Sequence record: MK250028.1
Reading direction: 5' to 3' (one strand)
DNA length: 64,000 nucleotides
Part shown: positions 1-64,000 of the stretch, piece by piece
How positions within the stretch are numbered: the first letter of the stretch is position 1
How the letters are laid out: every line of letters starts with the position of its first letter
Translations under genes and position numbers: made by a program
Notes under the pieces: model-generated
Seen by the model: only the letters and a program-made list of their open reading frames with translations
What the model was told of the DNA's origin: nothing
Database searches by the model: none

Positions 1-54
1 CTGGCATATTTGCATTAGTACCAGCGGCATTTCCAAATAGTTTGCTATTTTCCA

Positions 55-1164
55 TTAGTCAACTTTATTCTCTTCTTTTTCTGCATCAGCTGCAGCTTCT
101 TCAGCCTCACGACGTGCAATAACAGCATCACGTTCATCAGATGGCACATCTGACAAAATTACACGATTCTTCTCAATCTTATGTACATATACCTGTACAT
201 TTGCACCTGCAGGAATTTCATTATTTCTCATTGCCTCGCGAGTCTCATCCTTTACAAGTGTCTTATGCAACATACCTGTAATAAACTCGTCAAGCTCGAC
301 GAACACACCAAATGAGGTTGTACCTGTTACTTTACCCTCAAATACATGGTCCTTATCATTCTCCAACAAATCCTCAAGTTCACGAAGCTTGACTGGAAGC
401 ATTGTTCTCAAGAACTTCTTACGTGATACAACAAAACCATAATTTGGATCATAAGATTCAATCATAACCTCAAACTTAGTACCAACCATGCTCTCAAAAT
501 CAGTTACACGGTTAGCTGCTGCCATTGAACCAGGCATAAATGCCTTAACCGTATTCATAATATCAACAACAAATCCACCCTTATTAGTAGACAAAATTGT
601 TGCGTAATATGCCTTAGACTTCTTGGTAATCTGTTCCTTCATCTCTCTCTCAAGAGTTTCAACATAACCATTCCAGATAGATGCCTTCTCAACATCACCC
701 TCTGTAATCTTAGCATTCAAATCCATACCAAGAAGTTGTTCCTTAAACTTAGGATCCTTCAATGCGGTTACAAACATATCCTTATCCATTGTCTTATCAT
801 CACCGACATTGAACTGATTAAAGAACTGATGTTCCTTATTAAGATCAACGATAACATTGTTAGAACCACCATTAATTGTCAACATCAATGTATCATCATC
901 AATAGGATCAATATCAGAAATATGCACAAGTGCATTCTTAACAAGTTCCTTACTACCAATTACATGAACATTTGCATATGCATCATACAAATCCTGTGCA
1001 TAAGATTCATGACTATAAACTTTCTCGTTATTCTTTGTCTTAATATTCTTATTTACCTTAAGTGAAGTACCATTCCATCCATCATCATATGGACTCCAAT
1101 CAAATGAACCCGGTGTTGGTTCGCCCCATTCATAACGTTGGGTCAACTCATTAAATTTCGCCAT
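55..1164 (-). CDS. rpsA: Ribosomal protein S1-like protein (two S1/OB domains)
   Basis: S1 motifs ILSTNKGGFVVDI..KAFMPGS and FEGKVTGTTSFGVFVELDEFITGMLH; shorter than cellular S1; no in-frame TAG. Confidence 0.75.
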   Translation of the reverse strand: MAKFNELTQRYEWGEPTPGSFDWSPYDDGWNGTSLKVNKNIKTKNNEKVYSHESYAQDLYDAYANVHVIGSKELVKNALVHISDIDPIDDDTLMLTINGGSNNVIVDLNKEHQFFNQFNVGDDKTMDKDMFVTALKDPKFKEQLLGMDLNAKITEGDVEKASIWNGYVETLEREMKEQITKKSKAYYATILSTNKGGFVVDIMNTVKAFMPGSMAAANRVTDFESMVGTKFEVMIESYDPNYGFVVSRKKFLRTMLPVKLRELEDLLENDKDHVFEGKVTGTTSFGVFVELDEFITGMLHKTLVKDETREAMRNNEIPAGANVQVYVHKIEKNRVILSDVPSDERDAVIARREAEEAAADAEKEENKVD

Positions 1165-1233
1165 TAAATATTCGTTTTTAAAAAATTAAACTTAAAATTA
1201 TCAAAAATTAAAAATTATTAAATATTAAATTAA

Positions 1234-2112
1234 TTACTGTTGTACTGTTGAAAGAACAGTAAATGATGTTTGATCAGTTGATTCAATTCTTACCTTTTGC
1301 TTTGAATCATTAGGTAATGTAATAATAATACTCTCTGCATCACCTTTAAGATTTACTGCTGTAAAGAAATTACTTCTGTAAATAGGTATTGCATTTTCTG
1401 CACCTGTACCATCTTTCAAGAAACCAAGCAAATAATCATAAGATTCATTTGTATCATCATACGCATAAAGTGCCCATTTGCCTGTACCTTCATCAATCTT
1501 TGTATAGAACTTAATAATATCTTTCTTTGCATCTGTAACAAAAATAGAAGAAATATTAGTAAGATTCTTCAATACATTCATTGAAATCTCAAATGACATA
1601 GGATTTGCAATAACATTAATTCTATCAAAGAAAAGTTCATCTGATACTTGTTCAAACTCAGATATATTGCAATCCTTTACCTTCATTGTATTTGTACGAG
1701 ATTTAAGTCTAATAGACTGTGCATGGAACTCATCTCCTACATGTCCCTTATAAACATCAAAATCTACATTCAATTGAAAATCTGTATCCTTGAAAATATC
1801 GATAACGGAAATAAATCGTGGAAGAATCATAAAGATACCAATCTTAATTCTTACATTATATTTCTCATTCCATTCATCAAGAGAATATGCAACATTATCA
1901 TTATCTCTGATATTCAAAATTTCCAATCCAGCATTTTCAAAAGAAATCTTTGCATATTTAACTACAGTATGATCTGCAGTAAAACCCTTTGAAACAAAGC
2001 ATTGTTCTTTCAAATCACATTCTATGAGAAGTGAACTTTGGATTTCCTTAAAGGCTTTCAACCATGTAGAAAATCCTGCAGTTGTTCCTTTATTCTTAAA
2101 TACTAAATTCAT
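1234..2112 (-). CDS. Putative DNA sliding clamp (PCNA/gp45-like)
   Basis: 292 aa; N-terminus FSTWLKAFKEIQSSLLIECD..FTADHTVVKYAKISFE resembles the PCNA N-terminal pattern; by-eye similarity only. Confidence 0.5.
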   Translation of the reverse strand: MNLVFKNKGTTAGFSTWLKAFKEIQSSLLIECDLKEQCFVSKGFTADHTVVKYAKISFENAGLEILNIRDNDNVAYSLDEWNEKYNVRIKIGIFMILPRFISVIDIFKDTDFQLNVDFDVYKGHVGDEFHAQSIRLKSRTNTMKVKDCNISEFEQVSDELFFDRINVIANPMSFEISMNVLKNLTNISSIFVTDAKKDIIKFYTKIDEGTGKWALYAYDDTNESYDYLLGFLKDGTGAENAIPIYRSNFFTAVNLKGDAESIIITLPNDSKQKVRIESTDQTSFTVLSTVQQ

Positions 2113-2419
2113 TATTAAATTATGTTAAAATTAAACGTTTATAATTATTAGATATTTAACTTAATAACATATACAAACTTTATAATATATGTGAAGTTAA
2201 CCTAAGAAACTATATTATAATATAGAAGATAATTATCTAAATCTTATCTTATCTTATCTTTTTTTAAAAAATATAAATTAATTTAAATTCTATATGCATA
2301 ATTTATAAACTAAATTCTTCCAATGACTTAAATTTATAAATACATAATGTATATAAAATAAATATATTCATATTTTAATATTTTATTTATTATATTGATT
2401 AACTTATAAAAAGTTTATA

Positions 2420-3442
2420 TTAAATTCTTGAAAAATTTTTAATAATTGAATTTATACGTTTTGTATGTTTTAATTGTTGTTGTGTAGTTGGCCATTTAGT
2501 ATATCCTCTGCTAAACCATGTATGAACAGCAATTAAATTTGTATCATAAAATTCATTTTTAATATCATTGCTATATATCGCTGATGTTAATCCTGATAAA
2601 TCAAATGTACAATTATTTTTTACAAAATCTGAATCATATAAATCTGTACCAAACAAATAATATATAGGTGTATCAGATAAAATTACTAACGCTTGCTCCA
2701 ATATATAATATGGTTCAAAATTAGGTTCTTCTTCATCTTTATAACTATATGGAATTTGATGGGGTTCAATTTTATTATCAGGATCATCTCTTACTGTTTT
2801 ACAATAAGGTGTCTCATGATTTGGTAAATCAACTCTTGTTTCTCGAAATATCTTTGCATTAGAAATCATTTTCATTGATTCACCATTCATATACTTATAT
2901 AAATCTTTATCTTTATTGTTTATTAATTTATTGATAAATTCTTTATATAAAGTATTAGGATTTTTCTCAAATTCGTTTGATATATATGTAATTATATTAT
3001 TAAAAGAAATATTTTTATCTCTTAATAATTTAATATTCCAAAAACTTAAAAAAGTATTAATCATAAAACGACTATGATTCCTATGACAAAATACCCCACC
3101 ATCTTGAGGACCTGCTATACAACAACCACTTTGTACAAAATTCTTAAATTCTTTTATTAAAGATTCAAAATCATTAATAAAACAATCCTCATCTATATAA
3201 ATTACATAATCAAAATTTTTATTAGATAACATATAACTAAACATTAATAAAAATGCATCTAACCCATAAAATGGCTTGTTATCTTTTATACCTGGAATAA
3301 CCCAAAAATTTTGAATAGGTATATATTCTATATATGTCTTTAATGACGGTATTAACAATGAACTAGGTAAACATATTGAATTTGTTACAAAGCATACTTT
3401 ATTCTATGATAACCATGTTTTAATCTCTACTATATTATCCAT
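2420..3442 (-). CDS. Putative glycosyltransferase (DxD type)
   Basis: YVIYIDEDCF motif; ATG at 3442 reached by reading one TAG as Gln (MDNIVEIKTWLSQNKVCFV). Confidence 0.6.
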
Positions 3443-3494
3443 TTAAATAAAATTAAATTATTGTATATATTTTACTTTAAATTAATAATAAAGT

Positions 3495-3803
3495 TTACAA
3501 TGTTGATATATTAAAACCACAATAACCCAATAAAATTACTATACGAATAAAATCTTGCATTTTAACATTTTCAAAATCTTTAACTTGTTCAAGATGTATC
3601 TTTAATAATTTTATATCTAATGGTTTATTTTCCTTATATAGTTTATATACATAATCATAACATATTTCAAAAAGTTCTTTTTCACTTTTAGGCATATCGC
3701 CATTAAGAATAGTATTCTTCATTTCTAAAGAATAATGGTCAAAGTCCATATTCTCAAGGGACTTTGACCATTCATTAAAATCTTGTTTATTTGTTGTGTT
3801 CAT
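3495..3803 (-). CDS. Hypothetical protein
   Basis: 102 aa ORF in a tightly packed minus-strand run. Confidence 0.6.
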   Translation of the reverse strand: MNTTNKQDFNEWSKSLENMDFDHYSLEMKNTILNGDMPKSEKELFEICYDYVYKLYKENKPLDIKLLKIHLEQVKDFENVKMQDFIRIVILLGYCGFNISTL

Positions 3804-4512
3804 AATACTTTCTATACTCTTTGTATAATTTATCTATAATCAATTGGTTATCTAAATTTTCAATATGAATTTCATTTACCATTGCACATAATTTCCATAA
3901 TTCATATTGATTAATACCAGATTTTTCATAATCATGATACCATGTAGTTTCAGGAAACATCCATCCATCATCCTCGCCAATACCAAATATATGAATATCA
4001 TTATGTATTCTATCTATAAATACACATACGCCACCATATGATTGACAATGACTATTATATGTAAAATGGTAAAGTCTTATAGAAGCTTCATCATAAAACC
4101 CTTTATCATAACAACCAAATGAATCCATCATATTACCTAAATAACACGGATCATAATCATATTCATATTTAACTTCTGCTAAATCATTATACCAACGTGG
4201 TTGTCGATTTTTAATAACACCTATTTGAATAAGTTTATCTTCAATATCCTTATTATAAGGCCAATATTGCCATAAACAATTGCATCCATAATGAGTTAAT
4301 TCAGCAAATTTATATATATCATTCTGAATACATTCAAAGAATGGTACATATTGCGTTTTATCTATATTATTTTCTTCAAAATATTTAAGATCATAACCAC
4401 AACAACTACCATCTGCATCGGCAAGTAAATCTTCTTTCTGTTTATCAGATAATTCAGTTTTATTAAATATATATGGTAACCATTCAGAGCCTTTATTATA
4501 ATCTAGAATCAT
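3787..4512 (-). CDS. Hypothetical protein
   Basis: 241 aa ORF overlapping its neighbours. Confidence 0.7.
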   Translation of the reverse strand: MILDYNKGSEWLPYIFNKTELSDKQKEDLLADADGSCCGYDLKYFEENNIDKTQYVPFFECIQNDIYKFAELTHYGCNCLWQYWPYNKDIEDKLIQIGVIKNRQPRWYNDLAEVKYEYDYDPCYLGNMMDSFGCYDKGFYDEASIRLYHFTYNSHCQSYGGVCVFIDRIHNDIHIFGIGEDDGWMFPETTWYHDYEKSGINQYELWKLCAMVNEIHIENLDNQLIIDKLYKEYRKYYEHNK

Positions 4513-4763
4513 ATGGTACCTCCTTTCTTTATTAATATAGGTTTATAATAATCCTGAAAAAATTCAGGACATGCTAAAGGATTAAATTCATTAGCTTTAC
4601 GTAAATCTATATTTTCCCTTACATTTTTACAAAAAGGTTTAAGTACAGAAATTATATCATCTTCAAATATCTTTTCACCTATATTAATATCAACTAAACC
4701 AGTCCATGCAACATCTGGTCTTTCAGATACCCATTGATTATTTTTATTTAGCCATGTTCTCAT
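4509..4763 (-). CDS. Hypothetical protein
   Basis: 84 aa ORF with ATGA overlap to the next gene. Confidence 0.6.
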   Translation of the reverse strand: MRTWLNKNNQWVSERPDVAWTGLVDINIGEKIFEDDIISVLKPFCKNVRENIDLRKANEFNPLACPEFFQDYYKPILIKKGGTI

Positions 4764-4885
4764 TGTATAATTATCTTTTAGTTTTACATTTAATTATACA
4801 AGATATTGAATAGAACAATAAAAATATATATTCTATCCAATATCAGGCCGCCAGTTTCATTTATAGTTTGAAACAAACTTTTTAT

Positions 4886-5023
4886 TTATCGTACATCACC
4901 AGTAAAAATTGCCCATATAAACTGAAGTACCATTCCGATAACTCCAAATACTACAGGAATAATTGCACATGCAAGTGCAAATACAGCAATCGCTATGATG
5001 ATACCAAGTAAAAACATTATCAT
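4886..5023 (-). CDS. Small membrane protein (45 aa)
   Basis: MIMFLLGIIIAIAVFALACAIIPVVFGVIGMVLQFIWAIFTGDVR; downstream of a TATCTTTG promoter at 5071-5078; not in ORF track. Confidence 0.6.
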   Translation of the reverse strand: MIMFLLGIIIAIAVFALACAIIPVVFGVIGMVLQFIWAIFTGDVR

Positions 5024-5119
5024 AATCTTTATATTTAAATTGTTAATATTTATGTTTATTATTTACATTACAAAGATACATAATATTTTCCTAAATAAAA
5101 AATATATTACCTAAAATTA

Positions 5120-5653
5120 TTAAGAATTTAAATAATTATGAAATGAACCATCATCAGAATCTCCAATAAGATTGTTCAATACATGCCAATACTCAAGATA
5201 ACGCTTTGCTTTCTCCATATCCTGTGTTTCTTTCTCCTTATGGTCAGATCTCCAAATATACTTAAATGAATTCAACTTACAGAAATCCATTGTTGCTTGT
5301 TTTCCAAATGTCTGAAGCATAGCTTCTATACATTGTAAGCCATTACCGCCAGCGCCATAATGATTTGGATGTTCAACAACATTCAAATTCTGTGTACTAA
5401 AAATAGGATTTAATTTTGTCTTATGTAATTGTAAATGTGCAGGTTCATCCTTAAATACAATCTTCTCATAATTCAACGGTTCTCTATTCTATTCAGCTAC
5501 ATTATCACTAATAGGTTCACCACATTTCTCGTCATTATCTGTTGCAACTTCATCGGTTCTATTAGAAACAAATACAATATCTTTCTCATCCTTTGTACGT
5601 GTAGGTTCACCATATACAGGTTCCTATGTACGAGTTTCCTTATTATAACTCAT
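5120..5653 (-). CDS. DUF3310-family protein (T7 gp1.7 nucleotide-kinase-like) with N-terminal extension
   Basis: VEHPNHY..QCIEAM..FCKLNSFKYIWR..K...QDMEKAKRYL motif; ATG at 5653 via two TAG=Gln. Confidence 0.7.
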
Positions 5654-5698
5654 ATTATATCAATTAGTTTTCATTTATAATTATACAGTAAAAATAAA

Positions 5699-6169
5699 TC
5701 ATTGTTTAATAGATTTTAACGAAATTAATGTAGTTCCAGATAAATCTATTAAATCTTTTTCTTTTGATGAAAAATCTAATATATGTTGTGTATGAGTTTC
5801 TTTAATTATACCATCGTTTTCCTATATAGGTTCTGGTTCAATTAACTAAGATAACTATTCATTATTATCTTTCTTATGTATCATATATACAGTATTCTGT
5901 TCTAACGCATCTTCTATTGAAAGCTCTTTAGTTGAACCATCAGCAAAATATGTTACGCTTGGTATTGGTGCATCTAAATCATAATACGTCTAAATAATAT
6001 CATATTTAGAAGTATCTATATCATTTATACTTTTAATATTAGTTAAATCATCTTCATCATTATTTTCATCTACAATATCTGACGTAATATCATTAACTCC
6101 TGTAAATTTTACTAATAGACAAAGAATAACAAAAAAACCTATACTTATTGATATTACTGGATCTATCAT
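5699..6169 (-). CDS. Hypothetical membrane-anchored acidic protein
   Basis: 156 aa open only under code 15 (4 TAG); N-terminal hydrophobic stretch; ends in TGA. Confidence 0.6.
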
Positions 6170-6198
6170 AATCTCTTATTTTATTAAATTAATAATTA

Positions 6199-6432
6199 TT
6201 ATTTACTCTCAAAATTAATAGTTGATACATCTTCCACTTTTTCTTTTAAACTATCAACTGTTATTGTATGTGTATTCTGTTGCTCTTGTAATGAGTCTAC
6301 AATGAATTCCTGTGTTTGCTTAATATGCTTTAGCTTCTCTTCATAATCAATACGGAGACGATTTGCAATTACAAGCATCATTATAAATCCTAATACAAAT
6401 AAAACAATAAATACTGTTACTATTATATTCAT
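6199..6432 (-). CDS. Small membrane protein
   Basis: 77 aa with N-terminal TM segment. Confidence 0.6.
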   Translation of the reverse strand: MNIIVTVFIVLFVLGFIMMLVIANRLRIDYEEKLKHIKQTQEFIVDSLQEQQNTHTITVDSLKEKVEDVSTINFESK

Positions 6433-6502
6433 ATTATTTTCTAATTAAAATTTTACTTTTTATTTATAGTATATTAAATCAATAAAGTTTATATATTAAA
6501 AT

Positions 6503-6544
6503 AAAAAATGGATAGATAGTTAAACGAAAAAACTATCTATCCAT
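6503..6544 (-). terminator. Intrinsic terminator
   Basis: 14-bp inverted repeat ATGGATAGATAGTT/AACTATCTATCCAT followed by a U tract on the minus strand. Confidence 0.75.
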
Positions 6545-6549
6545 CATAA

Positions 6550-7587
6550 TTATGCTTGATACGAATACTTGTCAAACAATGATTCAATATTAGAGGGATG
6601 CACAGCATTTATGCCGATTTCATTGCATTTTTTCAATGTATCATGGAAATCATCTATAAGACATACATCCTTAACATTCCACTTCATTTTATGAGTAAAC
6701 TGCTCAATAAAAACGTGCTTATAATTTTTATTTCCGACAAACATTCGGTTCTCAACAGGAATCTCTGGGAAATATTTATCAAGCCATTCATTCTTCTCAT
6801 TCCACGCTATTGAATTAGCACATGCAGTCACAATATAAACATTCTTCATGTCATAATGTTTCTTAACAAAATCAATGATATGTTTAACAGGCTTCAAATT
6901 TTTAAATAGTTCGCTACTTACAAAATCTGAATTTCCGTTAATATCAAGTTTTGCCTTGCCATAACAAGCTAATGTACCATCCATGTCAAGAAGTAAATAC
7001 TTATTGGTAAAATAATCAACGCGAATGAATTCATCTACCAATGGGATGTACTTATTCTTACATGCTTCAATACGTAAATTTTTCTTATAAATATCTTCAA
7101 TTGGAACTTTACGAGTTCTTCCTTGAAGTCTATTTATACAAACTTCTACAGGAGTATCAAAGAATATACAAGTAATCTTATCTACATTTTTATTTCTTAA
7201 ATAATCTATAATACTAAGATTATAATGATTATTAATTCCACCGCCGTCAAGAATAACATTACAATTAATCTTTGAACTATCTGCAATAGCAAAAATTATT
7301 TTTCGTGTTATTTGAACAGACTCTTCATGAACAACTTCCGGATGTTCATCAGTATAACCTTTTAACAATGGTTTAATTTCATCAGCAGAAATTACTATTG
7401 TTTCATTTATACAAAGATTATCTTCAATTGTCTGAATAATTTTATCTAAATTACATTCATCAAATGGTTTATCTAAAATAGATGTTAACCATTCAATGAG
7501 ATGCAAAATATTTGGATAATTCTCTTGAAGATATGTACTTTTACCAGATGCAGGCAAACCGAGGAAGTATGAGAACTTACTGATCAT
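6550..7587 (-). CDS. P-loop kinase + HAD phosphatase fusion (polynucleotide kinase/phosphatase-like)
   Basis: Walker A GLPASGKST, ILDGGG; HAD motif I LLLDMDGTL and motif IV LIDD. Confidence 0.8.
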   Translation of the reverse strand: MISKFSYFLGLPASGKSTYLQENYPNILHLIEWLTSILDKPFDECNLDKIIQTIEDNLCINETIVISADEIKPLLKGYTDEHPEVVHEESVQITRKIIFAIADSSKINCNVILDGGGINNHYNLSIIDYLRNKNVDKITCIFFDTPVEVCINRLQGRTRKVPIEDIYKKNLRIEACKNKYIPLVDEFIRVDYFTNKYLLLDMDGTLACYGKAKLDINGNSDFVSSELFKNLKPVKHIIDFVKKHYDMKNVYIVTACANSIAWNEKNEWLDKYFPEIPVENRMFVGNKNYKHVFIEQFTHKMKWNVKDVCLIDDFHDTLKKCNEIGINAVHPSNIESLFDKYSYQA

Positions 7588-7592
7588 AACTA

Positions 7593-8531
7593 TTATAAAT
7601 TAAATTGTTCTTTAATTTTATCCCATTTTCTATGTAATATATCAGAACATTGTATAGCATAATTATATAATTTAATAACATCATTTTTCCTTGAAAAATA
7701 TGCTTGTATACAACCATGATTATCTATACGAAGATGAAAATTAATATTATAATACTAATCAATAATATCAAATAATTCAACATATAATGGTTTCCAACTA
7801 ATATGATTACTTATTGATATTGATATACCTGTTCTTGATTTTGAAATACAACCATCACCATCTAAAAACCCTATTAAAAAATATATTAAATACGTTTTAT
7901 CATAGAATATAGAAATATTTGGTGAATTATATGTTTTCTACTTATCAATCAGATTAAATATTTTTTTCCATTTTTCACAAAAACATTTATCTCCTATACG
8001 TATACTACAAGTTGTATATTTTCCAAAAGTTGAATCTGCTTCACGTTCTCGAATAGTAGTATTTAACCTATTAGCTAATAACTAAAGATTATTTTTATCT
8101 CTATTTGAAATAGAAATAATAAATTCATTTTTTTGTGATATACAACCATCTGCTATAAAAAATCCCCACCAATAATAGACTTCCTTATTATTTAAATTAT
8201 TCATAAAACTTAAGTTTCCGTGTCTACGTCTATCTATATTATGAGGAAATTTCATACGTTCACACGCTTGAAATTGTATAGCATTATAACTAAGAGTTGG
8301 AAATGCATCTAATAATTCCTATTTAGATGCATTATACCATAACTCTTTTAGTTTTGCATTATTTTCATCAGTCCATTTAAAATTACAATGTATTTGTAAC
8401 TCATGTGCTTTTTTCTTTATAGCGCTTTTTGTTCTATTTGGTAATAAATTAATACATTCAGTTAATCCTGATATAGGATAATACTATTTTAATATATTAA
8501 TTTCATTTTCATTCCAAAATTTATACTACAT
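7593..8531 (-). CDS. Free-standing two-motif LAGLIDADG homing endonuclease with N-terminal Myb-like repeats
   Basis: Open only under code 15 (6 TAG, the first at codon 2); motifs WWGFFIADGCI and FLIGFLDGDGCI; absent from ORF track. Confidence 0.85.
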
Positions 8532-8549
8532 AAAAAATATATTAATTTT

Positions 8550-10130
8550 TTAAATAGTTCCATCAAGTAATTTATGAACAGCGTCTTGACGCGTCTTCCG
8601 AATTTCAGCAAGTGTAAACTCTCTTACTAACTTACCATCTTCAAAAACAGTCTTCAATTCATTCTTATCTGATGCTTCCTCTTCAGGCGTTACACGATCA
8701 ACTGGTACATACTTACCATTGCCATCTTTTACAACCATAAGAAGTCCACGATGTGATTTCTTTGGCATACCACATACTGTCTTAGGATCCTTATAAATTT
8801 CTATAGCTTTACCATCAACTTTACACCATGTAGACTTACAGGCTATGCCCAAAGAATCTCTGGATCGTACATTATAAGTAAAGCTTCCTATACCTTCAAT
8901 AAGGTTAGTTGCTGCGAAACCCTTATCTTCAAGTTGAGAATATGTATCCTTTTGGCGTTTCATATTAATTGAGTCTCCATAAAGAAGTCCAATATGTGGA
9001 TCAAGAATTTTATATCCTTTTTCATTAAATGTTCCACCGAACGTATTCCAAAGAAATTCATAAGAACCCATCTTTACAAATGGATCTTCTGCTTCCGGAT
9101 CACCACAAATAATTTTAACAGGATCACCACTATCAGGACGAATTACTACACGCCCATTACGAGACATAATTTGTTCTTTATACTTAGGAACAATCTTTGT
9201 CAAGAAATACCAATAATCATAACCATCTGCAACAATTGAAATAATACCATCTGGAAATTCATCAAGCATATTCTTAAAATAAACTTCATCATTTGGCTTA
9301 CCTGTTTCATCTGTTGCATTAGAGCACTCAATAGAATGTTCAGTAGCTGGAACAGTTGCAGCTATCAATTCTTTTTTAGGATCTGCATTATAATAATACT
9401 CAATCATCTTAATTGCTGGAACTGTTTCAGAACCACAAAAAGAAGTAAGATGTGCCATACCAGAAACAATAGATGCTTCAAATGAACTCATTCCTCTCAT
9501 AGAGAAATCATGACATAGAAATGCAAGATTAGACATATCGTTAGGATTATAAAAACCAGTTTTCATAGCATGTCTAACAAGTTCACGTTTAAATACATCA
9601 GCTGTTGTTGCAGAAGTAATTGGAAGCCAAAGGACATTTGAAGTCAAAGACTCCAAATAATTTGTGAGCCAAGCAAAATCAGGATGTGTATTTGTGATTG
9701 TTAAAATAGGGCATCCGATTGGACAATATGAACCTTCAGGAAGTGCCTTAATACGAATAGGAAGATAACCAAGTTTATGCAATGCAATAATATGATCAAC
9801 TCCTACTTTCTTTGCAACTGCTTCTCCTAGAAATGTAGTTGTCAAATCTGTATAAGTTTTTCGTACAGTATCTTCATCAAGGTTAAAGAAATAATTATTA
9901 AATGTATTAATAAGATACTTCTTAATAAAATACTGAATACCAAACACAACTGCTCCCTCTGTAGCTTCCGGAAAATATTTATTACTACGAGGAGTAAAGT
10001 TACTGAAAAGTTGTGTCATTCCCTTAGGGTACATACAGTGATGACCAAGCTTGTAGCCATCTGTCATAAGCATTGCATTAAGAAGTATGTCTTCTACCAA
10101 TACATGCTGTGAATCTTTTACGTTTGTCAT
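8550..10130 (-). CDS. nadV: Nicotinamide phosphoribosyltransferase (NAMPT)
   Basis: TDGYKLGH, HDFSMRG, VPATEHS, VVIRPDSGDP, LLYGDSI, KDPKT..KKS motifs. Confidence 0.95.
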   Translation of the reverse strand: MTNVKDSQHVLVEDILLNAMLMTDGYKLGHHCMYPKGMTQLFSNFTPRSNKYFPEATEGAVVFGIQYFIKKYLINTFNNYFFNLDEDTVRKTYTDLTTTFLGEAVAKKVGVDHIIALHKLGYLPIRIKALPEGSYCPIGCPILTITNTHPDFAWLTNYLESLTSNVLWLPITSATTADVFKRELVRHAMKTGFYNPNDMSNLAFLCHDFSMRGMSSFEASIVSGMAHLTSFCGSETVPAIKMIEYYYNADPKKELIAATVPATEHSIECSNATDETGKPNDEVYFKNMLDEFPDGIISIVADGYDYWYFLTKIVPKYKEQIMSRNGRVVIRPDSGDPVKIICGDPEAEDPFVKMGSYEFLWNTFGGTFNEKGYKILDPHIGLLYGDSINMKRQKDTYSQLEDKGFAATNLIEGIGSFTYNVRSRDSLGIACKSTWCKVDGKAIEIYKDPKTVCGMPKKSHRGLLMVVKDGNGKYVPVDRVTPEEEASDKNELKTVFEDGKLVREFTLAEIRKTRQDAVHKLLDGTI

Positions 10131-10326
10131 AAAATAATTTGTTTAAATTTTAATTTGATTACAATAATAATTTGTTTGTTTAATTATCTTGTAATCATTA
10201 TTTATATATATTATTAATTAAATTGTTTATAAAATTCATATTAAAAAAAATAACATCCTATTTTCACAAACAAGATGTTAATAATTCAAAGACATATTTA
10301 TTTGAAAATTAAGCTGCGAAATTAAT

Positions 10327-10872
10327 TTATGCAGCCTGTCGAACTTCCCAATCAATAATATCAACAACATACTTTTCCTTGTTGATAGAAATTGACTTAA
10401 TATTCTTAAGTGAAAGTGTTCTATACTCAATAACAGAAGTACTTGCTTTTTTCTTTGGCATGAATCTCTTCATATATGCTTCATCTTCCGCAGAAATCTT
10501 CTCACCATCAAGAATAATATTATTCTTTGAATAATTATTAGGAATGTAAATCAAACATACATTACCGGTACTAATATATTGCATAACAACATTCTTTACA
10601 AGATGACGGCGATTTGTATCTGTTGCCTTATAATCCTCACCAAGAATCTTACTCATTGTCTTTTCATAATCCTGTCCAAAATGGAAAGTAACTGAGAAAT
10701 CTGTGCGTGGTTGAAATCCATCCTTAATATGTTCCTTAGGAAGACCATCTGTATTAAACTTATTCAACTTAATATCAGACTCACCATATACAGTGACATA
10801 CTTACCGTTGCACTTTGCGTTAGACATAAGCTCGATAAACTCATCTACTGTTGTAATAATATTGTTGTTCAT
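10327..10872 (-). CDS. Hypothetical protein
   Basis: 181 aa; has its own TATCTTTG promoter at 10920-10927. Confidence 0.75.
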   Translation of the reverse strand: MNNNIITTVDEFIELMSNAKCNGKYVTVYGESDIKLNKFNTDGLPKEHIKDGFQPRTDFSVTFHFGQDYEKTMSKILGEDYKATDTNRRHLVKNVVMQYISTGNVCLIYIPNNYSKNNIILDGEKISAEDEAYMKRFMPKKKASTSVIEYRTLSLKNIKSISINKEKYVVDIIDWEVRQAA

Positions 10873-10919
10873 ATTCTTTATATTTTTAATTGTTCAACTT
10901 AATTGTTTTATTAACAATA

Positions 10920-10927
10920 CAAAGATA
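10920..10927 (-). promoter_or_regulatory. Class I (Bacteroidota host sigma-type) promoter -7 element TATCTTTG
   Basis: Matches TAnnTTTG; same ATGTATCTTTG context at 5071, 12253, 15121, 29625, 29947, 47177 (minus) and 39613, 43610 (plus), each just upstream of an ORF. Confidence 0.8.
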
Positions 10928-11108
10928 CATGTTTTATTTCAAATAAAAAAATATTAGAAGAAAAAATTAAATATTTTCTCTTAAAAATTTATCGATAAGT
11001 TTTTTAACACTATTACATTTATATTGTGTTTCTACATAACTACCTGTCCAATCAGTATGAACATGAAAATTCTCAAGAAACCAGTTTGCAATCTTTTCTT
11101 TATCCATA

Positions 11109-11408
11109 TCAATAATCTTCTGCATCTCGTAAAACTCTCATATTCTTTAAATCATTAATGAGTTTTTCACACTCTTTTAACAATACATATATAGTAGAAA
11201 TAATTATCACTATAATAAATAATAATATTCCTAATGCTATATAAAACTCTGAATCTTCATAATTAGAAATAAACTTAAAACATGTAATTATATATGTAAA
11301 AGTAAATGGTATTACTAAACATAAAATCCAATTTATTATATGTCTCCATACATGTTTCTCTATATATTCGTTTCTCTCTTTATATGATTTAAACCATTTA
11401 TTTTCCAT
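11109..11408 (-). CDS. Hypothetical membrane protein
   Basis: 99 aa with two hydrophobic segments. Confidence 0.65.
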   Translation of the reverse strand: MENKWFKSYKERNEYIEKHVWRHIINWILCLVIPFTFTYIITCFKFISNYEDSEFYIALGILLFIIVIIISTIYVLLKECEKLINDLKNMRVLRDAEDY

Positions 11409-11413
11409 ATTTC

Positions 11414-11635
11414 CTATTTCTTTTTTACATCATCAATAGTTAGAATACGTCTCTTTTTAATATAAAATTTCTTTATAGATGGAGATTCCTGTATTTCTTC
11501 AAATAATGAACATGGACTAAACCAATTATGTACAGTCTTAGCATATTCCATTGCTGTCTCTTCTGAATCGCAAACTGCAGATAATTCACGATTATATTCG
11601 TCACATGTACGATAAACTTCTACAACTTCTTTCAT
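11414..11635 (-). CDS. Hypothetical protein (ends at a TAG that may be a true stop)
   Basis: 73 aa; next gene starts 5 nt after the TAG. Confidence 0.6.
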   Translation of the reverse strand: MKEVVEVYRTCDEYNRELSAVCDSEETAMEYAKTVHNWFSPCSLFEEIQESPSIKKFYIKKRRILTIDDVKKK

Positions 11636-11654
11636 AATTATATGTAATTTAAAA

Positions 11655-11843
11655 TTAATTATTCAAATGTATATCATTAATACATAAAGGGATAAAAATA
11701 TAAAATATATTTTCTATATATAATGATAAAATCAAATTCCATAAATTATCTATAGTTAACATATTATAATACCAAAATCCCAATATAGTTAGTACGCTAC
11801 CTATGATAGAACATAAAATAGTAAATTTATATATTTGTTTCAT
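11655..11843 (-). CDS. Small membrane protein
   Basis: 62 aa, hydrophobic, ATGA overlap. Confidence 0.55.
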   Translation of the reverse strand: MKQIYKFTILCSIIGSVLTILGFWYYNMLTIDNLWNLILSLYIENIFYIFIPLCINDIHLNN

Positions 11844-12250
11844 TCTTTAATTTTTCTACCTAAAATATTTTTTAACATCCATACCAACATATTAAATGCA
11901 ACCAATAATTTATTTTCTGTATCATCAGTCTCTTCTGAATGAACTATATTATCACCTTTCATATTTTCAAGTTTCACCGAATAACTATCAATAACCATAT
12001 AATATTCTGTACTCATAGTCAAATCTTCAATACGACGGTATAAATCTTGAAGTGTATATGTATAATAACCTAATTTATACTTAACTAATTGTTCACAATA
12101 ATCTTTGTGCATATTTACATTATATTGATTTTTACCAATATAAATTAATGAAGCATCTGAAATATCAAGTCCAAGCTTCACCAATATATCCATATTATCT
12201 TTTGATAATGTAATAGTATTTTCTTTCATATATATAATTTTTATTAACAA
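11840..12250 (-). CDS. Hypothetical protein
   Basis: 136 aa ORF (true start probably the internal ATG); class I promoter at 12253-12260. Confidence 0.65.
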   Translation of the reverse strand: MLIKIIYMKENTITLSKDNMDILVKLGLDISDASLIYIGKNQYNVNMHKDYCEQLVKYKLGYYTYTLQDLYRRIEDLTMSTEYYMVIDSYSVKLENMKGDNIVHSEETDDTENKLLVAFNMLVWMLKNILGRKIKE

Positions 12251-12343
12251 TACAAAGATACATATTTTATTTTAAATAAAAAAGAGATATAACAAAATAA
12301 TCTGTTATACCTCTTATAAAATATATCTTAAAATAATAAAAAA

Positions 12344-13357
12344 TTACATAATATATTGTAAAAGCATCTTTGTTTCCTCATCAGCTTTTAATTTTGGATA
12401 TGCAGCTCTAAGTATCTGTAATACACGTGTTTCTGTCATTCCATGTTCTTCTGCAACTTGCCATGTATTCTTTTCACCACGTCCATTAATACCATAGCAA
12501 TCACATACAATTTCACCATCTCTTTCACCAAGAACTCTCTTTACATTATCTTCAAGTTCTCTTTCAAGATCAGCGTTATTAAGATTACTATCAGGGTCTT
12601 TAAATGTCCTATTAGCTGTTACATCACCTAATGTTGTTTTAGAATCATCATCATCCCCGTATGATTTATCCAAACTATTTGCACGTGTATTTGCTTCCAT
12701 TGTTTGTGCAAATGTTTCATATTTCAAATCTGGATGTTTCTTTACGAGAACATTATAAATATCATCAATATCAGGTTCATAACCATTCTTATTATATAAT
12801 TGATCCTTGATACGAGCGGCTTCACGAGCAATACTACCCATATTACGGGGAACTGCCATATGTCCACCTACTTCATCAACAGCAGTCATAATTTCTCTAC
12901 GAATATACCAAATAGCATAAGATACAAAACGTACATCTTTACCTGGCAAACTTGGATCATATGTATCTGCTGCTTGCATAAGTCCTATATTTCCATATTG
13001 AATCATATCTTCCTTTGGTATATTAATATTTTTATACTTATTGACAACAGAAATAACAAATGGAAGATTTGCGGACACCAACTTATTCTTTGCTTTTTCA
13101 ACTTCTCTCTTATTATCAGAATGTTGAATAATATCAGCAAGTTTCACTTCATCTGCATGTGATAATTGTTTTTTCTTATTAATAGCATGTAAATATGCAA
13201 TAGTAGACTTTGCTGTATTTTCATCCTGTGTAATAGCAAAATCATCATGCAAATCCATATGCATTCCATTATTAGCTTCATTGAGTTTCTTTCTAATAGT
13301 CTTAGAAACACTCTTCATGATACTCTCATATAATGCTTTCTTTTCATTTAACTTCAT
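12344..13357 (-). CDS. RNA polymerase sigma70-family factor with N-terminal Lys-rich leader
   Basis: Region 2 KLVSANLPFVISVVNKY..DMIQYGNIGLMQAADTYD..RFVSYAIWYIRREI; region 4 LGERDGEIV..YGI..TWQVAEEHGMTETRVLQI. Confidence 0.9.
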   Translation of the reverse strand: MKLNEKKALYESIMKSVSKTIRKKLNEANNGMHMDLHDDFAITQDENTAKSTIAYLHAINKKKQLSHADEVKLADIIQHSDNKREVEKAKNKLVSANLPFVISVVNKYKNINIPKEDMIQYGNIGLMQAADTYDPSLPGKDVRFVSYAIWYIRREIMTAVDEVGGHMAVPRNMGSIAREAARIKDQLYNKNGYEPDIDDIYNVLVKKHPDLKYETFAQTMEANTRANSLDKSYGDDDDSKTTLGDVTANRTFKDPDSNLNNADLERELEDNVKRVLGERDGEIVCDCYGINGRGEKNTWQVAEEHGMTETRVLQILRAAYPKLKADEETKMLLQYIM

Positions 13358-13451
13358 ATCTTGATAAAAATTATTTCAATATTTTAAATATTTATCTTAA
13401 AATAAAAATAGAGAATAGTTATCGCAACTACTCTCTATTTATAATTATCTA

Positions 13452-14009
13452 TTATTCTATATTTAATATTTGTTTAATCTTTACTATGTCATCCTGTGTT
13501 ATACCTGAATAACTATCTATTTTTATAAAGTTATCCTGTTGATATGTCATCATATCATCATCGTCATCTACTATACAATAATCTATTTTCAATTCATCAT
13601 CTTTAAATTTAAAATAATCTTCATCATAAAATTGTTTATAGTTTCGCAAATTTGTATTTCCACTATACATAAGAAAATCATGAATTTCATTTCCTCTTAT
13701 TGAGTGTTCATCATGATATTTTGGTGTTATACCTACTATATATTTAATTAAACATTTCAAATCTTTATACTTATCAAACGCATATTTTGTTGCTTCTAAT
13801 GAAATCTCTCTCCATGACGATGATATAACCAATCTTACATTATAATTCTCACATAATTGTTCTATAAGTTTTACTGCATTTTTGTCTACAAAATGATCAC
13901 CATTTTCTTCATTTATATATTTCTTTCCTTCCTTTGTAAAACACCAATTCGCATATTGTTCAGAATTCAAAACGCCGTCTATGTCTAAAAATAATATTTT
14001 TATATTCAT
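13452..14009 (-). CDS. HAD-family phosphatase (Swiss-Army-Knife RNA-repair type)
   Basis: ILFLDIDGVLNS, LVISSSWR, RGNEI, YCIVDDDDDM motifs. Confidence 0.8.
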   Translation of the reverse strand: MNIKILFLDIDGVLNSEQYANWCFTKEGKKYINEENGDHFVDKNAVKLIEQLCENYNVRLVISSSWREISLEATKYAFDKYKDLKCLIKYIVGITPKYHDEHSIRGNEIHDFLMYSGNTNLRNYKQFYDEDYFKFKDDELKIDYCIVDDDDDMMTYQQDNFIKIDSYSGITQDDIVKIKQILNIE

Positions 14010-14012
14010 TTA

Positions 14013-14336
14013 TTAATCTTCATCAAAATTATCATATATTGAAATCTTATTCTTCCTACGTTCTTTCTTAGGTTCTATACAAGGAAAACAATACTCTCCT
14101 ACATGCTTTATATATCTTTCATTCGTATATGTTGGTTCACCTTTAAAATTAAAATTCCGTTGTTCACCATATGCAATATGTTTCTTTTTCTTCCATTTAA
14201 CAACTTTATCTTTCTGTACTTCTATATCTTGTAAATCCTTATGTTTATTCTTTACTTTAAATTTTTTATCACATTCTACTACAAAACTAGATGAACCCTT
14301 ATTTACTTTATGTGTTTGATGATAACTTCTTGACAT
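14013..14336 (-). CDS. Hypothetical basic protein
   Basis: 107 aa ORF in operon. Confidence 0.6.
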   Translation of the reverse strand: MSRSYHQTHKVNKGSSSFVVECDKKFKVKNKHKDLQDIEVQKDKVVKWKKKKHIAYGEQRNFNFKGEPTYTNERYIKHVGEYCFPCIEPKKERRKNKISIYDNFDED

Positions 14337-14352
14337 AATATAAATTTTTTAT

Positions 14353-14664
14353 TTATAATCTTTCTATATTTATAACTTTATCTGCTAATAATGGTTTTAA
14401 TGTTTTATTAAACGTGTTTTCACTTATAGAAATTTTTTTATATCTTAATTTATATTCTCGTGTATTACTTCCAAAAGGATTATTTACTTCATATTTTAAT
14501 TCAGAAGCAAAATATATTGTATAATATACATTTGGTCTAACAGAATCATATGTTCTACTTATATTCTTTTCTATATATACAATGGATTTAATAGGTAAAA
14601 TTATATTACTACATTTTATATATTCTATATTATTTCCTTTACTATGATTTTTAAATTTTATCAT
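14353..14664 (-). CDS. Hypothetical protein
   Basis: 103 aa; MIKFK N-terminus shared with several other small ORFs. Confidence 0.6.
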   Translation of the reverse strand: MIKFKNHSKGNNIEYIKCSNIILPIKSIVYIEKNISRTYDSVRPNVYYTIYFASELKYEVNNPFGSNTREYKLRYKKISISENTFNKTLKPLLADKVINIERL

Positions 14665-14668
14665 TTTA

Positions 14669-15073
14669 CTAAATATATCTTAAATCATCTGCATAATCGC
14701 ACATATCTAAAAATTCATTTTGAAGTTCACTATCTATAATAGTAAATGCTCTGACTTCATCATATGATTTCTTGTCTGGAATAACATCACACCAATCTGC
14801 ATCCACATCATATACTTTATGCGTCGCTGTAGACATAACACGAATCATTGTTTTTTCTTTATATTCTTGTGTATATCCTAACGGTCCATATTCGTCAACT
14901 AATACTGTTTTCTTAAATGGCTTCATAATACATACAAGTCTTGTATTCATTTCATCTTTCTCACATGAATACATTCCTGGTATAAGCAATACTCTTTTAC
15001 CTGTTGTTACATTTATATTATATTCACAGTTACTTCTGAGAAATATCAAATCACCAATATTAAAGCACATCAT
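14669..15073 (-). CDS. Hypothetical protein
   Basis: 134 aa; ends TAG TAA; class I promoter at 15121. Confidence 0.65.
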   Translation of the reverse strand: MMCFNIGDLIFLRSNCEYNINVTTGKRVLLIPGMYSCEKDEMNTRLVCIMKPFKKTVLVDEYGPLGYTQEYKEKTMIRVMSTATHKVYDVDADWCDVIPDKKSYDEVRAFTIIDSELQNEFLDMCDYADDLRYI

Positions 15074-15255
15074 AATTCTTTATATTTTTAATTGTTTATA
15101 TTCTTATTTTATTAACAATACAAAGATACACATTATTTTTGATATAAAAAAGAAAACATAAAGAAATATCAATTTTTATAGTAAAAAACAATTAAAATTC
15201 TATAGAAATCTTATTAAATTTTATAATATTTTTTAAACAAGTATAGATGTACTGT

Positions 15256-15295
15256 AAAAAGAAAAGTCTACCATGACTTACATCATAATAGACTT
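15256..15295 (-). terminator. Intrinsic terminator of the tRNA-like RNA operon
   Basis: AAGTCTA-TTATGA..TCATGG-TAGACTT hairpin followed by TTCTTTTT on the minus strand. Confidence 0.65.
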
Positions 15296-15322
15296 ATAGT
15301 ACATCTTTAAAAATAATATCTG

Positions 15323-15418
15323 TGGATATAGATGGGCTCGAACCACCATGTATCTGTCCTAGAATTATGATACAAACTAACATCATATTAGTCGCGTTTA
15401 CCATTTCGCCATATATCC
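15323..15418 (-). tRNA. Atypical tRNA, nominal Ser(TGA), 96 nt with a 28-nt variable region
   Basis: Acceptor GGATATA/TATATCC, D arm GCG-AAATGGTAAA-CGC, anticodon stem ACTAA/TTAGT with loop TATGATG, T arm GGTGG-TTCGAGC-CCATC; A33, T37 and discriminator A are non-canonical; no encoded CCA. Confidence 0.7.
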
Positions 15419-15424
15419 ATATAG

Positions 15425-15498
15425 CAGGCCTGATGAGATTCGAACTCACAACAACATGATTAAAAATTCGTGTGCTCTACCAATTGAGCTACAGGCCC
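15425..15498 (-). tRNA. tRNA-Lys(TTT)-like with 8-nt anticodon loop
   Basis: GGGCCTG/CAGGCCT acceptor, GCTC-AATTGGTA-GAGC D arm, CACGA-ATTTTTAA-TCATG anticodon arm, GTGAG-TTCGAAT-CTCAT T arm; no encoded CCA. Confidence 0.8.
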
Positions 15499-15544
15499 AA
15501 AGTTCTATTTTAAATTTCCACGCAATAGAACTCCGAAGATTTGT

Positions 15545-15710
15545 AGATCTGTGTTCATGGTACTTAATCTAATGCTTGTTTTTAATACTGACGTGTTAAC
15601 CTCTTCACCAAATCCCCGATTAAATAATATGTAATAGAGGGGATTCATGGGTTCGAACCATGGATAATCAGTAAAATCATGATATATCACGAATGACACC
15701 ATGACAATCT
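15545..15710 (-). ncRNA. Circularly permuted tRNA-like RNA (YrlA/Y-RNA-like topology)
   Basis: Order on minus strand: ACTGA, T arm CATGG-TTCGAAC-CCATG, AATCCCC, 21-nt loop, GGGGATT, D arm GTG-AAGAGGTTAA-CAC, TCAGT; closed by distal stem TCATGGT (15698-15704)/ACCATGA (15555-15561). Confidence 0.7.
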
Positions 15711-15724
15711 ACGTTAACTGTAAT

Positions 15725-15803
15725 ACTAAAGCTCTTGACTCAATGCTAACGCTAAAATCTAGGATTCTGTTTATGCTAAATGTAATCAAGCTAATGCTTT
15801 AGT
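15725..15803 (-). ncRNA. Structured RNA element at the 5' end of the tRNA-like operon
   Basis: ACTAAAGC/GCTTTAGT and CTTGA/TCAAG stems; lies just downstream of a TAGACT-N17-TATAAC promoter. Confidence 0.4.
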
Positions 15804-15914
15804 CAATTTACATATGTTATATATGATATTATATTCAAAGTCTATTATTCATATCAAAAATATTTTTAAGAAATAAATATCATAAATGAATCAATAACAT
15901 TTATTATATAATAT

Positions 15915-17129
15915 ATGAATAAGAATTATAACAAACTATATGAAGAAATGATGTCAGATATTTCAGTTATCGTTAAAAAGAAAATAAATGAAGCATATGA
16001 CAATCAGCTTCTCGAAGAATATGGTGCAAAGGATATGTTTAATGATATTATGAAAGAAGCATCAAAAGAAGGTAAAATCTTTTATAAGCATCTTAAATAG
16101 TTTATAATTTATATCATCAAAAAATTACAAGAGACAGATCAATATAAAAAAGCTGAAAAACTTATGAATGCGTATGTTCAGAAAGTACAGAAATATATTG
16201 ATGAACATAAGAAGATTACTCCGAGACGTATGTTGAAAATTACTGTTGCTGTATTGACAATGTATGGAGGTGTTTCAATGATACAAGATTGTAAATAGAT
16301 GATTAAATCTTTATAGGGTAATGTTGAAACTTATGAATAGAAAGTAGAAAATGTACCGGATGAAAAGCAACAAGAAGTAATAGTAGAAGAACCTGAAGAT
16401 TTTGTTGTTGAAGTTAAAGATGAAGCAAAAGAAAAATTAAGTGTCAAGAAAGTATCTACTGAAGATATTAATAATACACCTGAAAAGAAATTTAAGGAAG
16501 ACAAGAATTTCAATTTTAAGTCAAGCAACGAGGCTCGCGAATTTATTAAACATCATGAGTTATGCTTACTTTACCCTTATTACGCAAAACCCGAAGAGGA
16601 AGCGAAAGGAATGGTAACTATTGGTTATGGTCATGTTGTATTGGAATCAGATGGTGAATTATACAAGAAAGTATAGCAATTAAAAAAGAAAGGCTTAATT
16701 AAACAATCATTTGTTACAAAAAATGGTAAAACTATTTTAAACCCTAATCATTGTAAAACCATTATAACAAAGACTGACGCAGATAAATTATTTTAGAAAG
16801 ATATTAAGATTGCTGAATAGCGTGCATATAGAACTATACAAAATATGCCAACAGATGATGATAATGTTAAATATTATATGTTATATAATCAAAAAATAAG
16901 AGATGGATTAACATCATTATGTTATAATGCTGGATAGCTTAAACATGAAAAATATACATTCATAACAAAAGGTCTTGCAAAATCTAGATATGATTATCAA
17001 GCATAGAAAATAAATGCAGGTGATTATAATGTATCCTTTAAATATTTCAAGAATATTAAAGATAATCCTAACAGAAGAAATGAGGAATATAAGTTATTCT
17101 TTATGAACGCAAATAAGTCTATGTCATAA
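15915..17129 (+). CDS. GH24-type phage lysozyme with long N-terminal extension and leader
   Basis: Open under code 15 (9 TAG); FIKHHE..Y..GMVTIGYGH, LTSLCYNAG and RRNEE motifs; ATAAATA at 15872. Confidence 0.8.
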
Positions 17130-17154
17130 TAAAAAATAAATTTTAATTAAATAT

Positions 17155-18507
17155 ATGAAAAAATTATTTGAAGCAAAATAGAAGCCATTAGTTGTTTATA
17201 ATCCTGCTGATATTTTCATGAAATATAATATGAAACCTGGTGATTATGTTTCAATTGCATATGTATCAGATACATTATAGGGAGAAGGTGCTAACCCACT
17301 TGTATCAAAACGTGGTTCAAAAAAGCAATGTTATAATATAAATTCAGAAACGGACGCATAGTTATAGCAATATATTAATGCTATGCCTAATAATAGAATT
17401 AAATAGTTATTAACAGAATTTAGGGAATCTACTAAATATCAAAGCTTTTTAAATGGCACTGCAAAGACAAAAACATGTATGCTTGATTTAACAACAGAAC
17501 ATATACTTAAGATTAGTCATTTAACATGTAACTGGAAAGATTCTAAAGCATTAGCAAAATTTTATAAAAAATAGAATGATGCTGAATTAAATCTCCGTAG
17601 AGAATTTGGTTTTGAAGACGGTTATGATAATAATTATGAACGTTTTTATAATCGTAAAGATGATAAACCGGTACCATTGGATGATAGAACACCAGAAGAA
17701 AAAGAAAACGATAAAAATTGGAGAGATTCTTATAATGGTAGAAATGTAATGCCTCGTATCAAGAAAAATGGTAATGAATATAATATTGCAACTATTATTC
17801 CAGGAATTTATGCAAATTTAAATAAACCTGGTAATATTGCATTACGTTTTGCATATAACAGTCGTTCAAGTCATACAGATTCCGATTATTATTATGTAAA
17901 TGGAGATGGTACATTATTTAAGCTTGATATGGCATTTATTACATTCTTAACATATGCATATAAAAAGAATGCTATGTCTTCTGATAATACCGAAGAAAAG
18001 TCATATGTGTCAGATGAAGAAAAAGAATTTGTTTTAAGATTAAAGCAACTAGTAAAAGATGCACCTAGTACTGCTGAAATGACACTTAAAACAGATAGCA
18101 TATTATTTATGAAATCTACTGCACGTACGTCAAAAAATGCAAAGGTATCAGAAAATGTACCATTTGTTTGGATTAATACTAATGCTGTTGTAAATAAGTA
18201 TGATTTTGTAAATCCTTCTGATTTAAATAATGTTATTAAAAATCTTGTTTATTCTATAGATGATACTAATGTTAATGCGACAATTGAAAATATAAATGTT
18301 AAAGGCAAATCTATTTCAGATTTAGTTTCAACAACTGATGGTAAAGTAACTGCAGATCCGACAGAAGTAAGAAAGAGATTAGGTATTGCAGAAGCATTAA
18401 GATGTATTGCATATAAATATACAATAGAGAAGAAAAAGAAAGCACTTTATGAATCAATAATGAGTAAAGTTGCAAAAACTATTAAAAGAAAGTTACAATT
18501 AATTTAA
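17155..18507 (+). CDS. Hypothetical protein (450 aa) with the leader-like motif at its C-terminus
   Basis: Code-15 extension of track ORF 17677..18507; ends KKKKALYESIMSKVAKTIKRKLQLI. Confidence 0.75.
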
Positions 18508-18514
18508 AATAATA

Positions 18515-18550
18515 AAAGAGATAGAATAACCAAAATTCTATCTCTTTTTT
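18515..18550. terminator. Bidirectional terminator between convergent genes
   Basis: AAAAGAGATAGAAT..ATTCTATCTCTTTTT inverted repeat with A/T tails. Confidence 0.75.
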
Positions 18551-18555
18551 ATATA

Positions 18556-19812
18556 TTAAAATCTTATAAATGAAACTACTTTTGCTTTTACATTTGGATC
18601 TGCAATCTTAAATACCTTGTCAGGATTTACCTATAACATAATATTCGATTCACCTTTATCTGTAACAGAAGAAGTCCAATATCTTCCTGAACCAATAATA
18701 TCTTCAACTTTATTTAATTCTGGTAAAGTTGGCAAATATGCATGTTCTGTAATTTCTTGTTTTACCTCATTAATTTGTGCATCATTCAAACCGGTTAAAT
18801 TCAACTTCTTCATAGGTAATGATTTGGCAGCAGAAGCGGCATTGTTACCGTTATCAGAAAGAATGTTTGTATAGAATTCTCCTTTAACTTCTTCTTGATA
18901 ATAATAATTTGATCCTGCTGTAATCTATAATTTCTAACTAGCACCAACTAATTTCTTCTTGAAGTAATAATCATCATATACACCATTATTTCCTGCATTA
19001 CCTAATGTTACTGTTTCATCACTCATAACCATAAATACAGGTTTCTTATCTAATGTCTTATATGTAGTTAATACGCACTTAGCTATTGCATTCTATGCAT
19101 CATTACTTAATACCAAACCATCCTTTTCATCCCATACTAAGAAATCACCGATATTTGCTTTCCTTAATGAATTACCAACTGTTTTAAAGTATGGTTTCAT
19201 ACTATCATACTTTTCACCTATTGTTATAGGTTCTTCATCAATATCATCTTCCATAGATACATCATCATAATCTGGATAATCATTAGATGTTTCTTCTGAA
19301 TCGATATTATCATCTTCTGAATTATCAACAACAGGTTCTTCATGTTGTTTAATAGAATCATCAAAACCTCTACTTACTTTAACTGGTTCATCAACAACTT
19401 CTGGTTCATCATTTACTGTATCATCTGTTGAAACATCATCATAATCTGGATAATCATGCTTTACAGGTTCTTGTGAAATTTCACCATCAAATTTACCACC
19501 ATTTTCAACATATAATTTCTATATTGATGTTATATCACCACCTGCATTTATATATGCGTCACCAATATTTTTATATGCTTTCAACTTATCAATATCAGAA
19601 ATATTATGTGGACATTCGACTTTCATAGTAAGCAAGCCTGCAACATATTTCTGAAGAAGGATTTCCTTTGAGTCTTTCTTCATAACTCGGGCATCTTCAC
19701 CTAATGTTGAACGCATACGACTTGACATAGAACTCATAGAAGCCCAAATCTTCGGATCTATTGTTCTCTATACACGTGCTTCGTTTAATATATTATTTTT
19801 AAATGTTCTCAT
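18556..19812 (-). CDS. Hypothetical late protein; acidic linker, C-terminal DUF1566-like motif
   Basis: Open under code 15; starts MRTFKNNILNEA; DYPDYDDVS repeated twice; YLPTLPEL..GRYWTSS at C-terminus. Confidence 0.7.
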
Positions 19813-19992
19813 TTAATATTAAAATAATTATTTTACTTATGATATTTATCTTTTATAATAAAATAAGAGATTTAGAATTAAATAATTCAATTATAGCATA
19901 TTCATACAAAAATAGGAGTAAACATAATTATCTTATATTTACTCCTATGTATTTAAATTATTTATTATTCTAAATCAAAAATTGCCTTAAAA

Positions 19993-21777
19993 TTAATTAA
20001 GTTCCAACCAAGTTACACGTTTGTCAAGTTTTGCAACAAGTTTTGCAAGAGCTTCGATTGTCTTCTCATTGTATACATCAATTGATTTCTCTACATCTTC
20101 GCCAGCAAACTGAACAGTATAAGTTGTCTTACCGCCTGTAACATTAAGAGCAAACTCCTCATTAACATCTGCTTCTGCAGGAATTGTAATTGCAACATCG
20201 TTATCAGCAGAATTAACAGCAACTGCCTTATTTTCAACTGTTTGTAAACGTGTTTCGTGATCATTGAATGCATCTGCGATTACCTCTTCATCAGATACTA
20301 ATTCACCAGCAACATCAGCTGCAGTAGCAAGACCTGTTGCATTATTATTTGTACCTGCAACCCACTTACCAGAATTTGTATTCTTTGTAAGACCAACTGA
20401 ACCAAGAGCAGAAGTCTTAACTTCAACTTCATGATTATCAACTGCAACAAAATTCTCAGAACCAGTCTTTACAGAAAGTGTAGGAAGTTCTGTACGTACT
20501 ACTTTAATCTTACCATTTTCCTGTGAAACTGAAGATACATACTTACCTTCTTCTGCTGTATCTGTAACATCAAGTGCTTCAATTGCAAAAGTTGCAGCTT
20601 TTTCTGTAGTCTTGATAGACTTAGCTAAACTTGCAATCTGTGCATCAACCTTATCACCTTCAACAGCAACAGTATCATCAGTTGCAACAATAGCTTCAGC
20701 TGCAACACCATTAGCTTCAAGATTAGCAGAATCAACAGTCAAATTACCATCTGCATCAACATGTACACCAGTTACATATTTACCATCACCTGCAGTTGCA
20801 TCACTTACAGCATGTTTCTTAGCTTCAAGATCTTCCAATCTCTTATGAATACCAGTAGCTGCTGTGCTTGCATCAGACGGTGTACCAATTTCTGCTTTAT
20901 TATGAGCAACATCTGTAATAAGTTCTTTACCGGTTTCAGTTTCATCTACCTCTTTAAACCAATCAATAACTTCAACTACCTTATTGATTACATTATCTTC
21001 ATCAGGATTCTATACATCACCCATAATAGTTTCAATATTAGTGACACGTGTATCTAACTTACCTTCTGCTGTTGTTGCACGATCTGCTTCTTTAGCAATC
21101 TTTCCAAATGCAGTTTCCTAAGTCTTATCATCATCAACAGTGCCAAGAAGTTCTGCGGAAGCAATGTCGTCCTCTGAAATGGTTACTACTTTCTTATCAG
21201 AAACTGCAACCTTTACATGACCAGCTTCTTTCTTTTCTACAGTTGTATAATCAGCATTCTCAAGATCATCAATACGATCTGAAAGTTCACCTTCTGCAGT
21301 TGTAGCACGGTTTGCTTCCTTTGCGATAGCGCCAAATACAGTATCTACATCCTTTGAATCTGCTTTAGTTCCAACAGTTGTTTCCAATGTAGAAACTCTA
21401 TCAGCAAGACTCTTAAGTTTAGCATCAGCTGAAACAGGAATATCAAGAGTCTTAACAGTCTTATCTGTATCAACATAAGAAACAGTAACTGCTGCTTCAG
21501 ATTTAACTTCACCTGTAGTTTCATCAATATTAGCAGGAGTAGATTTAATATTTAAAATCTTTGAAGAAACAACCTTACCACGAGCAACGATAGCGCCTGT
21601 ATTATTTGCTTCATCATAACCAAAATAAATAACACCATCGTCAGGAGTTCCTACTTTTTCAAGTACCTTATCAAGTGTACCATAACCAAAGTTTACTTCT
21701 ACACCATCACCAGCAATAGGAGCACCAAATACAACAGGAGTATTATCCTTCTTTGATTTCTTAATTGTAATAGCCAT
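19993..21777 (-). CDS. Putative virion structural/fibre protein, paralog 1
   Basis: Joins two track ORFs through 2 TAG; AKEA.RATTAEG repeats; ATAAATA upstream. Confidence 0.7.
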
Positions 21778-21896
21778 ATTATTAATTAAGTTTTATATTT
21801 TATTTTTTACTATAATATTTATTCAAAAAAATGGAGAAACATTAATAAAAACGTTTCTCCATTATATTAAAAATTAATTACTAAATTCTGTTAAAA

Positions 21897-23441
21897 TCAG
21901 AGTTCTTCCCATGTCAAAAGACCAGCAAGATATGTGTCATTTGCTTGAAGTTGATTTAATGCGGTATTTAAACCTGTATAGAATGTTTCATTAGCGACAT
22001 CAACTGTTACTTCTGCTTCAACACCGTCCTTACTTGTTGTAAGTTTCAATGTATTGAACTGTTTGTTATCTGCTTTAGGAGCTTCAAGTACAGCATCCTT
22101 TACATATGAAGCTTCAATAGCATTAACAGAAGCATCAGTCTTTTCAAGATGAGCACCAATTGATGTATCTTCAGCTTTAAGTTCATCAAATGTAGACTTG
22201 ATTCCAAGAGAAGTATCAACATATGTTGTTACAGCATCTGCATCAAGTGATACAATACCATTCTCTACCTTAATATACTTACCATCACCCTTGAATGTTT
22301 CAAAAATTTCTGTAAAATCAAGATAAACATCAGAATCTTTCGCAGATTCAGTTTTTGACGGTTTTGTATTAAGAGCAAGGTGTAAATATGAATGACCATA
22401 TTTAATCTTAAATCCAAGACGTGCTTGTTCCCATGTACCATCCTGATTCTCTGACCATGGAAGCATTGCTGCAGATGTTACTTCATCACCGTAATTAACA
22501 GTTGCTGAATTACCCCATTGATCTGAGTCACTACCATATACAATTTCTGGGCCTCCTTCTTTAACATACTTAAATGTACATACATGTGCGCCAGATACCA
22601 AGAAATCCTTAGCAATATTGATCTTATCACCAACAGGAGAAACTGTGCCATCAGGAGCAGTTTGCATTAATTGATATTCAGCTGCATATGTTTTCTCGCC
22701 ATCAGTTTGTTCCATCTGATCATCAGAAACTTTCTTAATTGCATATGTAGAAACTTTAAGTGCATCATCAACAACCTTTACTGTTGTATCATCAACTTTA
22801 ACACCTACTGTATATGTCTGATAATCATTAGCATCCTTTGCAGGAGTTACTTCAATAGCACCATTAGCTGCTTCAGAAACAACATCGCTCTTAAGATGAG
22901 TTTCAATACCGGATACCGAAGTATCTAAACGAGTAGTATCTTCAGTATGATGTGCTTTCAAATCATCAATCTAGTTCTGAAGATTAGATTGAGCTGCTTT
23001 AATCAATTCCTGAACAGTTGCAGTATCAATAATATCAAACTCTGTTGTCCATGTCTTCGTCTTTGTTTGATTATCAACAGGATCTGTTGCACTACCGAAC
23101 CATTTAACCATTACCTTATCAGCAACTTTCTCTGTTGTAGATTCTACATATTTACCTGTTGATGGATCAAAATGTTTCTTTGCAACCTCATTTGTTGTAA
23201 TATCAAGGATCTTAGAAGATACAAGTTGATTACCAACAAATATCATACCGGAATCACCAGCAGCGTCATATACAAAACGTAATTTAGCGTCTGAATCATG
23301 AGCATCATAAATACTAATCACTTTGTCTTCATCAAACGCACCACTCAAAAAATGTACTTCCTTACCTGCAATAGTTGCATCAGCAACCTAATCTGTTAAC
23401 TTTGTTGCTTCACCAGCACCATAAACCATTTTATTTGTCAT
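21897..23441 (-). CDS. Putative virion structural/fibre protein, paralog 2
   Basis: Joins track ORFs through 2 TAG; shares VSSKIL.I block and C-terminal TWEEL with neighbours. Confidence 0.7.
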
Positions 23442-23493
23442 ATTAAATTTTTATAGATTTAATTTTAATATTTATTAATGTTTTAAAAAATTA

Positions 23494-24459
23494 TTATTTA
23501 TATATCTCTTCCCATTTCAATTGGTCTTCCACAATAGTCAATCTATCATTAATAGATGAATCTGTATTCATGAATTCATTTATATGTGAATCATAATCTT
23601 TAAGATCTAATGTAACTGTCTTAATAAGACTACTGTCAAGTGAATGTGTAACATCCTTAATTACTGTACCATCTTTCAATGTCAATACACCTTCAACTAA
23701 ATCAATCTTATCAATAGGTTCAGGCCAAATTTTCGCTTCAATCTTATTTGAATCCTTAACATAATTAAGCTGTTTCAAAACCATGTCAGTTACTTCAATC
23801 TTAGATGAATCTGTTTGTTCTTCATCACCTTTAAATAAAGTGAATGTTTGTTTGAAACCATTCTCATATGTACCTGAATCCTTATGAATTGTATAATTAT
23901 ATTTGCCTTTATCTAAATCATCAATCAACTATACATAAGAAGTATCTATAGTATTGACTCTATCAAAAAGAGTATCAACAGAAGTATCTATAAATGTAAG
24001 ATGTTCATTTATATCTGTAATAGAAGTATCAATAACATTTAATCTTTCATATACATCATTAAATGAAGCATTCATTTTTTCTGTAATAGAAGAATCAAAC
24101 TATTCTAGTTTTTCTTTTACTTCATCTAATTCTTTCTACGAAACAATATTTGTTTTTACAGTTGCAAGTTTACCAGAATCATTTACATATTTGAGAGATA
24201 AAGTTACAACACCATCTACTGAAGCAAGAGATATATCTTTAACTTTAGATGTAAGTTCAAGATCACCCAAGAAGATACCTGTAAGCAATTCTGAATTCTT
24301 AGACTTACCAAAATACAAAGTATGTGGATCCTTATTCTTAGTATTTACAATATCAACATAACGACCTTCTATGAACTCAACTTCATCATGTGGTTTACAT
24401 TTTTTATTTGGGTCAAAAACATGTAATACATGCTGAGGTGGACGTATATCTTTATTCAT
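23494..24459 (-). CDS. Putative virion structural protein, paralog 3
   Basis: Joins track ORFs through 3 TAG; IDTS repeats every 14 aa; C-terminal KWEEI; ATAAATA upstream. Confidence 0.65.
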
Positions 24460-24570
24460 TTAAATATAACATGTTATTTTTATTATTTATTATAAAATAA
24501 AAAATGAGTAATAATTATATATCATTATAATATAAAAGTATTACTCATTTTTCCAATATTTTATTTTCAA

Positions 24571-26778
24571 TTATTCATTTCTATTTATATTATATTTATC
24601 TAAAAGATAATTTGCAAAATCTTCTTTTTCCTATGTTTTATTATTAAATCTAAAAAAGAAATTAAGATTAAGACCTACTTTTCCACCTTGCAAATAATTA
24701 GTTGGCCAAAGTCTTACCATCTTATTCATTACATATTCCTCTATTGTCTTGAATCTATAATGATTTAACCTTGCGTTTTCCCATGTTTTTTCATTATCTC
24801 TTAATTTTATAGAATTTATACATAACTAACCTATTGTATTTACTGTAACTATTTTTTTACTATATGGCGAATCATATAAAATGCCATGAGGTGAATTAAA
24901 TTCTATATTATCTACACATGTTTTAAATATTATTTTAGTTTGAGTAGACCAATTTTCTGTAATAGGTAGATAATCTGTAAATCTTTTAATTGAATAATTA
25001 TTATCTTCTACTTTTAATATTTCTGAATCTGTAAACTATCTCCAGCAAACTCTTATTGTATTAATTCCTCTATCATTAAACATATCATTAGATAAAAATT
25101 CATGTATATCATTACAATCTAATTCTAAAAATTCATCAATATCGAAATATGCGATCCAATCATATTTGTCTTTGTATATATTATAGCAATCTGTATATGA
25201 TGGAATCTAAACCAATTCTTTCCCTCTCTAATCTTTTAATATTACATATCCAGAATTTATATAATCAGATATTACATCTTCAAAATGTTCGCCATCAATA
25301 TCATTGTTATCATATAAAACAATATTATCAAATCCTATTGATTTATGATGTTCAACAAATTCTCTTATATAATTATTTTCCATTTTTCCTATACAGCATA
25401 ATAAGATCTTTCCTGTATATTTTTTAGGTTTATTATATAAATTCAAATGATTTAATTTTACTGGGCATACATCAATTAATTTCTACAAATCAATATCATA
25501 TGTTGAATCATAGTTATTCTTTAATTTCAATAAATCATCTTCTGTTGTTTCTTCTGTTACTAAATATGAATCATATAATGGTTTATGAATAGATAAAAAG
25601 AAATCTTCGAATTTAAAGTCCTATCCTATATTTTTACCTATACTAATCCATATATTTGGAATCCTATATGCTTCTGAAATAATCAACCCATGTAAACTTT
25701 CTGAAACAATAAATTCACATTCTTCTATATTTTTTATTATATCTTTCCAATCATTATATTTTGTAAAATCTATTATTAATATATCATCATTATCTTTAAA
25801 TTTATTTAATATATATGATTTAATATGTGAATGATGCGGAATAATTCCCAACTTATATTTTTTCATTACATATGGTTGATAATAATATGGAAATAATAAT
25901 GCTGGATCCCCATAAACTTTTGGGCAATTTATATTTAATTCCTATAAGTAATCCCTTGTTTTGGGACCTCTCACTGCATATATTTTATTTGGTTTATTTT
26001 TTAAATTATGTTTATATAAGAAACCACTCCCCCATATTTTTGTAAAATCATCTATATATTCATCACATAAAATAGAGCCTATGAATATATAATTTATTTT
26101 CTTATCTTTCTTATTATATTTTTTATGTTGTTTACCTGTAAGTTCTTTTAAAAAAGAAAAATTTATATCATCACCAAAGTTATGTGGTATTACTGTATTA
26201 TCAGAATTTAAAAATGCCCAACTATTTAAATATATAGTATCATTCTCGTTCTTCATAATTTCGCTATTTAATTCTTTTTGAAATAATGAATTCGAAGTAT
26301 TATTTTTCTTCAATACATTTACAACTTCAGTATTAATTTTATTTTCTTTTTCCTTTTTTATTTTATCTTTAAACTATTTACTATTAATAATAACATTTTT
26401 ATTTTTAATAATATCCTATTTCTCTTTAAGAATTTCCTAAATTGGTTTTACTTTAGACTCAATAGTAGGTATCATGATATTGGAAACATAAGCATACGTT
26501 TCCTTATTTGTTTTTATATTGTTAATATTAATTTTTGTATTATTTCCTTTATGTTCTTTTTCTTTATTATCATAATTAACAAATGTTTTCATATTAGGTT
26601 TCGTAACATTACCTAATATGTACTTATCAGGATTATATGTACCTTGTAACTAATTTATATTATTAGTCACTGATGAGAATCCGTCCTAATTATAATAAAC
26701 ACCAGAATTCTAGGCGTAACTTCTATTTTTTGAAAAATATGCTTTATCTATCTTCTATACATTTTTAATTGGAAACAT
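24571..26778 (-). CDS. Polysaccharide pyruvyltransferase + GT2/GT92-like glycosyltransferase fusion
   Basis: 735 aa under code 15 (about 15 TAG); NFGDD, WGSG, AVRGPKT, GDPALL, SESLHG; then ENNYIREFVEHH..GFDNIVLYDNND and YDWIAYFDIDEF. Confidence 0.8.
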
Positions 26779-26902
26779 ACAGATATAAAATTATTTTAAT
26801 ATATTTATTTTAAATAGAAAAGGATAGACTATTCTCTACGAACAATCTATCCTTAATTTAATATGAAAAACCCGAAATTAAGTTTTGAACTTAAGTTTAT
26901 AT

Positions 26903-28162
26903 TTACTTATTCACTGCAAGAATTGCACATGAACTATTAACAAGAAGATTTACATTTCCCTTAAATTCATTAATAGTTCTCTTATCTGTATAACTCATTG
27001 CAGATCGCATATAATCAATCATATTATCAGTCCACTGTTTTACAGTTTCCTTCACTGTAATATACTTTGTACAACCTTCTGAAGTCTTTGTTTTTGCAGA
27101 TGGATTAATTAACTTTTGAGCCTTCTTTGTTGACATTCCATAAGACTCCTTTGTAATAGTCTTCATATCCTTAATAAAGTCTTTTTTCTGTTTTTCAAGT
27201 TCATCTGAAATAACAGGATTTTCAGAATTTAATCCTTCCCAAATATTAAGAATGTCTTCTACTCCATTATTAATAATACCATCTTTATAAAAATAAAGAT
27301 AATGATTATTATAACTTTCAATATTCAATGGTGCTGTTGACTCAAGAAGTCCTGTAAACAAACTTCCAATCATTACATAATCTGCACCAAGACCCAATGC
27401 TTTAATTACATCTGCATAACCACGAATACCACCATCTGCAACAAGGTAAGGATGTGACTTAAAATAACTTGTTGGATTATCATTTTCATCAAATCCCTTG
27501 TCAGCAATATTCTTATAATATTTACACTTATCAATCAATGATGCAATAGGATAATGAATTGAAGAATTTGAAGTAGTTAAACACACGGATCCGCTTCCTA
27601 TAGACAGTCTGATATAGTCCACGCGAGCATGCTTACAAATCCACTCATAAGTTTCAGGATTAGCGATATTACCTGTCATTACAATGAGTTTATAATTACT
27701 ATTATCAGCAATATCCTTTGCCTTATTAATAGTCTCATACAAACTTTCCATATGGCCATTTGCTAAATCCACACAAATCCTATATGTTCGATTATATCCA
27801 GAAAATATTTCATCAGGTGACATCATCTTATGATCAACAAAAACATATTCAAACTCTTTCAATGACAATGCAACCCAATCGCCATCATCCATAAATGGTT
27901 TAATATATTCCATACGTTTTACAATATCACCATTTGGATCTGCTCCTATATTTCGTGGAATCATTGGATGAATCTTATTCAACTTCCAAATGTTAATATT
28001 ATATTCATTCGTAATAGTAGACATAGGTGCAGTAAACAGTGGAAGATACTTATCATCTTCCACAAATGGATTACATTCCTTTCTACTCTTAATTGAACTA
28101 ATAACAGCAGGTTCAATTGTCAAATCATTATATGAATACTTTGTATCTTTAATAATCGGCAT
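26903..28162 (-). CDS. IMP dehydrogenase / GMP reductase family protein (no CBS domains)
   Basis: PLFTAPM, DLANGH, LSIGSGSVCLT catalytic loop, ADGGI..KALGLGADYVMIGS, YGMS, MRSAMSY. Confidence 0.9.
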   Translation of the reverse strand: MPIIKDTKYSYNDLTIEPAVISSIKSRKECNPFVEDDKYLPLFTAPMSTITNEYNINIWKLNKIHPMIPRNIGADPNGDIVKRMEYIKPFMDDGDWVALSLKEFEYVFVDHKMMSPDEIFSGYNRTYRICVDLANGHMESLYETINKAKDIADNSNYKLIVMTGNIANPETYEWICKHARVDYIRLSIGSGSVCLTTSNSSIHYPIASLIDKCKYYKNIADKGFDENDNPTSYFKSHPYLVADGGIRGYADVIKALGLGADYVMIGSLFTGLLESTAPLNIESYNNHYLYFYKDGIINNGVEDILNIWEGLNSENPVISDELEKQKKDFIKDMKTITKESYGMSTKKAQKLINPSAKTKTSEGCTKYITVKETVKQWTDNMIDYMRSAMSYTDKRTINEFKGNVNLLVNSSCAILAVNK

Positions 28163-28198
28163 TTTTATTCTTTTATTATTTCTAAATATTATATATAA

Positions 28199-28402
28199 TT
28201 AAATACTCTTTGTCTTATTAATTACCATTGTAATAAAATCATGTCTCTCTACATAATCCTTACTCTGACAATCATGTTTTACCAACAGATATGCATCGAT
28301 AACTTTCTCTATAAAATCATGATCGTATCGTTTTTCAAGTCCTTCTTCAAAACCTGTTTCATATCCATTATTATATTCTTCTTGCAAATCTTTTTCTGTC
28401 AT
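28199..28402 (-). CDS. Hypothetical protein
   Basis: 67 aa ORF. Confidence 0.55.
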   Translation of the reverse strand: MTEKDLQEEYNNGYETGFEEGLEKRYDHDFIEKVIDAYLLVKHDCQSKDYVERHDFITMVINKTKSI

Positions 28403-28425
28403 AATTATATTACTGTTTTATTTTA

Positions 28426-28971
28426 TTACCAAAATACAATAGGACTATCACTTTGATTAGTAACCAATAATCTTCTATTAGTTGGACAAGATGGATAATC
28501 ACTCAATCGATGAACACCGCCTACCATCATTCTTCTAGAATCTGAACATCCATAATGTGGTTGACAAAAATCATAATGAATACGAATAAACTTAAAATCA
28601 TCATTAACTTCTACTGATGTAATAGACAATGAATCAATATTAATATAGTGAGAATTTTCAATATTATTATTCAAACTATTATTATGCATCTTAATCCATT
28701 CCATATCATTCTTAATAGCCGAAGTTAAATCAATACTCAAAAATACAGAATATGTATCTACAATCTCTGGAGATTCATGGTCTGCTTCTGTAAAGAAATC
28801 AAGAAATACTCGTTTATCGATTATATCACCTTTCTTATATTCATCACGCATTGTAGCTACATGATCAATAACTAAATCACTCTTATTCTTTGATTTATTT
28901 GAGTCTCCATGTTCATCTACCCATTTGATATACATGCCTCCTCTATTCTTAGGATAAAAAACTTTTGTCAT
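28426..28971 (-). CDS. Hypothetical protein
   Basis: 181 aa ORF. Confidence 0.65.
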   Translation of the reverse strand: MTKVFYPKNRGGMYIKWVDEHGDSNKSKNKSDLVIDHVATMRDEYKKGDIIDKRVFLDFFTEADHESPEIVDTYSVFLSIDLTSAIKNDMEWIKMHNNSLNNNIENSHYINIDSLSITSVEVNDDFKFIRIHYDFCQPHYGCSDSRRMMVGGVHRLSDYPSCPTNRRLLVTNQSDSPIVFW

Positions 28972-28981
28972 AATTTTTATT

Positions 28982-29158
28982 TTAATCAGTTATATATTTT
29001 GCTTTATAAGTTTTATAATTATTAATAATATTAATCCATTCTTCTTTTGTAAGTCCAGTTATTTCACAACCTTTTTTATAATCAAACATATTAATTTCTC
29101 CAGACATTTGAAGATGATAATATGCATCAAATTTCTCTTCTGTAATTTCTACTTTCAT
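28982..29158 (-). CDS. Small protein, DUF5049-like
   Basis: 58 aa MKVEITEEKFDAYYHLQMSGEINMFDY..GLTKEEW..I..NY; SG..NMFD motif; not in ORF track. Confidence 0.55.
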   Translation of the reverse strand: MKVEITEEKFDAYYHLQMSGEINMFDYKKGCEITGLTKEEWINIINNYKTYKAKYITD

Positions 29159-29170
29159 ATATTAATTATA

Positions 29171-29587
29171 TTATTTGTTATTATTAATCATATCAATAAG
29201 TTTACCGACATTATCATAAAGTGTTCCCAACTCATAAAATGCCATAAATTGATTTGATACTTTATGATATGTAGGATTACATACATTTATATCAATGAAC
29301 AGATTTTCACAAAGGTTTGAAATATACATTGATTTCTTATCTTTCTTCTTCGATATTTTTTCAGCTAATGGTTTCAATCGAGAATTTGCAAACTTAATTA
29401 CGTCATTATAATAATTTACAATGCCCTGTTCATACTCATAATCTGATACATATACAGTATTCTTATTTAATGTAAGAACATAATAATCAGAACACATATC
29501 AGATGTTCGTGTTACATGTAATTTATTATCTGCATTTGCAATTACACACATGAATGAAAGAACCAATGTTATAAATATATGTTTCAT
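29171..29587 (-). CDS. Hypothetical exported protein
   Basis: Signal-peptide-like N-terminus; class I promoter at 29625. Confidence 0.65.
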   Translation of the reverse strand: MKHIFITLVLSFMCVIANADNKLHVTRTSDMCSDYYVLTLNKNTVYVSDYEYEQGIVNYYNDVIKFANSRLKPLAEKISKKKDKKSMYISNLCENLFIDINVCNPTYHKVSNQFMAFYELGTLYDNVGKLIDMINNNK

Positions 29588-29656
29588 TTTATATTATTTT
29601 AAATTATTGTTTTAATTAACAATACAAAGATACATATTTTATTTTGAATAAAAAAA

Positions 29657-29920
29657 TTAATATGAAATTATTTTACTAATTTGTGAACAATATCCAAACC
29701 ATTCTTTACCTTTATATATAACACAGAAATCTCCATTTATATTAAGAACTCGTTGACCAGCAGAATTAAATACTGCTATAATTTCGCAATCGACAAAACC
29801 TTTATCACCTCTATCTTCGTTCATTAAATGAATATTAATAATAGTTCCAACACGAATATCTCGTATAGTGAAATGCTTTTTATCAATATCGTCTTTATTA
29901 TTTTTATTAAACTTAATCAT
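29657..29920 (-). CDS. Hypothetical protein
   Basis: 87 aa; class I promoter at 29947. Confidence 0.6.
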   Translation of the reverse strand: MIKFNKNNKDDIDKKHFTIRDIRVGTIINIHLMNEDRGDKGFVDCEIIAVFNSAGQRVLNINGDFCVIYKGKEWFGYCSQISKIISY

Positions 29921-30043
29921 ATATTATTTTATTAATGTTTATATAACAAAGATACATATAATTTTATAAAAAAGAAAAAGAGATACTATAAAAATACAGT
30001 ATCTCTTTAAATTAAATTATTAATTAAACTTTCTAAAAACTTA

Positions 30044-31087
30044 TTACTTTACAGTAACAATAGCAACACGACCAAAATCATCATCCATACCATGACCTGT
30101 AGCATCAGTTACCTTAACACCACGAGACTCAAGATACTTCTTAACTGCTGTTGCACGAGCATCAGACAATGCCTTATTATGCTTCTTAGTACTCTTAGGT
30201 TCCTGAGATGCATAAGCGTCTACAACTACAGTTGTTCCTTCAGGAATTGCATCAAGTACGGACTTACACTTTGCACTCAAATTTGAGCTATTAAACTTAA
30301 ATGGTGCAACAAATACATTCTGTGCAAAACCACTTGCATTTGTAACAGGTTTCTCTACAATCTTCTCAATTACCTGTGGCTCACGAGACTCAAGTTCATT
30401 AATCTTTTTATTAAGAGCATCAACCTCTGTCTGATCATAAAGTTTTGCCTTTGCAAATGAACGTGTTCCATTTGAATTCTTGAAACGATAAACAACACCT
30501 GCAGTAATCTCAAAACTACCATTCTTCTTTACAAGCTTGCCATTATCAATATCATTCCATACAACAGAAGGATTTACGACAATACCCCATGCACGCTCCT
30601 TACCAAGATTAAAATTAAACTCTGCACCAGCACGATAAGTCATCCAGTTATTATGATCTGCACCATAACCTGCTGTCTGATGACCCCAACCAAGACCTGT
30701 ATAAACAACAGGTTCAAAGAACTTACGTGTTCCATCAAACTTAAATACATTAGCAAGATTTACCTTACCATAACCACTTACATTTACATAATCAAATGCA
30801 GTGTATGTATTATAACTACCATGACCTGTTCCAATAAGTGTACGACCTTCAATACCAAATCCCAACCATGGTGTTACATACTTATCTGCACCAACTACAA
30901 TAATAGGTGCCATTGCTGTATGACCACTATAGAAATTGTCAAATGATGTAAGAACACCACCCTGAAGTGTTACTGAAACATTATCAGTAAACTTACTAGA
31001 ACCTGCATAATCATTCTGTACCTGTGCATTAATTGTACCAATTGCAAATGTAAACATTGCAATCAACATAAAAATAAACTTCTTCAT
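30044..31087 (-). CDS. ompA: OmpA-family outer membrane protein (Bacteroidota type)
   Basis: Signal peptide, beta-barrel-like N-domain, C-terminal OmpA domain AYAS..HNKALSDARATAVKKYLESRGV; no TAG. Confidence 0.9.
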   Translation of the reverse strand: MKKFIFMLIAMFTFAIGTINAQVQNDYAGSSKFTDNVSVTLQGGVLTSFDNFYSGHTAMAPIIVVGADKYVTPWLGFGIEGRTLIGTGHGSYNTYTAFDYVNVSGYGKVNLANVFKFDGTRKFFEPVVYTGLGWGHQTAGYGADHNNWMTYRAGAEFNFNLGKERAWGIVVNPSVVWNDIDNGKLVKKNGSFEITAGVVYRFKNSNGTRSFAKAKLYDQTEVDALNKKINELESREPQVIEKIVEKPVTNASGFAQNVFVAPFKFNSSNLSAKCKSVLDAIPEGTTVVVDAYASQEPKSTKKHNKALSDARATAVKKYLESRGVKVTDATGHGMDDDFGRVAIVTVK

Positions 31088-31233
31088 AGTTTTTCTTTTA
31101 ATTTAAAATTTGTTATTAACTAAAAAATTATTTGTTTAAAATATTTGATTTATTAAAAATCATTATCATAATAATATATAATAAACTTCTTAAAAAGTTT
31201 ACATTTTATAAAAATAAACTTCTTCATAGTTTT
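31068..31233 (-). repeat. 26-nt direct repeat of the ompA start region
   Basis: AAAACTATGAAGAAGTTTATTTTTAT at 31068-31093 (ompA start) and 31208-31233 (immediately 3' of the TnpB omegaRNA). Confidence 0.9.
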
Positions 31234-31350
31234 AGTTTTTATTTATACTAAAAACCTATATTTCTTGTTTCATAAATACATTATATATTAAATTTATATA
31301 TAATTCATATCTCCACAAGCTTAAATTCGGTAAAACTCAACCCTATTTAA
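31234..31350 (-). ncRNA. TnpB omegaRNA scaffold / IS right end, copy 1 (shortened)
   Basis: TAGGGTTGAG..CCGAATTT..GCTTGTGGAG..ATGAAACAAGAAA plus terminal hairpin GGTTTTTA/TAAAAACT, conserved with copy 2. Confidence 0.65.
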
Positions 31351-31362
31351 TATTTTAAATAA

Positions 31363-32496
31363 TTATAAATTAATTTGTCTTAATCCTTCTGATAAAATAT
31401 TCAAAGAAGCATTATAATCTCTATCTATTAAAGATTTACAATGTGGACATATCCACTTGCGCTAACTTAGTTTTAAATCTTTATAAATATATCCACAATT
31501 ATGACATGTCTTTGATGAAGGATAGAATCTATCTATTATAACTAAATTTTTATTATACCTATTACACTTATATTCAAGTTGTCGTCTGAACTCAAATAAA
31601 CTTAATTCCTATATGGACTTAGATAGTTTATGATTAGACATCATACCATTTACATTTAAATCTTCAATACAGATAACTTGGTTCTCATTAACTAGTTTTG
31701 AAGTTATTTGATGTAAATAATTTAATCTCTAATTCTTTATTTTCTCATGAACTTTTGCAATTTTAACTCTTACTTTATTTCTATTAATACTGTCTTTCTA
31801 TTTCTTAAATAATTGCCTCTATAATTTCTTTAATTTATTTTCTTGATTTTTATAAAAATGCTTATTCTCATATCTATTTCCATTTGAATCAACAATAAAA
31901 TCTTTAATTCCTAAATCTAATCCTATTACATTATCTAACTTTTCTTTTTCTTTAATATTATAATCAATACATATTGATAGATAATATTTGTTTGTAGAAG
32001 TTTTAGTAAGAGTAACAAAATGAATTTTATCTTGATTATGATTTAAATATATTTCATCTTTTCTTGAACACTTAAATAATATATTTTTTAACTACTTTAT
32101 TAAAGTTATTCTATTTCCTCTAATTTTTTTATTTTTAAACTTAAACATTGAATTAGTAAATCTGCAAGATTGTTTAGCATCTTTTTTAGATTTGAATTTA
32201 GGATAATATGTATATGATTTTAAAAAATTATCATATGCTTTAATTACATCTATCATTGATTGCTATAAACATGCATTATATACATCATTTAAAAAAGAAT
32301 ATTCATCTTGCTTCCTTAAAGAAACTAAATATTTACCTAACTATGATAAAGAAACAGATTGCTTATATTGTTTATATATTAATTTTTTATAATCTAATAA
32401 TTTATTATATATAAATCTACAACAACCTAATTGTTTAGAAATAAATTCTTTCTAAGCAACATCAGGATATATTCTTATTTTAATAGATTTGATCAT
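31363..32496 (-). CDS. tnpB: IS200/IS605-family RNA-guided endonuclease TnpB, intact, no tnpA
   Basis: 377 aa under code 15 (8 TAG); HTH N-terminus, RuvC D (GLDLG), E (IEDL), D (DRDYNA), Zn ribbon CHNC/CPHC. Confidence 0.9.
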
Positions 32497-32565
32497 ATAC
32501 AATAAAATTATTTATATAATATAAAATTAACTTCTTAAAAAGTTTACATTTTATAGAAATATTTT

Positions 32566-33234
32566 TCAAATTGGTTTTGGACAAAGTTTAACTAACTTAC
32601 TTCTCAACGAATTTAATATAGGTTTAAACTTAGTTTTATATTCATCCCAATTATTACCCATCATTTGAATCTTTATCCAATATGAATTTGCTTCACTATA
32701 ATCATATATCTTTCCATATTCTGCAATTTGAATACCAAACATATATAATCTTATACAATGAAAAATAGATTTTTTTGCTCTATATAAATCATAATCTTTT
32801 TCTATAATTAATTTCTTATGACATTTTGCATATGAGTTATTAACAATAGAAGAAATAACTTTCCTTAATTTCCATTTATCAAGAATGAAATAATTCGCGT
32901 ATAACGAGTTAAATTTTTCAAAACTATCATACATACTACTTTTCATAAATAAGCTCTCTAACGCGATTATATGATGTTCATATAGCATCTTTTTAAATGT
33001 ATTATTATTGATAATCTGAAAATCAAAATCAATAGCATTTCCATCAAATACATGAAGTTCCGTTATACCATTATAATCATCTGTTAATTTAATATCATCA
33101 TCTACAATAACAATAATATCCTTATCTGATTTTTCATTATTAGTTCCATATACATAAGATCCATGCATAAAAGATAATATATAATGTTCACGTATATTTA
33201 ATGGTAAACATTCCTTTATAAGTTTCCAATCCAT
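32566..33234 (-). CDS. Pol-beta superfamily nucleotidyltransferase
   Basis: MHGSYVYGTNNEKSDKDII motif. Confidence 0.75.
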   Translation of the reverse strand: MDWKLIKECLPLNIREHYILSFMHGSYVYGTNNEKSDKDIIVIVDDDIKLTDDYNGITELHVFDGNAIDFDFQIINNNTFKKMLYEHHIIALESLFMKSSMYDSFEKFNSLYANYFILDKWKLRKVISSIVNNSYAKCHKKLIIEKDYDLYRAKKSIFHCIRLYMFGIQIAEYGKIYDYSEANSYWIKIQMMGNNWDEYKTKFKPILNSLRSKLVKLCPKPI

Positions 33235-33237
33235 AAA

Positions 33238-33660
33238 TCATTCAACTAAATCATATTCTAACTTATGAAATATTATTCTCTTTTCCTTTAAAAGTTTATC
33301 CAATAATTCATTAAAATCAAATTTAACGGTAGTTAATGAATCATATACTAAATTTGGTACTTTATATAATTTGAATAATTGCTCAAAATTCGCAATTATA
33401 CCATTATAAAGTTTTTTCTCTGATGTATATGTATGTTTACCTTTATAATTAAGAATAAGTTTACCATCTAATGTAGCATACCACATATATTTCTTCTTAT
33501 TATTCTTATTAATTAAAGGCTTTGTTATTTGATCAAAAAATGAATCATCTATATCTATCTCATCATTTAACTCTATTTTATTATCATGGTTAAAATCAAT
33601 ACGTTTCTCAATATTAATCTTTACTTTCATTTTATTATCTTTGTATTTAAAAGAACACAT
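33238..33660 (-). CDS. Hypothetical protein
   Basis: ORF in operon; start uncertain. Confidence 0.6.
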   Translation of the reverse strand: MCSFKYKDNKMKVKINIEKRIDFNHDNKIELNDEIDIDDSFFDQITKPLINKNNKKKYMWYATLDGKLILNYKGKHTYTSEKKLYNGIIANFEQLFKLYKVPNLVYDSLTTVKFDFNELLDKLLKEKRIIFHKLEYDLVE

Positions 33661-34010
33661 GGTTTACCGATATAAAAAACACCAGGAATTTCCTTAAATT
33701 CTTTCATTAGTTTTTTAGTTTCACGTTTTAATTTATTCAAATATGTTTTATATGCTTTCTCCCTGTTATGGTCTATCCATGCATCATAATAATCTTGTCT
33801 AGAAAAATCTTCACGCTTTTTATCATACCATTCTATATCAGTAAACTTATTAATGTATATTTCTATCGCTTCTTCTATAGAATTAGCTGATATATGATAA
33901 GTTTCAGTTATTACTTTAACATCATCTTCATAATCGTCTTCTTCTATAGATATGTCTGTATAACAAAATATCTTTAATGTATTATTTTGATTTTTAAACT
34001 TTACGCTCAT
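33627..34010 (-). CDS. Hypothetical protein
   Basis: 127 aa ORF. Confidence 0.6.
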   Translation of the reverse strand: MSVKFKNQNNTLKIFCYTDISIEEDDYEDDVKVITETYHISANSIEEAIEIYINKFTDIEWYDKKREDFSRQDYYDAWIDHNREKAYKTYLNKLKRETKKLMKEFKEIPGVFYIGKPCVLLNTKIIK

Positions 34011-34121
34011 TTATAATATTAATTAGTTATACTCTTTATATGTAATATAAAATAAAAAAGTCTTAACATATTATAATAATATAATACATTAAGACTAAAA
34101 ACTTAAAAATAACATGAAAAA

Positions 34122-34646
34122 TTATTTCTTATTATTACAATTAACAATAACCTTATTATATACATCTAATAATATATTATCATTATTAAATGCTATATCT
34201 ATATCAGATGTAAAAATCATTGATAATGGAATAAACATTATATCATCAACTTCATTAGGTTCAGAATGTTCACTTGTTAATTCATAATCATCTATTATTC
34301 CTGGAAGAATTGCATAATAAATTACGCTTACATTCTGTCGCTTTGTATCTGGAATTGAATTAATGGCATAAAAATTCATCAATACTCTTGGGATAGAAAT
34401 ACCTGTTTCTTCAAAGGTCTCTCTCATTCCACATTGACACAAATCCTCATCATGATCCAAATAACCAGCTGGAACATTCCACCTTCCTACATTTGATGGA
34501 CATCCTTTACCACGTTTATTAATTAATGCACACCAATTTCCATCTGAATCTTTACAGAATACACAAGTCGCAACAGTTATTGAACGAGAATACCAATATT
34601 TTTCACCGTTATATTCAAACTCAAAATTTCGTAATCTCTGTTTCAT
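34122..34646 (-). CDS. NUDIX hydrolase
   Basis: Nudix box GYLDHDEDLCQCGMRETFEETGI. Confidence 0.9.
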   Translation of the reverse strand: MKQRLRNFEFEYNGEKYWYSRSITVATCVFCKDSDGNWCALINKRGKGCPSNVGRWNVPAGYLDHDEDLCQCGMRETFEETGISIPRVLMNFYAINSIPDTKRQNVSVIYYAILPGIIDDYELTSEHSEPNEVDDIMFIPLSMIFTSDIDIAFNNDNILLDVYNKVIVNCNNKK

Positions 34647-34665
34647 TTATTAATATAATTTTATT

Positions 34666-35199
34666 TTAAAATGTTCCTGTAGAACCAGCCATTCCATCTG
34701 CCCTATCAGATTTCTCTATCTTATTATAATCATCTTCACTCATTTCTTTCCAATCTGTATCAAGATAAATCTGATGGATAAACTGAACAAGTTTCTGACC
34801 TGTCTGAACTGTAATATCTGTATTTCCATTATTACAAAGATTAATATGAACTTCTCCCTGGTAATCTGCATCAATAGTATTTGCCATCACATCAAGATGA
34901 TACTTAGAAGCAACTCCTGATTTATTTGTTGCTTGAAGATATGTTCTTTTATCATTAATCCAAACTTTAATACCAGATGGAATCATTACTTGTTCACCAG
35001 GTGGAATAGTAATAAACAAATCATCATCCTTAATATTATAGAAAATTTTGTTACCTTCATTTTTCTTAATCAAATCAACAAGAAATTCCTAATTATAAAA
35101 AGGTACGAAAAAATCAGTTCCTGCATCATGACTATTAGCTCTATTTGGCAACTTAACATTTCTAACTCTTGTAAACTATACTGTAGTATTATAACTCAT
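34666..35199 (-). CDS. dut: dUTPase (trimeric)
   Basis: Motif 1 HDAGTDF recovered only with 2 TAG=Gln; NKSG, TIDADYQGE and RADGMAGSTG motifs. Confidence 0.9.
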
Positions 35200-35311
35200 T
35201 CTTTATATTAAAAATAATTTTTATATTATATAAATATATGTTAATAAAGTTTAACAAAATAATTATTAATAATACTTAAAAAATATTTTCAAAAATAGTA
35301 GACTTTTTTCA

Positions 35312-35796
35312 NNNNNNNNNNNNNNNNNNNNNNNNNNNNNNNNNNNNNNNNNNNNNNNNNNNNNNNNNNNNNNNNNNNNNNNNNNNNNNNNNNNNNNNNN
35401 NNNNNNNNNNNNNNNNNNNNNNNNNNNNNNNNNNNNNNNNNNNNNNNNNNNNNNNNNNNNNNNNNNNNNNNNNNNNNNNNNNNNNNNNNNNNNNNNNNNN
35501 NNNNNNNNNNNNNNNNNNNNNNNNNNNNNNNNNNNNNNNNNNNNNNNNNNNNNNNNNNNNNNNNNNNNNNNNNNNNNNNNNNNNNNNNNNNNNNNNNNNN
35601 NNNNNNNNNNNNNNNNNNNNNNNNNNNNNNNNNNNNNNNNNNNNNNNNNNNNNNNNNNNNNNNNNNNNNNNNNNNNNNNNNNNNNNNNNNNNNNNNNNNN
35701 NNNNNNNNNNNNNNNNNNNNNNNNNNNNNNNNNNNNNNNNNNNNNNNNNNNNNNNNNNNNNNNNNNNNNNNNNNNNNNNNNNNNNNNNNNNNNNNN
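35312..35796. other. Assembly gap (485 N)
   Basis: Run of N at the switch from minus- to plus-strand genes. Confidence 1.
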
Positions 35797-35852
35797 AATT
35801 TTATATACATTTATTATATAGATAAATATTCAAATATTCTTTTTTTAATTTA

Positions 35853-36764
35853 ATGAAATTTAATTTTGATAAATCTATTAATGAAAAATTATCTTTTTTA
35901 TATGAATCATTATTTGATGATGAAACTGATGATATTCTTAATAATGATGAAGAATCTCCGTTGAGTAATGTTTATAATGATGAAAAATAGTTTAATGATT
36001 TTTTAAATGATTGTAATAAATTAGATTTATTTTATAGATAGTGGAATTCTGAAAAATATATAGAAAGATTATAGGAAGAAAAGAAAATTAATCATAGTAA
36101 TGTGATTTATCTTAAACAATTAAGTTTAGCTTTTAAAGATTAGAAATAGTTTGATAAATTTTGTAATATGTTCGATTGTTATCCAACATTAAAATTATAT
36201 ATAGGATATTTAGAATTAGATATGAATTTTGATAGAAATGGAATACCTAATATAAAATTTAATTTTAATAATTTTAATAATACATTTATTGATATTGATA
36301 CTATTTCTATATATGGCGGAATATTTGAAAATTTAGAAGGAATTAATGAAACAATATCATTGAAAAATATTCATTTTAATAATTCTTATGTTAAGTCAAT
36401 AAATGGATTATTAGGAAGCGTTAGAATATTGGATTTTTTATATAATAAACCTATTGAATCCGTTACTGATTGGAGTAATTTATAGAATATGACAAAACTT
36501 TATAGGTTAACCGTTGATTATACAGAGTGGAAATTTATTGGTATAGATCATCTTTTACATTTTAATAATATACCAGAAAACATATTAGATATAAAGGAAG
36601 TTAATTTTATAAATCATGACGCATTTGGTAAATTAAGATATTATAAGAATTATATAAAAAATATGTTTATAGAGGAAAATCCTAATGTTAAAGGTAAACT
36701 TAAATCTAATATTATTAGACAACTTCAAGGTAATTATGAACCTATATTACATGGGAGAAAATAA
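35853..36764 (+). CDS. Late hypothetical protein with LRR-like repeats and a YESLFDD N-terminal motif
   Basis: 303 aa under code 15, joining two track ORFs; ENLEGI, KSINGL, IESVTDW repeats; ATAAATA at 35822. Confidence 0.65.
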
Positions 36765-36887
36765 TATATTGAATATTTCTTCTGTATTGTGTTAAAATTA
36801 ATTAAGGTTAATAACTATAAGGTAAAGAGATTTGATTGCGATACGGAGAAGATATGGTATCAAATTTTGAGTTTTATTAAATTATGT

Positions 36888-36916
36888 TAAACTATTAAAA
36901 ATATATTTTATATAAT
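36888..36916 (+). promoter_or_regulatory. Class II promoter TAAACT-N17-TATAAT
   Basis: Exact motif and 17-nt spacer also at 51905, 63181, 63844 (plus); variants at 57564 (plus) and 31196, 32541, ~15840 (minus). Confidence 0.75.
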
Positions 36917-36937
36917 AAACAAATAAAAGTTTAATAT

Positions 36938-38047
36938 ATGAGAAAATATTTTGAAGTTCCTGATATTATAACTGATGATTTTATTATATAGAATTTTAAA
37001 TTAAAGAATACAGAAAATGATATTAATCCTAGTAGGACAAGTAAGATATTTTTAAATTAGTATCCAACTATTAAAGAATATATAGAAAATAGATATGTGG
37101 ATTCAGAATCCATATATGAAACTTTTTATAGAATATTTCATCATATTGAACATAGACCTAAATGTAAGGCATGTGGTAAAGTTTTAGAATTTCATCATAA
37201 CCATAAATTTAGAGAATATTGTTCATAGAAATGTGTATAGAATTTTGAAGATGTTATATAGAAGAAATCAAAAACAAGAAAAAGAAAAGTAACAGAATAT
37301 AAATATTTGGGAAAAGATTTTTATCAAGAAGTTAGGAAGAAAATAGAAGATACCTGTTTAAAAAGATATGGTACAAAATATCCTACGTAGTGTGATGAAA
37401 TAAAAGAAAAAGTTAAGCAAACTAATATAAAAAGATTAGGTGTTCCATATACAGCTTAGAATAAAAAGTGTTTAGAAAAGATGAAGCAAACCTGTATAGA
37501 GAGATATGGAGTAGACCATAATTTTAAAATTCCAGGTATGAAGGAACATATTAAGGAAACTTGGATTGAAAAATACGGTTGCGAAAATCCTATGTAGAAT
37601 AAAGATATATTATAGAAAAATTTTGATTCAAAGAAAAAACATAATTCATACAGATAGTCAAAATCAGAAGAATCATTACATGAATATCTTTGTAATAAAT
37701 ATGGAGCAAATGATATATTAAGATAGTATAAATCTGATTTATATCCATATCATTGTGACTTTTATATTAAAAGTTTGGATTTGTATATTGAATTGCAAGG
37801 TTATTGGTCACATGGTTATCATCCATTTAATCCTAATGATAAAAATGATATTGAACGTTTAAATGAATTAATGTTAAGAAAAGATAAAACAGGTTATTCA
37901 CATGCTATTGATGTATGGACTGTTAGAGATGTCAATAAGAGAAATACGGCAAAAGAAAATAATTTAAATTATTTGGAACTATTTGCAGTTAAAAAAGAAG
38001 ATTTAATTAATAAATTTGAAGAATACATAAAAAATAAAAAAATTTAA
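36938..38047 (+). CDS. Putative free-standing homing endonuclease (Zn finger + K.T...YG repeats + PD-(D/E)XK-like domain)
   Basis: 369 aa under code 15 (about 11 TAG); CKAC..YCS..C; TCLKRYG/TCIERYG/TWIEKYG repeats; YPYHCDFYI..LYIELQGYWSHG. Confidence 0.7.
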
Positions 38048-38050
38048 TAT

Positions 38051-38610
38051 ATGAATGAAAGCTATAAAAATCAACATAAACCATCAAGAAATTCAAGGTT
38101 TAAACAAGGTTATTTTCATCCAAAACATCCAGAAAAATGGGTGACTAAAACCAACGAATATAGAAGTTCGTGGGAATTTTTTTTTTTTTTATGGATTGGT
38201 GTGACAGAAATCCTTAGGTTTTGAGAGTTGGTTCAGAACCATGTGCTATATAGTATAGAGATCCTGTTGCTAATTTGGAATATTGTCATCAACATCATTT
38301 GGATCCAAATAATCCTTAGAACTGGAAGATTAGAAAATATTATGTTGATATGTGGGTTGAGTTTAAAAAGAAAGATGGTGAAGTTATAAAAGTGTTTATT
38401 GAGATTAAACCTTATGCACAAACAATTAAACCTGAACCATTGAAACCTGGAGCGAAGTTAAAAGAAGTTAATCGTTATAATAGAGAAATGAAAACATTTT
38501 TGACTAACCAAGCAAAATGGAGAGCAGCAAAATATGAGTTTAAAAAACGCGGAGTTTAGTTTCAGGTGTGGACAGAACGCGAATTAAGTGATAAATTAAA
38601 ATTGTTTTAA
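38051..38610 (+). CDS. T4 gp4-like head completion nuclease, frameshifted in a 14-T run
   Basis: FKQGYFHPKHPEKW..YRSSWE, MDWCD.NP, GSEP..I.Y, YYVD, IEIKP..QT, NQAKW.AA; 4 TAG; poly-T at 38177-38190 breaks the frame. Confidence 0.8.
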
Positions 38611-38617
38611 TTTAATT

Positions 38618-39544
38618 ATGAATAAGAATATTAGACGATTAATAGAATCTCTATTTGATGATGATATATTAGATGATATTAGTAAACCAGATAATTCTGA
38701 TATGATTTTTGATAAAATAAGTTCAACTGATATTGTAAAGCCTTTATTGGATAAGATAGTAGATAGATCCGAGAATAATGATTTAGCAATATTTTTCAAC
38801 GCATATAAAACATTACCATAGTTATCCGAAATATCAAAAAGTTATAAGAATGGAATAAACATAGGTTATGTTAGAATTTCATTATATAAAGGAAATGTAA
38901 AATATTTTAAAGAATTATTTGATATATTATTGGATTATGATATTCATTTTAGTATGAACGTATTAGAATTTTCATTAGAAAATAAAACTGATAAGGTATA
39001 TTCAATTAAAGATTTATTTGATTTTGAAAAATATAAAAGTATTTTAAAAATAAAAGATTTTGTAGTTAGTTATGGGAGATTAAAAGATTTTAAAGGATTT
39101 CCGTCTTATATAGAAAACGAAATTTATTTAAATTGGATTAAAGAAGTAAATTCATTAGAAGGATTTCCAATAACAAAAAATAACTTATCTTTATATTTTA
39201 ATAATAGTGTATTACCGGATGATTGGACCGGATGTCCACATAAATTACAAGAATTAAATTTTCAACCGGAATTACCATCTATGTTATTTAATGTAGAGGA
39301 TGAAGTTAATTCTATTGTTAATAGTATGGGTAATTTAAAAAATATACCATATGATTTAACATTTGAAAGAGATAATATGAGTAGAGGATGTAATCTATAT
39401 ATAGGATGCATGCTTGTAGATCCTTCATGGAAGACAGAGGTTAAAAAAGAAATAAGAAAATATATAGGAAATTGCTTAAAGACTCAATATAAAAATATAA
39501 CTAATTTAAAAAAGAAATTATGTTATAGTATTAAAATGACTTAA
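38618..39544 (+). CDS. Hypothetical protein with LRR-like repeats (paralog-like of 35853)
   Basis: Joins two track ORFs through 1 TAG; IESLFDDD N-terminus; LKDFKGFP/SLEGFP/WTGCP repeats. Confidence 0.65.
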
Positions 39545-39648
39545 TCTATATAAAAATCACAAAATTATATTAATTTATAGTTTTGTGATTTTTTATTTTA
39601 TAATAATATGTGTATCTTTGAATTATAAATTAAAAAATGTAATTTATT

Positions 39649-40209
39649 ATGGATAAGAATACATTAAAAAAACAGATGAACCAAATTCATGATATAAATT
39701 TATCAAAGCGAATTGGTGAAGTTTGTGAGTGTCCAGTATGTGGCAATTCTTTCGTTAAGAAACATATTAAACATGTTTATTGTGGAGGACGTGATAATCA
39801 GATATGTAAGAATGCTTATAATAATTTCATGCGTTATAATACTGTTTATGATTTTGGGAGATTTGTTAATTTGAAAAATAAAAATAATAATGTCACTACT
39901 AAATCAACAAAATCATTTAATAAGTATATGTCTTTTTCATTTGGCAATGATTCTTCATTATCAGATAAGTCGAATAAAGAGTTAAATGAAGTTAAAGATA
40001 CTTCTAAACATGTTAGTAAAACTTTAAGTGTAGATAAACAAGTATTAAAGAATATTGAGTCTTCATTAGAAACTCGTATTAGAGAAAAAATTGAAAAAGA
40101 GTTTGAATATGAATATAAGAATAAATTAGAGAAAGAATATAATAAAGCATGTGCTAACTATGAAGAAGCAAAAAAATGGGAAAATGCCGAATTTAATGGT
40201 TGTGTTTAA
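39649..40209 (+). CDS. Zn-finger-containing hypothetical protein
   Basis: CPVCG..YCGG..C; class I promoter at 39613. Confidence 0.65.
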   Translation: MDKNTLKKQMNQIHDINLSKRIGEVCECPVCGNSFVKKHIKHVYCGGRDNQICKNAYNNFMRYNTVYDFGRFVNLKNKNNNVTTKSTKSFNKYMSFSFGNDSSLSDKSNKELNEVKDTSKHVSKTLSVDKQVLKNIESSLETRIREKIEKEFEYEYKNKLEKEYNKACANYEEAKKWENAEFNGCV

Positions 40210-40219
40210 ATAATGATGT

Positions 40220-40522
40220 ATGTTGTTATTTTATAGATTTGATGATATTCCAAAAAATGAGAGGTCTTCAATTTTTTGGAGAGGCGAAGAAAAAATAGGT
40301 GAAGAAAAAGGAGTATCTGTTTATGAAGCTCATAAAAATATAAATGGAACATATTCACCAGTTTTACCTAATCCTATAAATGAAACAGGGTTTGATACTT
40401 TTATTCATTTAATTAGATATTATTCCGGTAACAAATATTTGGTAACAGGAGATTTATTAGATGACAGAGGAACAGATGGTGAACCATTAATTAAGAACGT
40501 TAAAATAATTAAGAAGTTATGA
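40220..40522 (+). CDS. Hypothetical protein
   Basis: 100 aa in operon. Confidence 0.65.
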   Translation: MLLFYRFDDIPKNERSSIFWRGEEKIGEEKGVSVYEAHKNINGTYSPVLPNPINETGFDTFIHLIRYYSGNKYLVTGDLLDDRGTDGEPLIKNVKIIKKL

Positions 40523-40746
40523 ATAAAGAAGAACGTTATAAGAAGATAAATGATTTGATTCCACAAATCGAGTTAATTAAAGATACTATTTATAATATCG
40601 TATGGGAACCTCAGGAAGGTGATTTTGATAATCATTTCGACAATCTTCCAAAAGCAGAGAAGGTTGCTATCATAGGAATATTGAATGATGCAAATAGACT
40701 TAGTAATTCAGTTGCATGTTATGCACATTGGTTTGAACAAAAGTAA
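40519..40746 (+). CDS. Hypothetical protein
   Basis: 75 aa, ATGA overlap. Confidence 0.6.
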   Translation: MNKEERYKKINDLIPQIELIKDTIYNIVWEPQEGDFDNHFDNLPKAEKVAIIGILNDANRLSNSVACYAHWFEQK

Positions 40747-40803
40747 ACATTTTCAATAATTTAGACTATAATTTATAGATTTGTTGTTAATTAGATAAAG
40801 TTT

Positions 40804-41544
40804 ATGAAAAATAATAAAGAAATTGTTAAGGAATTTTATCCATATGTAAGTGATGCTCTTAAGAAAATGGATAATGTTGATATAGAAACATTGCAGAATA
40901 TATATAATATTCTTAGTAATATGAATGATTATTCTGTTGATGAAGTTATTAATGCGCAAAAAATAGTTAAAGATATTATTAATAAAACTATTGATGAGTT
41001 TAAAGATAAATTTATTAAGAATGTTTCATTTGATGATATTATTTTATATGCACAGGTATCAAAATCTGTATTGAAAAATAATAATACAAAGAAGAATTTT
41101 TTTAATAATATTGGTGTAACTATTGATACAAAAAATATAGTAGGAACTAAATCATTTGAAGCTATTCAACATGATTTGTTTGGTGGTGAACCAACTGTAT
41201 ATAAGAAGAAAAAGAAGTTTTCAAAAATTAATGATAAAGTTACACTTTATTCAAATATTCCTTATTTAACTCTTAAGAAAAATGAGCATTTATATCGTAT
41301 AGCTACACTTATTCCTTATAATAAGCAAGTAGTAGATGATAATGGTAAGAAAATAAAGGGATTAATCTATGGAATGCTTCCAACTATGTATTTTGTAACA
41401 GATAATAAGAAACGAGATTTTAGAATTGCTCGTAATAATTATATTAATATTGTAAGGTCTCAGAATGAAAAGTTGGTTAAGCATTATGAAGAAACTTACA
41501 ATATTACGTTAGGTTATGATGTTTCAGCTAAAATGATTAAGTAA
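40804..41544 (+). CDS. Hypothetical protein
   Basis: 246 aa ORF. Confidence 0.7.
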   Translation: MKNNKEIVKEFYPYVSDALKKMDNVDIETLQNIYNILSNMNDYSVDEVINAQKIVKDIINKTIDEFKDKFIKNVSFDDIILYAQVSKSVLKNNNTKKNFFNNIGVTIDTKNIVGTKSFEAIQHDLFGGEPTVYKKKKKFSKINDKVTLYSNIPYLTLKKNEHLYRIATLIPYNKQVVDDNGKKIKGLIYGMLPTMYFVTDNKKRDFRIARNNYINIVRSQNEKLVKHYEETYNITLGYDVSAKMIK

Positions 41545-41546
41545 TT

Positions 41547-42101
41547 ATGGTAGCAACTTATATAGCATTTACATTTTTTGTATGTTTAGTATTATTATGT
41601 TTTACTATAATACTTTTTATATGTATATCAGTATATGATAATATTGTACAATATAATGATCCAGGTCCATTTAAGAAATGGTTTTCAAGAATTATAATTT
41701 TTATTATATGCTATTTTTTTATAAATTGGACACATTATTTAATGTTTAAACCTATACGATTTATAAGTAGTGATGAACCTGTTTTAATAACAGGAAATAA
41801 TGCTACATATAGATATTATAATTATTTTCAAACAGATTCTGATGATGTAATTGTACATAAACCGATCTATATGAAAGGTATAATATATAAGGATAAAGTA
41901 TCTAATTGTAGTGATAATGATAATAATGTTAATCATCATGATATTTGTATAAAGTCAGAAGATGGCAAACATATTGAAGAAGATTATCATTATAATCCTC
42001 AAATAGAAGATTTACCTTTTGAAGAATATAAGAAACGTGTAGGATTTAAAAAGGTATTTTTTCCAGAGGAACGATATTATTTAATTTATTTTAGCAAATA
42101 A
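41547..42101 (+). CDS. Hypothetical membrane protein
   Basis: Two N-terminal TM segments. Confidence 0.65.
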   Translation: MVATYIAFTFFVCLVLLCFTIILFICISVYDNIVQYNDPGPFKKWFSRIIIFIICYFFINWTHYLMFKPIRFISSDEPVLITGNNATYRYYNYFQTDSDDVIVHKPIYMKGIIYKDKVSNCSDNDNNVNHHDICIKSEDGKHIEEDYHYNPQIEDLPFEEYKKRVGFKKVFFPEERYYLIYFSK

Positions 42102-42107
42102 AAGTTT

Positions 42108-42482
42108 ATGATGAATATATTTTTGATATTACATTTTGTACCAGTAATTGTAGGATTATATATTTTTTATATAATACCTTATTTTACATTGAAAAAGAAT
42201 TCGTCATTATATGATTATTTTAATAATTTGGAATTTATATCAATTCCATCTTTAACTATATTAACAATAGTACCAATATTTAATTATATTATATTGTTTA
42301 AGTTAGTTGAAGAGTATAGTAATGATTCTGAAAAAGAAGAATGTTTAAATCAAACAGTATCTAATATATATGATTTCTTTAAAGAATTTTTTACAGCTTT
42401 ATGGATGTTATTTGTATGGTTGTTTGGTCTTAAGTATGTATTTAGATTTTTTAATAAAATATTAACACTTAAAATAAAGTAA
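42108..42482 (+). CDS. Hypothetical membrane protein
   Basis: Three hydrophobic segments. Confidence 0.6.
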   Translation: MMNIFLILHFVPVIVGLYIFYIIPYFTLKKNSSLYDYFNNLEFISIPSLTILTIVPIFNYIILFKLVEEYSNDSEKEECLNQTVSNIYDFFKEFFTALWMLFVWLFGLKYVFRFFNKILTLKIK

Positions 42483-42488
42483 TTAAAA

Positions 42489-42761
42489 ATGGAATTAACA
42501 AAGGAATATCTTTTAGATCATGGATATGAAACAAATCATCCTGATCGTGTTTTGTGTCGTTTTTATAAGACTAATAATGAATCTCCTGAGTGGCGAGTTA
42601 GTGTAGAACAGGAATATTTTCCATTGAGTAATAAACTTACATTCAATATTAATTGTTGGAAGTGTAATGAGAGTGGTGCTATTATTAAGCGTTCTTCCAT
42701 AGGATATGCTACAACAGTTGAAGAGTTGAATAATGTTATTGCTCTATGTGGAATCGAGTAA
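42489..42761 (+). CDS. Hypothetical protein
   Basis: 90 aa ORF. Confidence 0.6.
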   Translation: MELTKEYLLDHGYETNHPDRVLCRFYKTNNESPEWRVSVEQEYFPLSNKLTFNINCWKCNESGAIIKRSSIGYATTVEELNNVIALCGIE

Positions 42762-43582
42762 TATTTAATATAAAGAATTTATGGTTTTGGTATTTAATAA
42801 ATTATTATACCAGAACCTATTTCAATAATTTAAAGAATATGATGGTTAAACCGTATATTAAAGAAGATAGAAAATTAACAGCTAAGAATCATATAGAAGA
42901 AATGGAAAATTCTTTTCATCCTATGATTCAAACTTCTATTAGAGATTCTGTTGTATATACAGAGGATGATAATGTTTTAGATAAAAGAAATATTATTGTA
43001 GAAGATATAAAGACAGAAGATGCAGTTTTTAAGTATGGAGAAGATAAACATTTATGTGTATTGAATTTTTCAAGCTATAAATATCCTGGTGGAGGTTTCA
43101 TTAAAGGTGCGATAGCTCAAGAAGAAGCATTATGTCATGCAAGTGATTTATATAATGTAATCTCCGATAAAAAATTTAATACATATTATGAACATAATCG
43201 ACAAAATACTAATGGCGGATTATATAAGAATTTTGCTATCTATTCTCCAAATATTATTTTTAATAGAGTTGCTGATAATTTTATTTCTGTAGATGTAATT
43301 ACATGTCCAGCACCAAATCTTTCACATTATGAAGGACATATTTATTATGCGATGAAAGCTATGAATGATAGAATAAAATTTATTCTTGATATTGCAGAGA
43401 AACATAAACAAAAGAATTTGGTTCTTGGTGCATTTGGATGCGGAGTATTTAAGAATGATCCTCAATTTGTTGCTGAAGTATTTAAGGAATTATTGGGATC
43501 TTCTAAATATCATTTTGAAGCCATTATATTCGCAATACCGGGAGGAATTAATTATAAGAAATTTAAAGAAGTTTTTTCTTAA
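42746..43582 (+). CDS. TIGR02452/DUF2263 macrodomain protein (microbial PARG-like)
   Basis: VLNFSSYKYPGGGFIKGAIAQEEALCHAS, IYSP, ITCPAPN, LVLGAFGCGVFKN. Confidence 0.9.
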   Translation: MWNRVIFNIKNLWFWYLINYYTRTYFNNLKNMMVKPYIKEDRKLTAKNHIEEMENSFHPMIQTSIRDSVVYTEDDNVLDKRNIIVEDIKTEDAVFKYGEDKHLCVLNFSSYKYPGGGFIKGAIAQEEALCHASDLYNVISDKKFNTYYEHNRQNTNGGLYKNFAIYSPNIIFNRVADNFISVDVITCPAPNLSHYEGHIYYAMKAMNDRIKFILDIAEKHKQKNLVLGAFGCGVFKNDPQFVAEVFKELLGSSKYHFEAIIFAIPGGINYKKFKEVFS

Positions 43583-43657
43583 ATATTTTTTTATTTAAAA
43601 TAAAATATGTATCTTTGTATTGTTAATAAAATAATGAACAATTAAAATAACGAAGAT

Positions 43658-43879
43658 ATGAATAAGTCTCTTAAAATACAAATAACACTTCTTGTGGTTA
43701 TTCTTACAGTAGGAATAATTATAGTTAACAACATTAAATCTAATGTTAACTATATTAATGAACCTTGTCCTCTTTGTGGTTCATCTGAGGTTCTTGATTT
43801 TGGTTATGATAATATGAATGGTCAAGAACATGCTCATTGTGTTACTTGTGAAAGAGACTTCTACATTGATGTAGATTAA
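43658..43879 (+). CDS. Membrane-anchored Zn-ribbon protein
   Basis: TM segment, CPLCG..CVTC; class I promoter at 43610. Confidence 0.65.
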   Translation: MNKSLKIQITLLVVILTVGIIIVNNIKSNVNYINEPCPLCGSSEVLDFGYDNMNGQEHAHCVTCERDFYIDVD

Positions 43880-43990
43880 AAAGTTCCTACTGTTTTTTTA
43901 TAATGGTTAAAGAGTATTAGAGAATATTCTTTAACCATTTTTTATATATAAAATAAACTAATATCTAATTATTTAATATAAAATATAGAG

Positions 43991-44314
43991 ATGATAAATT
44001 TTAAAAAGAAACATGTTGAACGGACATATTTTTCTGTTATAATGTCATGGGTATATACAGGATATAAATATGATTCTGTTTCTGATGCAACAAATAATTT
44101 AAGAAAAGCAATAGAATATATAGAAAACAATAAATCTGATTTATATTTTGATGAAATTATATCATCTGGATTAGGCTCAATAGCATCAGGAAATTATACA
44201 GATACTATTATTAGACCATATCTTATAGTAAGGAGAAATTATTGGGATGATATGTTTAAAACAGAACATGAAAAAAATATATATAAACAAATAATAAATT
44301 TAACAATACCTTAA
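43991..44314 (+). CDS. Hypothetical protein
   Basis: 107 aa ORF. Confidence 0.6.
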   Translation: MINFKKKHVERTYFSVIMSWVYTGYKYDSVSDATNNLRKAIEYIENNKSDLYFDEIISSGLGSIASGNYTDTIIRPYLIVRRNYWDDMFKTEHEKNIYKQIINLTIP

Positions 44315-44318
44315 AAAT

Positions 44319-44558
44319 ATGATTTATGAAATGAATGTTAAAGAAGAACCAGATATTTTTAATGAATTAAAAAAATATCTTCAAAATACATATAAACTTT
44401 CTGTTGTTGAATCTATTAATTTAATAGGTAAAATAGAAAATTTAATTAGAAAAGAAACCGATAAAATTATAAAAAATAGAAAACCATTTGAAATTGATTT
44501 TAATAAAATTGATTTAGATGATATTTTAGATGTTGATTTTTTAGATGATAAAAAATAA
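44319..44558 (+). CDS. Hypothetical protein
   Basis: 79 aa ORF. Confidence 0.55.
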   Translation: MIYEMNVKEEPDIFNELKKYLQNTYKLSVVESINLIGKIENLIRKETDKIIKNRKPFEIDFNKIDLDDILDVDFLDDKK

Positions 44559-44768
44559 TTAATTATAGAAAATATTTTTCATTTAAAAAATAATTTAGAT
44601 AAATAATATAAGAAATAAGTTTAATAACTTTGGTAGGTTGGTTTAAACTATTTTTATAATTTGAATATAATATATAATTAAAGATATTTATAGATCGTTT
44701 ATATTAATAATTTGTATCAACCTACCAATTTTATACAAATTAAAATATAAACGATTTTTTATTATATT

Positions 44769-45902
44769 ATGTTAAAGTCTATTAAAATACGAATATATCC
44801 TGATAATGTTTAGAAAGAATTTATTTCTAAACAGTTAGGTTGTTGTCGATTTATATATAATAAATTATTGTATTATAAGAAGTCATAGTATGAGTAGAAT
44901 AAACAATCTGTTTCTTTATCACAGTTAGGTAAATATTTAACTAATTTAAAGAAACTAAATGAATATTCTTTTTTAAATGATGTTTATTCTTAGTGTTTAT
45001 AGCAATCAATGTAGGATATGATTAAAGCATATGATAATTTCTTTAAATTACATAATGGTTATCCTAAATTTAAATCAAAGAAAGATACTAAACAAACATG
45101 TAGATTTACAAATACTATATTTAAATTTAAGAAAAAGAAAATTAATGGTAATAGGATAACATTAATTAAATAGTTATAGAATATATTATTTAAATGTTCA
45201 AAAAGAGATGAAATATATTTAAATCATAATCAGGATAAAATCCATTTTATTACTCTTACTAAAACATCTACTGAAAAATATTATCTATCTATTTGTATTG
45301 AGTATAATATTTATAAAAAAGAAAAGTTAGATACAGTAATAGGTCTTGATTTAGGTATTAAAGACTTTATAGTAGATTCTAATGGAAATAGATATGAGAA
45401 TAAACATTTTTATAAAAACCAATAAAAGAAATTAAAGAAATTATAGAGGTTGTTAAGTAAGAAATAGAAAGGAAGTAATAATAGAAATAAAGTTAGAATT
45501 AAATTAGCTAACGTTTATGAAAAAATAGCTAATCAAAGAAGCACATATTTACATCAAATTAGTTCAAAATTAGTTAACGAGAACCAAGTTATCTGTATTG
45601 AAGATTTAAATGTAAATGGTATGATGTCTAATCATAAATTAGCTAAATCTATATAGGACTTAAGTTTCTATGAATTTAGACGTTAGTTAGAATATAAATG
45701 TAGATAGAATGGAAGACAATTAATGATTATAGATAGATTTTATCCTTCTTCTAAAACATGTCACAATTGTGGATATATTTATAAAAGTTTAAAATTAAAT
45801 GAACGCGACTGGATATGTCCACATTGTAGATCTCTAATAGATAGAGATTATAATGCTTCATTAAATATTTTAACTGAAGGATTAAGACAAATTAATTTAT
45901 AA
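44769..45902 (+). pseudogene. tnpB: TnpB copy 2, interrupted by one TAA
   Basis: Same 1134-nt length as copy 1; 13 TAG; TAA at 45423-45425 where copy 1 has GAA; RuvC residues present. Confidence 0.85.
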
Positions 45903-45916
45903 TTTATATAAAATAT

Positions 45917-46061
45917 TAAATAGGGTTGAGTTTACCCGAATTTACGCTTGCGGAGATACCAACTATGGATGAAAGAAATTACATTCATGTAATTATACTA
46001 AAAAGTAGTGTGTCTATGAAACAAGAAACACAGGTTTTTAAAATTAATTGAAAACAAAACT
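45917..46061 (+). ncRNA. TnpB omegaRNA scaffold / right end, copy 2 (longer)
   Basis: Conserved blocks with copy 1; terminal hairpin GTTTTTAA/TTGAAAAC, then AAAACT and the ATG of the next gene. Confidence 0.7.
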
Positions 46062-46532
46062 ATGAGTTTGTACAAATATCCAAGTATACATGGTTTGAAG
46101 GATATTGCAATGATTTATAATGATTCTGAATGGGATAATGCAAAACTTAAAGTGTGGGATCCTGAATATCAAAGAGAATATAATATATCATTTACAGGTT
46201 CTACAAGACCAACTGAAACTGAACCAGGTATAGTAAGTTTCAATATATCAAAAGTAAAAGACGAAAAATCTGCTGATGAAAAATCAATAGATATTTATTT
46301 AGATAAAAGATTTCCTAATATATCTAAATTAGAGAGAAACAAATATGAATTGATTTTTAGAGCAGGTGTTGAATATGGAAAGAATGTAAGTAAAAAAGAT
46401 TTACTTAAAGAATTATTTAAATCACCATGTGAAAAATGTGGTAGTTATATGATGTCAGATAATTGTATTTGTAATAAATTATATAACTATTGTGATTTTA
46501 TAGAAGAAGTAAAGGAAAGGATAGAGAAATAA
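46062..46532 (+). CDS. Hypothetical protein
   Basis: 156 aa; ATG directly abuts the omegaRNA end. Confidence 0.65.
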   Translation: MSLYKYPSIHGLKDIAMIYNDSEWDNAKLKVWDPEYQREYNISFTGSTRPTETEPGIVSFNISKVKDEKSADEKSIDIYLDKRFPNISKLERNKYELIFRAGVEYGKNVSKKDLLKELFKSPCEKCGSYMMSDNCICNKLYNYCDFIEEVKERIEK

Positions 46533-46557
46533 GAATCTCTATCCTTTATTATTTTAT

Positions 46558-47130
46558 TTAATATTCATCATCGTCATCCCATTCATCATCTGAATCATCA
46601 TAATCTTCCTCTTCATCATCAAAATTAGAATCAGAAAGATAAATTTCTTCTATAACTACTTGATTAACTTTGAATACCATAAGTCCTTCTGAAAATTCAA
46701 GTTCAATATCAATTTCACCATCTTCATTTGCAGGGAATATTTGAATACTTTCATCTTGTTTTAATTCAATTTCAGGTTTACAATAGGCAATATCAAAAAT
46801 ACCTATTGTACCAGAATCTACATCATATTTTTGATTTGTCATAGAATCATATGTACCATCGCCATATTGAGTTCCTTGAATAATACCTATAACTTCCTCA
46901 TCATTTTCAAGAATTCCATCAGGATATTTCTTTGCACCCCATACATTATCATAAATATCTTCTGTTAAACAATAACATGGATCACCAATAACAAGTGATT
47001 CTACATTTGTTAATGTTACATAATAACGTCCACTTGTTTGTGTATATTTCTCATTAATTGATTTCTTTACAGATTTTGATACTGATTTCATTATACTTTC
47101 ATATAATGATTTCTTTTGTTTATTATTCAT
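46558..47130 (-). CDS. Leader-bearing hypothetical protein (GDPCY family, DUF4241-like)
   Basis: N-terminus KKSLYESIMKSVSKSVKKSINE; LVIGDPCY, YGDGTY, VDSGTIG; acidic tail. Confidence 0.7.
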   Translation of the reverse strand: MNNKQKKSLYESIMKSVSKSVKKSINEKYTQTSGRYYVTLTNVESLVIGDPCYCLTEDIYDNVWGAKKYPDGILENDEEVIGIIQGTQYGDGTYDSMTNQKYDVDSGTIGIFDIAYCKPEIELKQDESIQIFPANEDGEIDIELEFSEGLMVFKVNQVVIEEIYLSDSNFDDEEEDYDDSDDEWDDDDEY

Positions 47131-47160
47131 AATGTTATGTAAATTAAAAAAATTATTTTT

Positions 47161-47170
47161 AGTATTTATC
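47161..47170 (-). promoter_or_regulatory. Class III (T4-late-like) promoter ATAAATA
   Basis: ATAAATA about 25-45 nt upstream of ATGs at 13357, 15915, 19812, 21777, 24459, 26778, 35853, 47130, 50861, 54147, 62428. Confidence 0.65.
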
Positions 47171-47245
47171 TTTTAACAAAGATACATAAAATTTTTTAAA
47201 TAAAAAAGAGATGTAATTTAATTATTACATCTCTTAAATTATTAA

Positions 47246-47548
47246 TTATCCATCATATCCGTATTTACCGAATACATGAACAATTTCACCGCTTTTAGTT
47301 GTATAAGATTTATCATAAGATTCTAGATCATAATCACCGAAGTAATCATCATATGATTTATATCTCCAGCTATCTTCTGTAATATCTTCCTCTGATATAG
47401 AATCTTTTGAAACTAATTTATTATGATCTCTATCAAGAACATATGTTCCATTTTTCCATCCATTATATTCATCATCTGATGCAAATGTCAATGAATGTGT
47501 AGAACTTGAGTTAGTTTCAAATACACTTTTCCTTACTTGAATTTTCAT
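47246..47548 (-). CDS. FETNSSSTH-motif protein D
   Basis: MKIQVRKSVFETNSSSTHSL. Confidence 0.8.
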   Translation of the reverse strand: MKIQVRKSVFETNSSSTHSLTFASDDEYNGWKNGTYVLDRDHNKLVSKDSISEEDITEDSWRYKSYDDYFGDYDLESYDKSYTTKSGEIVHVFGKYGYDG

Positions 47549-47566
47549 TATATATTATTATATATT

Positions 47567-48130
47567 TTAATTACTCTTATAGTATTCCCATGATTTTCCA
47601 AAATTTGGACAATCCAACTCTTCATCACTATTATCATTACCTGTTGATACATAACTATTATAATCAAACAAATAATTCATAAGTTTTTTATCATTACTTA
47701 TAACATCTTCGAGAAAATCACCTACTTCATTTCCATGATCTATATAACCACTATCTTCTTCATCATCATTATTCATAAATTTAATATAAGTATATTCACT
47801 ACCATCATCATATTTATGAACTTTAACTTTCATATTAGCAGCATATGGAAATAGTGCTTTAATATTATGTTTTGCAAGAATATCTGTAATTGATTTAATT
47901 GCATTATTTACTTTATCAATATTATTCCAATAACAACTTGTAATTGCTTCCCATAGATATTCTGCTTTAGTAGCAGTGTCAAAATGAATATCAAAATCCC
48001 ATCCAAATTCGCCTTTACCAAATATTACTTTATCAGGAAATTCATTAATATCAGATTTCTTAATAATGGAAATAGAATGTGTTGAACTTGAATTTGTTTC
48101 AAATACACTACGTCTAACTTGTACTTTCAT
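47567..48130 (-). CDS. FETNSSSTH-motif protein C
   Basis: MKVQVRRSVFETNSSSTHSI; GYIDH and TGNDN later in the protein. Confidence 0.8.
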   Translation of the reverse strand: MKVQVRRSVFETNSSSTHSISIIKKSDINEFPDKVIFGKGEFGWDFDIHFDTATKAEYLWEAITSCYWNNIDKVNNAIKSITDILAKHNIKALFPYAANMKVKVHKYDDGSEYTYIKFMNNDDEEDSGYIDHGNEVGDFLEDVISNDKKLMNYLFDYNSYVSTGNDNSDEELDCPNFGKSWEYYKSN

Positions 48131-48154
48131 TTTATTTTATAAAATTAATAATTA

Positions 48155-48820
48155 TTAAATAATATAAATCTTTGGTTTATAATAAGGTGCATAAGCTTCA
48201 TCGGCATAAGTAATAGTATTATTATCATCCATAATATTCCAAAAATATTCATTGAATTTTTCTACTGTTAACCAACCACCATTTTCACCAATATTTTCAA
48301 AAAACTTTTTATTTGTATCTGTATTTTTTGTAAATTCAACATATGAACCATATTCAAGTTGATTCTTAACATCTTGAATATCATACTCATGTTGTTTTGC
48401 AATCTTCTTTATATACTCTACAAACTTCTTATATACTTCTGTATCTTCTAACCAATCATCATGATTATCCTCAAAATAATGGTTTCTATATTCAGCTCTA
48501 TTATAATCTTCAATATAATATGCATTATTATTTAATTCCATTGCAATATATTGAAGTTTAGCAACCCAATTATTAATGATATAATAAATATTAGTCATTT
48601 CATCACCATTTTCGAAATCAATACCACGAAGAATAAATGTATGTTCTATAATATAATCCTTTGGATTAAATATACCACAGTCCATATTATCCTTATATTG
48701 CTCAAAAATAGCTTTATATACAATATCTTTTACATCATTAATTGTTCCATGTGTAATTTGTAAAGAATGTGTTGAACTTGAGTTCGTTTCAAACACCCCT
48801 CTTCTAATTTGTACTTTCAT
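48155..48820 (-). CDS. FETNSSSTH-motif protein B
   Basis: MKVQIRRGVFETNSSSTHSL. Confidence 0.8.
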   Translation of the reverse strand: MKVQIRRGVFETNSSSTHSLQITHGTINDVKDIVYKAIFEQYKDNMDCGIFNPKDYIIEHTFILRGIDFENGDEMTNIYYIINNWVAKLQYIAMELNNNAYYIEDYNRAEYRNHYFEDNHDDWLEDTEVYKKFVEYIKKIAKQHEYDIQDVKNQLEYGSYVEFTKNTDTNKKFFENIGENGGWLTVEKFNEYFWNIMDDNNTITYADEAYAPYYKPKIYII

Positions 48821-49320
48821 TAATCTGGTTCTATATAAATTTTTGTATGTTCATGATTTAAATCTTTATCGTAATTGAAATAATCCCTATCAAATATGTC
48901 AACTTTTGATTCATCATTAAAAATATATTCTAACAATAATTGCTCAAAGTCTTCATCTTTTTCATCAAATAGGTCATTAAATACATCTTCATACCCATAG
49001 CTATAATTATCATATTCTCCCGTTTCTGAAATAAGGAATACACAATTAATATCATATTTAGATAATACTTTTTCAATGCGATATTTAGTAGACATAAAAT
49101 GAGATAGATTATCACTAAATGTCATATAGTCAAATAAGTTATCTAATCTATCTTGAAAATGATTACCTTTATCTCTTTCTCGCCAAGGTAAACCAAATTT
49201 AAGTGTAGTTCCTGCATATAATTTAAGAATTTTATCATCTACAGGTTTTGTACATATAGTTAATGTATGTGTTGAACTTGAATTAGTTTCAAATACACTA
49301 TGCCTTATTTGAATTTTCAT
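48820..49320 (-). CDS. FETNSSSTH-motif protein A
   Basis: MKIQIRHSVFETNSSSTHTL; TAATG coupling to the next gene. Confidence 0.8.
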   Translation of the reverse strand: MKIQIRHSVFETNSSSTHTLTICTKPVDDKILKLYAGTTLKFGLPWRERDKGNHFQDRLDNLFDYMTFSDNLSHFMSTKYRIEKVLSKYDINCVFLISETGEYDNYSYGYEDVFNDLFDEKDEDFEQLLLEYIFNDESKVDIFDRDYFNYDKDLNHEHTKIYIEPD

Positions 49321-49343
49321 AATTTTCCTATTGTTTTATATTA

Positions 49344-50228
49344 TTACTTATTATATTTGTTTCTAATAAATTGAAACATTTCATCCATAGTCTTATCACC
49401 TATATGGAATCTTTCTTTAGAAATTGAATTCTTTGCAAATTCACCCTTTACTAAATCAATATAAAATGTATAACCACCATCATCTCCCATGTAGAATTCA
49501 TTCCATTCATCATCGGACATAATACGTTTTACATCAAGTTGCTTAATTGCTAGATTATCAAAACTTAATACTTTAAACTTCTCCGTAATTTCCTTAAGAT
49601 TATCAAAGATATATTTACGATTTGTTTCAATCATATCATTATGTTCCTTATGGAAATTAACTCCTCGTTGTAAATCTTTATATCCAAGGAGAAGAACTTT
49701 AAGATTATGATTTGCCAACTTATTAATATCATCTTCTGTAAGAATACCTACAATAGTATGAAGAACTGTATTAGGAATACTATTCATTTTCTGGATAAGT
49801 TCATCAGATGGTTTTACCAACGAAACACCAATACCATATACGAGTTTATTATCAGACCAATCCTTTAATTTATCATAATTATCAAAGAATTGTTTTTGAT
49901 TTACTGTAATATTAGCAAATACTTTCTTCGATTTAAGAAAATTAAGGAACTTATCAAGATCAGGGTGATCAAGGTCATTACCATTCAATGCAATTTCTGT
50001 ATATGGATGAAGTGTATTTATAAATGGATATGTAAACAAGTTACCATGTTTCCCATGTGGCGAACATCCTTCATAACAAAACGCACAGCCTATATTACAC
50101 TTATCTGTTAATTTACAGTCTACATTTTCACTATATGCTGGAATAAACTCATCATCATTTGTACGACGAATTTTTGTTCCATCACCCAAAATTGTTACGA
50201 TATAATTACCATTCTTATAACTTGGCAT
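49344..50228 (-). CDS. Radical SAM enzyme
   Basis: CNIGCAFC (CxxxCxxC), EIALNG, ANITVN; no Cys-rich SPASM domain visible. Confidence 0.9.
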   Translation of the reverse strand: MPSYKNGNYIVTILGDGTKIRRTNDDEFIPAYSENVDCKLTDKCNIGCAFCYEGCSPHGKHGNLFTYPFINTLHPYTEIALNGNDLDHPDLDKFLNFLKSKKVFANITVNQKQFFDNYDKLKDWSDNKLVYGIGVSLVKPSDELIQKMNSIPNTVLHTIVGILTEDDINKLANHNLKVLLLGYKDLQRGVNFHKEHNDMIETNRKYIFDNLKEITEKFKVLSFDNLAIKQLDVKRIMSDDEWNEFYMGDDGGYTFYIDLVKGEFAKNSISKERFHIGDKTMDEMFQFIRNKYNK

Positions 50229-50358
50229 AATTTCTTTATTTTAAAAAATTAATAAATTTAAATTTAATATCACGAAGATACATATTTTGTTTATATATAA
50301 AAAAGAAAAATAGAGAATATCTAACATTAATTAGTAAATATTCTCTATTTTTAAAAAT

Positions 50359-50861
50359 TTATAATTCTATTATTTCTAATTTATTATAAGGTATTATTCC
50401 ATTATAAAAATATGTTGGATCTCTTTCATCTTCAGATTCTTCATCATTTTCATCATATATGTTGTTTTGATCTAAAGAAAGTTTATTTAAATCAATATCA
50501 GATGTTTTAATTCTAAATACAATAATTTCTAATTCTTTTTCATATCTATCTTCATATTCTTCTGCAAATTCTTCAAATTCATCAGAGCTATCTAAATATG
50601 ATTCTGCAACATATTCATCTGTTGCTAAAAATACCCCGTACTTTATATTTTCATATGGAGTATTTTCATAATTCCAAAATCGTTTCTTTGGTACTTTTGC
50701 ACCTAACCCATTTTTCTTTATTGAACGCAAATAACAAGATGGAGTTGCATGATAAAAATATTTATATTATAATTGATTGTTTCATTAATTGATTTCTTTA
50801 CAGATTTAGAAATAGATTTTATTATATTTTCATATAATGTTTTCTTTTGTATAGAATTCAT
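50359..50861 (-). pseudogene. Leader-bearing ADP-ribosyltransferase-like protein, 1-nt frameshift after the leader
   Basis: ATG 50861 gives MNSIQKKTLYENIIKSISKSVKKSINE; the domain YFYHATPS..LRSIKKNGL..GVFLATDEYVAESY is in the -1 frame. Confidence 0.6.
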
Positions 50862-51006
50862 AATTTTACATAAATTAAATTTTATTTTTATATTTATATG
50901 ATGATATACAATGTAAATTTATAATAAATAATACATTAAATAAGACATTTTTATAATTATAGAATATTTAATAATAGGTAAGGTAGAATATTAAAAGATT
51001 TAAATT

Positions 51007-51315
51007 ATGACGACATTTATATATATTATATTTTTATGTTTTTATATAGCATTTGGAATAACAATATTTGGAATTTGTTATCGGTATAACTTCTTAAATA
51101 TGAGAGATGAATATATAAGAGATAAACGTGCTAATTCAGAAAATGAATCTGTATTTTTAACAATAACATTTTGGCCGTTTTTACTTATTATTATTTTATT
51201 TATTTGTACACCTAAAAGGATTATAGAATCATTAATTAAAAATATTGATGAAGAATTAAAAATAGATAATAAATTACATAAAAATAATAAAGTAACTAAT
51301 AGTATTAATTTATGA
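51007..51315 (+). CDS. Hypothetical membrane protein
   Basis: Two TM segments, TFWP motif. Confidence 0.6.
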   Translation: MTTFIYIIFLCFYIAFGITIFGICYRYNFLNMRDEYIRDKRANSENESVFLTITFWPFLLIIILFICTPKRIIESLIKNIDEELKIDNKLHKNNKVTNSINL

Positions 51316-51611
51316 TACAAAATAAAATGATAACTTTATCAAAAAGTTATGAATATACAGATTACTATTGCGAGTTTGTTAAATATAAGAATAAAATATT
51401 TAAAATTCTTGTGCAATCAACAGGAACAAGAATTACAGCACATATATTTATAGTCAATAAATATGGAATATCGGAGATAGCAGAAGGTTCAGATTTTGAA
51501 GAAAATATCCGGCATTTTGATATTAATAACTCTACAAGTAAAGATATAAAGCATAAATATATATTAAAACAACTCAAATATGCCAAGGATTTTATTACTA
51601 AGATATTTTAA
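51312..51611 (+). CDS. Hypothetical protein
   Basis: 99 aa, ATGA overlap. Confidence 0.6.
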   Translation: MIQNKMITLSKSYEYTDYYCEFVKYKNKIFKILVQSTGTRITAHIFIVNKYGISEIAEGSDFEENIRHFDINNSTSKDIKHKYILKQLKYAKDFITKIF

Positions 51612-51639
51612 TAAATATTTAAAGACTTAGTAATTAACG

Positions 51640-51903
51640 ATGAATCCATTAACATATTTGATTTTATTTTTATAGAATATATTTTATATAATAGAAGGTT
51701 ACAGTAAATGGCTATTTGATATTGTAACATTCAAGGAAAATCGATTATCAAAAAAGCGAATGGCAATCTGTAATAAATGTGAACATAATAAACATGGAAT
51801 ATGTGAGTTATGTGGATGTATTCTTAAAGCAAAAACAAGAGTAGATTTTATATTAGATAATAATGGAATAACGATAGACGGATGTCCAAAAAGGAAATGG
51901 TAA
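51640..51903 (+). CDS. Cys-rich Zn-binding small protein
   Basis: 87 aa under code 15 (1 TAG); RMAICNKC..ICELCGC.LKAKT..GCP..KW; not in track. Confidence 0.7.
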
Positions 51904-51961
51904 TTAAACTATTTCCTTTTTTCTTTATATAATAATATATGTAAAAATAGAATTATTTAAA

Positions 51962-52459
51962 ATGAAAGATATATCAACAGATATTAAGAGAGAAATGAAT
52001 GAAATACAAGATAGGATAGGTGCATTTCATGATACCGGAGTAACAGATGATGGTATGATGAAAACTAAACCTTCTATAACCATATGTGTTGATTTTGATG
52101 GTACAATGGTAAAGCATGAATATCCTAATATTGGTGAAGAAGCAGAAGGTTGTATCGAAACATTGAAAAGGTGGATAAATGATTATAACGTAGGTATTAT
52201 TTTGGATACCATGAGATCTGATGAAACTTTAGATGAAGCTGTTAAATGGTGTAAAGAAAATGGTATTAAACTTTATGGAATAAGTAAAGACCCAACTCAA
52301 GAAAAATGGACAAATTCACCAAAGGCGTATGCTCCATTTTCTATTGATGACAGGAATGTCGGATGTCCATTAGTATATGGAAAATCAAAACGACCATATG
52401 TGGATTGGAAAAAGATTGTAGAAATTTTTGAACCGGTTATTAAAATGTTTGTGGAATGA
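51962..52459 (+). CDS. HAD-superfamily hydrolase (BT0820-like)
   Basis: ICVDFDGTMVKHEYPNIG; SPK....IDDRN. Confidence 0.8.
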   Translation: MKDISTDIKREMNEIQDRIGAFHDTGVTDDGMMKTKPSITICVDFDGTMVKHEYPNIGEEAEGCIETLKRWINDYNVGIILDTMRSDETLDEAVKWCKENGIKLYGISKDPTQEKWTNSPKAYAPFSIDDRNVGCPLVYGKSKRPYVDWKKIVEIFEPVIKMFVE

Positions 52460-52854
52460 TAAAGTTTAAAAAAGAAAAGTCAAATAAAAAATATATAGAA
52501 GTTATTCCGATAGAATATAATATGTATGAATTTCTTCATAATATGAACAGTTATAAACATATAAATTTATTTGATGTTATTACGAAATCAACTGATGCTG
52601 ATATAAAGAGATTTATTAAAGAACATCCAATTATTGATAACATTATTAATAATAGAAATAATAGAAATAAATTAACTATTAAAAGAACTATATTACCTAT
52701 AAACAGTGTATGTGAATTTTCCGAGATAGAAAAATTCACATGTGTTGGCGATAAACCTATATATTTCTTTAAGGCTACATTTTTACAACAAGAATATGAT
52801 GCTATATATTTAACTGATGAAAATCTTTTTGAATTGTTTAATTTACAAGAATAA
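52456..52854 (+). CDS. Hypothetical protein (MIKFK family)
   Basis: 132 aa; resembles the next ORF. Confidence 0.65.
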   Translation: MIKFKKEKSNKKYIEVIPIEYNMYEFLHNMNSYKHINLFDVITKSTDADIKRFIKEHPIIDNIINNRNNRNKLTIKRTILPINSVCEFSEIEKFTCVGDKPIYFFKATFLQQEYDAIYLTDENLFELFNLQE

Positions 52855-52857
52855 ATT

Positions 52858-53208
52858 ATGATTAAGTTTAAAGATAATAATGATAATTTCTTGAGAGTTA
52901 CTATAATATCACCTGTCACTTATGAATTAATATCTTTATTAGATAAAGAAAATGTTGATATAAGTGCAGTGTATAATTACAAGGATTTAAATAGAATTAT
53001 TAAAGAACATGATTGTATCATGGATGAACTTAGGTATTATATGTGTAATAGGATGAATCAATTAATAAATTATAAAAATATAGTTAAAGTTCAGAATATT
53101 ACAAAAATTAATTGTCTAGGAATTGATGATACCTATTTTCTATATATAGACGGATGTTATTATCTTACGAATGATATAAATTTTATACAAAAATATATAA
53201 AGAGATAA
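52858..53208 (+). CDS. Hypothetical protein (MIKFK family)
   Basis: 116 aa. Confidence 0.65.
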   Translation: MIKFKDNNDNFLRVTIISPVTYELISLLDKENVDISAVYNYKDLNRIIKEHDCIMDELRYYMCNRMNQLINYKNIVKVQNITKINCLGIDDTYFLYIDGCYYLTNDINFIQKYIKR

Positions 53209-53212
53209 GTGT

Positions 53213-54058
53213 ATGTAGTACGAAAATACTATTGTAATTAATTTGGTTGCAGGACCATGTGCAGGAAAATCAACTATAGCAAGTGGTATATTCTATAAGT
53301 TAAAGATGAAAGGAATTGATTGTGAACAAACTTTGGAATATGCAAAGGATCGAGTATGGGAAGGAAGTTACTCTACAATGGATGATTAGATCTATATGTT
53401 TGGAAAACAATATCATAGAGTATGGAGATTGAATCATAAAGTTTAGGTAATTATTTCAGATAGTCCATTGATATTATCTATTCATTATGCGAAATTTGAG
53501 AGTAACTATTTCGAGAACTTTGTTATTGAGCAATTTAATAAGTTTAATAACATTACTTATTTTATTGAACGAGATACAGAATATAATGAGAATGGTAGGG
53601 TTCATTCATTAGATGCCGCAATGAAAGCAGATTAGGAATTAAAGGATATTCTTAATAAACATGATATTAAATATTCAACGGTAAAGACAACAGAGGCAAC
53701 CGATATTATTACAGATTAGATTTTATAGAAATTAGAAGATATGAAGAAAATTAAAAAAGATACCGTTGTTACTCTTTATGAATCTAAATGTTATAATGGA
53801 GATGAAAGAGACGAAAACGGAGAATCTAAACTTCATATGATAAAATATACAGCTAATAATATGTATAATTATTTAACTCAACAATTGACATTATTTGCCG
53901 GTAGTGATGTAGATAAGAAATTAATTTGTGAGTTATGTAAGAAAAATGAAAAAGATGAAAATAAGAAATTTATTTGTTATTATACAATAAATAAAGAACA
54001 TTATACATGTATTCAAAAAGTTGATTATTTAGGAACTGTGACATATATATTGGATTAA
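53213..54058 (+). CDS. NadR/Ttd14-type P-loop kinase (AAA_28) fused in-frame to a C-terminal domain under code 15
   Basis: INLVAGPCAGKST, EYAKD, ISDSPL, GRV; begins ATG TAG; reads through TAGs into track ORF 53741..54058. Confidence 0.75.
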
Positions 54059-54146
54059 GATAAAGGGATATAGATTAAATTATATGAATCTATATCCCTT
54101 TATTATTTAAAATAAATAATGAAATATTGTATGAATATTTTAATTT

Positions 54147-56420
54147 ATGGAAGATAACAATGTGAATAATATAATTTAGAATGATGAAGATAAAATTTCA
54201 ATATAGTCTACTATAAGTTCAGCAGAAGGAAACTTGAATTTTTCACAAAATAGAGATGAAACTACGGGTTCTGGAGGAGACGGAGGTTCATCTTTAAGTG
54301 GTAGTTCTACATCGGGAAATACTTCATCAAATTCAAGTGGTAGTGAATCATCTCAATTAGCGAGTGATAATTTAACACCTATATTATTGATATTAGGTGA
54401 TAGTCCAGATCCTGAACCAGATGTTGAGGAAGAACCTGTATTGTTGGAAGAAGATAATTTATAGCAATATACTATTGCACAAAATGGTTAGGAACCATAT
54501 CACGTAATAATAGGTAATTCTGGGTGTACTAATAAAGTTGATGAAGAGCATATTATAGTTATACAAGAAGGTGATAATATTATAAATAATAACAATAATA
54601 TTATTGCAATAACTGCTAAAATAGATTAGAGTTGGTGTCATGTTGTTTTTGAACATCCTTTAAATTCACCATTATAGTTGGGAACTCCATATAAATTAAA
54701 TTCTGATAATTTTAGTAGTGAAGATAATGAAAGAACTATTGTTCCTATGATAACGTGTGAGCAAAATTCAGGTCCTCAAAGAACAGCAAATATTATATTT
54801 TGCATTGATGGTATAGAATCAGATTTAAAAATAGGAATTACTCAAAATGCAGGTAATTATAGCGAAGAACCAGTTATTATTAAATATAAATCTGTTGAAA
54901 ATGGTGTTATAAAGTATGATATATTAGATAGTAACAAAATATATTATATTCATAAAAATAGTAACTATATATTTAGTGACAGAACAAATATGAGTGAGAA
55001 TCCTTTATTATTTGGATTAAGAGATAGTAATAATAATATAAATGGTAATTTAAAAAATTCAGATAGTTCTTATACATTTGAATCAGAACCAGAAGGATAT
55101 AATATGGTAATAACAGATAATAATACTGCTACAACAACAAATACAGCATATCTCATGATTATAACACAGCCGCAAACGGTTGATATAAATCAAGTAATAA
55201 CATTTAAATATAATAATATTGATTTTATAAAGGTTAAATATTCAGAATCATAGAAAGATTATAAAACATCTATAAAAATATGTAAATTAGAGAATTTATA
55301 GAATTATAAAGAAACATCAGGATATAATATATATTTATTTAATTCTGATATAGGAACGACTGCAAATATAAAAACATCATTTACTGTATGTAGTACTGTA
55401 AAATTACATAGTTACGGCAGTAATGATGATATTAGTAATGGACGAATTGTTGCATGTATACGTCTAGATAAAAATACAGATAAAATTCCAGAAAATAATA
55501 TAAGTGATTTAAATGATGATAATGATGATATATGGCATTAGTTAAAACCTGTTGGTACCACATTAACATCAACATTATTTAAAGAAACATATAAAGATAT
55601 ATATTTATAGGATTGGACAAATTTGAAAGTTTATAATTATTCTGCTGAAACAATAACTAACGTTGAAGAAAATTAGAATATATATGTATATATTGTAAAG
55701 GATTCTAAATATAATAAAGTTGGCGTTATTAATTTTGGCGGAACAATGGGACAAAATGGATATTTGGGTTTATTTAATTATTATTATACGTCTTTATAGG
55801 CTTGCACATATAATACATATTGGATTTGCTGGTGTCATTGGTATGGAGATACAAATGACAGTTATTATGATAATTCTGGTGATACAATAACAGAAACGGA
55901 AACAATAAATGCAACATTTAAAAATAAACAATTTGGAACATTTGATTTATACTTTGTTGCAATGAATGAACGAGGTAATGATAATGATATACATGATATT
56001 GATATTGCGAATAAAATAATAAATTCTGGAAAAAATTATAAAAAGTATAATATTCCTTCAGGTACTTATAATTTTAATATGAATAAAATAATGGGTCTTG
56101 TATTTCATCCAAAAAATTCGTCTATAAATGAAATTAAAACATTTAGAGAAATATATGATACATTATAGTTTAAAAATAATAATCATTATTATGATATAAT
56201 AAGTGTATATAAAGATTATTATGTTATAGATTTGAATAATGTTTGTAATGATATAAATGGAAATATCATTAATTTAAATGAATTTTATACAGATATGATG
56301 TATTAGATATATATTTTTACAAAAGTAAATGGTTCATTAATATATATAGGTATACTTTCTTATGGACATGTTAATACTAAACAAAATTGGGGAAATATTG
56401 CATGTTATAGCGAGGGTTAA
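54147..56420 (+). CDS. Large TAG-rich putative tail/receptor-binding protein with a BACON-like domain (part 1)
   Basis: 757 aa under code 15; SWCHV..ITCEQNSGPQRTANIIF..IGITQ; ATAAATA at 54112. Confidence 0.65.
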
Positions 56421-56483
56421 TTACGTAAAATAATACATAGAATTTCATAAGTCAATATAGATACAGAAAGTTTTGAATAATCT

Positions 56484-57521
56484 ATGTTGAATAATATTAT
56501 ATATGGTTCTAATTCTAGTTTACCTGATTTAAATGGACCTTAGTAGTCATCATGGATTGGTCCAGGTGATATTGATTGTGAATTACCAGGTCCAAGTATA
56601 AATCCAAGTTTAAATACGTCTATTGGTGAATTAGTAGATAGTAGTTTTATTATAAAAGATCCAAGTAGTTCCAGTAGTTCTAGAAGTTATATAAAATGGC
56701 AAGATTGCCCTTATACAATAACATTAGCAGCAACAACAGGAACTGCCATATCTAATAGATGTTTAAATAAAACAGCTAGTATATTAAAATCAAATTATGT
56801 ATATTTAGGATATACAGATACAGATGGAAATTTTAAAAATAAATTAAAAACCGGTTTATCATTAAATACAATAAATGATGATACAAGTATTGCTTTAACA
56901 TGCGATACTCTTGGATGTACGGGATATATAAAAGGACAAACTGATGATAATACGGGTGCTTTAATATATTATAGTTTAAATACATTTAGTAATAGTAGAA
57001 CTGTTACATTTAGTTTAAATAAATTACCATTATTTAAAATATCATAGACATATAAAGCTCCAGTTTCATATCTATATTTAAATATAACAACTAGTTATAA
57101 TGAAAATAATACTTATGCATTATTTAATGACTCTGTTGCTGATATACAATAGTTTACAGGTCTATAGACCTATTTACAAATTGATTCATAGAACTTAACT
57201 GGAAGTACACGTTCATATATATTAGGTTTTTATACAGATAATAAATATACATTTAATACAGAACTTACTGTTAGTCAAATTAGTAGTAACCTAGAACATG
57301 TAAGTGGTATAAATGTTGGAGGCTTTGGAAATTATTATATTTTAAGTATGCCTCTGGCTGTAAATGTTTATAATGGAGATAGTAGAACTACTACTATAAG
57401 TGTTGGAGATGATATTTATTTTTATAAAGTTTTAGGTTCAACTTATATATATGATTTTAAGGTTAATTTTAGTGATACTACATTAACCGGTAAATATAAA
57501 ATTAAACAGGTAACATCTTAA
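56484..57521 (+). CDS. Putative tail/receptor-binding protein (part 2), same frame as part 1
   Basis: 345 aa under code 15; Ser/Thr/Asn-rich, SRTVTF..KISQ pattern. Confidence 0.6.
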
Positions 57522-57620
57522 TATAAAAGGAGAATTATTTTTAATTCTCCTTTTCTTTTTATTATAACTTTTTCATCTTTTTATTATATAATATATAAAT
57601 CTATAATTTTATAGTTATTA

Positions 57621-59540
57621 ATGGAATATACGATAGAATCAATAAAACAAAATATAGTATGTTGGGTTGAAGACCATTTAGGATTAGATTTTACATTTAG
57701 AAAATATTAGTTGGAATCTATAATGTTTATTATTAAATCTATTCTTAATGATGATAGGGAAACTTCAATTATCGAGGCTCCAACTGGTTCAGGTAAATCA
57801 CTTATCTGTATTATATCTGCAGGTGTTTTATCAACATATTATAAGAAGTCATCATATATATTATGTTCAGATCTTTTCCTTTGGCAACAATACGCGGATT
57901 TTATAGATAAGAAATCATTAAGGGAATTCGGATATATAAAAGGTGCAATAGGAAATTATACATGCTTTGTTAATAAACAAGATTTAAGTTGTGGACGTTG
58001 CAAGTTAGCGAAAGTTTCATATGGACAATTAAAAGATAAGAATTGGCGAGAACGAAATATGTTTACATGCGTTGAGAGATGTAAATATATGCAAGATAGA
58101 TTCAGAGCTGAACGTTCAAACGTTACACTTATGACATATCAACTTTGGCTTCATCATATGAATCTAGTTAATTCAAAAGCAGCTGGTTCACATCCATTTC
58201 CGAAGAGAGATGTAATATTTTGTGATGAGTGCCATAATATTCCTGATTTGGTTCAACAATTCTGTGCGCCAACATTAAGGGATCAATCTCATGTAAATAA
58301 AATAATGGATATTCTTAATTACGCAGAGGAAAACAATATTGAGATTAAAACTATATTAAAACATATAGATCCAGAATTATATAAATATGATTATTATTTA
58401 AAGATATATGAGAAGAATAAGGATAATAGATATACAAACATGTTTGATAACTCTATTATTAAAGATAGGTTGGATATTATATTTACAGGTCTTAATTTTT
58501 ATCATGATAATGCTAAACAGATTTTAGACTTATTAAAAATGTTTCGAGATATTCTCTCTATTGTTTCTGTTGTGAATGAATCAATGGAAGATGAAATTCA
58601 ACATGAATCATTATTCAATACAAGGAATATGGATAAAGGATTAGAAACATTATCTAAGAGATTAACATGGTTTCAAACATTCGGAAATTCTTTTGAGGAC
58701 TTTATGGAAGCTATAAAGAAATCAGGAATTGAATATATGTTAATGGAAGTTAATATCAATCCAGAAACAAGAGAACGAATATTTCAGTTTAATTGTGCTA
58801 AAGAGGATTATCTTTGTAGTGAGTATCTTTTATCACATGCTAATAATAAAGTTTTACTATCAGCGACTGTTGGATCGTATCATGCTTTCGATGAGAATAT
58901 AGGGATAAAGTATACAAAACAACATGAGTCTTTTTTCTCAAAGATTCCGTCTACATTTGATTTTACACATTCACCTATATATTACATACCAAAATATAAA
59001 ATGAATTATGCCAATAAACAACATGATTTTCCGTTTATTCAACAGATGTCATGTAAGATTATAAATGCACATATTAATAACAGAGGTATAATTCATACAG
59101 GGTCATATGAGAATGCAAGATTCTTTTATAATGCATGTCCACGAGAAATTCAAAAAAGATTATTCTTATATGGAACACCAAAGCAAAAGGAAGAGATAAT
59201 GCCTGATTTTAAGAAATCATTGAATGGCATATTAGTTGGTCCAACATTAACGGAAGGTATAGATTTACCGAATGATTATTGTAGATTCATTATATTGATG
59301 AAAGTTCCATATCCTAATATAACAAGTAAGATAGTAAAGAAGAAATTAGAATTATTCCCTTTATGGTATAACAGTACGACAAGTAATGTGATAATTCAGG
59401 CTATTGGTAGAGGCGTAAGAAATGAACATGATTATTGTACAACATATATATTGGATGGGTGTTTCGGTAATCTTTATCAACAAACAAAAGATCAATATTC
59501 ACCTGAATTACAAAACAGAATAAAAGTCATATATAGTTAA
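57621..59540 (+). CDS. DinG/Rad3-like SF2 helicase
   Basis: Q-motif FRKYQ (Q encoded by TAG), EAPTGSGKS, DECH, SAT, EGIDLP, KVPYP, QAIGRGVR; Cys residues suited to an Fe-S cluster. Confidence 0.9.
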
Positions 59541-59541
59541 T

Positions 59542-59883
59542 ATGTATAACCAAGATATATATTTAAAAAGTTCAGGAATATTGTTCGCTAAAGAATTTGA
59601 GAGAGTTGTTCATGGAGGTAGAGGAGATTATGTCGAATTTACACGTGAACAAATTATTCCAAAACTTTATTATAAATTCGATGAAGAACATAATGAATTT
59701 GATATAAATAACTTTGAAAAATATAACGGATATTATTATCATTGGTTATATCCGTTATATGATACTGAAACAAAAATATATTTTCAATTGAAAACAGTTA
59801 AATACGCAGATTATAAATTATATCATTTTTATGTAAGTCCTGAACTTTTAATAAATTTCAATGATCCAGAAAGTTTATTTTAA
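59542..59883 (+). CDS. Hypothetical protein
   Basis: 113 aa; RVVHGGRGDYVEF. Confidence 0.7.
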   Translation: MYNQDIYLKSSGILFAKEFERVVHGGRGDYVEFTREQIIPKLYYKFDEEHNEFDINNFEKYNGYYYHWLYPLYDTETKIYFQLKTVKYADYKLYHFYVSPELLINFNDPESLF

Positions 59884-59888
59884 ATAAT

Positions 59889-60833
59889 ATGAAAGATAAG
59901 AAAATATTAATATTAACGATGTGTTGTAATCAAGATTTATTCTAGCAATAGGAATATAGATTACGAACATAGTTATATGCTAAAGATATATTAGATAATA
60001 AATACGATAATGTAGATTATTGGACATATACTGCATCAACAGATGGTAAATATCATGTAAATAAAAAATTACATAAAATAGAAGTTCCATGTGATGACAC
60101 TTTATATGGTACATATGATAAGACATATAAGGTATTTAAATTATTAAATCAACTTAATATAGAATATGATTATATATTAAGAACAAATTGTTCAACATAT
60201 ATTAATATTCCATTATTAAAGTTATTTGTAAATAATTTAAATAATTATAGATTAATATATTCAAATTCTATATATTGTAGTAAAGACGGATGTGGGCCAT
60301 ACCAATGGAGTTTGTATGGATTAGGGAATTCATTGTTGTTATCTAAATTTTGGGTTTCTATTATTATAAAAAATAATGTTAATAATCTAACGAAATTCAA
60401 TTATAATAAATTATCAACAGATTCCGTTTATACTGTTGATGATAATGCTATAGGATTTACAGTGAACTGTTTTTGCTTGCAGAATAATTGGGATATATGT
60501 GATATATGGAAATCATGGAAAGCACCATTACAAAACAAAATACCGGTTCAACCATATAATTATATATGTATTCCTTTTAGAGAATATAAAACAAGAGAGA
60601 ATGAAATAAAAAATTCATTATTTATACATGATGAAATAACTAAATATAAAGATGGTTATACAAATGAATATGTAAATAGTTTATCAGATAACATGTGGTT
60701 TCATATATTGGATTTTGAACAAGGCATGCATTCTATAGTTGATAGAAAATTAGGTGAACAATTTATGGATTTTGTATATGTTCCGAGATATATAGAGAGA
60801 ATAAAAGAACAAGAAAATAAAGCATAGAAATAA
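59889..60833 (+). CDS. Putative glycosyltransferase (GT31/Fringe-like)
   Basis: Code-15 ORF; TYDKT..EYDYILRTNCSTYINIPLL; true stop TAA overlaps the next ATG (TAATG). Confidence 0.6.
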
Positions 60834-61042
60834 TGGTAGATATAGATTACGTTAAGGGTAATGTACGAGATGGTTGGATGTTGAATCCAAATGAAAAAGT
60901 CGTTAAAGGAATTATTAAGGGAATTAACCGTTGTAACGGTGATTGTCCATGTAATAATGATTCTGATGAAAAACATTGTCCATGTTCAAATTATAGAACA
61001 AAGGATAAGTGTTGTTGCAAGTTATATGTTAAGAAAGATTAA
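60833..61042 (+). CDS. Ferredoxin:thioredoxin reductase catalytic subunit-like Fe-S protein
   Basis: W.LNP..V...IKG, CPC..HCPC..CCCKLY. Confidence 0.75.
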   Translation: MVDIDYVKGNVRDGWMLNPNEKVVKGIIKGINRCNGDCPCNNDSDEKHCPCSNYRTKDKCCCKLYVKKD

Positions 61043-61061
61043 TTTTAATTAAATAAGAAAT

Positions 61062-61784
61062 ATGGCAAAACATACAATAGATATAATTAATTCAGATAAT
61101 TCAACATTGAAGATGTTTTCTATAGAAGATGATATATCAGAACAAGTTACATTTTCAACTGATGGATTATATCCATGTATTGAATTATCAAAAGATATAT
61201 TGAATAAGTATAAGGAACAAAATAAACTTTATTATATTCATACATACGGTGATATTTATAATCTTATTGATGATGTAAATATGACAGTTATTGTATATAA
61301 TAAAGAAGATGAACAATATCATGTGGGTATTGTTAACATGATTAACAAAAAGCATATAGAATCAAGCGACTATATTAAATTTATTGATTTAACAAAACGA
61401 ATTAAAGGTGATGTTGAATACTGGATTCCAAAATATTGTTGCTATAATTATGAGAAGTTCCATACATATCAGACAAGTTTGTTATATTTGTTTGATACAA
61501 TGAAAGAATCTCAAGTTGATATGTTAAATGATATTATTCAGAGATATAAGTTTAAGATGTCTAAAGAAAAAGCAATAGTTATAACTTTAAATAATAAAGA
61601 GTTATACCAACAGAAATTTGATAAGATATTTAATGAACGAGTAACTGAATTGAAAGAAGAAATTACGGATCAACTTCAAGATGAATTATCTAAAGCAGAA
61701 TCTAATATCAAAAGTTTGACCAATAAGATTACTTATGTTCAAGAAGATTTAAATAAAGTTGAAAATGGAACTGATAACGTATGA
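61062..61784 (+). CDS. Hypothetical protein with C-terminal coiled coil
   Basis: 240 aa ORF. Confidence 0.7.
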   Translation: MAKHTIDIINSDNSTLKMFSIEDDISEQVTFSTDGLYPCIELSKDILNKYKEQNKLYYIHTYGDIYNLIDDVNMTVIVYNKEDEQYHVGIVNMINKKHIESSDYIKFIDLTKRIKGDVEYWIPKYCCYNYEKFHTYQTSLLYLFDTMKESQVDMLNDIIQRYKFKMSKEKAIVITLNNKELYQQKFDKIFNERVTELKEEITDQLQDELSKAESNIKSLTNKITYVQEDLNKVENGTDNV

Positions 61785-62295
61785 TGATTTCAAAAATAAT
61801 GAATTCAATACCGTATATGGCGTAATATATACATCAGAATTAAAAGATGGTATATTACCAGTAGCTGATGATATAGCTGTAGGTAATATGAAAATATCTG
61901 ATTTATTGAAACCAGTAAAACCGGCAGAATTCACTATTATAAAGAAAAGTGAAATACTTTTATCTAATAATTTACTTATAAAATATATAATAGATCCTCC
62001 ATATCATGATTGGATGAATAAAGATATTCCATATGAATTTTATCGTGAATGTAGACATTCACCAGATGTTTTTGGAATTATATATAATGTCACGACAAAG
62101 GAATTAAAGTCTCCTACTGAATTTGGTAGAAATAGAGATATTCATTTATTTACTACAAAGGAAGAATGTAATAATTTTATTGATTCATGTAATAAAATTA
62201 TATTGGATAGAATAATAAAATATTATAATGAAAAGATTTCACAGTATACTTCTACTGTAAATGAAATTAAAGCAAAATTTGATAGTATTTTATAA
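61759..62295 (+). CDS. Hypothetical protein
   Basis: 178 aa ORF. Confidence 0.7.
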   Translation: MKMELITYDDFKNNEFNTVYGVIYTSELKDGILPVADDIAVGNMKISDLLKPVKPAEFTIIKKSEILLSNNLLIKYIIDPPYHDWMNKDIPYEFYRECRHSPDVFGIIYNVTTKELKSPTEFGRNRDIHLFTTKEECNNFIDSCNKIILDRIIKYYNEKISQYTSTVNEIKAKFDSIL

Positions 62296-62427
62296 GAATT
62301 TTATTGGGTTTTACTTAATTTTTCTCAATATTTTTGAAGTTTTATTAAAGTTATAAGAATTTTAATAAAACTTCATTTTTTTATATGTGTTTATACTAGA
62401 TAAATAATAAAAATGATTTTTTAATAA

Positions 62428-62703
62428 ATGGAACCAAAGAAACATACTTCACGTGATGGTGGTTTAGACGTAGTAGATGTTAACGATACACCAGAGGACG
62501 TATATATGGATTCATTCTTAGAAGATGGCGATGACGGTTTTGCAGAGAATTTGGAACCAGATAAGATGCCAGCAGAAGACTTAAGAATTGAAGCATTGAA
62601 GAGAGCTATAGATATTGCAAAACTTATGAGTAATGTTACTACACAGGATGTTATTAACATTGCGGCTAAAATTGCTGATTATATCAGTAACACACAAATT
62701 TAA
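62428..62703 (+). CDS. Acidic late protein, paralog 1
   Basis: LRIEALK..KLMSNVTTQDV; ATAAATA at about 62400. Confidence 0.75.
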   Translation: MEPKKHTSRDGGLDVVDVNDTPEDVYMDSFLEDGDDGFAENLEPDKMPAEDLRIEALKRAIDIAKLMSNVTTQDVINIAAKIADYISNTQI

Positions 62704-62727
62704 AATATACATATTTAATATATAACA

Positions 62728-63123
62728 ATGAATACAACAACATTAAAAGAAAGATTAGGTCTTGATGAAGACGCTGTTTTCGAAGATGGAGCGACAACTG
62801 CAACAGATGACGGTATGACTGATGAGGAACTTAAGATCGAATCTTTGAAGATCGCTACAAATATCGGTAAACTTATGAGTAATGTAACAACAGAAGATAT
62901 TGTTAGTATCGCCGAGACAGTTGCCAAGTTTATCAAAGGTGGCGAAGGCGCATCTCTTGAAACATCAAATGATAATTCTTCTGATGAAAGTTCAGATGAT
63001 ACTGAGGAAGAAGCAGAAGATTTCGATACAAATGATGAAGATACATCTGATAACAGTGGAGAAGAAACAGATGAGACTATTTCTCCGGTTGCTGGTGAAG
63101 ATGAAGAAGATTTTGAAGTTTAA
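62728..63123 (+). CDS. Acidic late protein, paralog 2
   Basis: LKIESLK..KLMSNVTTEDI; D/E-rich tail. Confidence 0.75.
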   Translation: MNTTTLKERLGLDEDAVFEDGATTATDDGMTDEELKIESLKIATNIGKLMSNVTTEDIVSIAETVAKFIKGGEGASLETSNDNSSDESSDDTEEEAEDFDTNDEDTSDNSGEETDETISPVAGEDEEDFEV

Positions 63124-63245
63124 TCATAAAGGAATAACATTATTTAACGATTTTGTTATTCCTTATTTTTATAATTTAAGTAAACTATTTCATGTATTCT
63201 GTATATAATCTTTAAATTGTTTAATAAAAATAAAGAAATAAGTTT

Positions 63246-63770
63246 ATGACAGAAGTAAATGTGAATGGATCTATTGATCTTAATTTGAACCGTGGTAAGA
63301 GAGTGAATAATGATAAACGTCCACGTATTAAGCGAGAGGAACGTAAGCCACGTGTTAAGACAGATGAAGAGTATATTGCGCAGCTTGAAACAGCTATGCA
63401 GAAAGCAGGTGGACGTTATGTAAAGTTTGATGATATTGATCATACAGAGGGATTGATGGTTGCAGGAGTGCAATGTAAAAACGGTAATTATATGTTTGCC
63501 GTTATGAATCGTGATCGAAAGGTACAGCTTGTTGGTAATAATGAGCATTTCTCAGTTATTCGTGATGTTCCAGCAAGTCTTTATGTATTGGATTATGTAT
63601 ATCATCGTGACCCTGAGATTTTGCTGAATATTGTTGATGCAACATTCTATCAGGATGAGATTAAGTTGATCACTAAGATGTATATTAAGGTTGCAAAGAA
63701 AGTTAATAAGGATAATAAGAAAAACACAAAGAAATCAAAGAAGAACACTAAGAAAAACACAAAGAAGTGA
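63246..63770 (+). CDS. Hypothetical protein with Lys-rich C-terminal tail
   Basis: 174 aa; class II promoter at 63181-63209. Confidence 0.75.
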   Translation: MTEVNVNGSIDLNLNRGKRVNNDKRPRIKREERKPRVKTDEEYIAQLETAMQKAGGRYVKFDDIDHTEGLMVAGVQCKNGNYMFAVMNRDRKVQLVGNNEHFSVIRDVPASLYVLDYVYHRDPEILLNIVDATFYQDEIKLITKMYIKVAKKVNKDNKKNTKKSKKNTKKNTKK

Positions 63771-63901
63771 TTAATAGATTTAATTTAGTTTACTTCTAAA
63801 TATAAAGAGATATATTCTAATATAGAGTATATCTCTTTTTTCATAAACTTAATTTTAATTTTAACATATAATATATAAAGATATAATATTTTTTATAATA
63901 A

Positions 63902-64000
63902 ATGGAAAAATTAAATTCATTCAAGGAACTGTTTACATGGAATAAAGATGAACAACAAGATTTGGAATTTGAAAATCTGAATCTTATAACTGCTGTTTAT
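63902..64000 (+). CDS. Partial ORF running off the window
   Basis: MEKLNSFKELFTW..; class II promoter at 63844-63872. Confidence 0.55.
   Translation, partial: MEKLNSFKELFTWNKDEQQDLEFENLNLITAVY

Follow-up and report, generated by a model that had tools for sequence, protein, structure and literature searches.

A TnpB guide matching the start of a neighbouring ompA-like gene in Prevotella megaphage Lak-B1 looks like a docking scar with a local duplication

Genes and exact repeats at the ompA locus

The DNA analysed here belongs to Prevotella megaphage Lak-B1, and the window is a stretch of 64 kb with a G+C content of 26%. All features of this locus lie on the minus strand. At one side of the locus, the ORF list gives an ompA-like gene (30044..31087), whose 347 aa product has a signal-peptide-like start (MKKFIFML), a C-terminal OmpA domain and no TAG codons. 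The assignment comes from weak NCBIfam OmpA-like matches at residues 262-334 and from Pfam PF00691, annotated in ENA contigs for a product of identical sequence. At the other side, an ORF of 222 aa, also free of TAG codons, encodes a nucleotidyltransferase-like protein (32566..33234, weak match to Pfam Polbeta), and this gene is the left boundary of the insertion site. Between the two lie a tnpB gene (31366..32496) and the conserved part of an omegaRNA scaffold (31235..31347).

Two exact repeats mark this locus. The real ompA start region, hereafter S (31068..31093), reads on the gene strand AAAACT, then ATG and the next 17 nt. The same 26 nt (ATAAAAATAAACTTCTTCATAGTTTT) are found 140 nt away at 31208..31233, where this copy, S', occupies the guide position of the omegaRNA: the terminal hairpin runs from 31256 to 31235, and only the T at 31234 lies between this hairpin and the match. 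S' now opens a 24-codon ORF only. The 26-nt repeat has only 2 copies in the 64-kb window, and 100 shuffles yielded no match to it, not even when 3 mismatches were tolerated. The identity between guide position and ompA start, first noticed by a sequence-only reading of this DNA, is therefore upheld.

The second repeat is a 27-nt block (AACTTCTTAAAAAGTTTACATTTTATA), also present in only 2 copies in the window (31184-31210 and 32529-32555). The same reading had described it as a promoter block duplicated on both sides of the cassette. The exact duplication is confirmed, but the true direct repeat is 33 nt long with one mismatch, consisting of TATTT[C/T]TAT and the 27-nt block. Its upstream copy, P' with the microhomology (32529..32561), begins 5 nt past the point where the nucleotidyltransferase-like gene ends (stop codon 32566-32568) and is collinear with the single block of Lak-A; from there a leader of 32 nt (32497..32528) leads to the tnpB ATG. 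Its downstream copy, P with the microhomology (31184..31216), has a counterpart in Lak-A, where a related single block stands at the same ~96 nt from the ompA ATG. P consists of the 27-nt block, a conserved intergenic block found in Lak-A too, and TATTTTTAT, and it shares 9 nt with S', so that the direct repeat runs into the 26-nt match at its 3′ end through TATTT[T/C]TAT. The block may be the ompA promoter; we keep this name putative, because a sigma-70-type promoter scan scored at shuffle level and the 12-nt core of the block is not a common motif in the window. From P to the ompA start runs the native leader, U (31094..31183), which is collinear with the empty alleles of Lak-A, Lak-C and IMG/VR relatives except for its last ~11 nt (AAAAGAAAAAC); these resemble the right-end tail of the element. 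Apart from the overlap, the tnpB leader is unrelated to U. The idea that it could be a diverged copy of U, left by an older duplication followed by drift, was discarded, as the alignment score equalled that of shuffles.

Both repeats are exact and non-random. Very A+T-rich DNA and genomes assembled from metagenomes, as those of Lak phages are, might raise the suspicion of a chance similarity or of an assembly or curation artefact. We consider this extremely improbable: no shuffle match is expected, and the same structure is present in nine GenBank genomes, three IMG/VR contigs, one JGI/ENA contig and 24 ENA contigs from separate samples.

The TnpB protein and its omegaRNA

Read from 32496 to 31366, tnpB encodes 376 aa with nine in-frame TAG codons taken as Q and no internal TAA or TGA. 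The protein passes the NF040570 guided_TnpB model (310 bits, cut-off 100), stays under the strict 425 cut-off of NF038281 IS200_TnpB with 361 bits, and aligns over its full length with ISDra2 TnpB (E=1e-55); the identical product is also annotated with Pfam OrfB_IS605 and Cas12f1-like_TNB. Its RuvC residues D194, E278 and D360 align with D191, E278 and D361 of ISDra2 TnpB, which agrees with the intact D-E-D triad noted from the sequence alone. This triad and the CxxC..CxxC zinc finger are invariant in ten Lak TnpB copies. The gene is intact in sequence and, with a dN/dS of 0.15-0.25 against other Lak copies, under purifying selection. The closest bacterial relatives are at most 48% identical, with the exception of a protein of 63% identity on a 2-kb contig labelled as a Clostridium MAG.

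The nine TAG codons of tnpB stand in an otherwise TAG-free gene block (26903-34646). It makes the proposal of an amber-gated gene reasonable so far, but the property is not particular to this cassette, since every Lak TnpB copy has 7-17 TAG codons. The reported absence of tnpA holds for the window, and no IS200-type Y1 TnpA was found in four complete Lak genomes either (Lak-B7, B3, A1 and C1); an unrelated IS607-type serine TnpA is nevertheless present elsewhere in three of them.

The omegaRNA scaffold, defined by alignment and by consensus and single-sequence folds, is conserved in 11 Lak copies and includes a long-range stem. Rfam scans of both copies in the window returned chance-level matches only and no intron family, there being no Rfam family against which a Lak omegaRNA could be scored. 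In all Lak copies the sequence turns locus-specific 1-15 nt past the terminal hairpin. On this basis, the guide would be the DNA, different at each locus, that immediately follows the right end, with a boundary uncertain by about 10 nt. In the cassette omegaRNA the 5′ part is retained, as are the basal stem and the terminal hairpin, but CCAACTATGGATGA and CTAAAAAGTAG, both invariant in ten sister copies, have been lost. The second copy in the window has a full-length omegaRNA (45915-46064). Also missing is the structured left end of ~175 nt found in full-length Lak copies, which forms a hairpin-pseudoknot of ~140 nt. A left-end motif, AATTTAGATAAATAATAT, was considered as specific for the element and rejected: it also precedes unrelated Lak genes, and behaves like a phage promoter class.

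These losses raise the question of whether the cassette is a decaying relic, whose match to ompA has no consequence, and whose open frame reflects either recent decay or use in trans with the omegaRNAs of other copies. The missing left end, the two lost omegaRNA blocks, an in-frame TAA in the sister copy of the same window and the lack of an IS200-type TnpA all fit this explanation. It accounts less well for a frame of 376 codons devoid of TAA and TGA in DNA of 74% A+T, for the low dN/dS, for the invariance of the cassette across nine Lak-B strains, and for the compensatory changes (GATAC/GTGTC to GATAT/GTATT) that preserve the omegaRNA basal stem. We regard a relic as unlikely, though it deserves to be kept in mind.

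Empty alleles, docking ahead of start codons and the origin of the match

Comparing alleles with and without the cassette in related phages, as the sequence-only reading had suggested, showed that the cassette is fixed in Lak-B, being identical in all the Lak-B genomes, IMG/VR contigs and ENA assemblies examined, whereas Lak-A1, A2, C1 and three IMG/VR relatives have an empty site, with one block, the leader and ompA. Among nine Lak-B strains the cassette is invariant, while flanking genes carry SNPs. The ompA alleles of Lak-A, Lak-C and IMG/VR match the ATG and the following 17 nt of S' exactly, but differ in the 5′ flank.

A guide equal to a gene start is the norm in this family. Seven other Lak insertions, all independent, have their right-end hairpin 6-15 nt ahead of the ATG of the next gene (an ORF of 41-216 aa), and the offset of these downstream starts from the GAAACAAGAAA box is the one observed at S', whose ATG is 33 nt past it. 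At four further loci, comparison with the empty site revealed identical start codons without the element. As the right end is placed directly before a start codon, the guide is the start of the next gene by construction, and since the seven other loci, with unrelated genes, behave alike, no special targeting is needed to explain the match with ompA. Several Lak copies are bounded by direct repeats of target DNA, 10-55 nt long; in three of them these repeats measure 33, 54 and 55 nt. A second target copy beside an element shows synonymous differences adjoining the right end. At the locus of the second tnpB copy of the window, the empty Lak-B7 allele has two synonymous changes in the first 12 nt, with 17 differences distributed over 2439 nt (P~0.008).

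What is special at ompA is a local duplication of 140 bp at a 9-nt microhomology, which restored the upstream block and the leader of the gene. On balance, the match between guide and ompA looks like a leftover of docking on gene starts and of this duplication, rather than a purpose-built gene switch. The cassette would be an immobilised, left-end-truncated IS200/IS605-type TnpB-omegaRNA element, endemic to Lak megaphages. Its right end would have docked directly ahead of the ompA start codon, making the ompA start region its guide. A later local rearrangement would have set a second conserved block and the native leader between cassette and ompA, with a junction at the 9-nt microhomology (TATTTTTAT/TATTTCTAT), ~17 nt into the ompA coding sequence. 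As a result, ompA would have regained a normal upstream region and tnpB would stand behind the other copy of the block. S' would be the 26-nt stub of the old right-end/ompA junction, left as a guide, and S would repeat the right-end/guide junction of the element itself, which is non-cleavable, so that the match is probably tolerated rather than used.

The order of these events is presumptive. An intermediate allele, in which the right end would abut ompA without a duplication, was sought in IMG/VR, in JGI metagenome contigs and in ENA/Logan contigs (the latter looked up by exact OmpA protein). Only the present arrangement came back, and the path is for this reason reconstructed rather than observed. 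Sequencing runs did not add to it: the best one contained 16% of the sampled words, and none was recorded as RNA. We also sought a one-step path explaining all three junctions, and found none. After one unequal crossover with a naive allele, S would read TAAAGTATG and not AAAACTATG, which means that extra steps are needed, either conversion or an earlier copy that was later deleted. The perfect 26/26 and 27/27 identities could also reflect selection.

The flank of S bears on how the match is tolerated. S carries AAAACTATG, the end tail of the element, where cassette-free relatives read TAAAGTATG; the flank preceding AAGAAG is AAAAGAAAAACTATG at the S site of Lak-B and TTTAAAGTATG at an ompA start of the Lak-A type. 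The only three occurrences of AAAACTATG in the 64 kb are at element right ends or at S. It also closes the right end at a locus outside the window (L006), and another one (L045) reads AAAACTAAG. That AAAACTATG might be a general Lak start context was rejected, because 4 of 77 ORFs have C at -3, and the 9-mer is confined to element ends and S. A cassette-free Lak-B-like allele, which would prove AAAACT to be derived from the element rather than native to Lak-B, does not exist. Carrying the element's own end tail, the ompA start resembles "self" in the TAM position. The identity of the flanks is not absolute: if the guide begins right after the hairpin, the TAM position reads AAAAG at S and AAAAC at the element, a one-base difference.

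In known elements the right-end motif differs from the TAM, and single-base changes of the TAM abolish cleavage (PMC10055086). The right-end tail of the Lak element is presumably not a TAM. The left flanks share no motif, and nothing in left-end flanks, five empty-site comparisons or duplicated targets separates targets from right-end tails; the candidate 5′ flanks of empty sites (GTATG, AAATG, ACATG, TTATG, CAATG) are likewise not separable from these tails. Nor can a TAM be borrowed from bacterial relatives, given their distance. If active, the nuclease would presumably act on cassette-free ompA alleles of co-infecting relatives, in homing or competition, and not on its own genome.

Regulation, known systems and Lak biology

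The sequence-only reading had left two possibilities, a scar of homing or recombination that is tolerated for lack of a TAM, and a domesticated switch in which TnpB and its omegaRNA guide, at a late stage of infection when TAG is decoded as Q, would repress or cut ompA. The first is in agreement with the empty sites in relatives, the 9-nt microhomology, the family norm and the self tail in the putative TAM position. The second can call on the perfect 26-nt match 140 nt away, the nine TAG codons in a TAG-free block, the exact copy of the ompA upstream block before tnpB, an arrangement fixed and invariant in all Lak-B strains despite SNPs in the flanking genes, and the existence of TnpB-derived repressors, TldR (PMC10705468). 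Yet with an intact RuvC triad, binding with at least 17 matched bases would cut the phage's own genome, and the sequence 5′ of the ompA site is a copy of the end tail of the element, which a TnpB must not recognise. Moreover, the omegaRNA lacks two blocks that its ten sister copies all keep, TAG codons are found in every Lak copy, and the relation of guide to downstream gene recurs at seven loci with unrelated genes. As the arrangement is explained without regulation, we find no support for an amber-gated switch shutting off ompA, and judge it improbable.

Known systems help to place the Lak copies. The references for IS200/IS605 TnpB are ISDra2 TnpB (PDB 8EXA/8BF8/8H1J) and the homing model of Geobacillus ISGst TnpB (PMC10055086). 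Lak TnpBs share with them full-length homology, the RuvC D-E-D and the zinc finger, a predicted structured RNA at and past the 3′ end of tnpB, a variable flank directly after the right end, and occupied and empty alleles among relatives. They differ in residing in a 548-kb lytic megaphage with 7-17 TAG=Q codons, in the lack of Y1 TnpA, in right ends that dock on downstream start codons, and in the 10-55-nt target repeats at several copies, as classical peel-and-paste insertion makes none; the ompA cassette further lacks the left end and has a shortened omegaRNA. TldRs, which are nuclease-dead TnpB-like repressors (PMC10705468), resemble it by a TnpB-family protein, a fixed position and a guide that corresponds to the 5′ region of a gene close by. 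The cassette protein is nevertheless not TldR-like, because its RuvC triad is intact, as is its C-terminus; furthermore, the target flank mimics the element end rather than a TAM, and the insertion position explains the relation between guide and target. In IStrons (group I intron, tnpB and omegaRNA, PMC10690162), a TnpB element also sits inside a transcription unit, with a conflict between omegaRNA production and expression of the gene that is interrupted or lies downstream. At ompA, however, Rfam scans find no group I intron, only 32 nt lie upstream of tnpB, and the conflict seems resolved through the duplicated upstream region.

The free-standing homing endonuclease genes of T4-like phages (seg/mob) are selfish nucleases located between phage genes, present or absent among relatives, and sequence changes cluster at the target beside their insertion. 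The Lak cassette is similarly placed between phage genes, is absent in some relatives, and has changes near the target, except that targeting would be RNA-guided. Because the duplication moved the cassette 140 nt from its presumed target, copying by homing should be weakened at ompA.

The specific claim made for this locus is thus deflated: a guide that matches the neighbouring gene is the family default, and does not argue for a domesticated regulator. Tentatively, Lak megaphages may hold their own lineage of transposase-independent TnpBs that dock on start codons, each with a guide to the first codons of the next gene, and serve as RNA-guided homing or competition nucleases against this gene in co-infecting relatives. 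Being TAG-gated, such nucleases would act late. The resident genome may be protected in one of two ways, either because the end motif of the element fills the TAM position (ompA) or because a second copy of the target, recoded synonymously, is kept (two other loci). Seen in this way, the rearrangement at ompA would be a repair that benefits the host, in which the weapon is kept and normal ompA expression restored. In the Lak literature searched we did not find this wider picture, a TAG=Q-adapted TnpB lineage in half-megabase phages without a matching transposase, exactly seated on gene starts, with alleles that are either empty or occupied, synonymous changes beside the target and duplicated targets. 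Provided that the nucleases are active, RNA-guided homing among competing viruses could be studied in Lak phages as a natural system, and so could the way in which a genome coexists with a nuclease when the guide fits a gene of that same genome. The family also offers compact TnpB/omegaRNA variants for testing, one of them with a naturally shortened omegaRNA.

The ompA locus with and without the cassette

A 26-nt match between the guide position of the omegaRNA and the ompA start, and a 27-nt block on both sides of the cassette, had been noted by the sequence-only reading. Both were recovered: the 26-mer occurs exactly twice (31068-31093 and 31208-31233), as does the 27-mer (31184-31210 and 32529-32555), where chance predicts no repeat of either. 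In minus-strand order, the stop codon of a nucleotidyltransferase-like gene (32566-32568) comes first, then the upstream copy P' of the block (32555 to 32529), 32 nt, and tnpB (32496 to 31366). The terminal hairpin of the omegaRNA scaffold (31256 to 31235) and a single T lead to S', the copy of the ompA start at the guide position (31233 to 31208). S' overlaps the downstream block P (31210 to 31184), which is followed by U, the 90-nt native ompA leader, and by the true start region S, with the ompA ATG at 31087.

Local alignment extended the 27-mer to a 33-nt flanking repeat with one mismatch, whose first 9 nt (TATTTTTAT vs TATTTCTAT) double as the last 9 nt of S'. Because these 9 nt are common to both, the S'/P junction, ~17 nt inside the ompA coding sequence, is a microhomology junction. 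Against U, the remaining tnpB leader aligned no better than shuffled sequence. The ATG of S' also opens a 24-codon ORF (MKKFIFIKCKLFKKFIIYYYDNDF, 31208-31135, minus strand) that crosses block P and is probably meaningless; if translated, it spans the putative ompA promoter.

The segment 29000-35000 shares 100% identity with Prevotella phages Lak-B1, B5 and B9, and 99.5-99.6% with the remaining Lak-B genomes. An identical cassette was found in every Lak-B-type assembly examined (nine GenBank genomes, three IMG/VR contigs, a single metagenome contig, and 24 ENA contigs with the identical OmpA), with zero SNPs across 30675-33754 and variable neighbouring genes. Lak-A1, A2 and C1 align to this segment at ~82% identity, in separate pieces covering only 54% of the query. 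These three genomes and three IMG/VR contigs have a cassette-free ompA region, in which one related block, ~96 nt away from the ATG of ompA, is followed by the leader and the gene. The ompA start in these alleles is ...AAATTTTTTAAAGTATGAAGAAGTTTATTTTTATGC: 20 nt counted from the ATG are those of S', with the 5' flank TAAAGT instead of AAAACT.

The best reading is that of a rearranged, left-end-truncated TnpB cassette. The guide stub S' would record a former position directly before ompA, and a later local duplication would have given ompA its upstream region back. The intermediate allele was not found among IMG/VR, metagenome and ENA contigs.

Ends of the Lak TnpB elements

Many TnpB copies were detected at differing loci in IMG/VR and the complete Lak genomes, one of them in the window (44560-46064, plus strand). 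This second copy is full-length, with an 80% identical protein and a complete omegaRNA, and a 156-aa ORF begins with its ATG (46062) directly against the right end. In its tnpB (44769-45902), TAG occurs in frame 13 times and TAA once (45426-45428). Lak-B7 and B8 lack this copy, and their empty site shows two synonymous changes within the first 12 nt of the 156-aa ORF; in Lak-B7, with 17 differences spread over 2439 nt, such clustering has P~0.008.

At 7 independent loci, the ATG of the downstream ORF lies 33-38 nt past a conserved GAAACAAGAAA box and 6-15 nt past the terminal hairpin; these ORFs (41-216 aa) encode unrelated proteins. The offset of the S' ATG is 33. Empty-site comparison at four further loci found the same start codons present without the element. 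Start codons being docked at right ends across loci, a guide position occupied by the next gene's start is the normal state for Lak TnpB elements, and the idea of a domesticated ompA switch is not supported.

Right ends close with the tail (T)AAAACTATG at three separate loci: the cassette, the second window copy and L006, another Lak locus. Within the window this 9-mer is limited to the two element ends and S, so that S bears an element-type tail, and a general start context was rejected. By hand count, the 17 nt before the S ATG match right-end tails at 14/17 positions and cassette-free alleles at 8/17. A single unequal crossover leaves this tail unaccounted for. A solo omegaRNA/right-end remnant of ~145 nt, 86% identical and without tnpB, is present in Lak-B7 (L045, MK250026.1, 186826-186969), with the tail AAAACTAAG in place of AAAACTATG.

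The left end of full-length copies, ~175 nt, consists of an outer motif followed by a long hairpin. The hairpin (44630-44757, plus strand, in the window; about 30-170 nt upstream of tnpB in loci L004-L021) contains 7 compensatory pairs, and its loop forms a perfect 8-12-nt pairing with sequence 72-90 nt upstream. As seven distinct pairing sequences exist among nine copies, the structure is a covarying pseudoknot; lying just before the tnpB start, it had no Rfam match. The outer motif (TTTTTAAAAT)AATTTAGATAAATAATAT (44592-44617, plus strand) also occurs 5' of unrelated genes in several Lak genomes (loci L052-L062 of Lak-B7, A1, A2 and C1), and is more suggestive of a class of phage promoters than of a transposon end.

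State of the cassette

The cassette has no left end. Two segments that are invariant in ten other copies, CCAACTATGGATGA and CTAAAAAGTAG, are missing from its omegaRNA, whose middle is replaced by a simple AT hairpin; the basal long-range stem is kept via compensatory changes. With TAG read as Q, the tnpB frame is open over 376 codons. The protein scores 310 bits on NCBIfam guided_TnpB (cut-off 100) and aligns over its full length with ISDra2 TnpB (E=1e-55), an alignment that places D194, E278 and D360 at the catalytic positions: the RuvC D-E-D is, as had been noted, intact. Comparison with ten other Lak copies gave a dN/dS of 0.15-0.25. Among bacterial TnpBs, the nearest share at most 48% identity, save one 63% match on a 2-kb contig labelled Clostridium MAG.

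TAG is an amino acid codon in Lak phages (PMC6784885). All Lak tnpB copies contain 7-17 of them, and only one copy has another stop; the cassette gene (9 TAG) is TAG-rich within a TAG-free gene run (26903-34646). Over the whole window TAG=Q use is mosaic, TAG-bearing blocks with 4-15 in-frame TAG codons (e.g. 24571-26778 and 54147-56420) alternating with long TAG-free ones (26903-34646, 39649-44314 and 46062-53208). At 15424-15498 (minus strand), ARAGORN reported one tRNA-like gene that is odd in having a four-base anticodon (tttt). Introns are reported within Lak tRNAs (PMC8346664), and this gene may be a mis-parsed intron-containing tRNA.

The absence of tnpA stands for the window and, as regards the IS200 type, for four complete Lak genomes. 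An IS607-type serine-recombinase TnpA (156-164 bits, cut-off 110; 5-7 TAG codons) lies far off in three of them, Lak-B7 (locus L171, MK250026.1, 515505-516053), Lak-A1 and Lak-C1, and is absent from Lak-B3. In Lak-B7 the promoter-like motif comes next, and then an ORF that starts MQVLKIKYQTDDQ and may encode an IS607-type TnpB.

Self versus target

In the work of Meers et al. (PMC10055086), the right-end boundary motif differed at two positions from the TAM, the target-adjacent motif 5' of the target. Changing one base of the TAM was enough to abolish cleavage, so that the junction of right end and guide escapes recognition. Judged by sequence, under either guide boundary assumed, the flank 5' of the S match is close to that of the element itself. 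For a guide starting at or near the ATG, this flank is identical to that of the element; for a guide starting right after the hairpin, it is off by one base (AAAAG vs AAAAC), with a mismatch at guide position 1. The coexistence of S with an intact nuclease gene under purifying selection, in all Lak-B strains, argues that S would be a non-substrate of TnpB.

Other loci with a second target copy beside the element show synonymous differences in that copy, adjacent to the right end. Direct repeats of 54-55 nt flank two other copies (L004:2350-2404 and 3905-3960; L012:3939-3993 and 5283-5337) and repeat the 3' end of the gene upstream; peel-and-paste IS200/IS605 insertion makes no such duplications. 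The differences between the L004 repeats were checked and are synonymous, as if the pair came from diverged alleles of one gene. Two deletion variants start exactly at the right-end boundary: one of 20 nt between ACAA repeats, with loss of the guide region and start codon (L015:5290 vs L034/L077), and one of 75 nt between AAAACTA(A)TG repeats (L005:5300 vs L006:5300-5375). In both, the pattern resembles microhomology repair at the guide or close to it, and self-cleavage could have left such scars.

Given a sister copy with a complete omegaRNA but a TAA-broken tnpB, copies in one genome could conceivably use each other's RNAs and proteins in trans. Finally, it is possible that the cassette is active against the cassette-free ompA alleles of co-infecting relatives.

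What the first reader, a model, noticed from the sequence alone, without database searches (positions are those of the whole stretch)
47246..50280. Radical SAM enzyme co-transcribed with four proteins sharing an invariant FETNSSSTH N-terminus
Seen: a self-contained, TAG-free operon with a class I-like promoter (TATCTTCG at 50273), the rSAM, four ORFs of 166, 221, 187 and 100 aa, and a terminator at 47203-47235. All four start MK(I/V)Q(I/V)RxxVFETNSSSTH(S/T), with synonymous codon variation and divergent bodies. Established: rSAM maturases modify conserved motifs in co-encoded substrates (RiPP maturases; anSME converts Ser/Cys to formylglycine; glycyl-radical activases). Inference: an undescribed early post-translational modification system in which one enzyme installs a modification or cofactor on the NSSSTH motif of a variable set of effectors. 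The conserved 54-nt heads may also allow cassette shuffling.
Basis: partly seen in the sequence, partly recalled or inferred. Interest (0 to 1): 0.85.

Follow-up and report, generated by a model that had tools for sequence, protein, structure and literature searches.

The report
Phage radical SAM enzyme with client proteins
A giant gut phage carries one radical SAM enzyme next to four proteins that share the same 19-residue start; the same pairing recurs in well over a hundred related phage DNA stretches examined, and modelling places that start inside the enzyme's active site, which points to an undescribed protein-modification system.

Summary
The window is Prevotella megaphage Lak-B1. On the minus strand, 50282-47206 holds a promoter-like box, a 294-aa radical SAM (rSAM) protein, four ORFs (166, 221, 187, 100 aa) that all start MK(I/V)Q(I/V)RxxVFETNSSSTH(S/T), and a terminator.

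The pairing is general. Of 80 IMG/VR loci with this rSAM, 79 have one to five head-bearing ORFs beside it on the same strand, as do 38 of 43 loci from genome assemblies. It is also present in Microcystis phage Ma-LMM01 and Rhodothermus phage RM378. In Salmonella phage Arash the head domain is fused to the rSAM. A 32-position head profile finds 7342 protein clusters, with the motif at the N-terminus in nearly all of the 150 best hits listed.

The rSAM model is closest to peptide-modifying rSAMs (SkfB Z 17.6, SuiB 16.2) but has no auxiliary-cluster cysteines. A complex model (score 0.79, best control 0.00) puts head residues 2-8 against an N-terminal strand of the rSAM and residues 9-19 in the barrel.

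Best reading: the rSAM is a maturase that modifies the TNSSSxH segment of several client proteins. The chemistry and biological role are unknown, and a stable-subunit role is not excluded. No description was found in the literature or family libraries searched.

The parts
50273..50282 (-). Promoter-like box TGTATCTTCG, 45 nt upstream of the rSAM start codon. It is a one-base variant of TGTATCTTTG, which recurs in the window.
   Evidence: 11 exact TGTATCTTYG copies, on the strand of the adjacent genes; with up to 1 mismatch 26 found against 12 expected. From general knowledge it resembles the Bacteroidota -7 element TAnnTTTG. Function was not tested.
50299..50348 (-). AT-rich hairpin (ATAGAGAATAT ... 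ATATTCTCTAT) followed by a T run, after the upstream gene. It would insulate the module from upstream transcription.
   Evidence: Read by eye. The consensus scan did not call it (too few G-C pairs, long loop), so it is tentative.
49344..50228 (-). Radical SAM enzyme, 294 aa. C44-x3-C48-x2-C51 plus near-invariant C55, and no further cysteines, so no auxiliary cluster. It has an N-terminal three-stranded sheet (residues 3-23) followed by the barrel.
   Evidence: phrog_16999 E 1.6e-35. Pfam Radical_SAM scores only 12.4 bits against a 29.5 cut-off. AF2 pLDDT 90. Structural matches: SkfB Z 17.6, SuiB 16.2, EpeE 15.3. 5572 homologues, many 62-69% identical.
48820..49320 (-). Client 1, 166 aa: head plus a divergent class A body that has lost the IDH, TGNDN and C-terminal KGN motifs.
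   Evidence: hhalign to the class A profile 98.9% over 140 residues; this body type was found only in Lak-type loci.
48155..48820 (-). Client 2, 221 aa: head plus a body unrelated to class A. Its own family of about 209-223 aa proteins exists in metagenomes.
   Evidence: no Pfam domain.
47567..48130 (-). Client 3, 187 aa: the canonical class A client. Invariant residues are R6 E11 N13 S14 S15 S16 H18 G43 D131 H132 T163 D166 N167 K185 N187, and the protein ends ..YYKSN.
   Evidence: phrog_28997 E 2.6e-20; at least 320 full-length homologues at 37-45% identity. AF2 pLDDT 92, but residues 7-12 are below 50. No PDB fold match: Foldseek best E 0.1, VIA best Z 2.7.
47246..47548 (-). Client 4, 100 aa: class B client (head, then a W.nG element, then the C-terminal FG.YGYDG).
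   Evidence: Class B is the second common client type: 42 unique members in the sampled loci.
47206..47235 (-). Intrinsic terminator closing the module.
   Evidence: 12-bp stem, 6-nt loop, T run. The next TGTATCTTTG box follows at 47177-47186.

Best explanation
This is a self-contained, phage-specific maturase-client module.

Shown by comparison and modelling: the rSAM enzyme recognises the invariant N-terminal peptide of its client proteins. Residues 2-8 of the head (K-x-Q-I-R-x-x) add as a strand onto the rSAM's conserved N-terminal sheet, in the way a leader peptide binds a RiPP maturase. Residues 9-19 (V-F-E-T-N-S-S-S-x-H-S) thread into the mouth of the barrel above the [4Fe-4S]/SAM site.

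Inferred: the 5'-deoxyadenosyl radical abstracts a hydrogen from a residue of the T-N-S-S-S-x-H segment, most likely one of the three invariant serines, and installs a post-translational change. Because there is no auxiliary cluster, a redox-neutral outcome (epimerisation, rearrangement or cross-link) is more likely than an anSME-type two-cluster oxidation; an oxidation that returns the electron through the SAM cluster is also possible.

One enzyme serves several clients. The class A protein of about 180 aa has an enzyme-like set of invariant polar residues. The class B protein is about 100-137 aa. Lak adds two lineage-specific clients. The modified head probably becomes a functional group of each client.

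The biological role is unknown. The TAG-free coding, the host-type promoter box, and neighbours such as PARG and RNA-repair genes suggest an early or counter-defence role, but only weakly.
For: 1. Adjacency. 79 of 80 IMG/VR loci chosen only by rSAM similarity (48-100% identity) carry 1-5 head ORFs on the same strand next to the rSAM; the exception has only 787 nt of upstream DNA. 38 of 43 loci from GTDB assemblies do too, and 3 of the 5 exceptions are cut by contig ends.

2. Head-first sampling. P0110, P0027, P0052 and P0300 each have a protein of about 291-298 aa one to three genes downstream; it was confirmed as the rSAM (Pfam or profile hit) for three of the four, while for P0027 it is inferred from size and position only.

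3. Deep conservation. Ma-LMM01 gp130/gp128 and RM378 p106/p108.

4. Fusion. Arash gp146 is a class A domain (hhalign 98%) fused to the rSAM.

5. Same records. Among 50,697 phage records, the 24 with a class A match are a subset of the 26 with the rSAM.

6. No third universal gene in the loci.

7. Complex model. ipSAE 0.79 (runs 0.84, 0.79, 0.27) against a best control of 0.00. That mark was reached by 58 of 80 solved complexes and 2 of 110 mismatched pairs. The runs agree in at least 69% of contacts and the partner pLDDT is at least 69. On the client side the interface is residues 1-14 and 18-19 only. On the rSAM side it is 16-28 plus the barrel strand ends 35, 37, 78, 80, 104-108, 131-134, 153-157, 177-181, 219-223 and 243-248.

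8. Disorder to order. The head is the only low-confidence part of the client monomer model.

9. Structural neighbours. The nearest are peptide or protein maturases: SkfB, SuiB, EpeE, ChlB, anSME, PqqE.

10. Selection on the peptide. The head is under protein-level purifying selection while the bodies diverge beyond recognition.
Against: No chemistry has been observed.

The Arash fusion, and the invariance of 8-10 contiguous head residues, would equally suit a permanent docking or active-site element.

The structural neighbours also include small-molecule enzymes (viperin Z 14.3, BlsE 13.8, DesII, BtrN).

The complex model used my own unpaired alignments, with ligands riding along, which the calibration did not cover. 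One of the three runs scored only 0.27.

Two rSAM loci with full flanks (L124, L125) show no head. One class B gene (P0369; L136/L137) has no rSAM from -4.6 to +8 kb.

The rSAM is very conserved and hosts inteins, which is more usual for core nucleotide or DNA-metabolism enzymes.
Confidence: 0.55

Rival explanations
1. Stable holoenzyme. The head is a docking or plug peptide, not a substrate. Head proteins are permanent specificity or catalytic subunits that complete the rSAM active site (the Ser/His loop binding a phosphate or a nucleobase). The complex acts on another substrate such as tRNA, DNA or a nucleotide. The paralogues would retarget one rSAM to different substrates.
For: Arash gp146 is a covalent fusion of the class A domain and the rSAM. 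Class A has its own invariant polar residues: D131 H132, T163 G164 N165 D166 N167, K185 N187. The rSAM is 62-69% identical across many phages and carries inteins inside the CxxxCxxC motif, as core metabolic enzymes do. RNA-repair genes (Pnkp-like, Rnl1, Thg1, RlaP) lie within 6 kb in 11 of 55 lineages.
Against: In the model the head fills the barrel mouth, where a substrate would sit. Three of the four Lak clients lack the class A polar motifs and keep only the head. The nearest structures are peptide maturases. No nucleic-acid-binding domain was detected in any body.
Confidence: 0.27
2. Radical-storage cofactor. As with glycyl radical enzymes and their activases, the rSAM places a stable or relayed protein radical on the head, and the client body then uses it catalytically.
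For: One small rSAM without auxiliary clusters serves larger enzyme-like proteins, and a recognition peptide sits in the barrel. This is the same logic as PFL-AE with PFL, or with the small spare-part protein GrcA (general knowledge).
Against: There is no invariant glycine in the head; position -4 is G in only 72 of 113 heads. PFL-AE is a much weaker structural match (Z 9.4) than the RiPP maturases. The motif is N-terminal, not the C-terminal RVxG(F/W/Y).
Confidence: 0.1
3. Capsid-targeting or processing signal. The shared N-terminus is a T4-type targeting sequence cleaved after Glu (V-F-E|T) by the prohead protease, as in the T4 internal proteins. On this view the rSAM adjacency is unrelated.
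For: Several divergent small proteins share a short N-terminal peptide ending hydrophobic-x-Glu. This resembles the T4 IP capsid-targeting sequence (general knowledge).
Against: It does not explain the near-obligate rSAM adjacency, the fusion or the docking model. The most invariant residues (TNSSSxH) lie after the putative cleavage site and run into strand 1 of the class A fold. The module sits among replication and repair genes, not head genes.
Confidence: 0.04
4. Plain paralogy. The head is simply the best-conserved part of one fold, and the linkage to the rSAM is a neighbourhood accident.
For: The 187-aa and 166-aa proteins are true homologues throughout.
Against: The 221-aa and 100-aa proteins share nothing beyond residue 26. 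The head lies outside the folded core in the monomer model. Adjacency holds across phages of Bacteroidota, Cyanobacteria, Rhodothermus and Salmonella.
Confidence: 0.03

Closest known systems
RiPP-type radical SAM maturases with a leader-binding N-terminal domain (SkfB, SuiB, CteB, ChlB, EpeE, PqqE)
   Same: These are the best structural matches: Z 17.6, 16.2, 15.3 and 14.3, with SkfB and SuiB aligned from residue 1. The model shows the same mode of recognition: the substrate's conserved peptide pairs as a strand with an N-terminal sheet and the following residues enter the barrel. One enzyme serves several substrates that share the recognition peptide.
   Different: There is no SPASM or twitch auxiliary cluster; no cysteine lies beyond C55. 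There is no PqqD/RRE Pfam hit, and the N-terminal element is only three strands. The clients are folded proteins of 100-220 aa, not short peptides. The recognised peptide and the presumed target are contiguous at the extreme N-terminus. There are no Cys, Trp or Lys partners for the known cross-links.
Anaerobic sulfatase-maturing enzyme (anSME), which converts Ser/Cys to formylglycine
   Same: It is an rSAM that modifies a Ser in a short invariant motif near the N-terminus of a folded enzyme to create a catalytic residue. It is a structural match at Z 13.6.
   Different: The target motif (C/S)xPxR is absent. The two auxiliary clusters are absent. The clients are not alkaline-phosphatase-fold sulfatases; they have no PDB fold match.
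Glycyl radical enzyme activases (PFL-AE, NrdG)
   Same: A small rSAM without an auxiliary cluster is encoded next to the protein it acts on, and a peptide loop of the client binds in the barrel.
   Different: The head has no invariant Gly. The motif is N-terminal. Structural similarity is lower (Z 9.4).
T4 internal-protein locus (shared capsid-targeting N-terminus on hypervariable cassettes)
   Same: An array of divergent small genes shares a conserved 5' end, and the array composition differs between related phages: 4 clients in Lak-B, 5 in Lak-A/C.
   Different: The shared peptide is tied to an rSAM, not to a prohead protease. The indel examined is not bounded by the heads.

Membership tests
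Radical SAM superfamily | CxxxCxxC motif ligating the [4Fe-4S] cluster | tested here: met
   C44, C48 and C51 are invariant in 22 homologues down to 37% identity.
Radical SAM superfamily | Partial or full (beta/alpha) barrel core matching solved rSAM enzymes | tested here: met
   AF2 pLDDT 90. 34 chains with Z of 8 or more, nearly all of the listed ones solved rSAM enzymes; the top match is SkfB at Z 17.6 over 263 residues.
Radical SAM superfamily | Score above the Pfam PF04055 gathering cut-off | tested here: not met
   12.4 bits against 29.5. Homologues in L004, L006 and L007 carry a precomputed PF04055 hit, marked weak in L006 and L007. This is a sequence-divergent branch.
SPASM/twitch peptide maturases (SkfB, SuiB, CteB, anSME, PqqE) | C-terminal Cys-rich domain holding one or two auxiliary Fe-S clusters | tested here: not met
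   The only cysteines are C38, C44, C48, C51 and C55; there are none in residues 56-294.
SPASM/twitch peptide maturases (SkfB, SuiB, CteB, anSME, PqqE) | PqqD-like RiPP recognition element (winged helix-turn-helix) | tested here: inconclusive
   No Pfam hit. The model has only a three-stranded N-terminal sheet. That sheet aligns with the N-terminal parts of SkfB and SuiB and is predicted to bind the head by strand addition.
anSME / formylglycine system | Client motif (C/S)-x-(P/A)-x-R in a sulfatase-fold protein | tested here: not met
   The head is E-T-N-S-S-S-x-H, with no P or R in register. The client fold has no PDB match.
Glycyl radical enzyme and activase | Invariant Gly in an RVxG(F/W/Y)-type loop of the client | tested here: not met
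   The 113-sequence head tally shows no invariant Gly.
PHROG families 16999 (rSAM) and 28997 (client) | Profile match | tested here: met
   E 1.6e-35 for the rSAM. E 2.6e-20 for the 187-aa client. The other three clients match through the head only.
Post-translational modification of the head (the proposed function) | Covalent change of a head residue that depends on the rSAM | not testable with these tools
   This needs mass spectrometry after anaerobic co-expression. Only binding is supported here, by the model.

The most novel reading that the evidence does not exclude
The module is a new class of rSAM-dependent protein maturation. A cluster-minimal rSAM converts a serine (or the Ser/His pair) of an N-terminal T-N-S-S-S-x-H loop into a protein-derived cofactor or radical site. 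This activates a previously unrecognised, phage-only enzyme fold (class A) and a set of lineage-specific clients, and phages use them early in infection, for example against host RNA- or ADP-ribose-based defences.
Probability: 0.3. Interest if true: 0.9.

Novelty: new variant of a known kind. Interest (0 to 1): 0.78.

Why it matters
rSAM maturases that act on whole proteins are few (anSME, GRE activases, QhpD and a handful more), and each revealed new cofactor chemistry. This family is large: 7342 client clusters at 50% identity, and over 5500 rSAM clusters at 90% identity. It is essentially phage-restricted and has no Pfam, NCBIfam or PADLOC annotation. It has a sharply defined 19-residue recognition and target peptide. 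It also occurs in isolated phages (Microcystis Ma-LMM01 and relatives, Salmonella phage Arash, Rhodothermus RM378), so the chemistry and the phenotype can be tested directly. The client fold has no solved relative. If the head is modified, this would be a new protein-derived functional group and a compact enzyme/tag pair. If it is instead a stable subunit, it would be a new way of building and retargeting an rSAM active site.

Tried and rejected
- Pfam, NCBIfam and PADLOC scans of all five proteins, and Pfam scans of ten longer head proteins from other loci, found nothing significant.
- Sequence and profile searches of the PDB found nothing for either family.
- Fold searches with the client model found no match in the PDB. 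The ESM Atlas gave only virus-only unnamed clusters, plus a TM 0.56 match to a 261-aa cluster that carries a Tad2-like domain. I could not retrieve that cluster's sequence, so the lead was not followed.
- Literature searches for the motif strings, for Ma-LMM01 or megaphages with 'radical SAM', for phage-encoded rSAM, and of the Arash paper gave no description.
- Head-mediated cassette shuffling: the indel of the Lak-A/C extra 118-aa gene is bounded at stop codons and intergenic DNA, so the idea is not supported.
- Concerted head variants among paralogues of one phage: 2 of 7 informative loci were concordant (permutation p about 0.0004). This is too few to build on.
- A third universal gene in the module: none found.
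- RNA-repair linkage: present in only 11 of 55 lineages, so it is kept as a hint.
- Expression and co-transcription: no RNA run holds the region.
- No whole genome is held for the window. A 553-kb Lak-like record shows strict-pattern heads only in this cluster.
Full report
**Source and observation**

The 3.4-kb region is 100% identical to Prevotella phage Lak-B1 (MK250020.1) and about 73% identical to Lak-A and Lak-C. None of these records is annotated.

One search confirms five head-to-tail minus-strand ORFs. The first is a 294-aa protein with CNIGCAFC at residues 44-51. The other four are 166, 221, 187 and 100 aa, and their first 19 residues are MK(I/V)Q(I/V)R(H/R/K)(S/G)VFETNSSSTH(T/S). The motif occurs nowhere else in the window.

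Over codons 9-19 the four copies differ by 17 synonymous and 3 non-synonymous codon changes in pairwise counts. They share at most 11-18 identical bases in a row. The peptide is therefore what is conserved, not the DNA.

A 12-bp-stem terminator closes the array at 47235-47206. The box at 50273-50282 is a one-base variant of TGTATCTTTG. Counting both spellings (TGTATCTTYG), there are 11 exact copies in the window on the strand of the adjacent genes; with one mismatch there are 26 against 12 expected. From general knowledge it looks like the Bacteroidota -7 element.

The five genes have no in-frame TAG in 968 codons. Twenty of the 34 long frames of the window need TAG read-through. The 'TAG-free' remark is thus a real contrast, but the 'early' timing remains an inference. 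No RNA run holds the region.

**The enzyme**

The 294-aa protein matches phrog_16999 'Fe-S oxidoreductase' (E 1.6e-35) but falls below the Pfam Radical_SAM cut-off.

It has 5572 homologues, many of them 62-69% identical. Some carry an intein. In P0130 the intein sits immediately before the third cluster cysteine.

C44, C48 and C51 are invariant and C55 is nearly so. There is no other cysteine, so there is no auxiliary cluster.

The AF2 model (pLDDT 90) has a three-stranded N-terminal sheet and a barrel. Against 48,161 PDB representatives the best matches are SkfB (Z 17.6) and SuiB (16.2), both aligned from residue 1, then EpeE (15.3), ChlB (14.3), viperin (14.3), BlsE, anSME (13.6) and PqqE (13.5). 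PFL-AE scores only 9.4 (Foldseek agrees).

**The clients**

The 187-aa protein belongs to a family of at least 320 full-length homologues at 37-45% identity, with no Pfam domain.

Its invariant residues are R6, E11, N13, S14, S15, S16, H18, G43, D131, H132, T163, D166, N167, K185 and N187. The last two lie in the conserved C-terminal ..YYKGN.

Its model is confident (pLDDT 92) except for the head; residues 7-12 are below 50. It has no PDB fold match. Only virus-only unnamed Atlas clusters resemble it.

I collected 113 unique head ORFs from the fetched loci. Their bodies fall into these groups:
- Class A: about 165-200 aa, with IDH, TGNDN and a C-terminal K-G-N.
- Class B: about 100-137 aa, ending FG.YGYDG.
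- Several lineage-specific types.

In Lak-B, the 187-aa protein is class A. The 166-aa protein is a degenerate class A that has lost those motifs. The 100-aa protein is class B. The 221-aa protein has its own family and shares only residues 1-26 with the others.

The head tally reads M-K-x-Q-I-R-x-G-V-F-E-T-N-S-S-S-x-H-(S/A/T). R, the aromatic residue and E are each present in 111-112 of the 113 heads, although the search pattern did not require them.

A 32-position head profile finds 7342 cluster representatives (E up to 0.001) among 1.84 billion. The motif is at residues 1-32 in nearly all of the 150 best hits listed.

**Linkage**

- In 80 IMG/VR loci picked only by rSAM similarity, 79 carry head ORFs beside the rSAM on the same strand: one head in 36 loci, two in 31, three in 4, four in 4 and five in 4. 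The single exception lacks upstream DNA.
- In species-representative genomes the rSAM occurs in only 43 loci. Almost all are MAG contigs; one is on the Breznakiella homolactica chromosome. Of these, 38 have a head. Three of the five exceptions are truncated by contig ends, and L124 and L125 are genuine exceptions.
- Starting instead from head proteins, four of four informative contexts have a protein of about 291-298 aa one to three genes downstream. It was confirmed as the rSAM by a Pfam or profile hit in three of them; for P0027 the DNA could not be fetched and the gene has no Pfam hit, so it rests on size and position.
- Two further contigs end too early to tell. One class B gene (P0369) has no rSAM from -4.6 to +8 kb.
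- Cyanophage Ma-LMM01 has gp130 (head) and gp128 (rSAM). RM378 has p106 and p108. Salmonella phage Arash gp146 is a fusion of a class A domain, which keeps GYIDH and GGNDN, with the rSAM.
- In the phage collection, the 24 records with a class A match all hold the rSAM.
- No third gene is universal in these loci.

**Docking model**

A complex prediction with SAM and a [4Fe-4S] cluster riding along gave a median score of 0.79 (runs 0.84, 0.79, 0.27), with a best control of 0.00. That mark was reached by 58 of 80 solved complexes and 2 of 110 mismatched pairs. The runs agree in at least 69% of contacts, and the partner pLDDT is at least 69. The counts hold only roughly here, because I supplied my own alignments and ligands.

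Only client residues 1-14 and 18-19 touch the enzyme. Residues 2-8 pair with rSAM strand 18-25. The rest contacts the barrel strand ends and the 243-248 loop, all of which are conserved positions. The model supports binding; it does not show it.

**Interpretation**

The best-supported reading (0.55) is a maturase with several clients: leader-like strand addition, then hydrogen abstraction somewhere in T-N-S-S-S-x-H. Binding and linkage are supported. The chemical step is inference.

The main rival (0.27) is a stable holoenzyme in which the head completes the active site for another substrate. It is favoured by the Arash fusion, by the enzyme-like conservation of class A, by the inteins, and by the RNA-repair neighbours found in 11 of 55 lineages. 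Lak itself has a PARG gene 3.7 kb away.

The weaker rivals are a GRE-like radical store, a T4-type capsid-targeting peptide, and plain paralogy.

**Novelty**

No family library names either partner. No paper in the searchable library mentions the motif or the system. It works like a RiPP or protein maturase, but it fails the defining SPASM/twitch, anSME and GRE tests. I therefore rate it a new variant of a known kind.

Noticed in passing
P0130, P0128, P0132; locus L031 (rSAM match starts at residue 45): Some rSAM homologues carry an intein (PF14890, PF07591). It is inserted inside the CxxxCxxC motif, just before the third cysteine, which would serve as the +1 nucleophile.
   Followed up: partly
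window 46558-47130 (-) and 50718-50861 (-): The two genes flanking the module share a second, unrelated N-terminal peptide: MN..QKK.LYE.I.KS.SKSVKKSINE. The upstream copy stops after 47 aa, and a 123-aa ORF follows in another frame (50359-50730). The 190-aa protein matches phrog_20074 and ends in a long acidic tail.
   Followed up: partly
window 45723-45902 (+): A 59-aa ORF matches the Cas12f1-like/TnpB TNB domain (E 2.4e-15). It is probably the tail of a TnpB-type gene whose longer frame is broken under the standard code.
   Followed up: no
window 42746-43582 (+); L004 10393-11202: A microbial-type PARG (ADP-ribose glycohydrolase) gene lies near the module in Lak and in an unrelated 158-kb contig. 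Pnkp-like kinase+HD, T4-type RNA ligase 1, Thg1, RlaP and NAD-dependent DNA ligase genes recur within 6 kb in other lineages; RNA-repair genes are present in 11 of 55.
   Followed up: partly
whole window, e.g. 24571-26790 (-), 54144-56420 (+): Twenty of the 34 frames of 200 codons or more are open only if TAG is read through, with up to 15 in-frame TAG per frame. This fits the stop-codon recoding reported for Lak phages (general knowledge). Genes without TAG, including this module, form a separate set.
   Followed up: partly
window, 11 sites (e.g. 5071, 10920, 12253, 15121, 29625, 29947, 39611, 43608, 47177, 50273): TGTATCTT(T/C)G recurs upstream of genes on the matching strand. It is a candidate phage or host-type promoter -7 box.
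   Followed up: partly
window 46516-46547: A perfect 12-bp-stem hairpin lies between the convergent genes 46062-46532 (+) and 46558-47130 (-). It is called terminator-like on both strands.
   Followed up: no
P0241 (288 aa), P0242 (395 aa): Two database proteins contain two head motifs each, one N-terminal and one internal. They could be real tandem fusions or merged gene calls of adjacent client genes.
   Followed up: no
L124, L125; L136/L137: These are exceptions to the pairing. Two Christensenellaceae-binned contigs have the rSAM but no detectable head within 5 kb. One phage contig has a class B client beside thymidine kinase, RecA, DnaB and NrdD genes, with no rSAM from -4.6 to +8 kb.
   Followed up: partly
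   Followed up: no
ESM Atlas cluster (261 aa, PF11195 Tad2-like in 97% of members): A virus-only cluster annotated as Thoeris anti-defence 2-like aligns to the class A model at TM 0.56 over about 134 residues. This may be a class-A-like domain joined to a Tad2-like domain.
   Followed up: no
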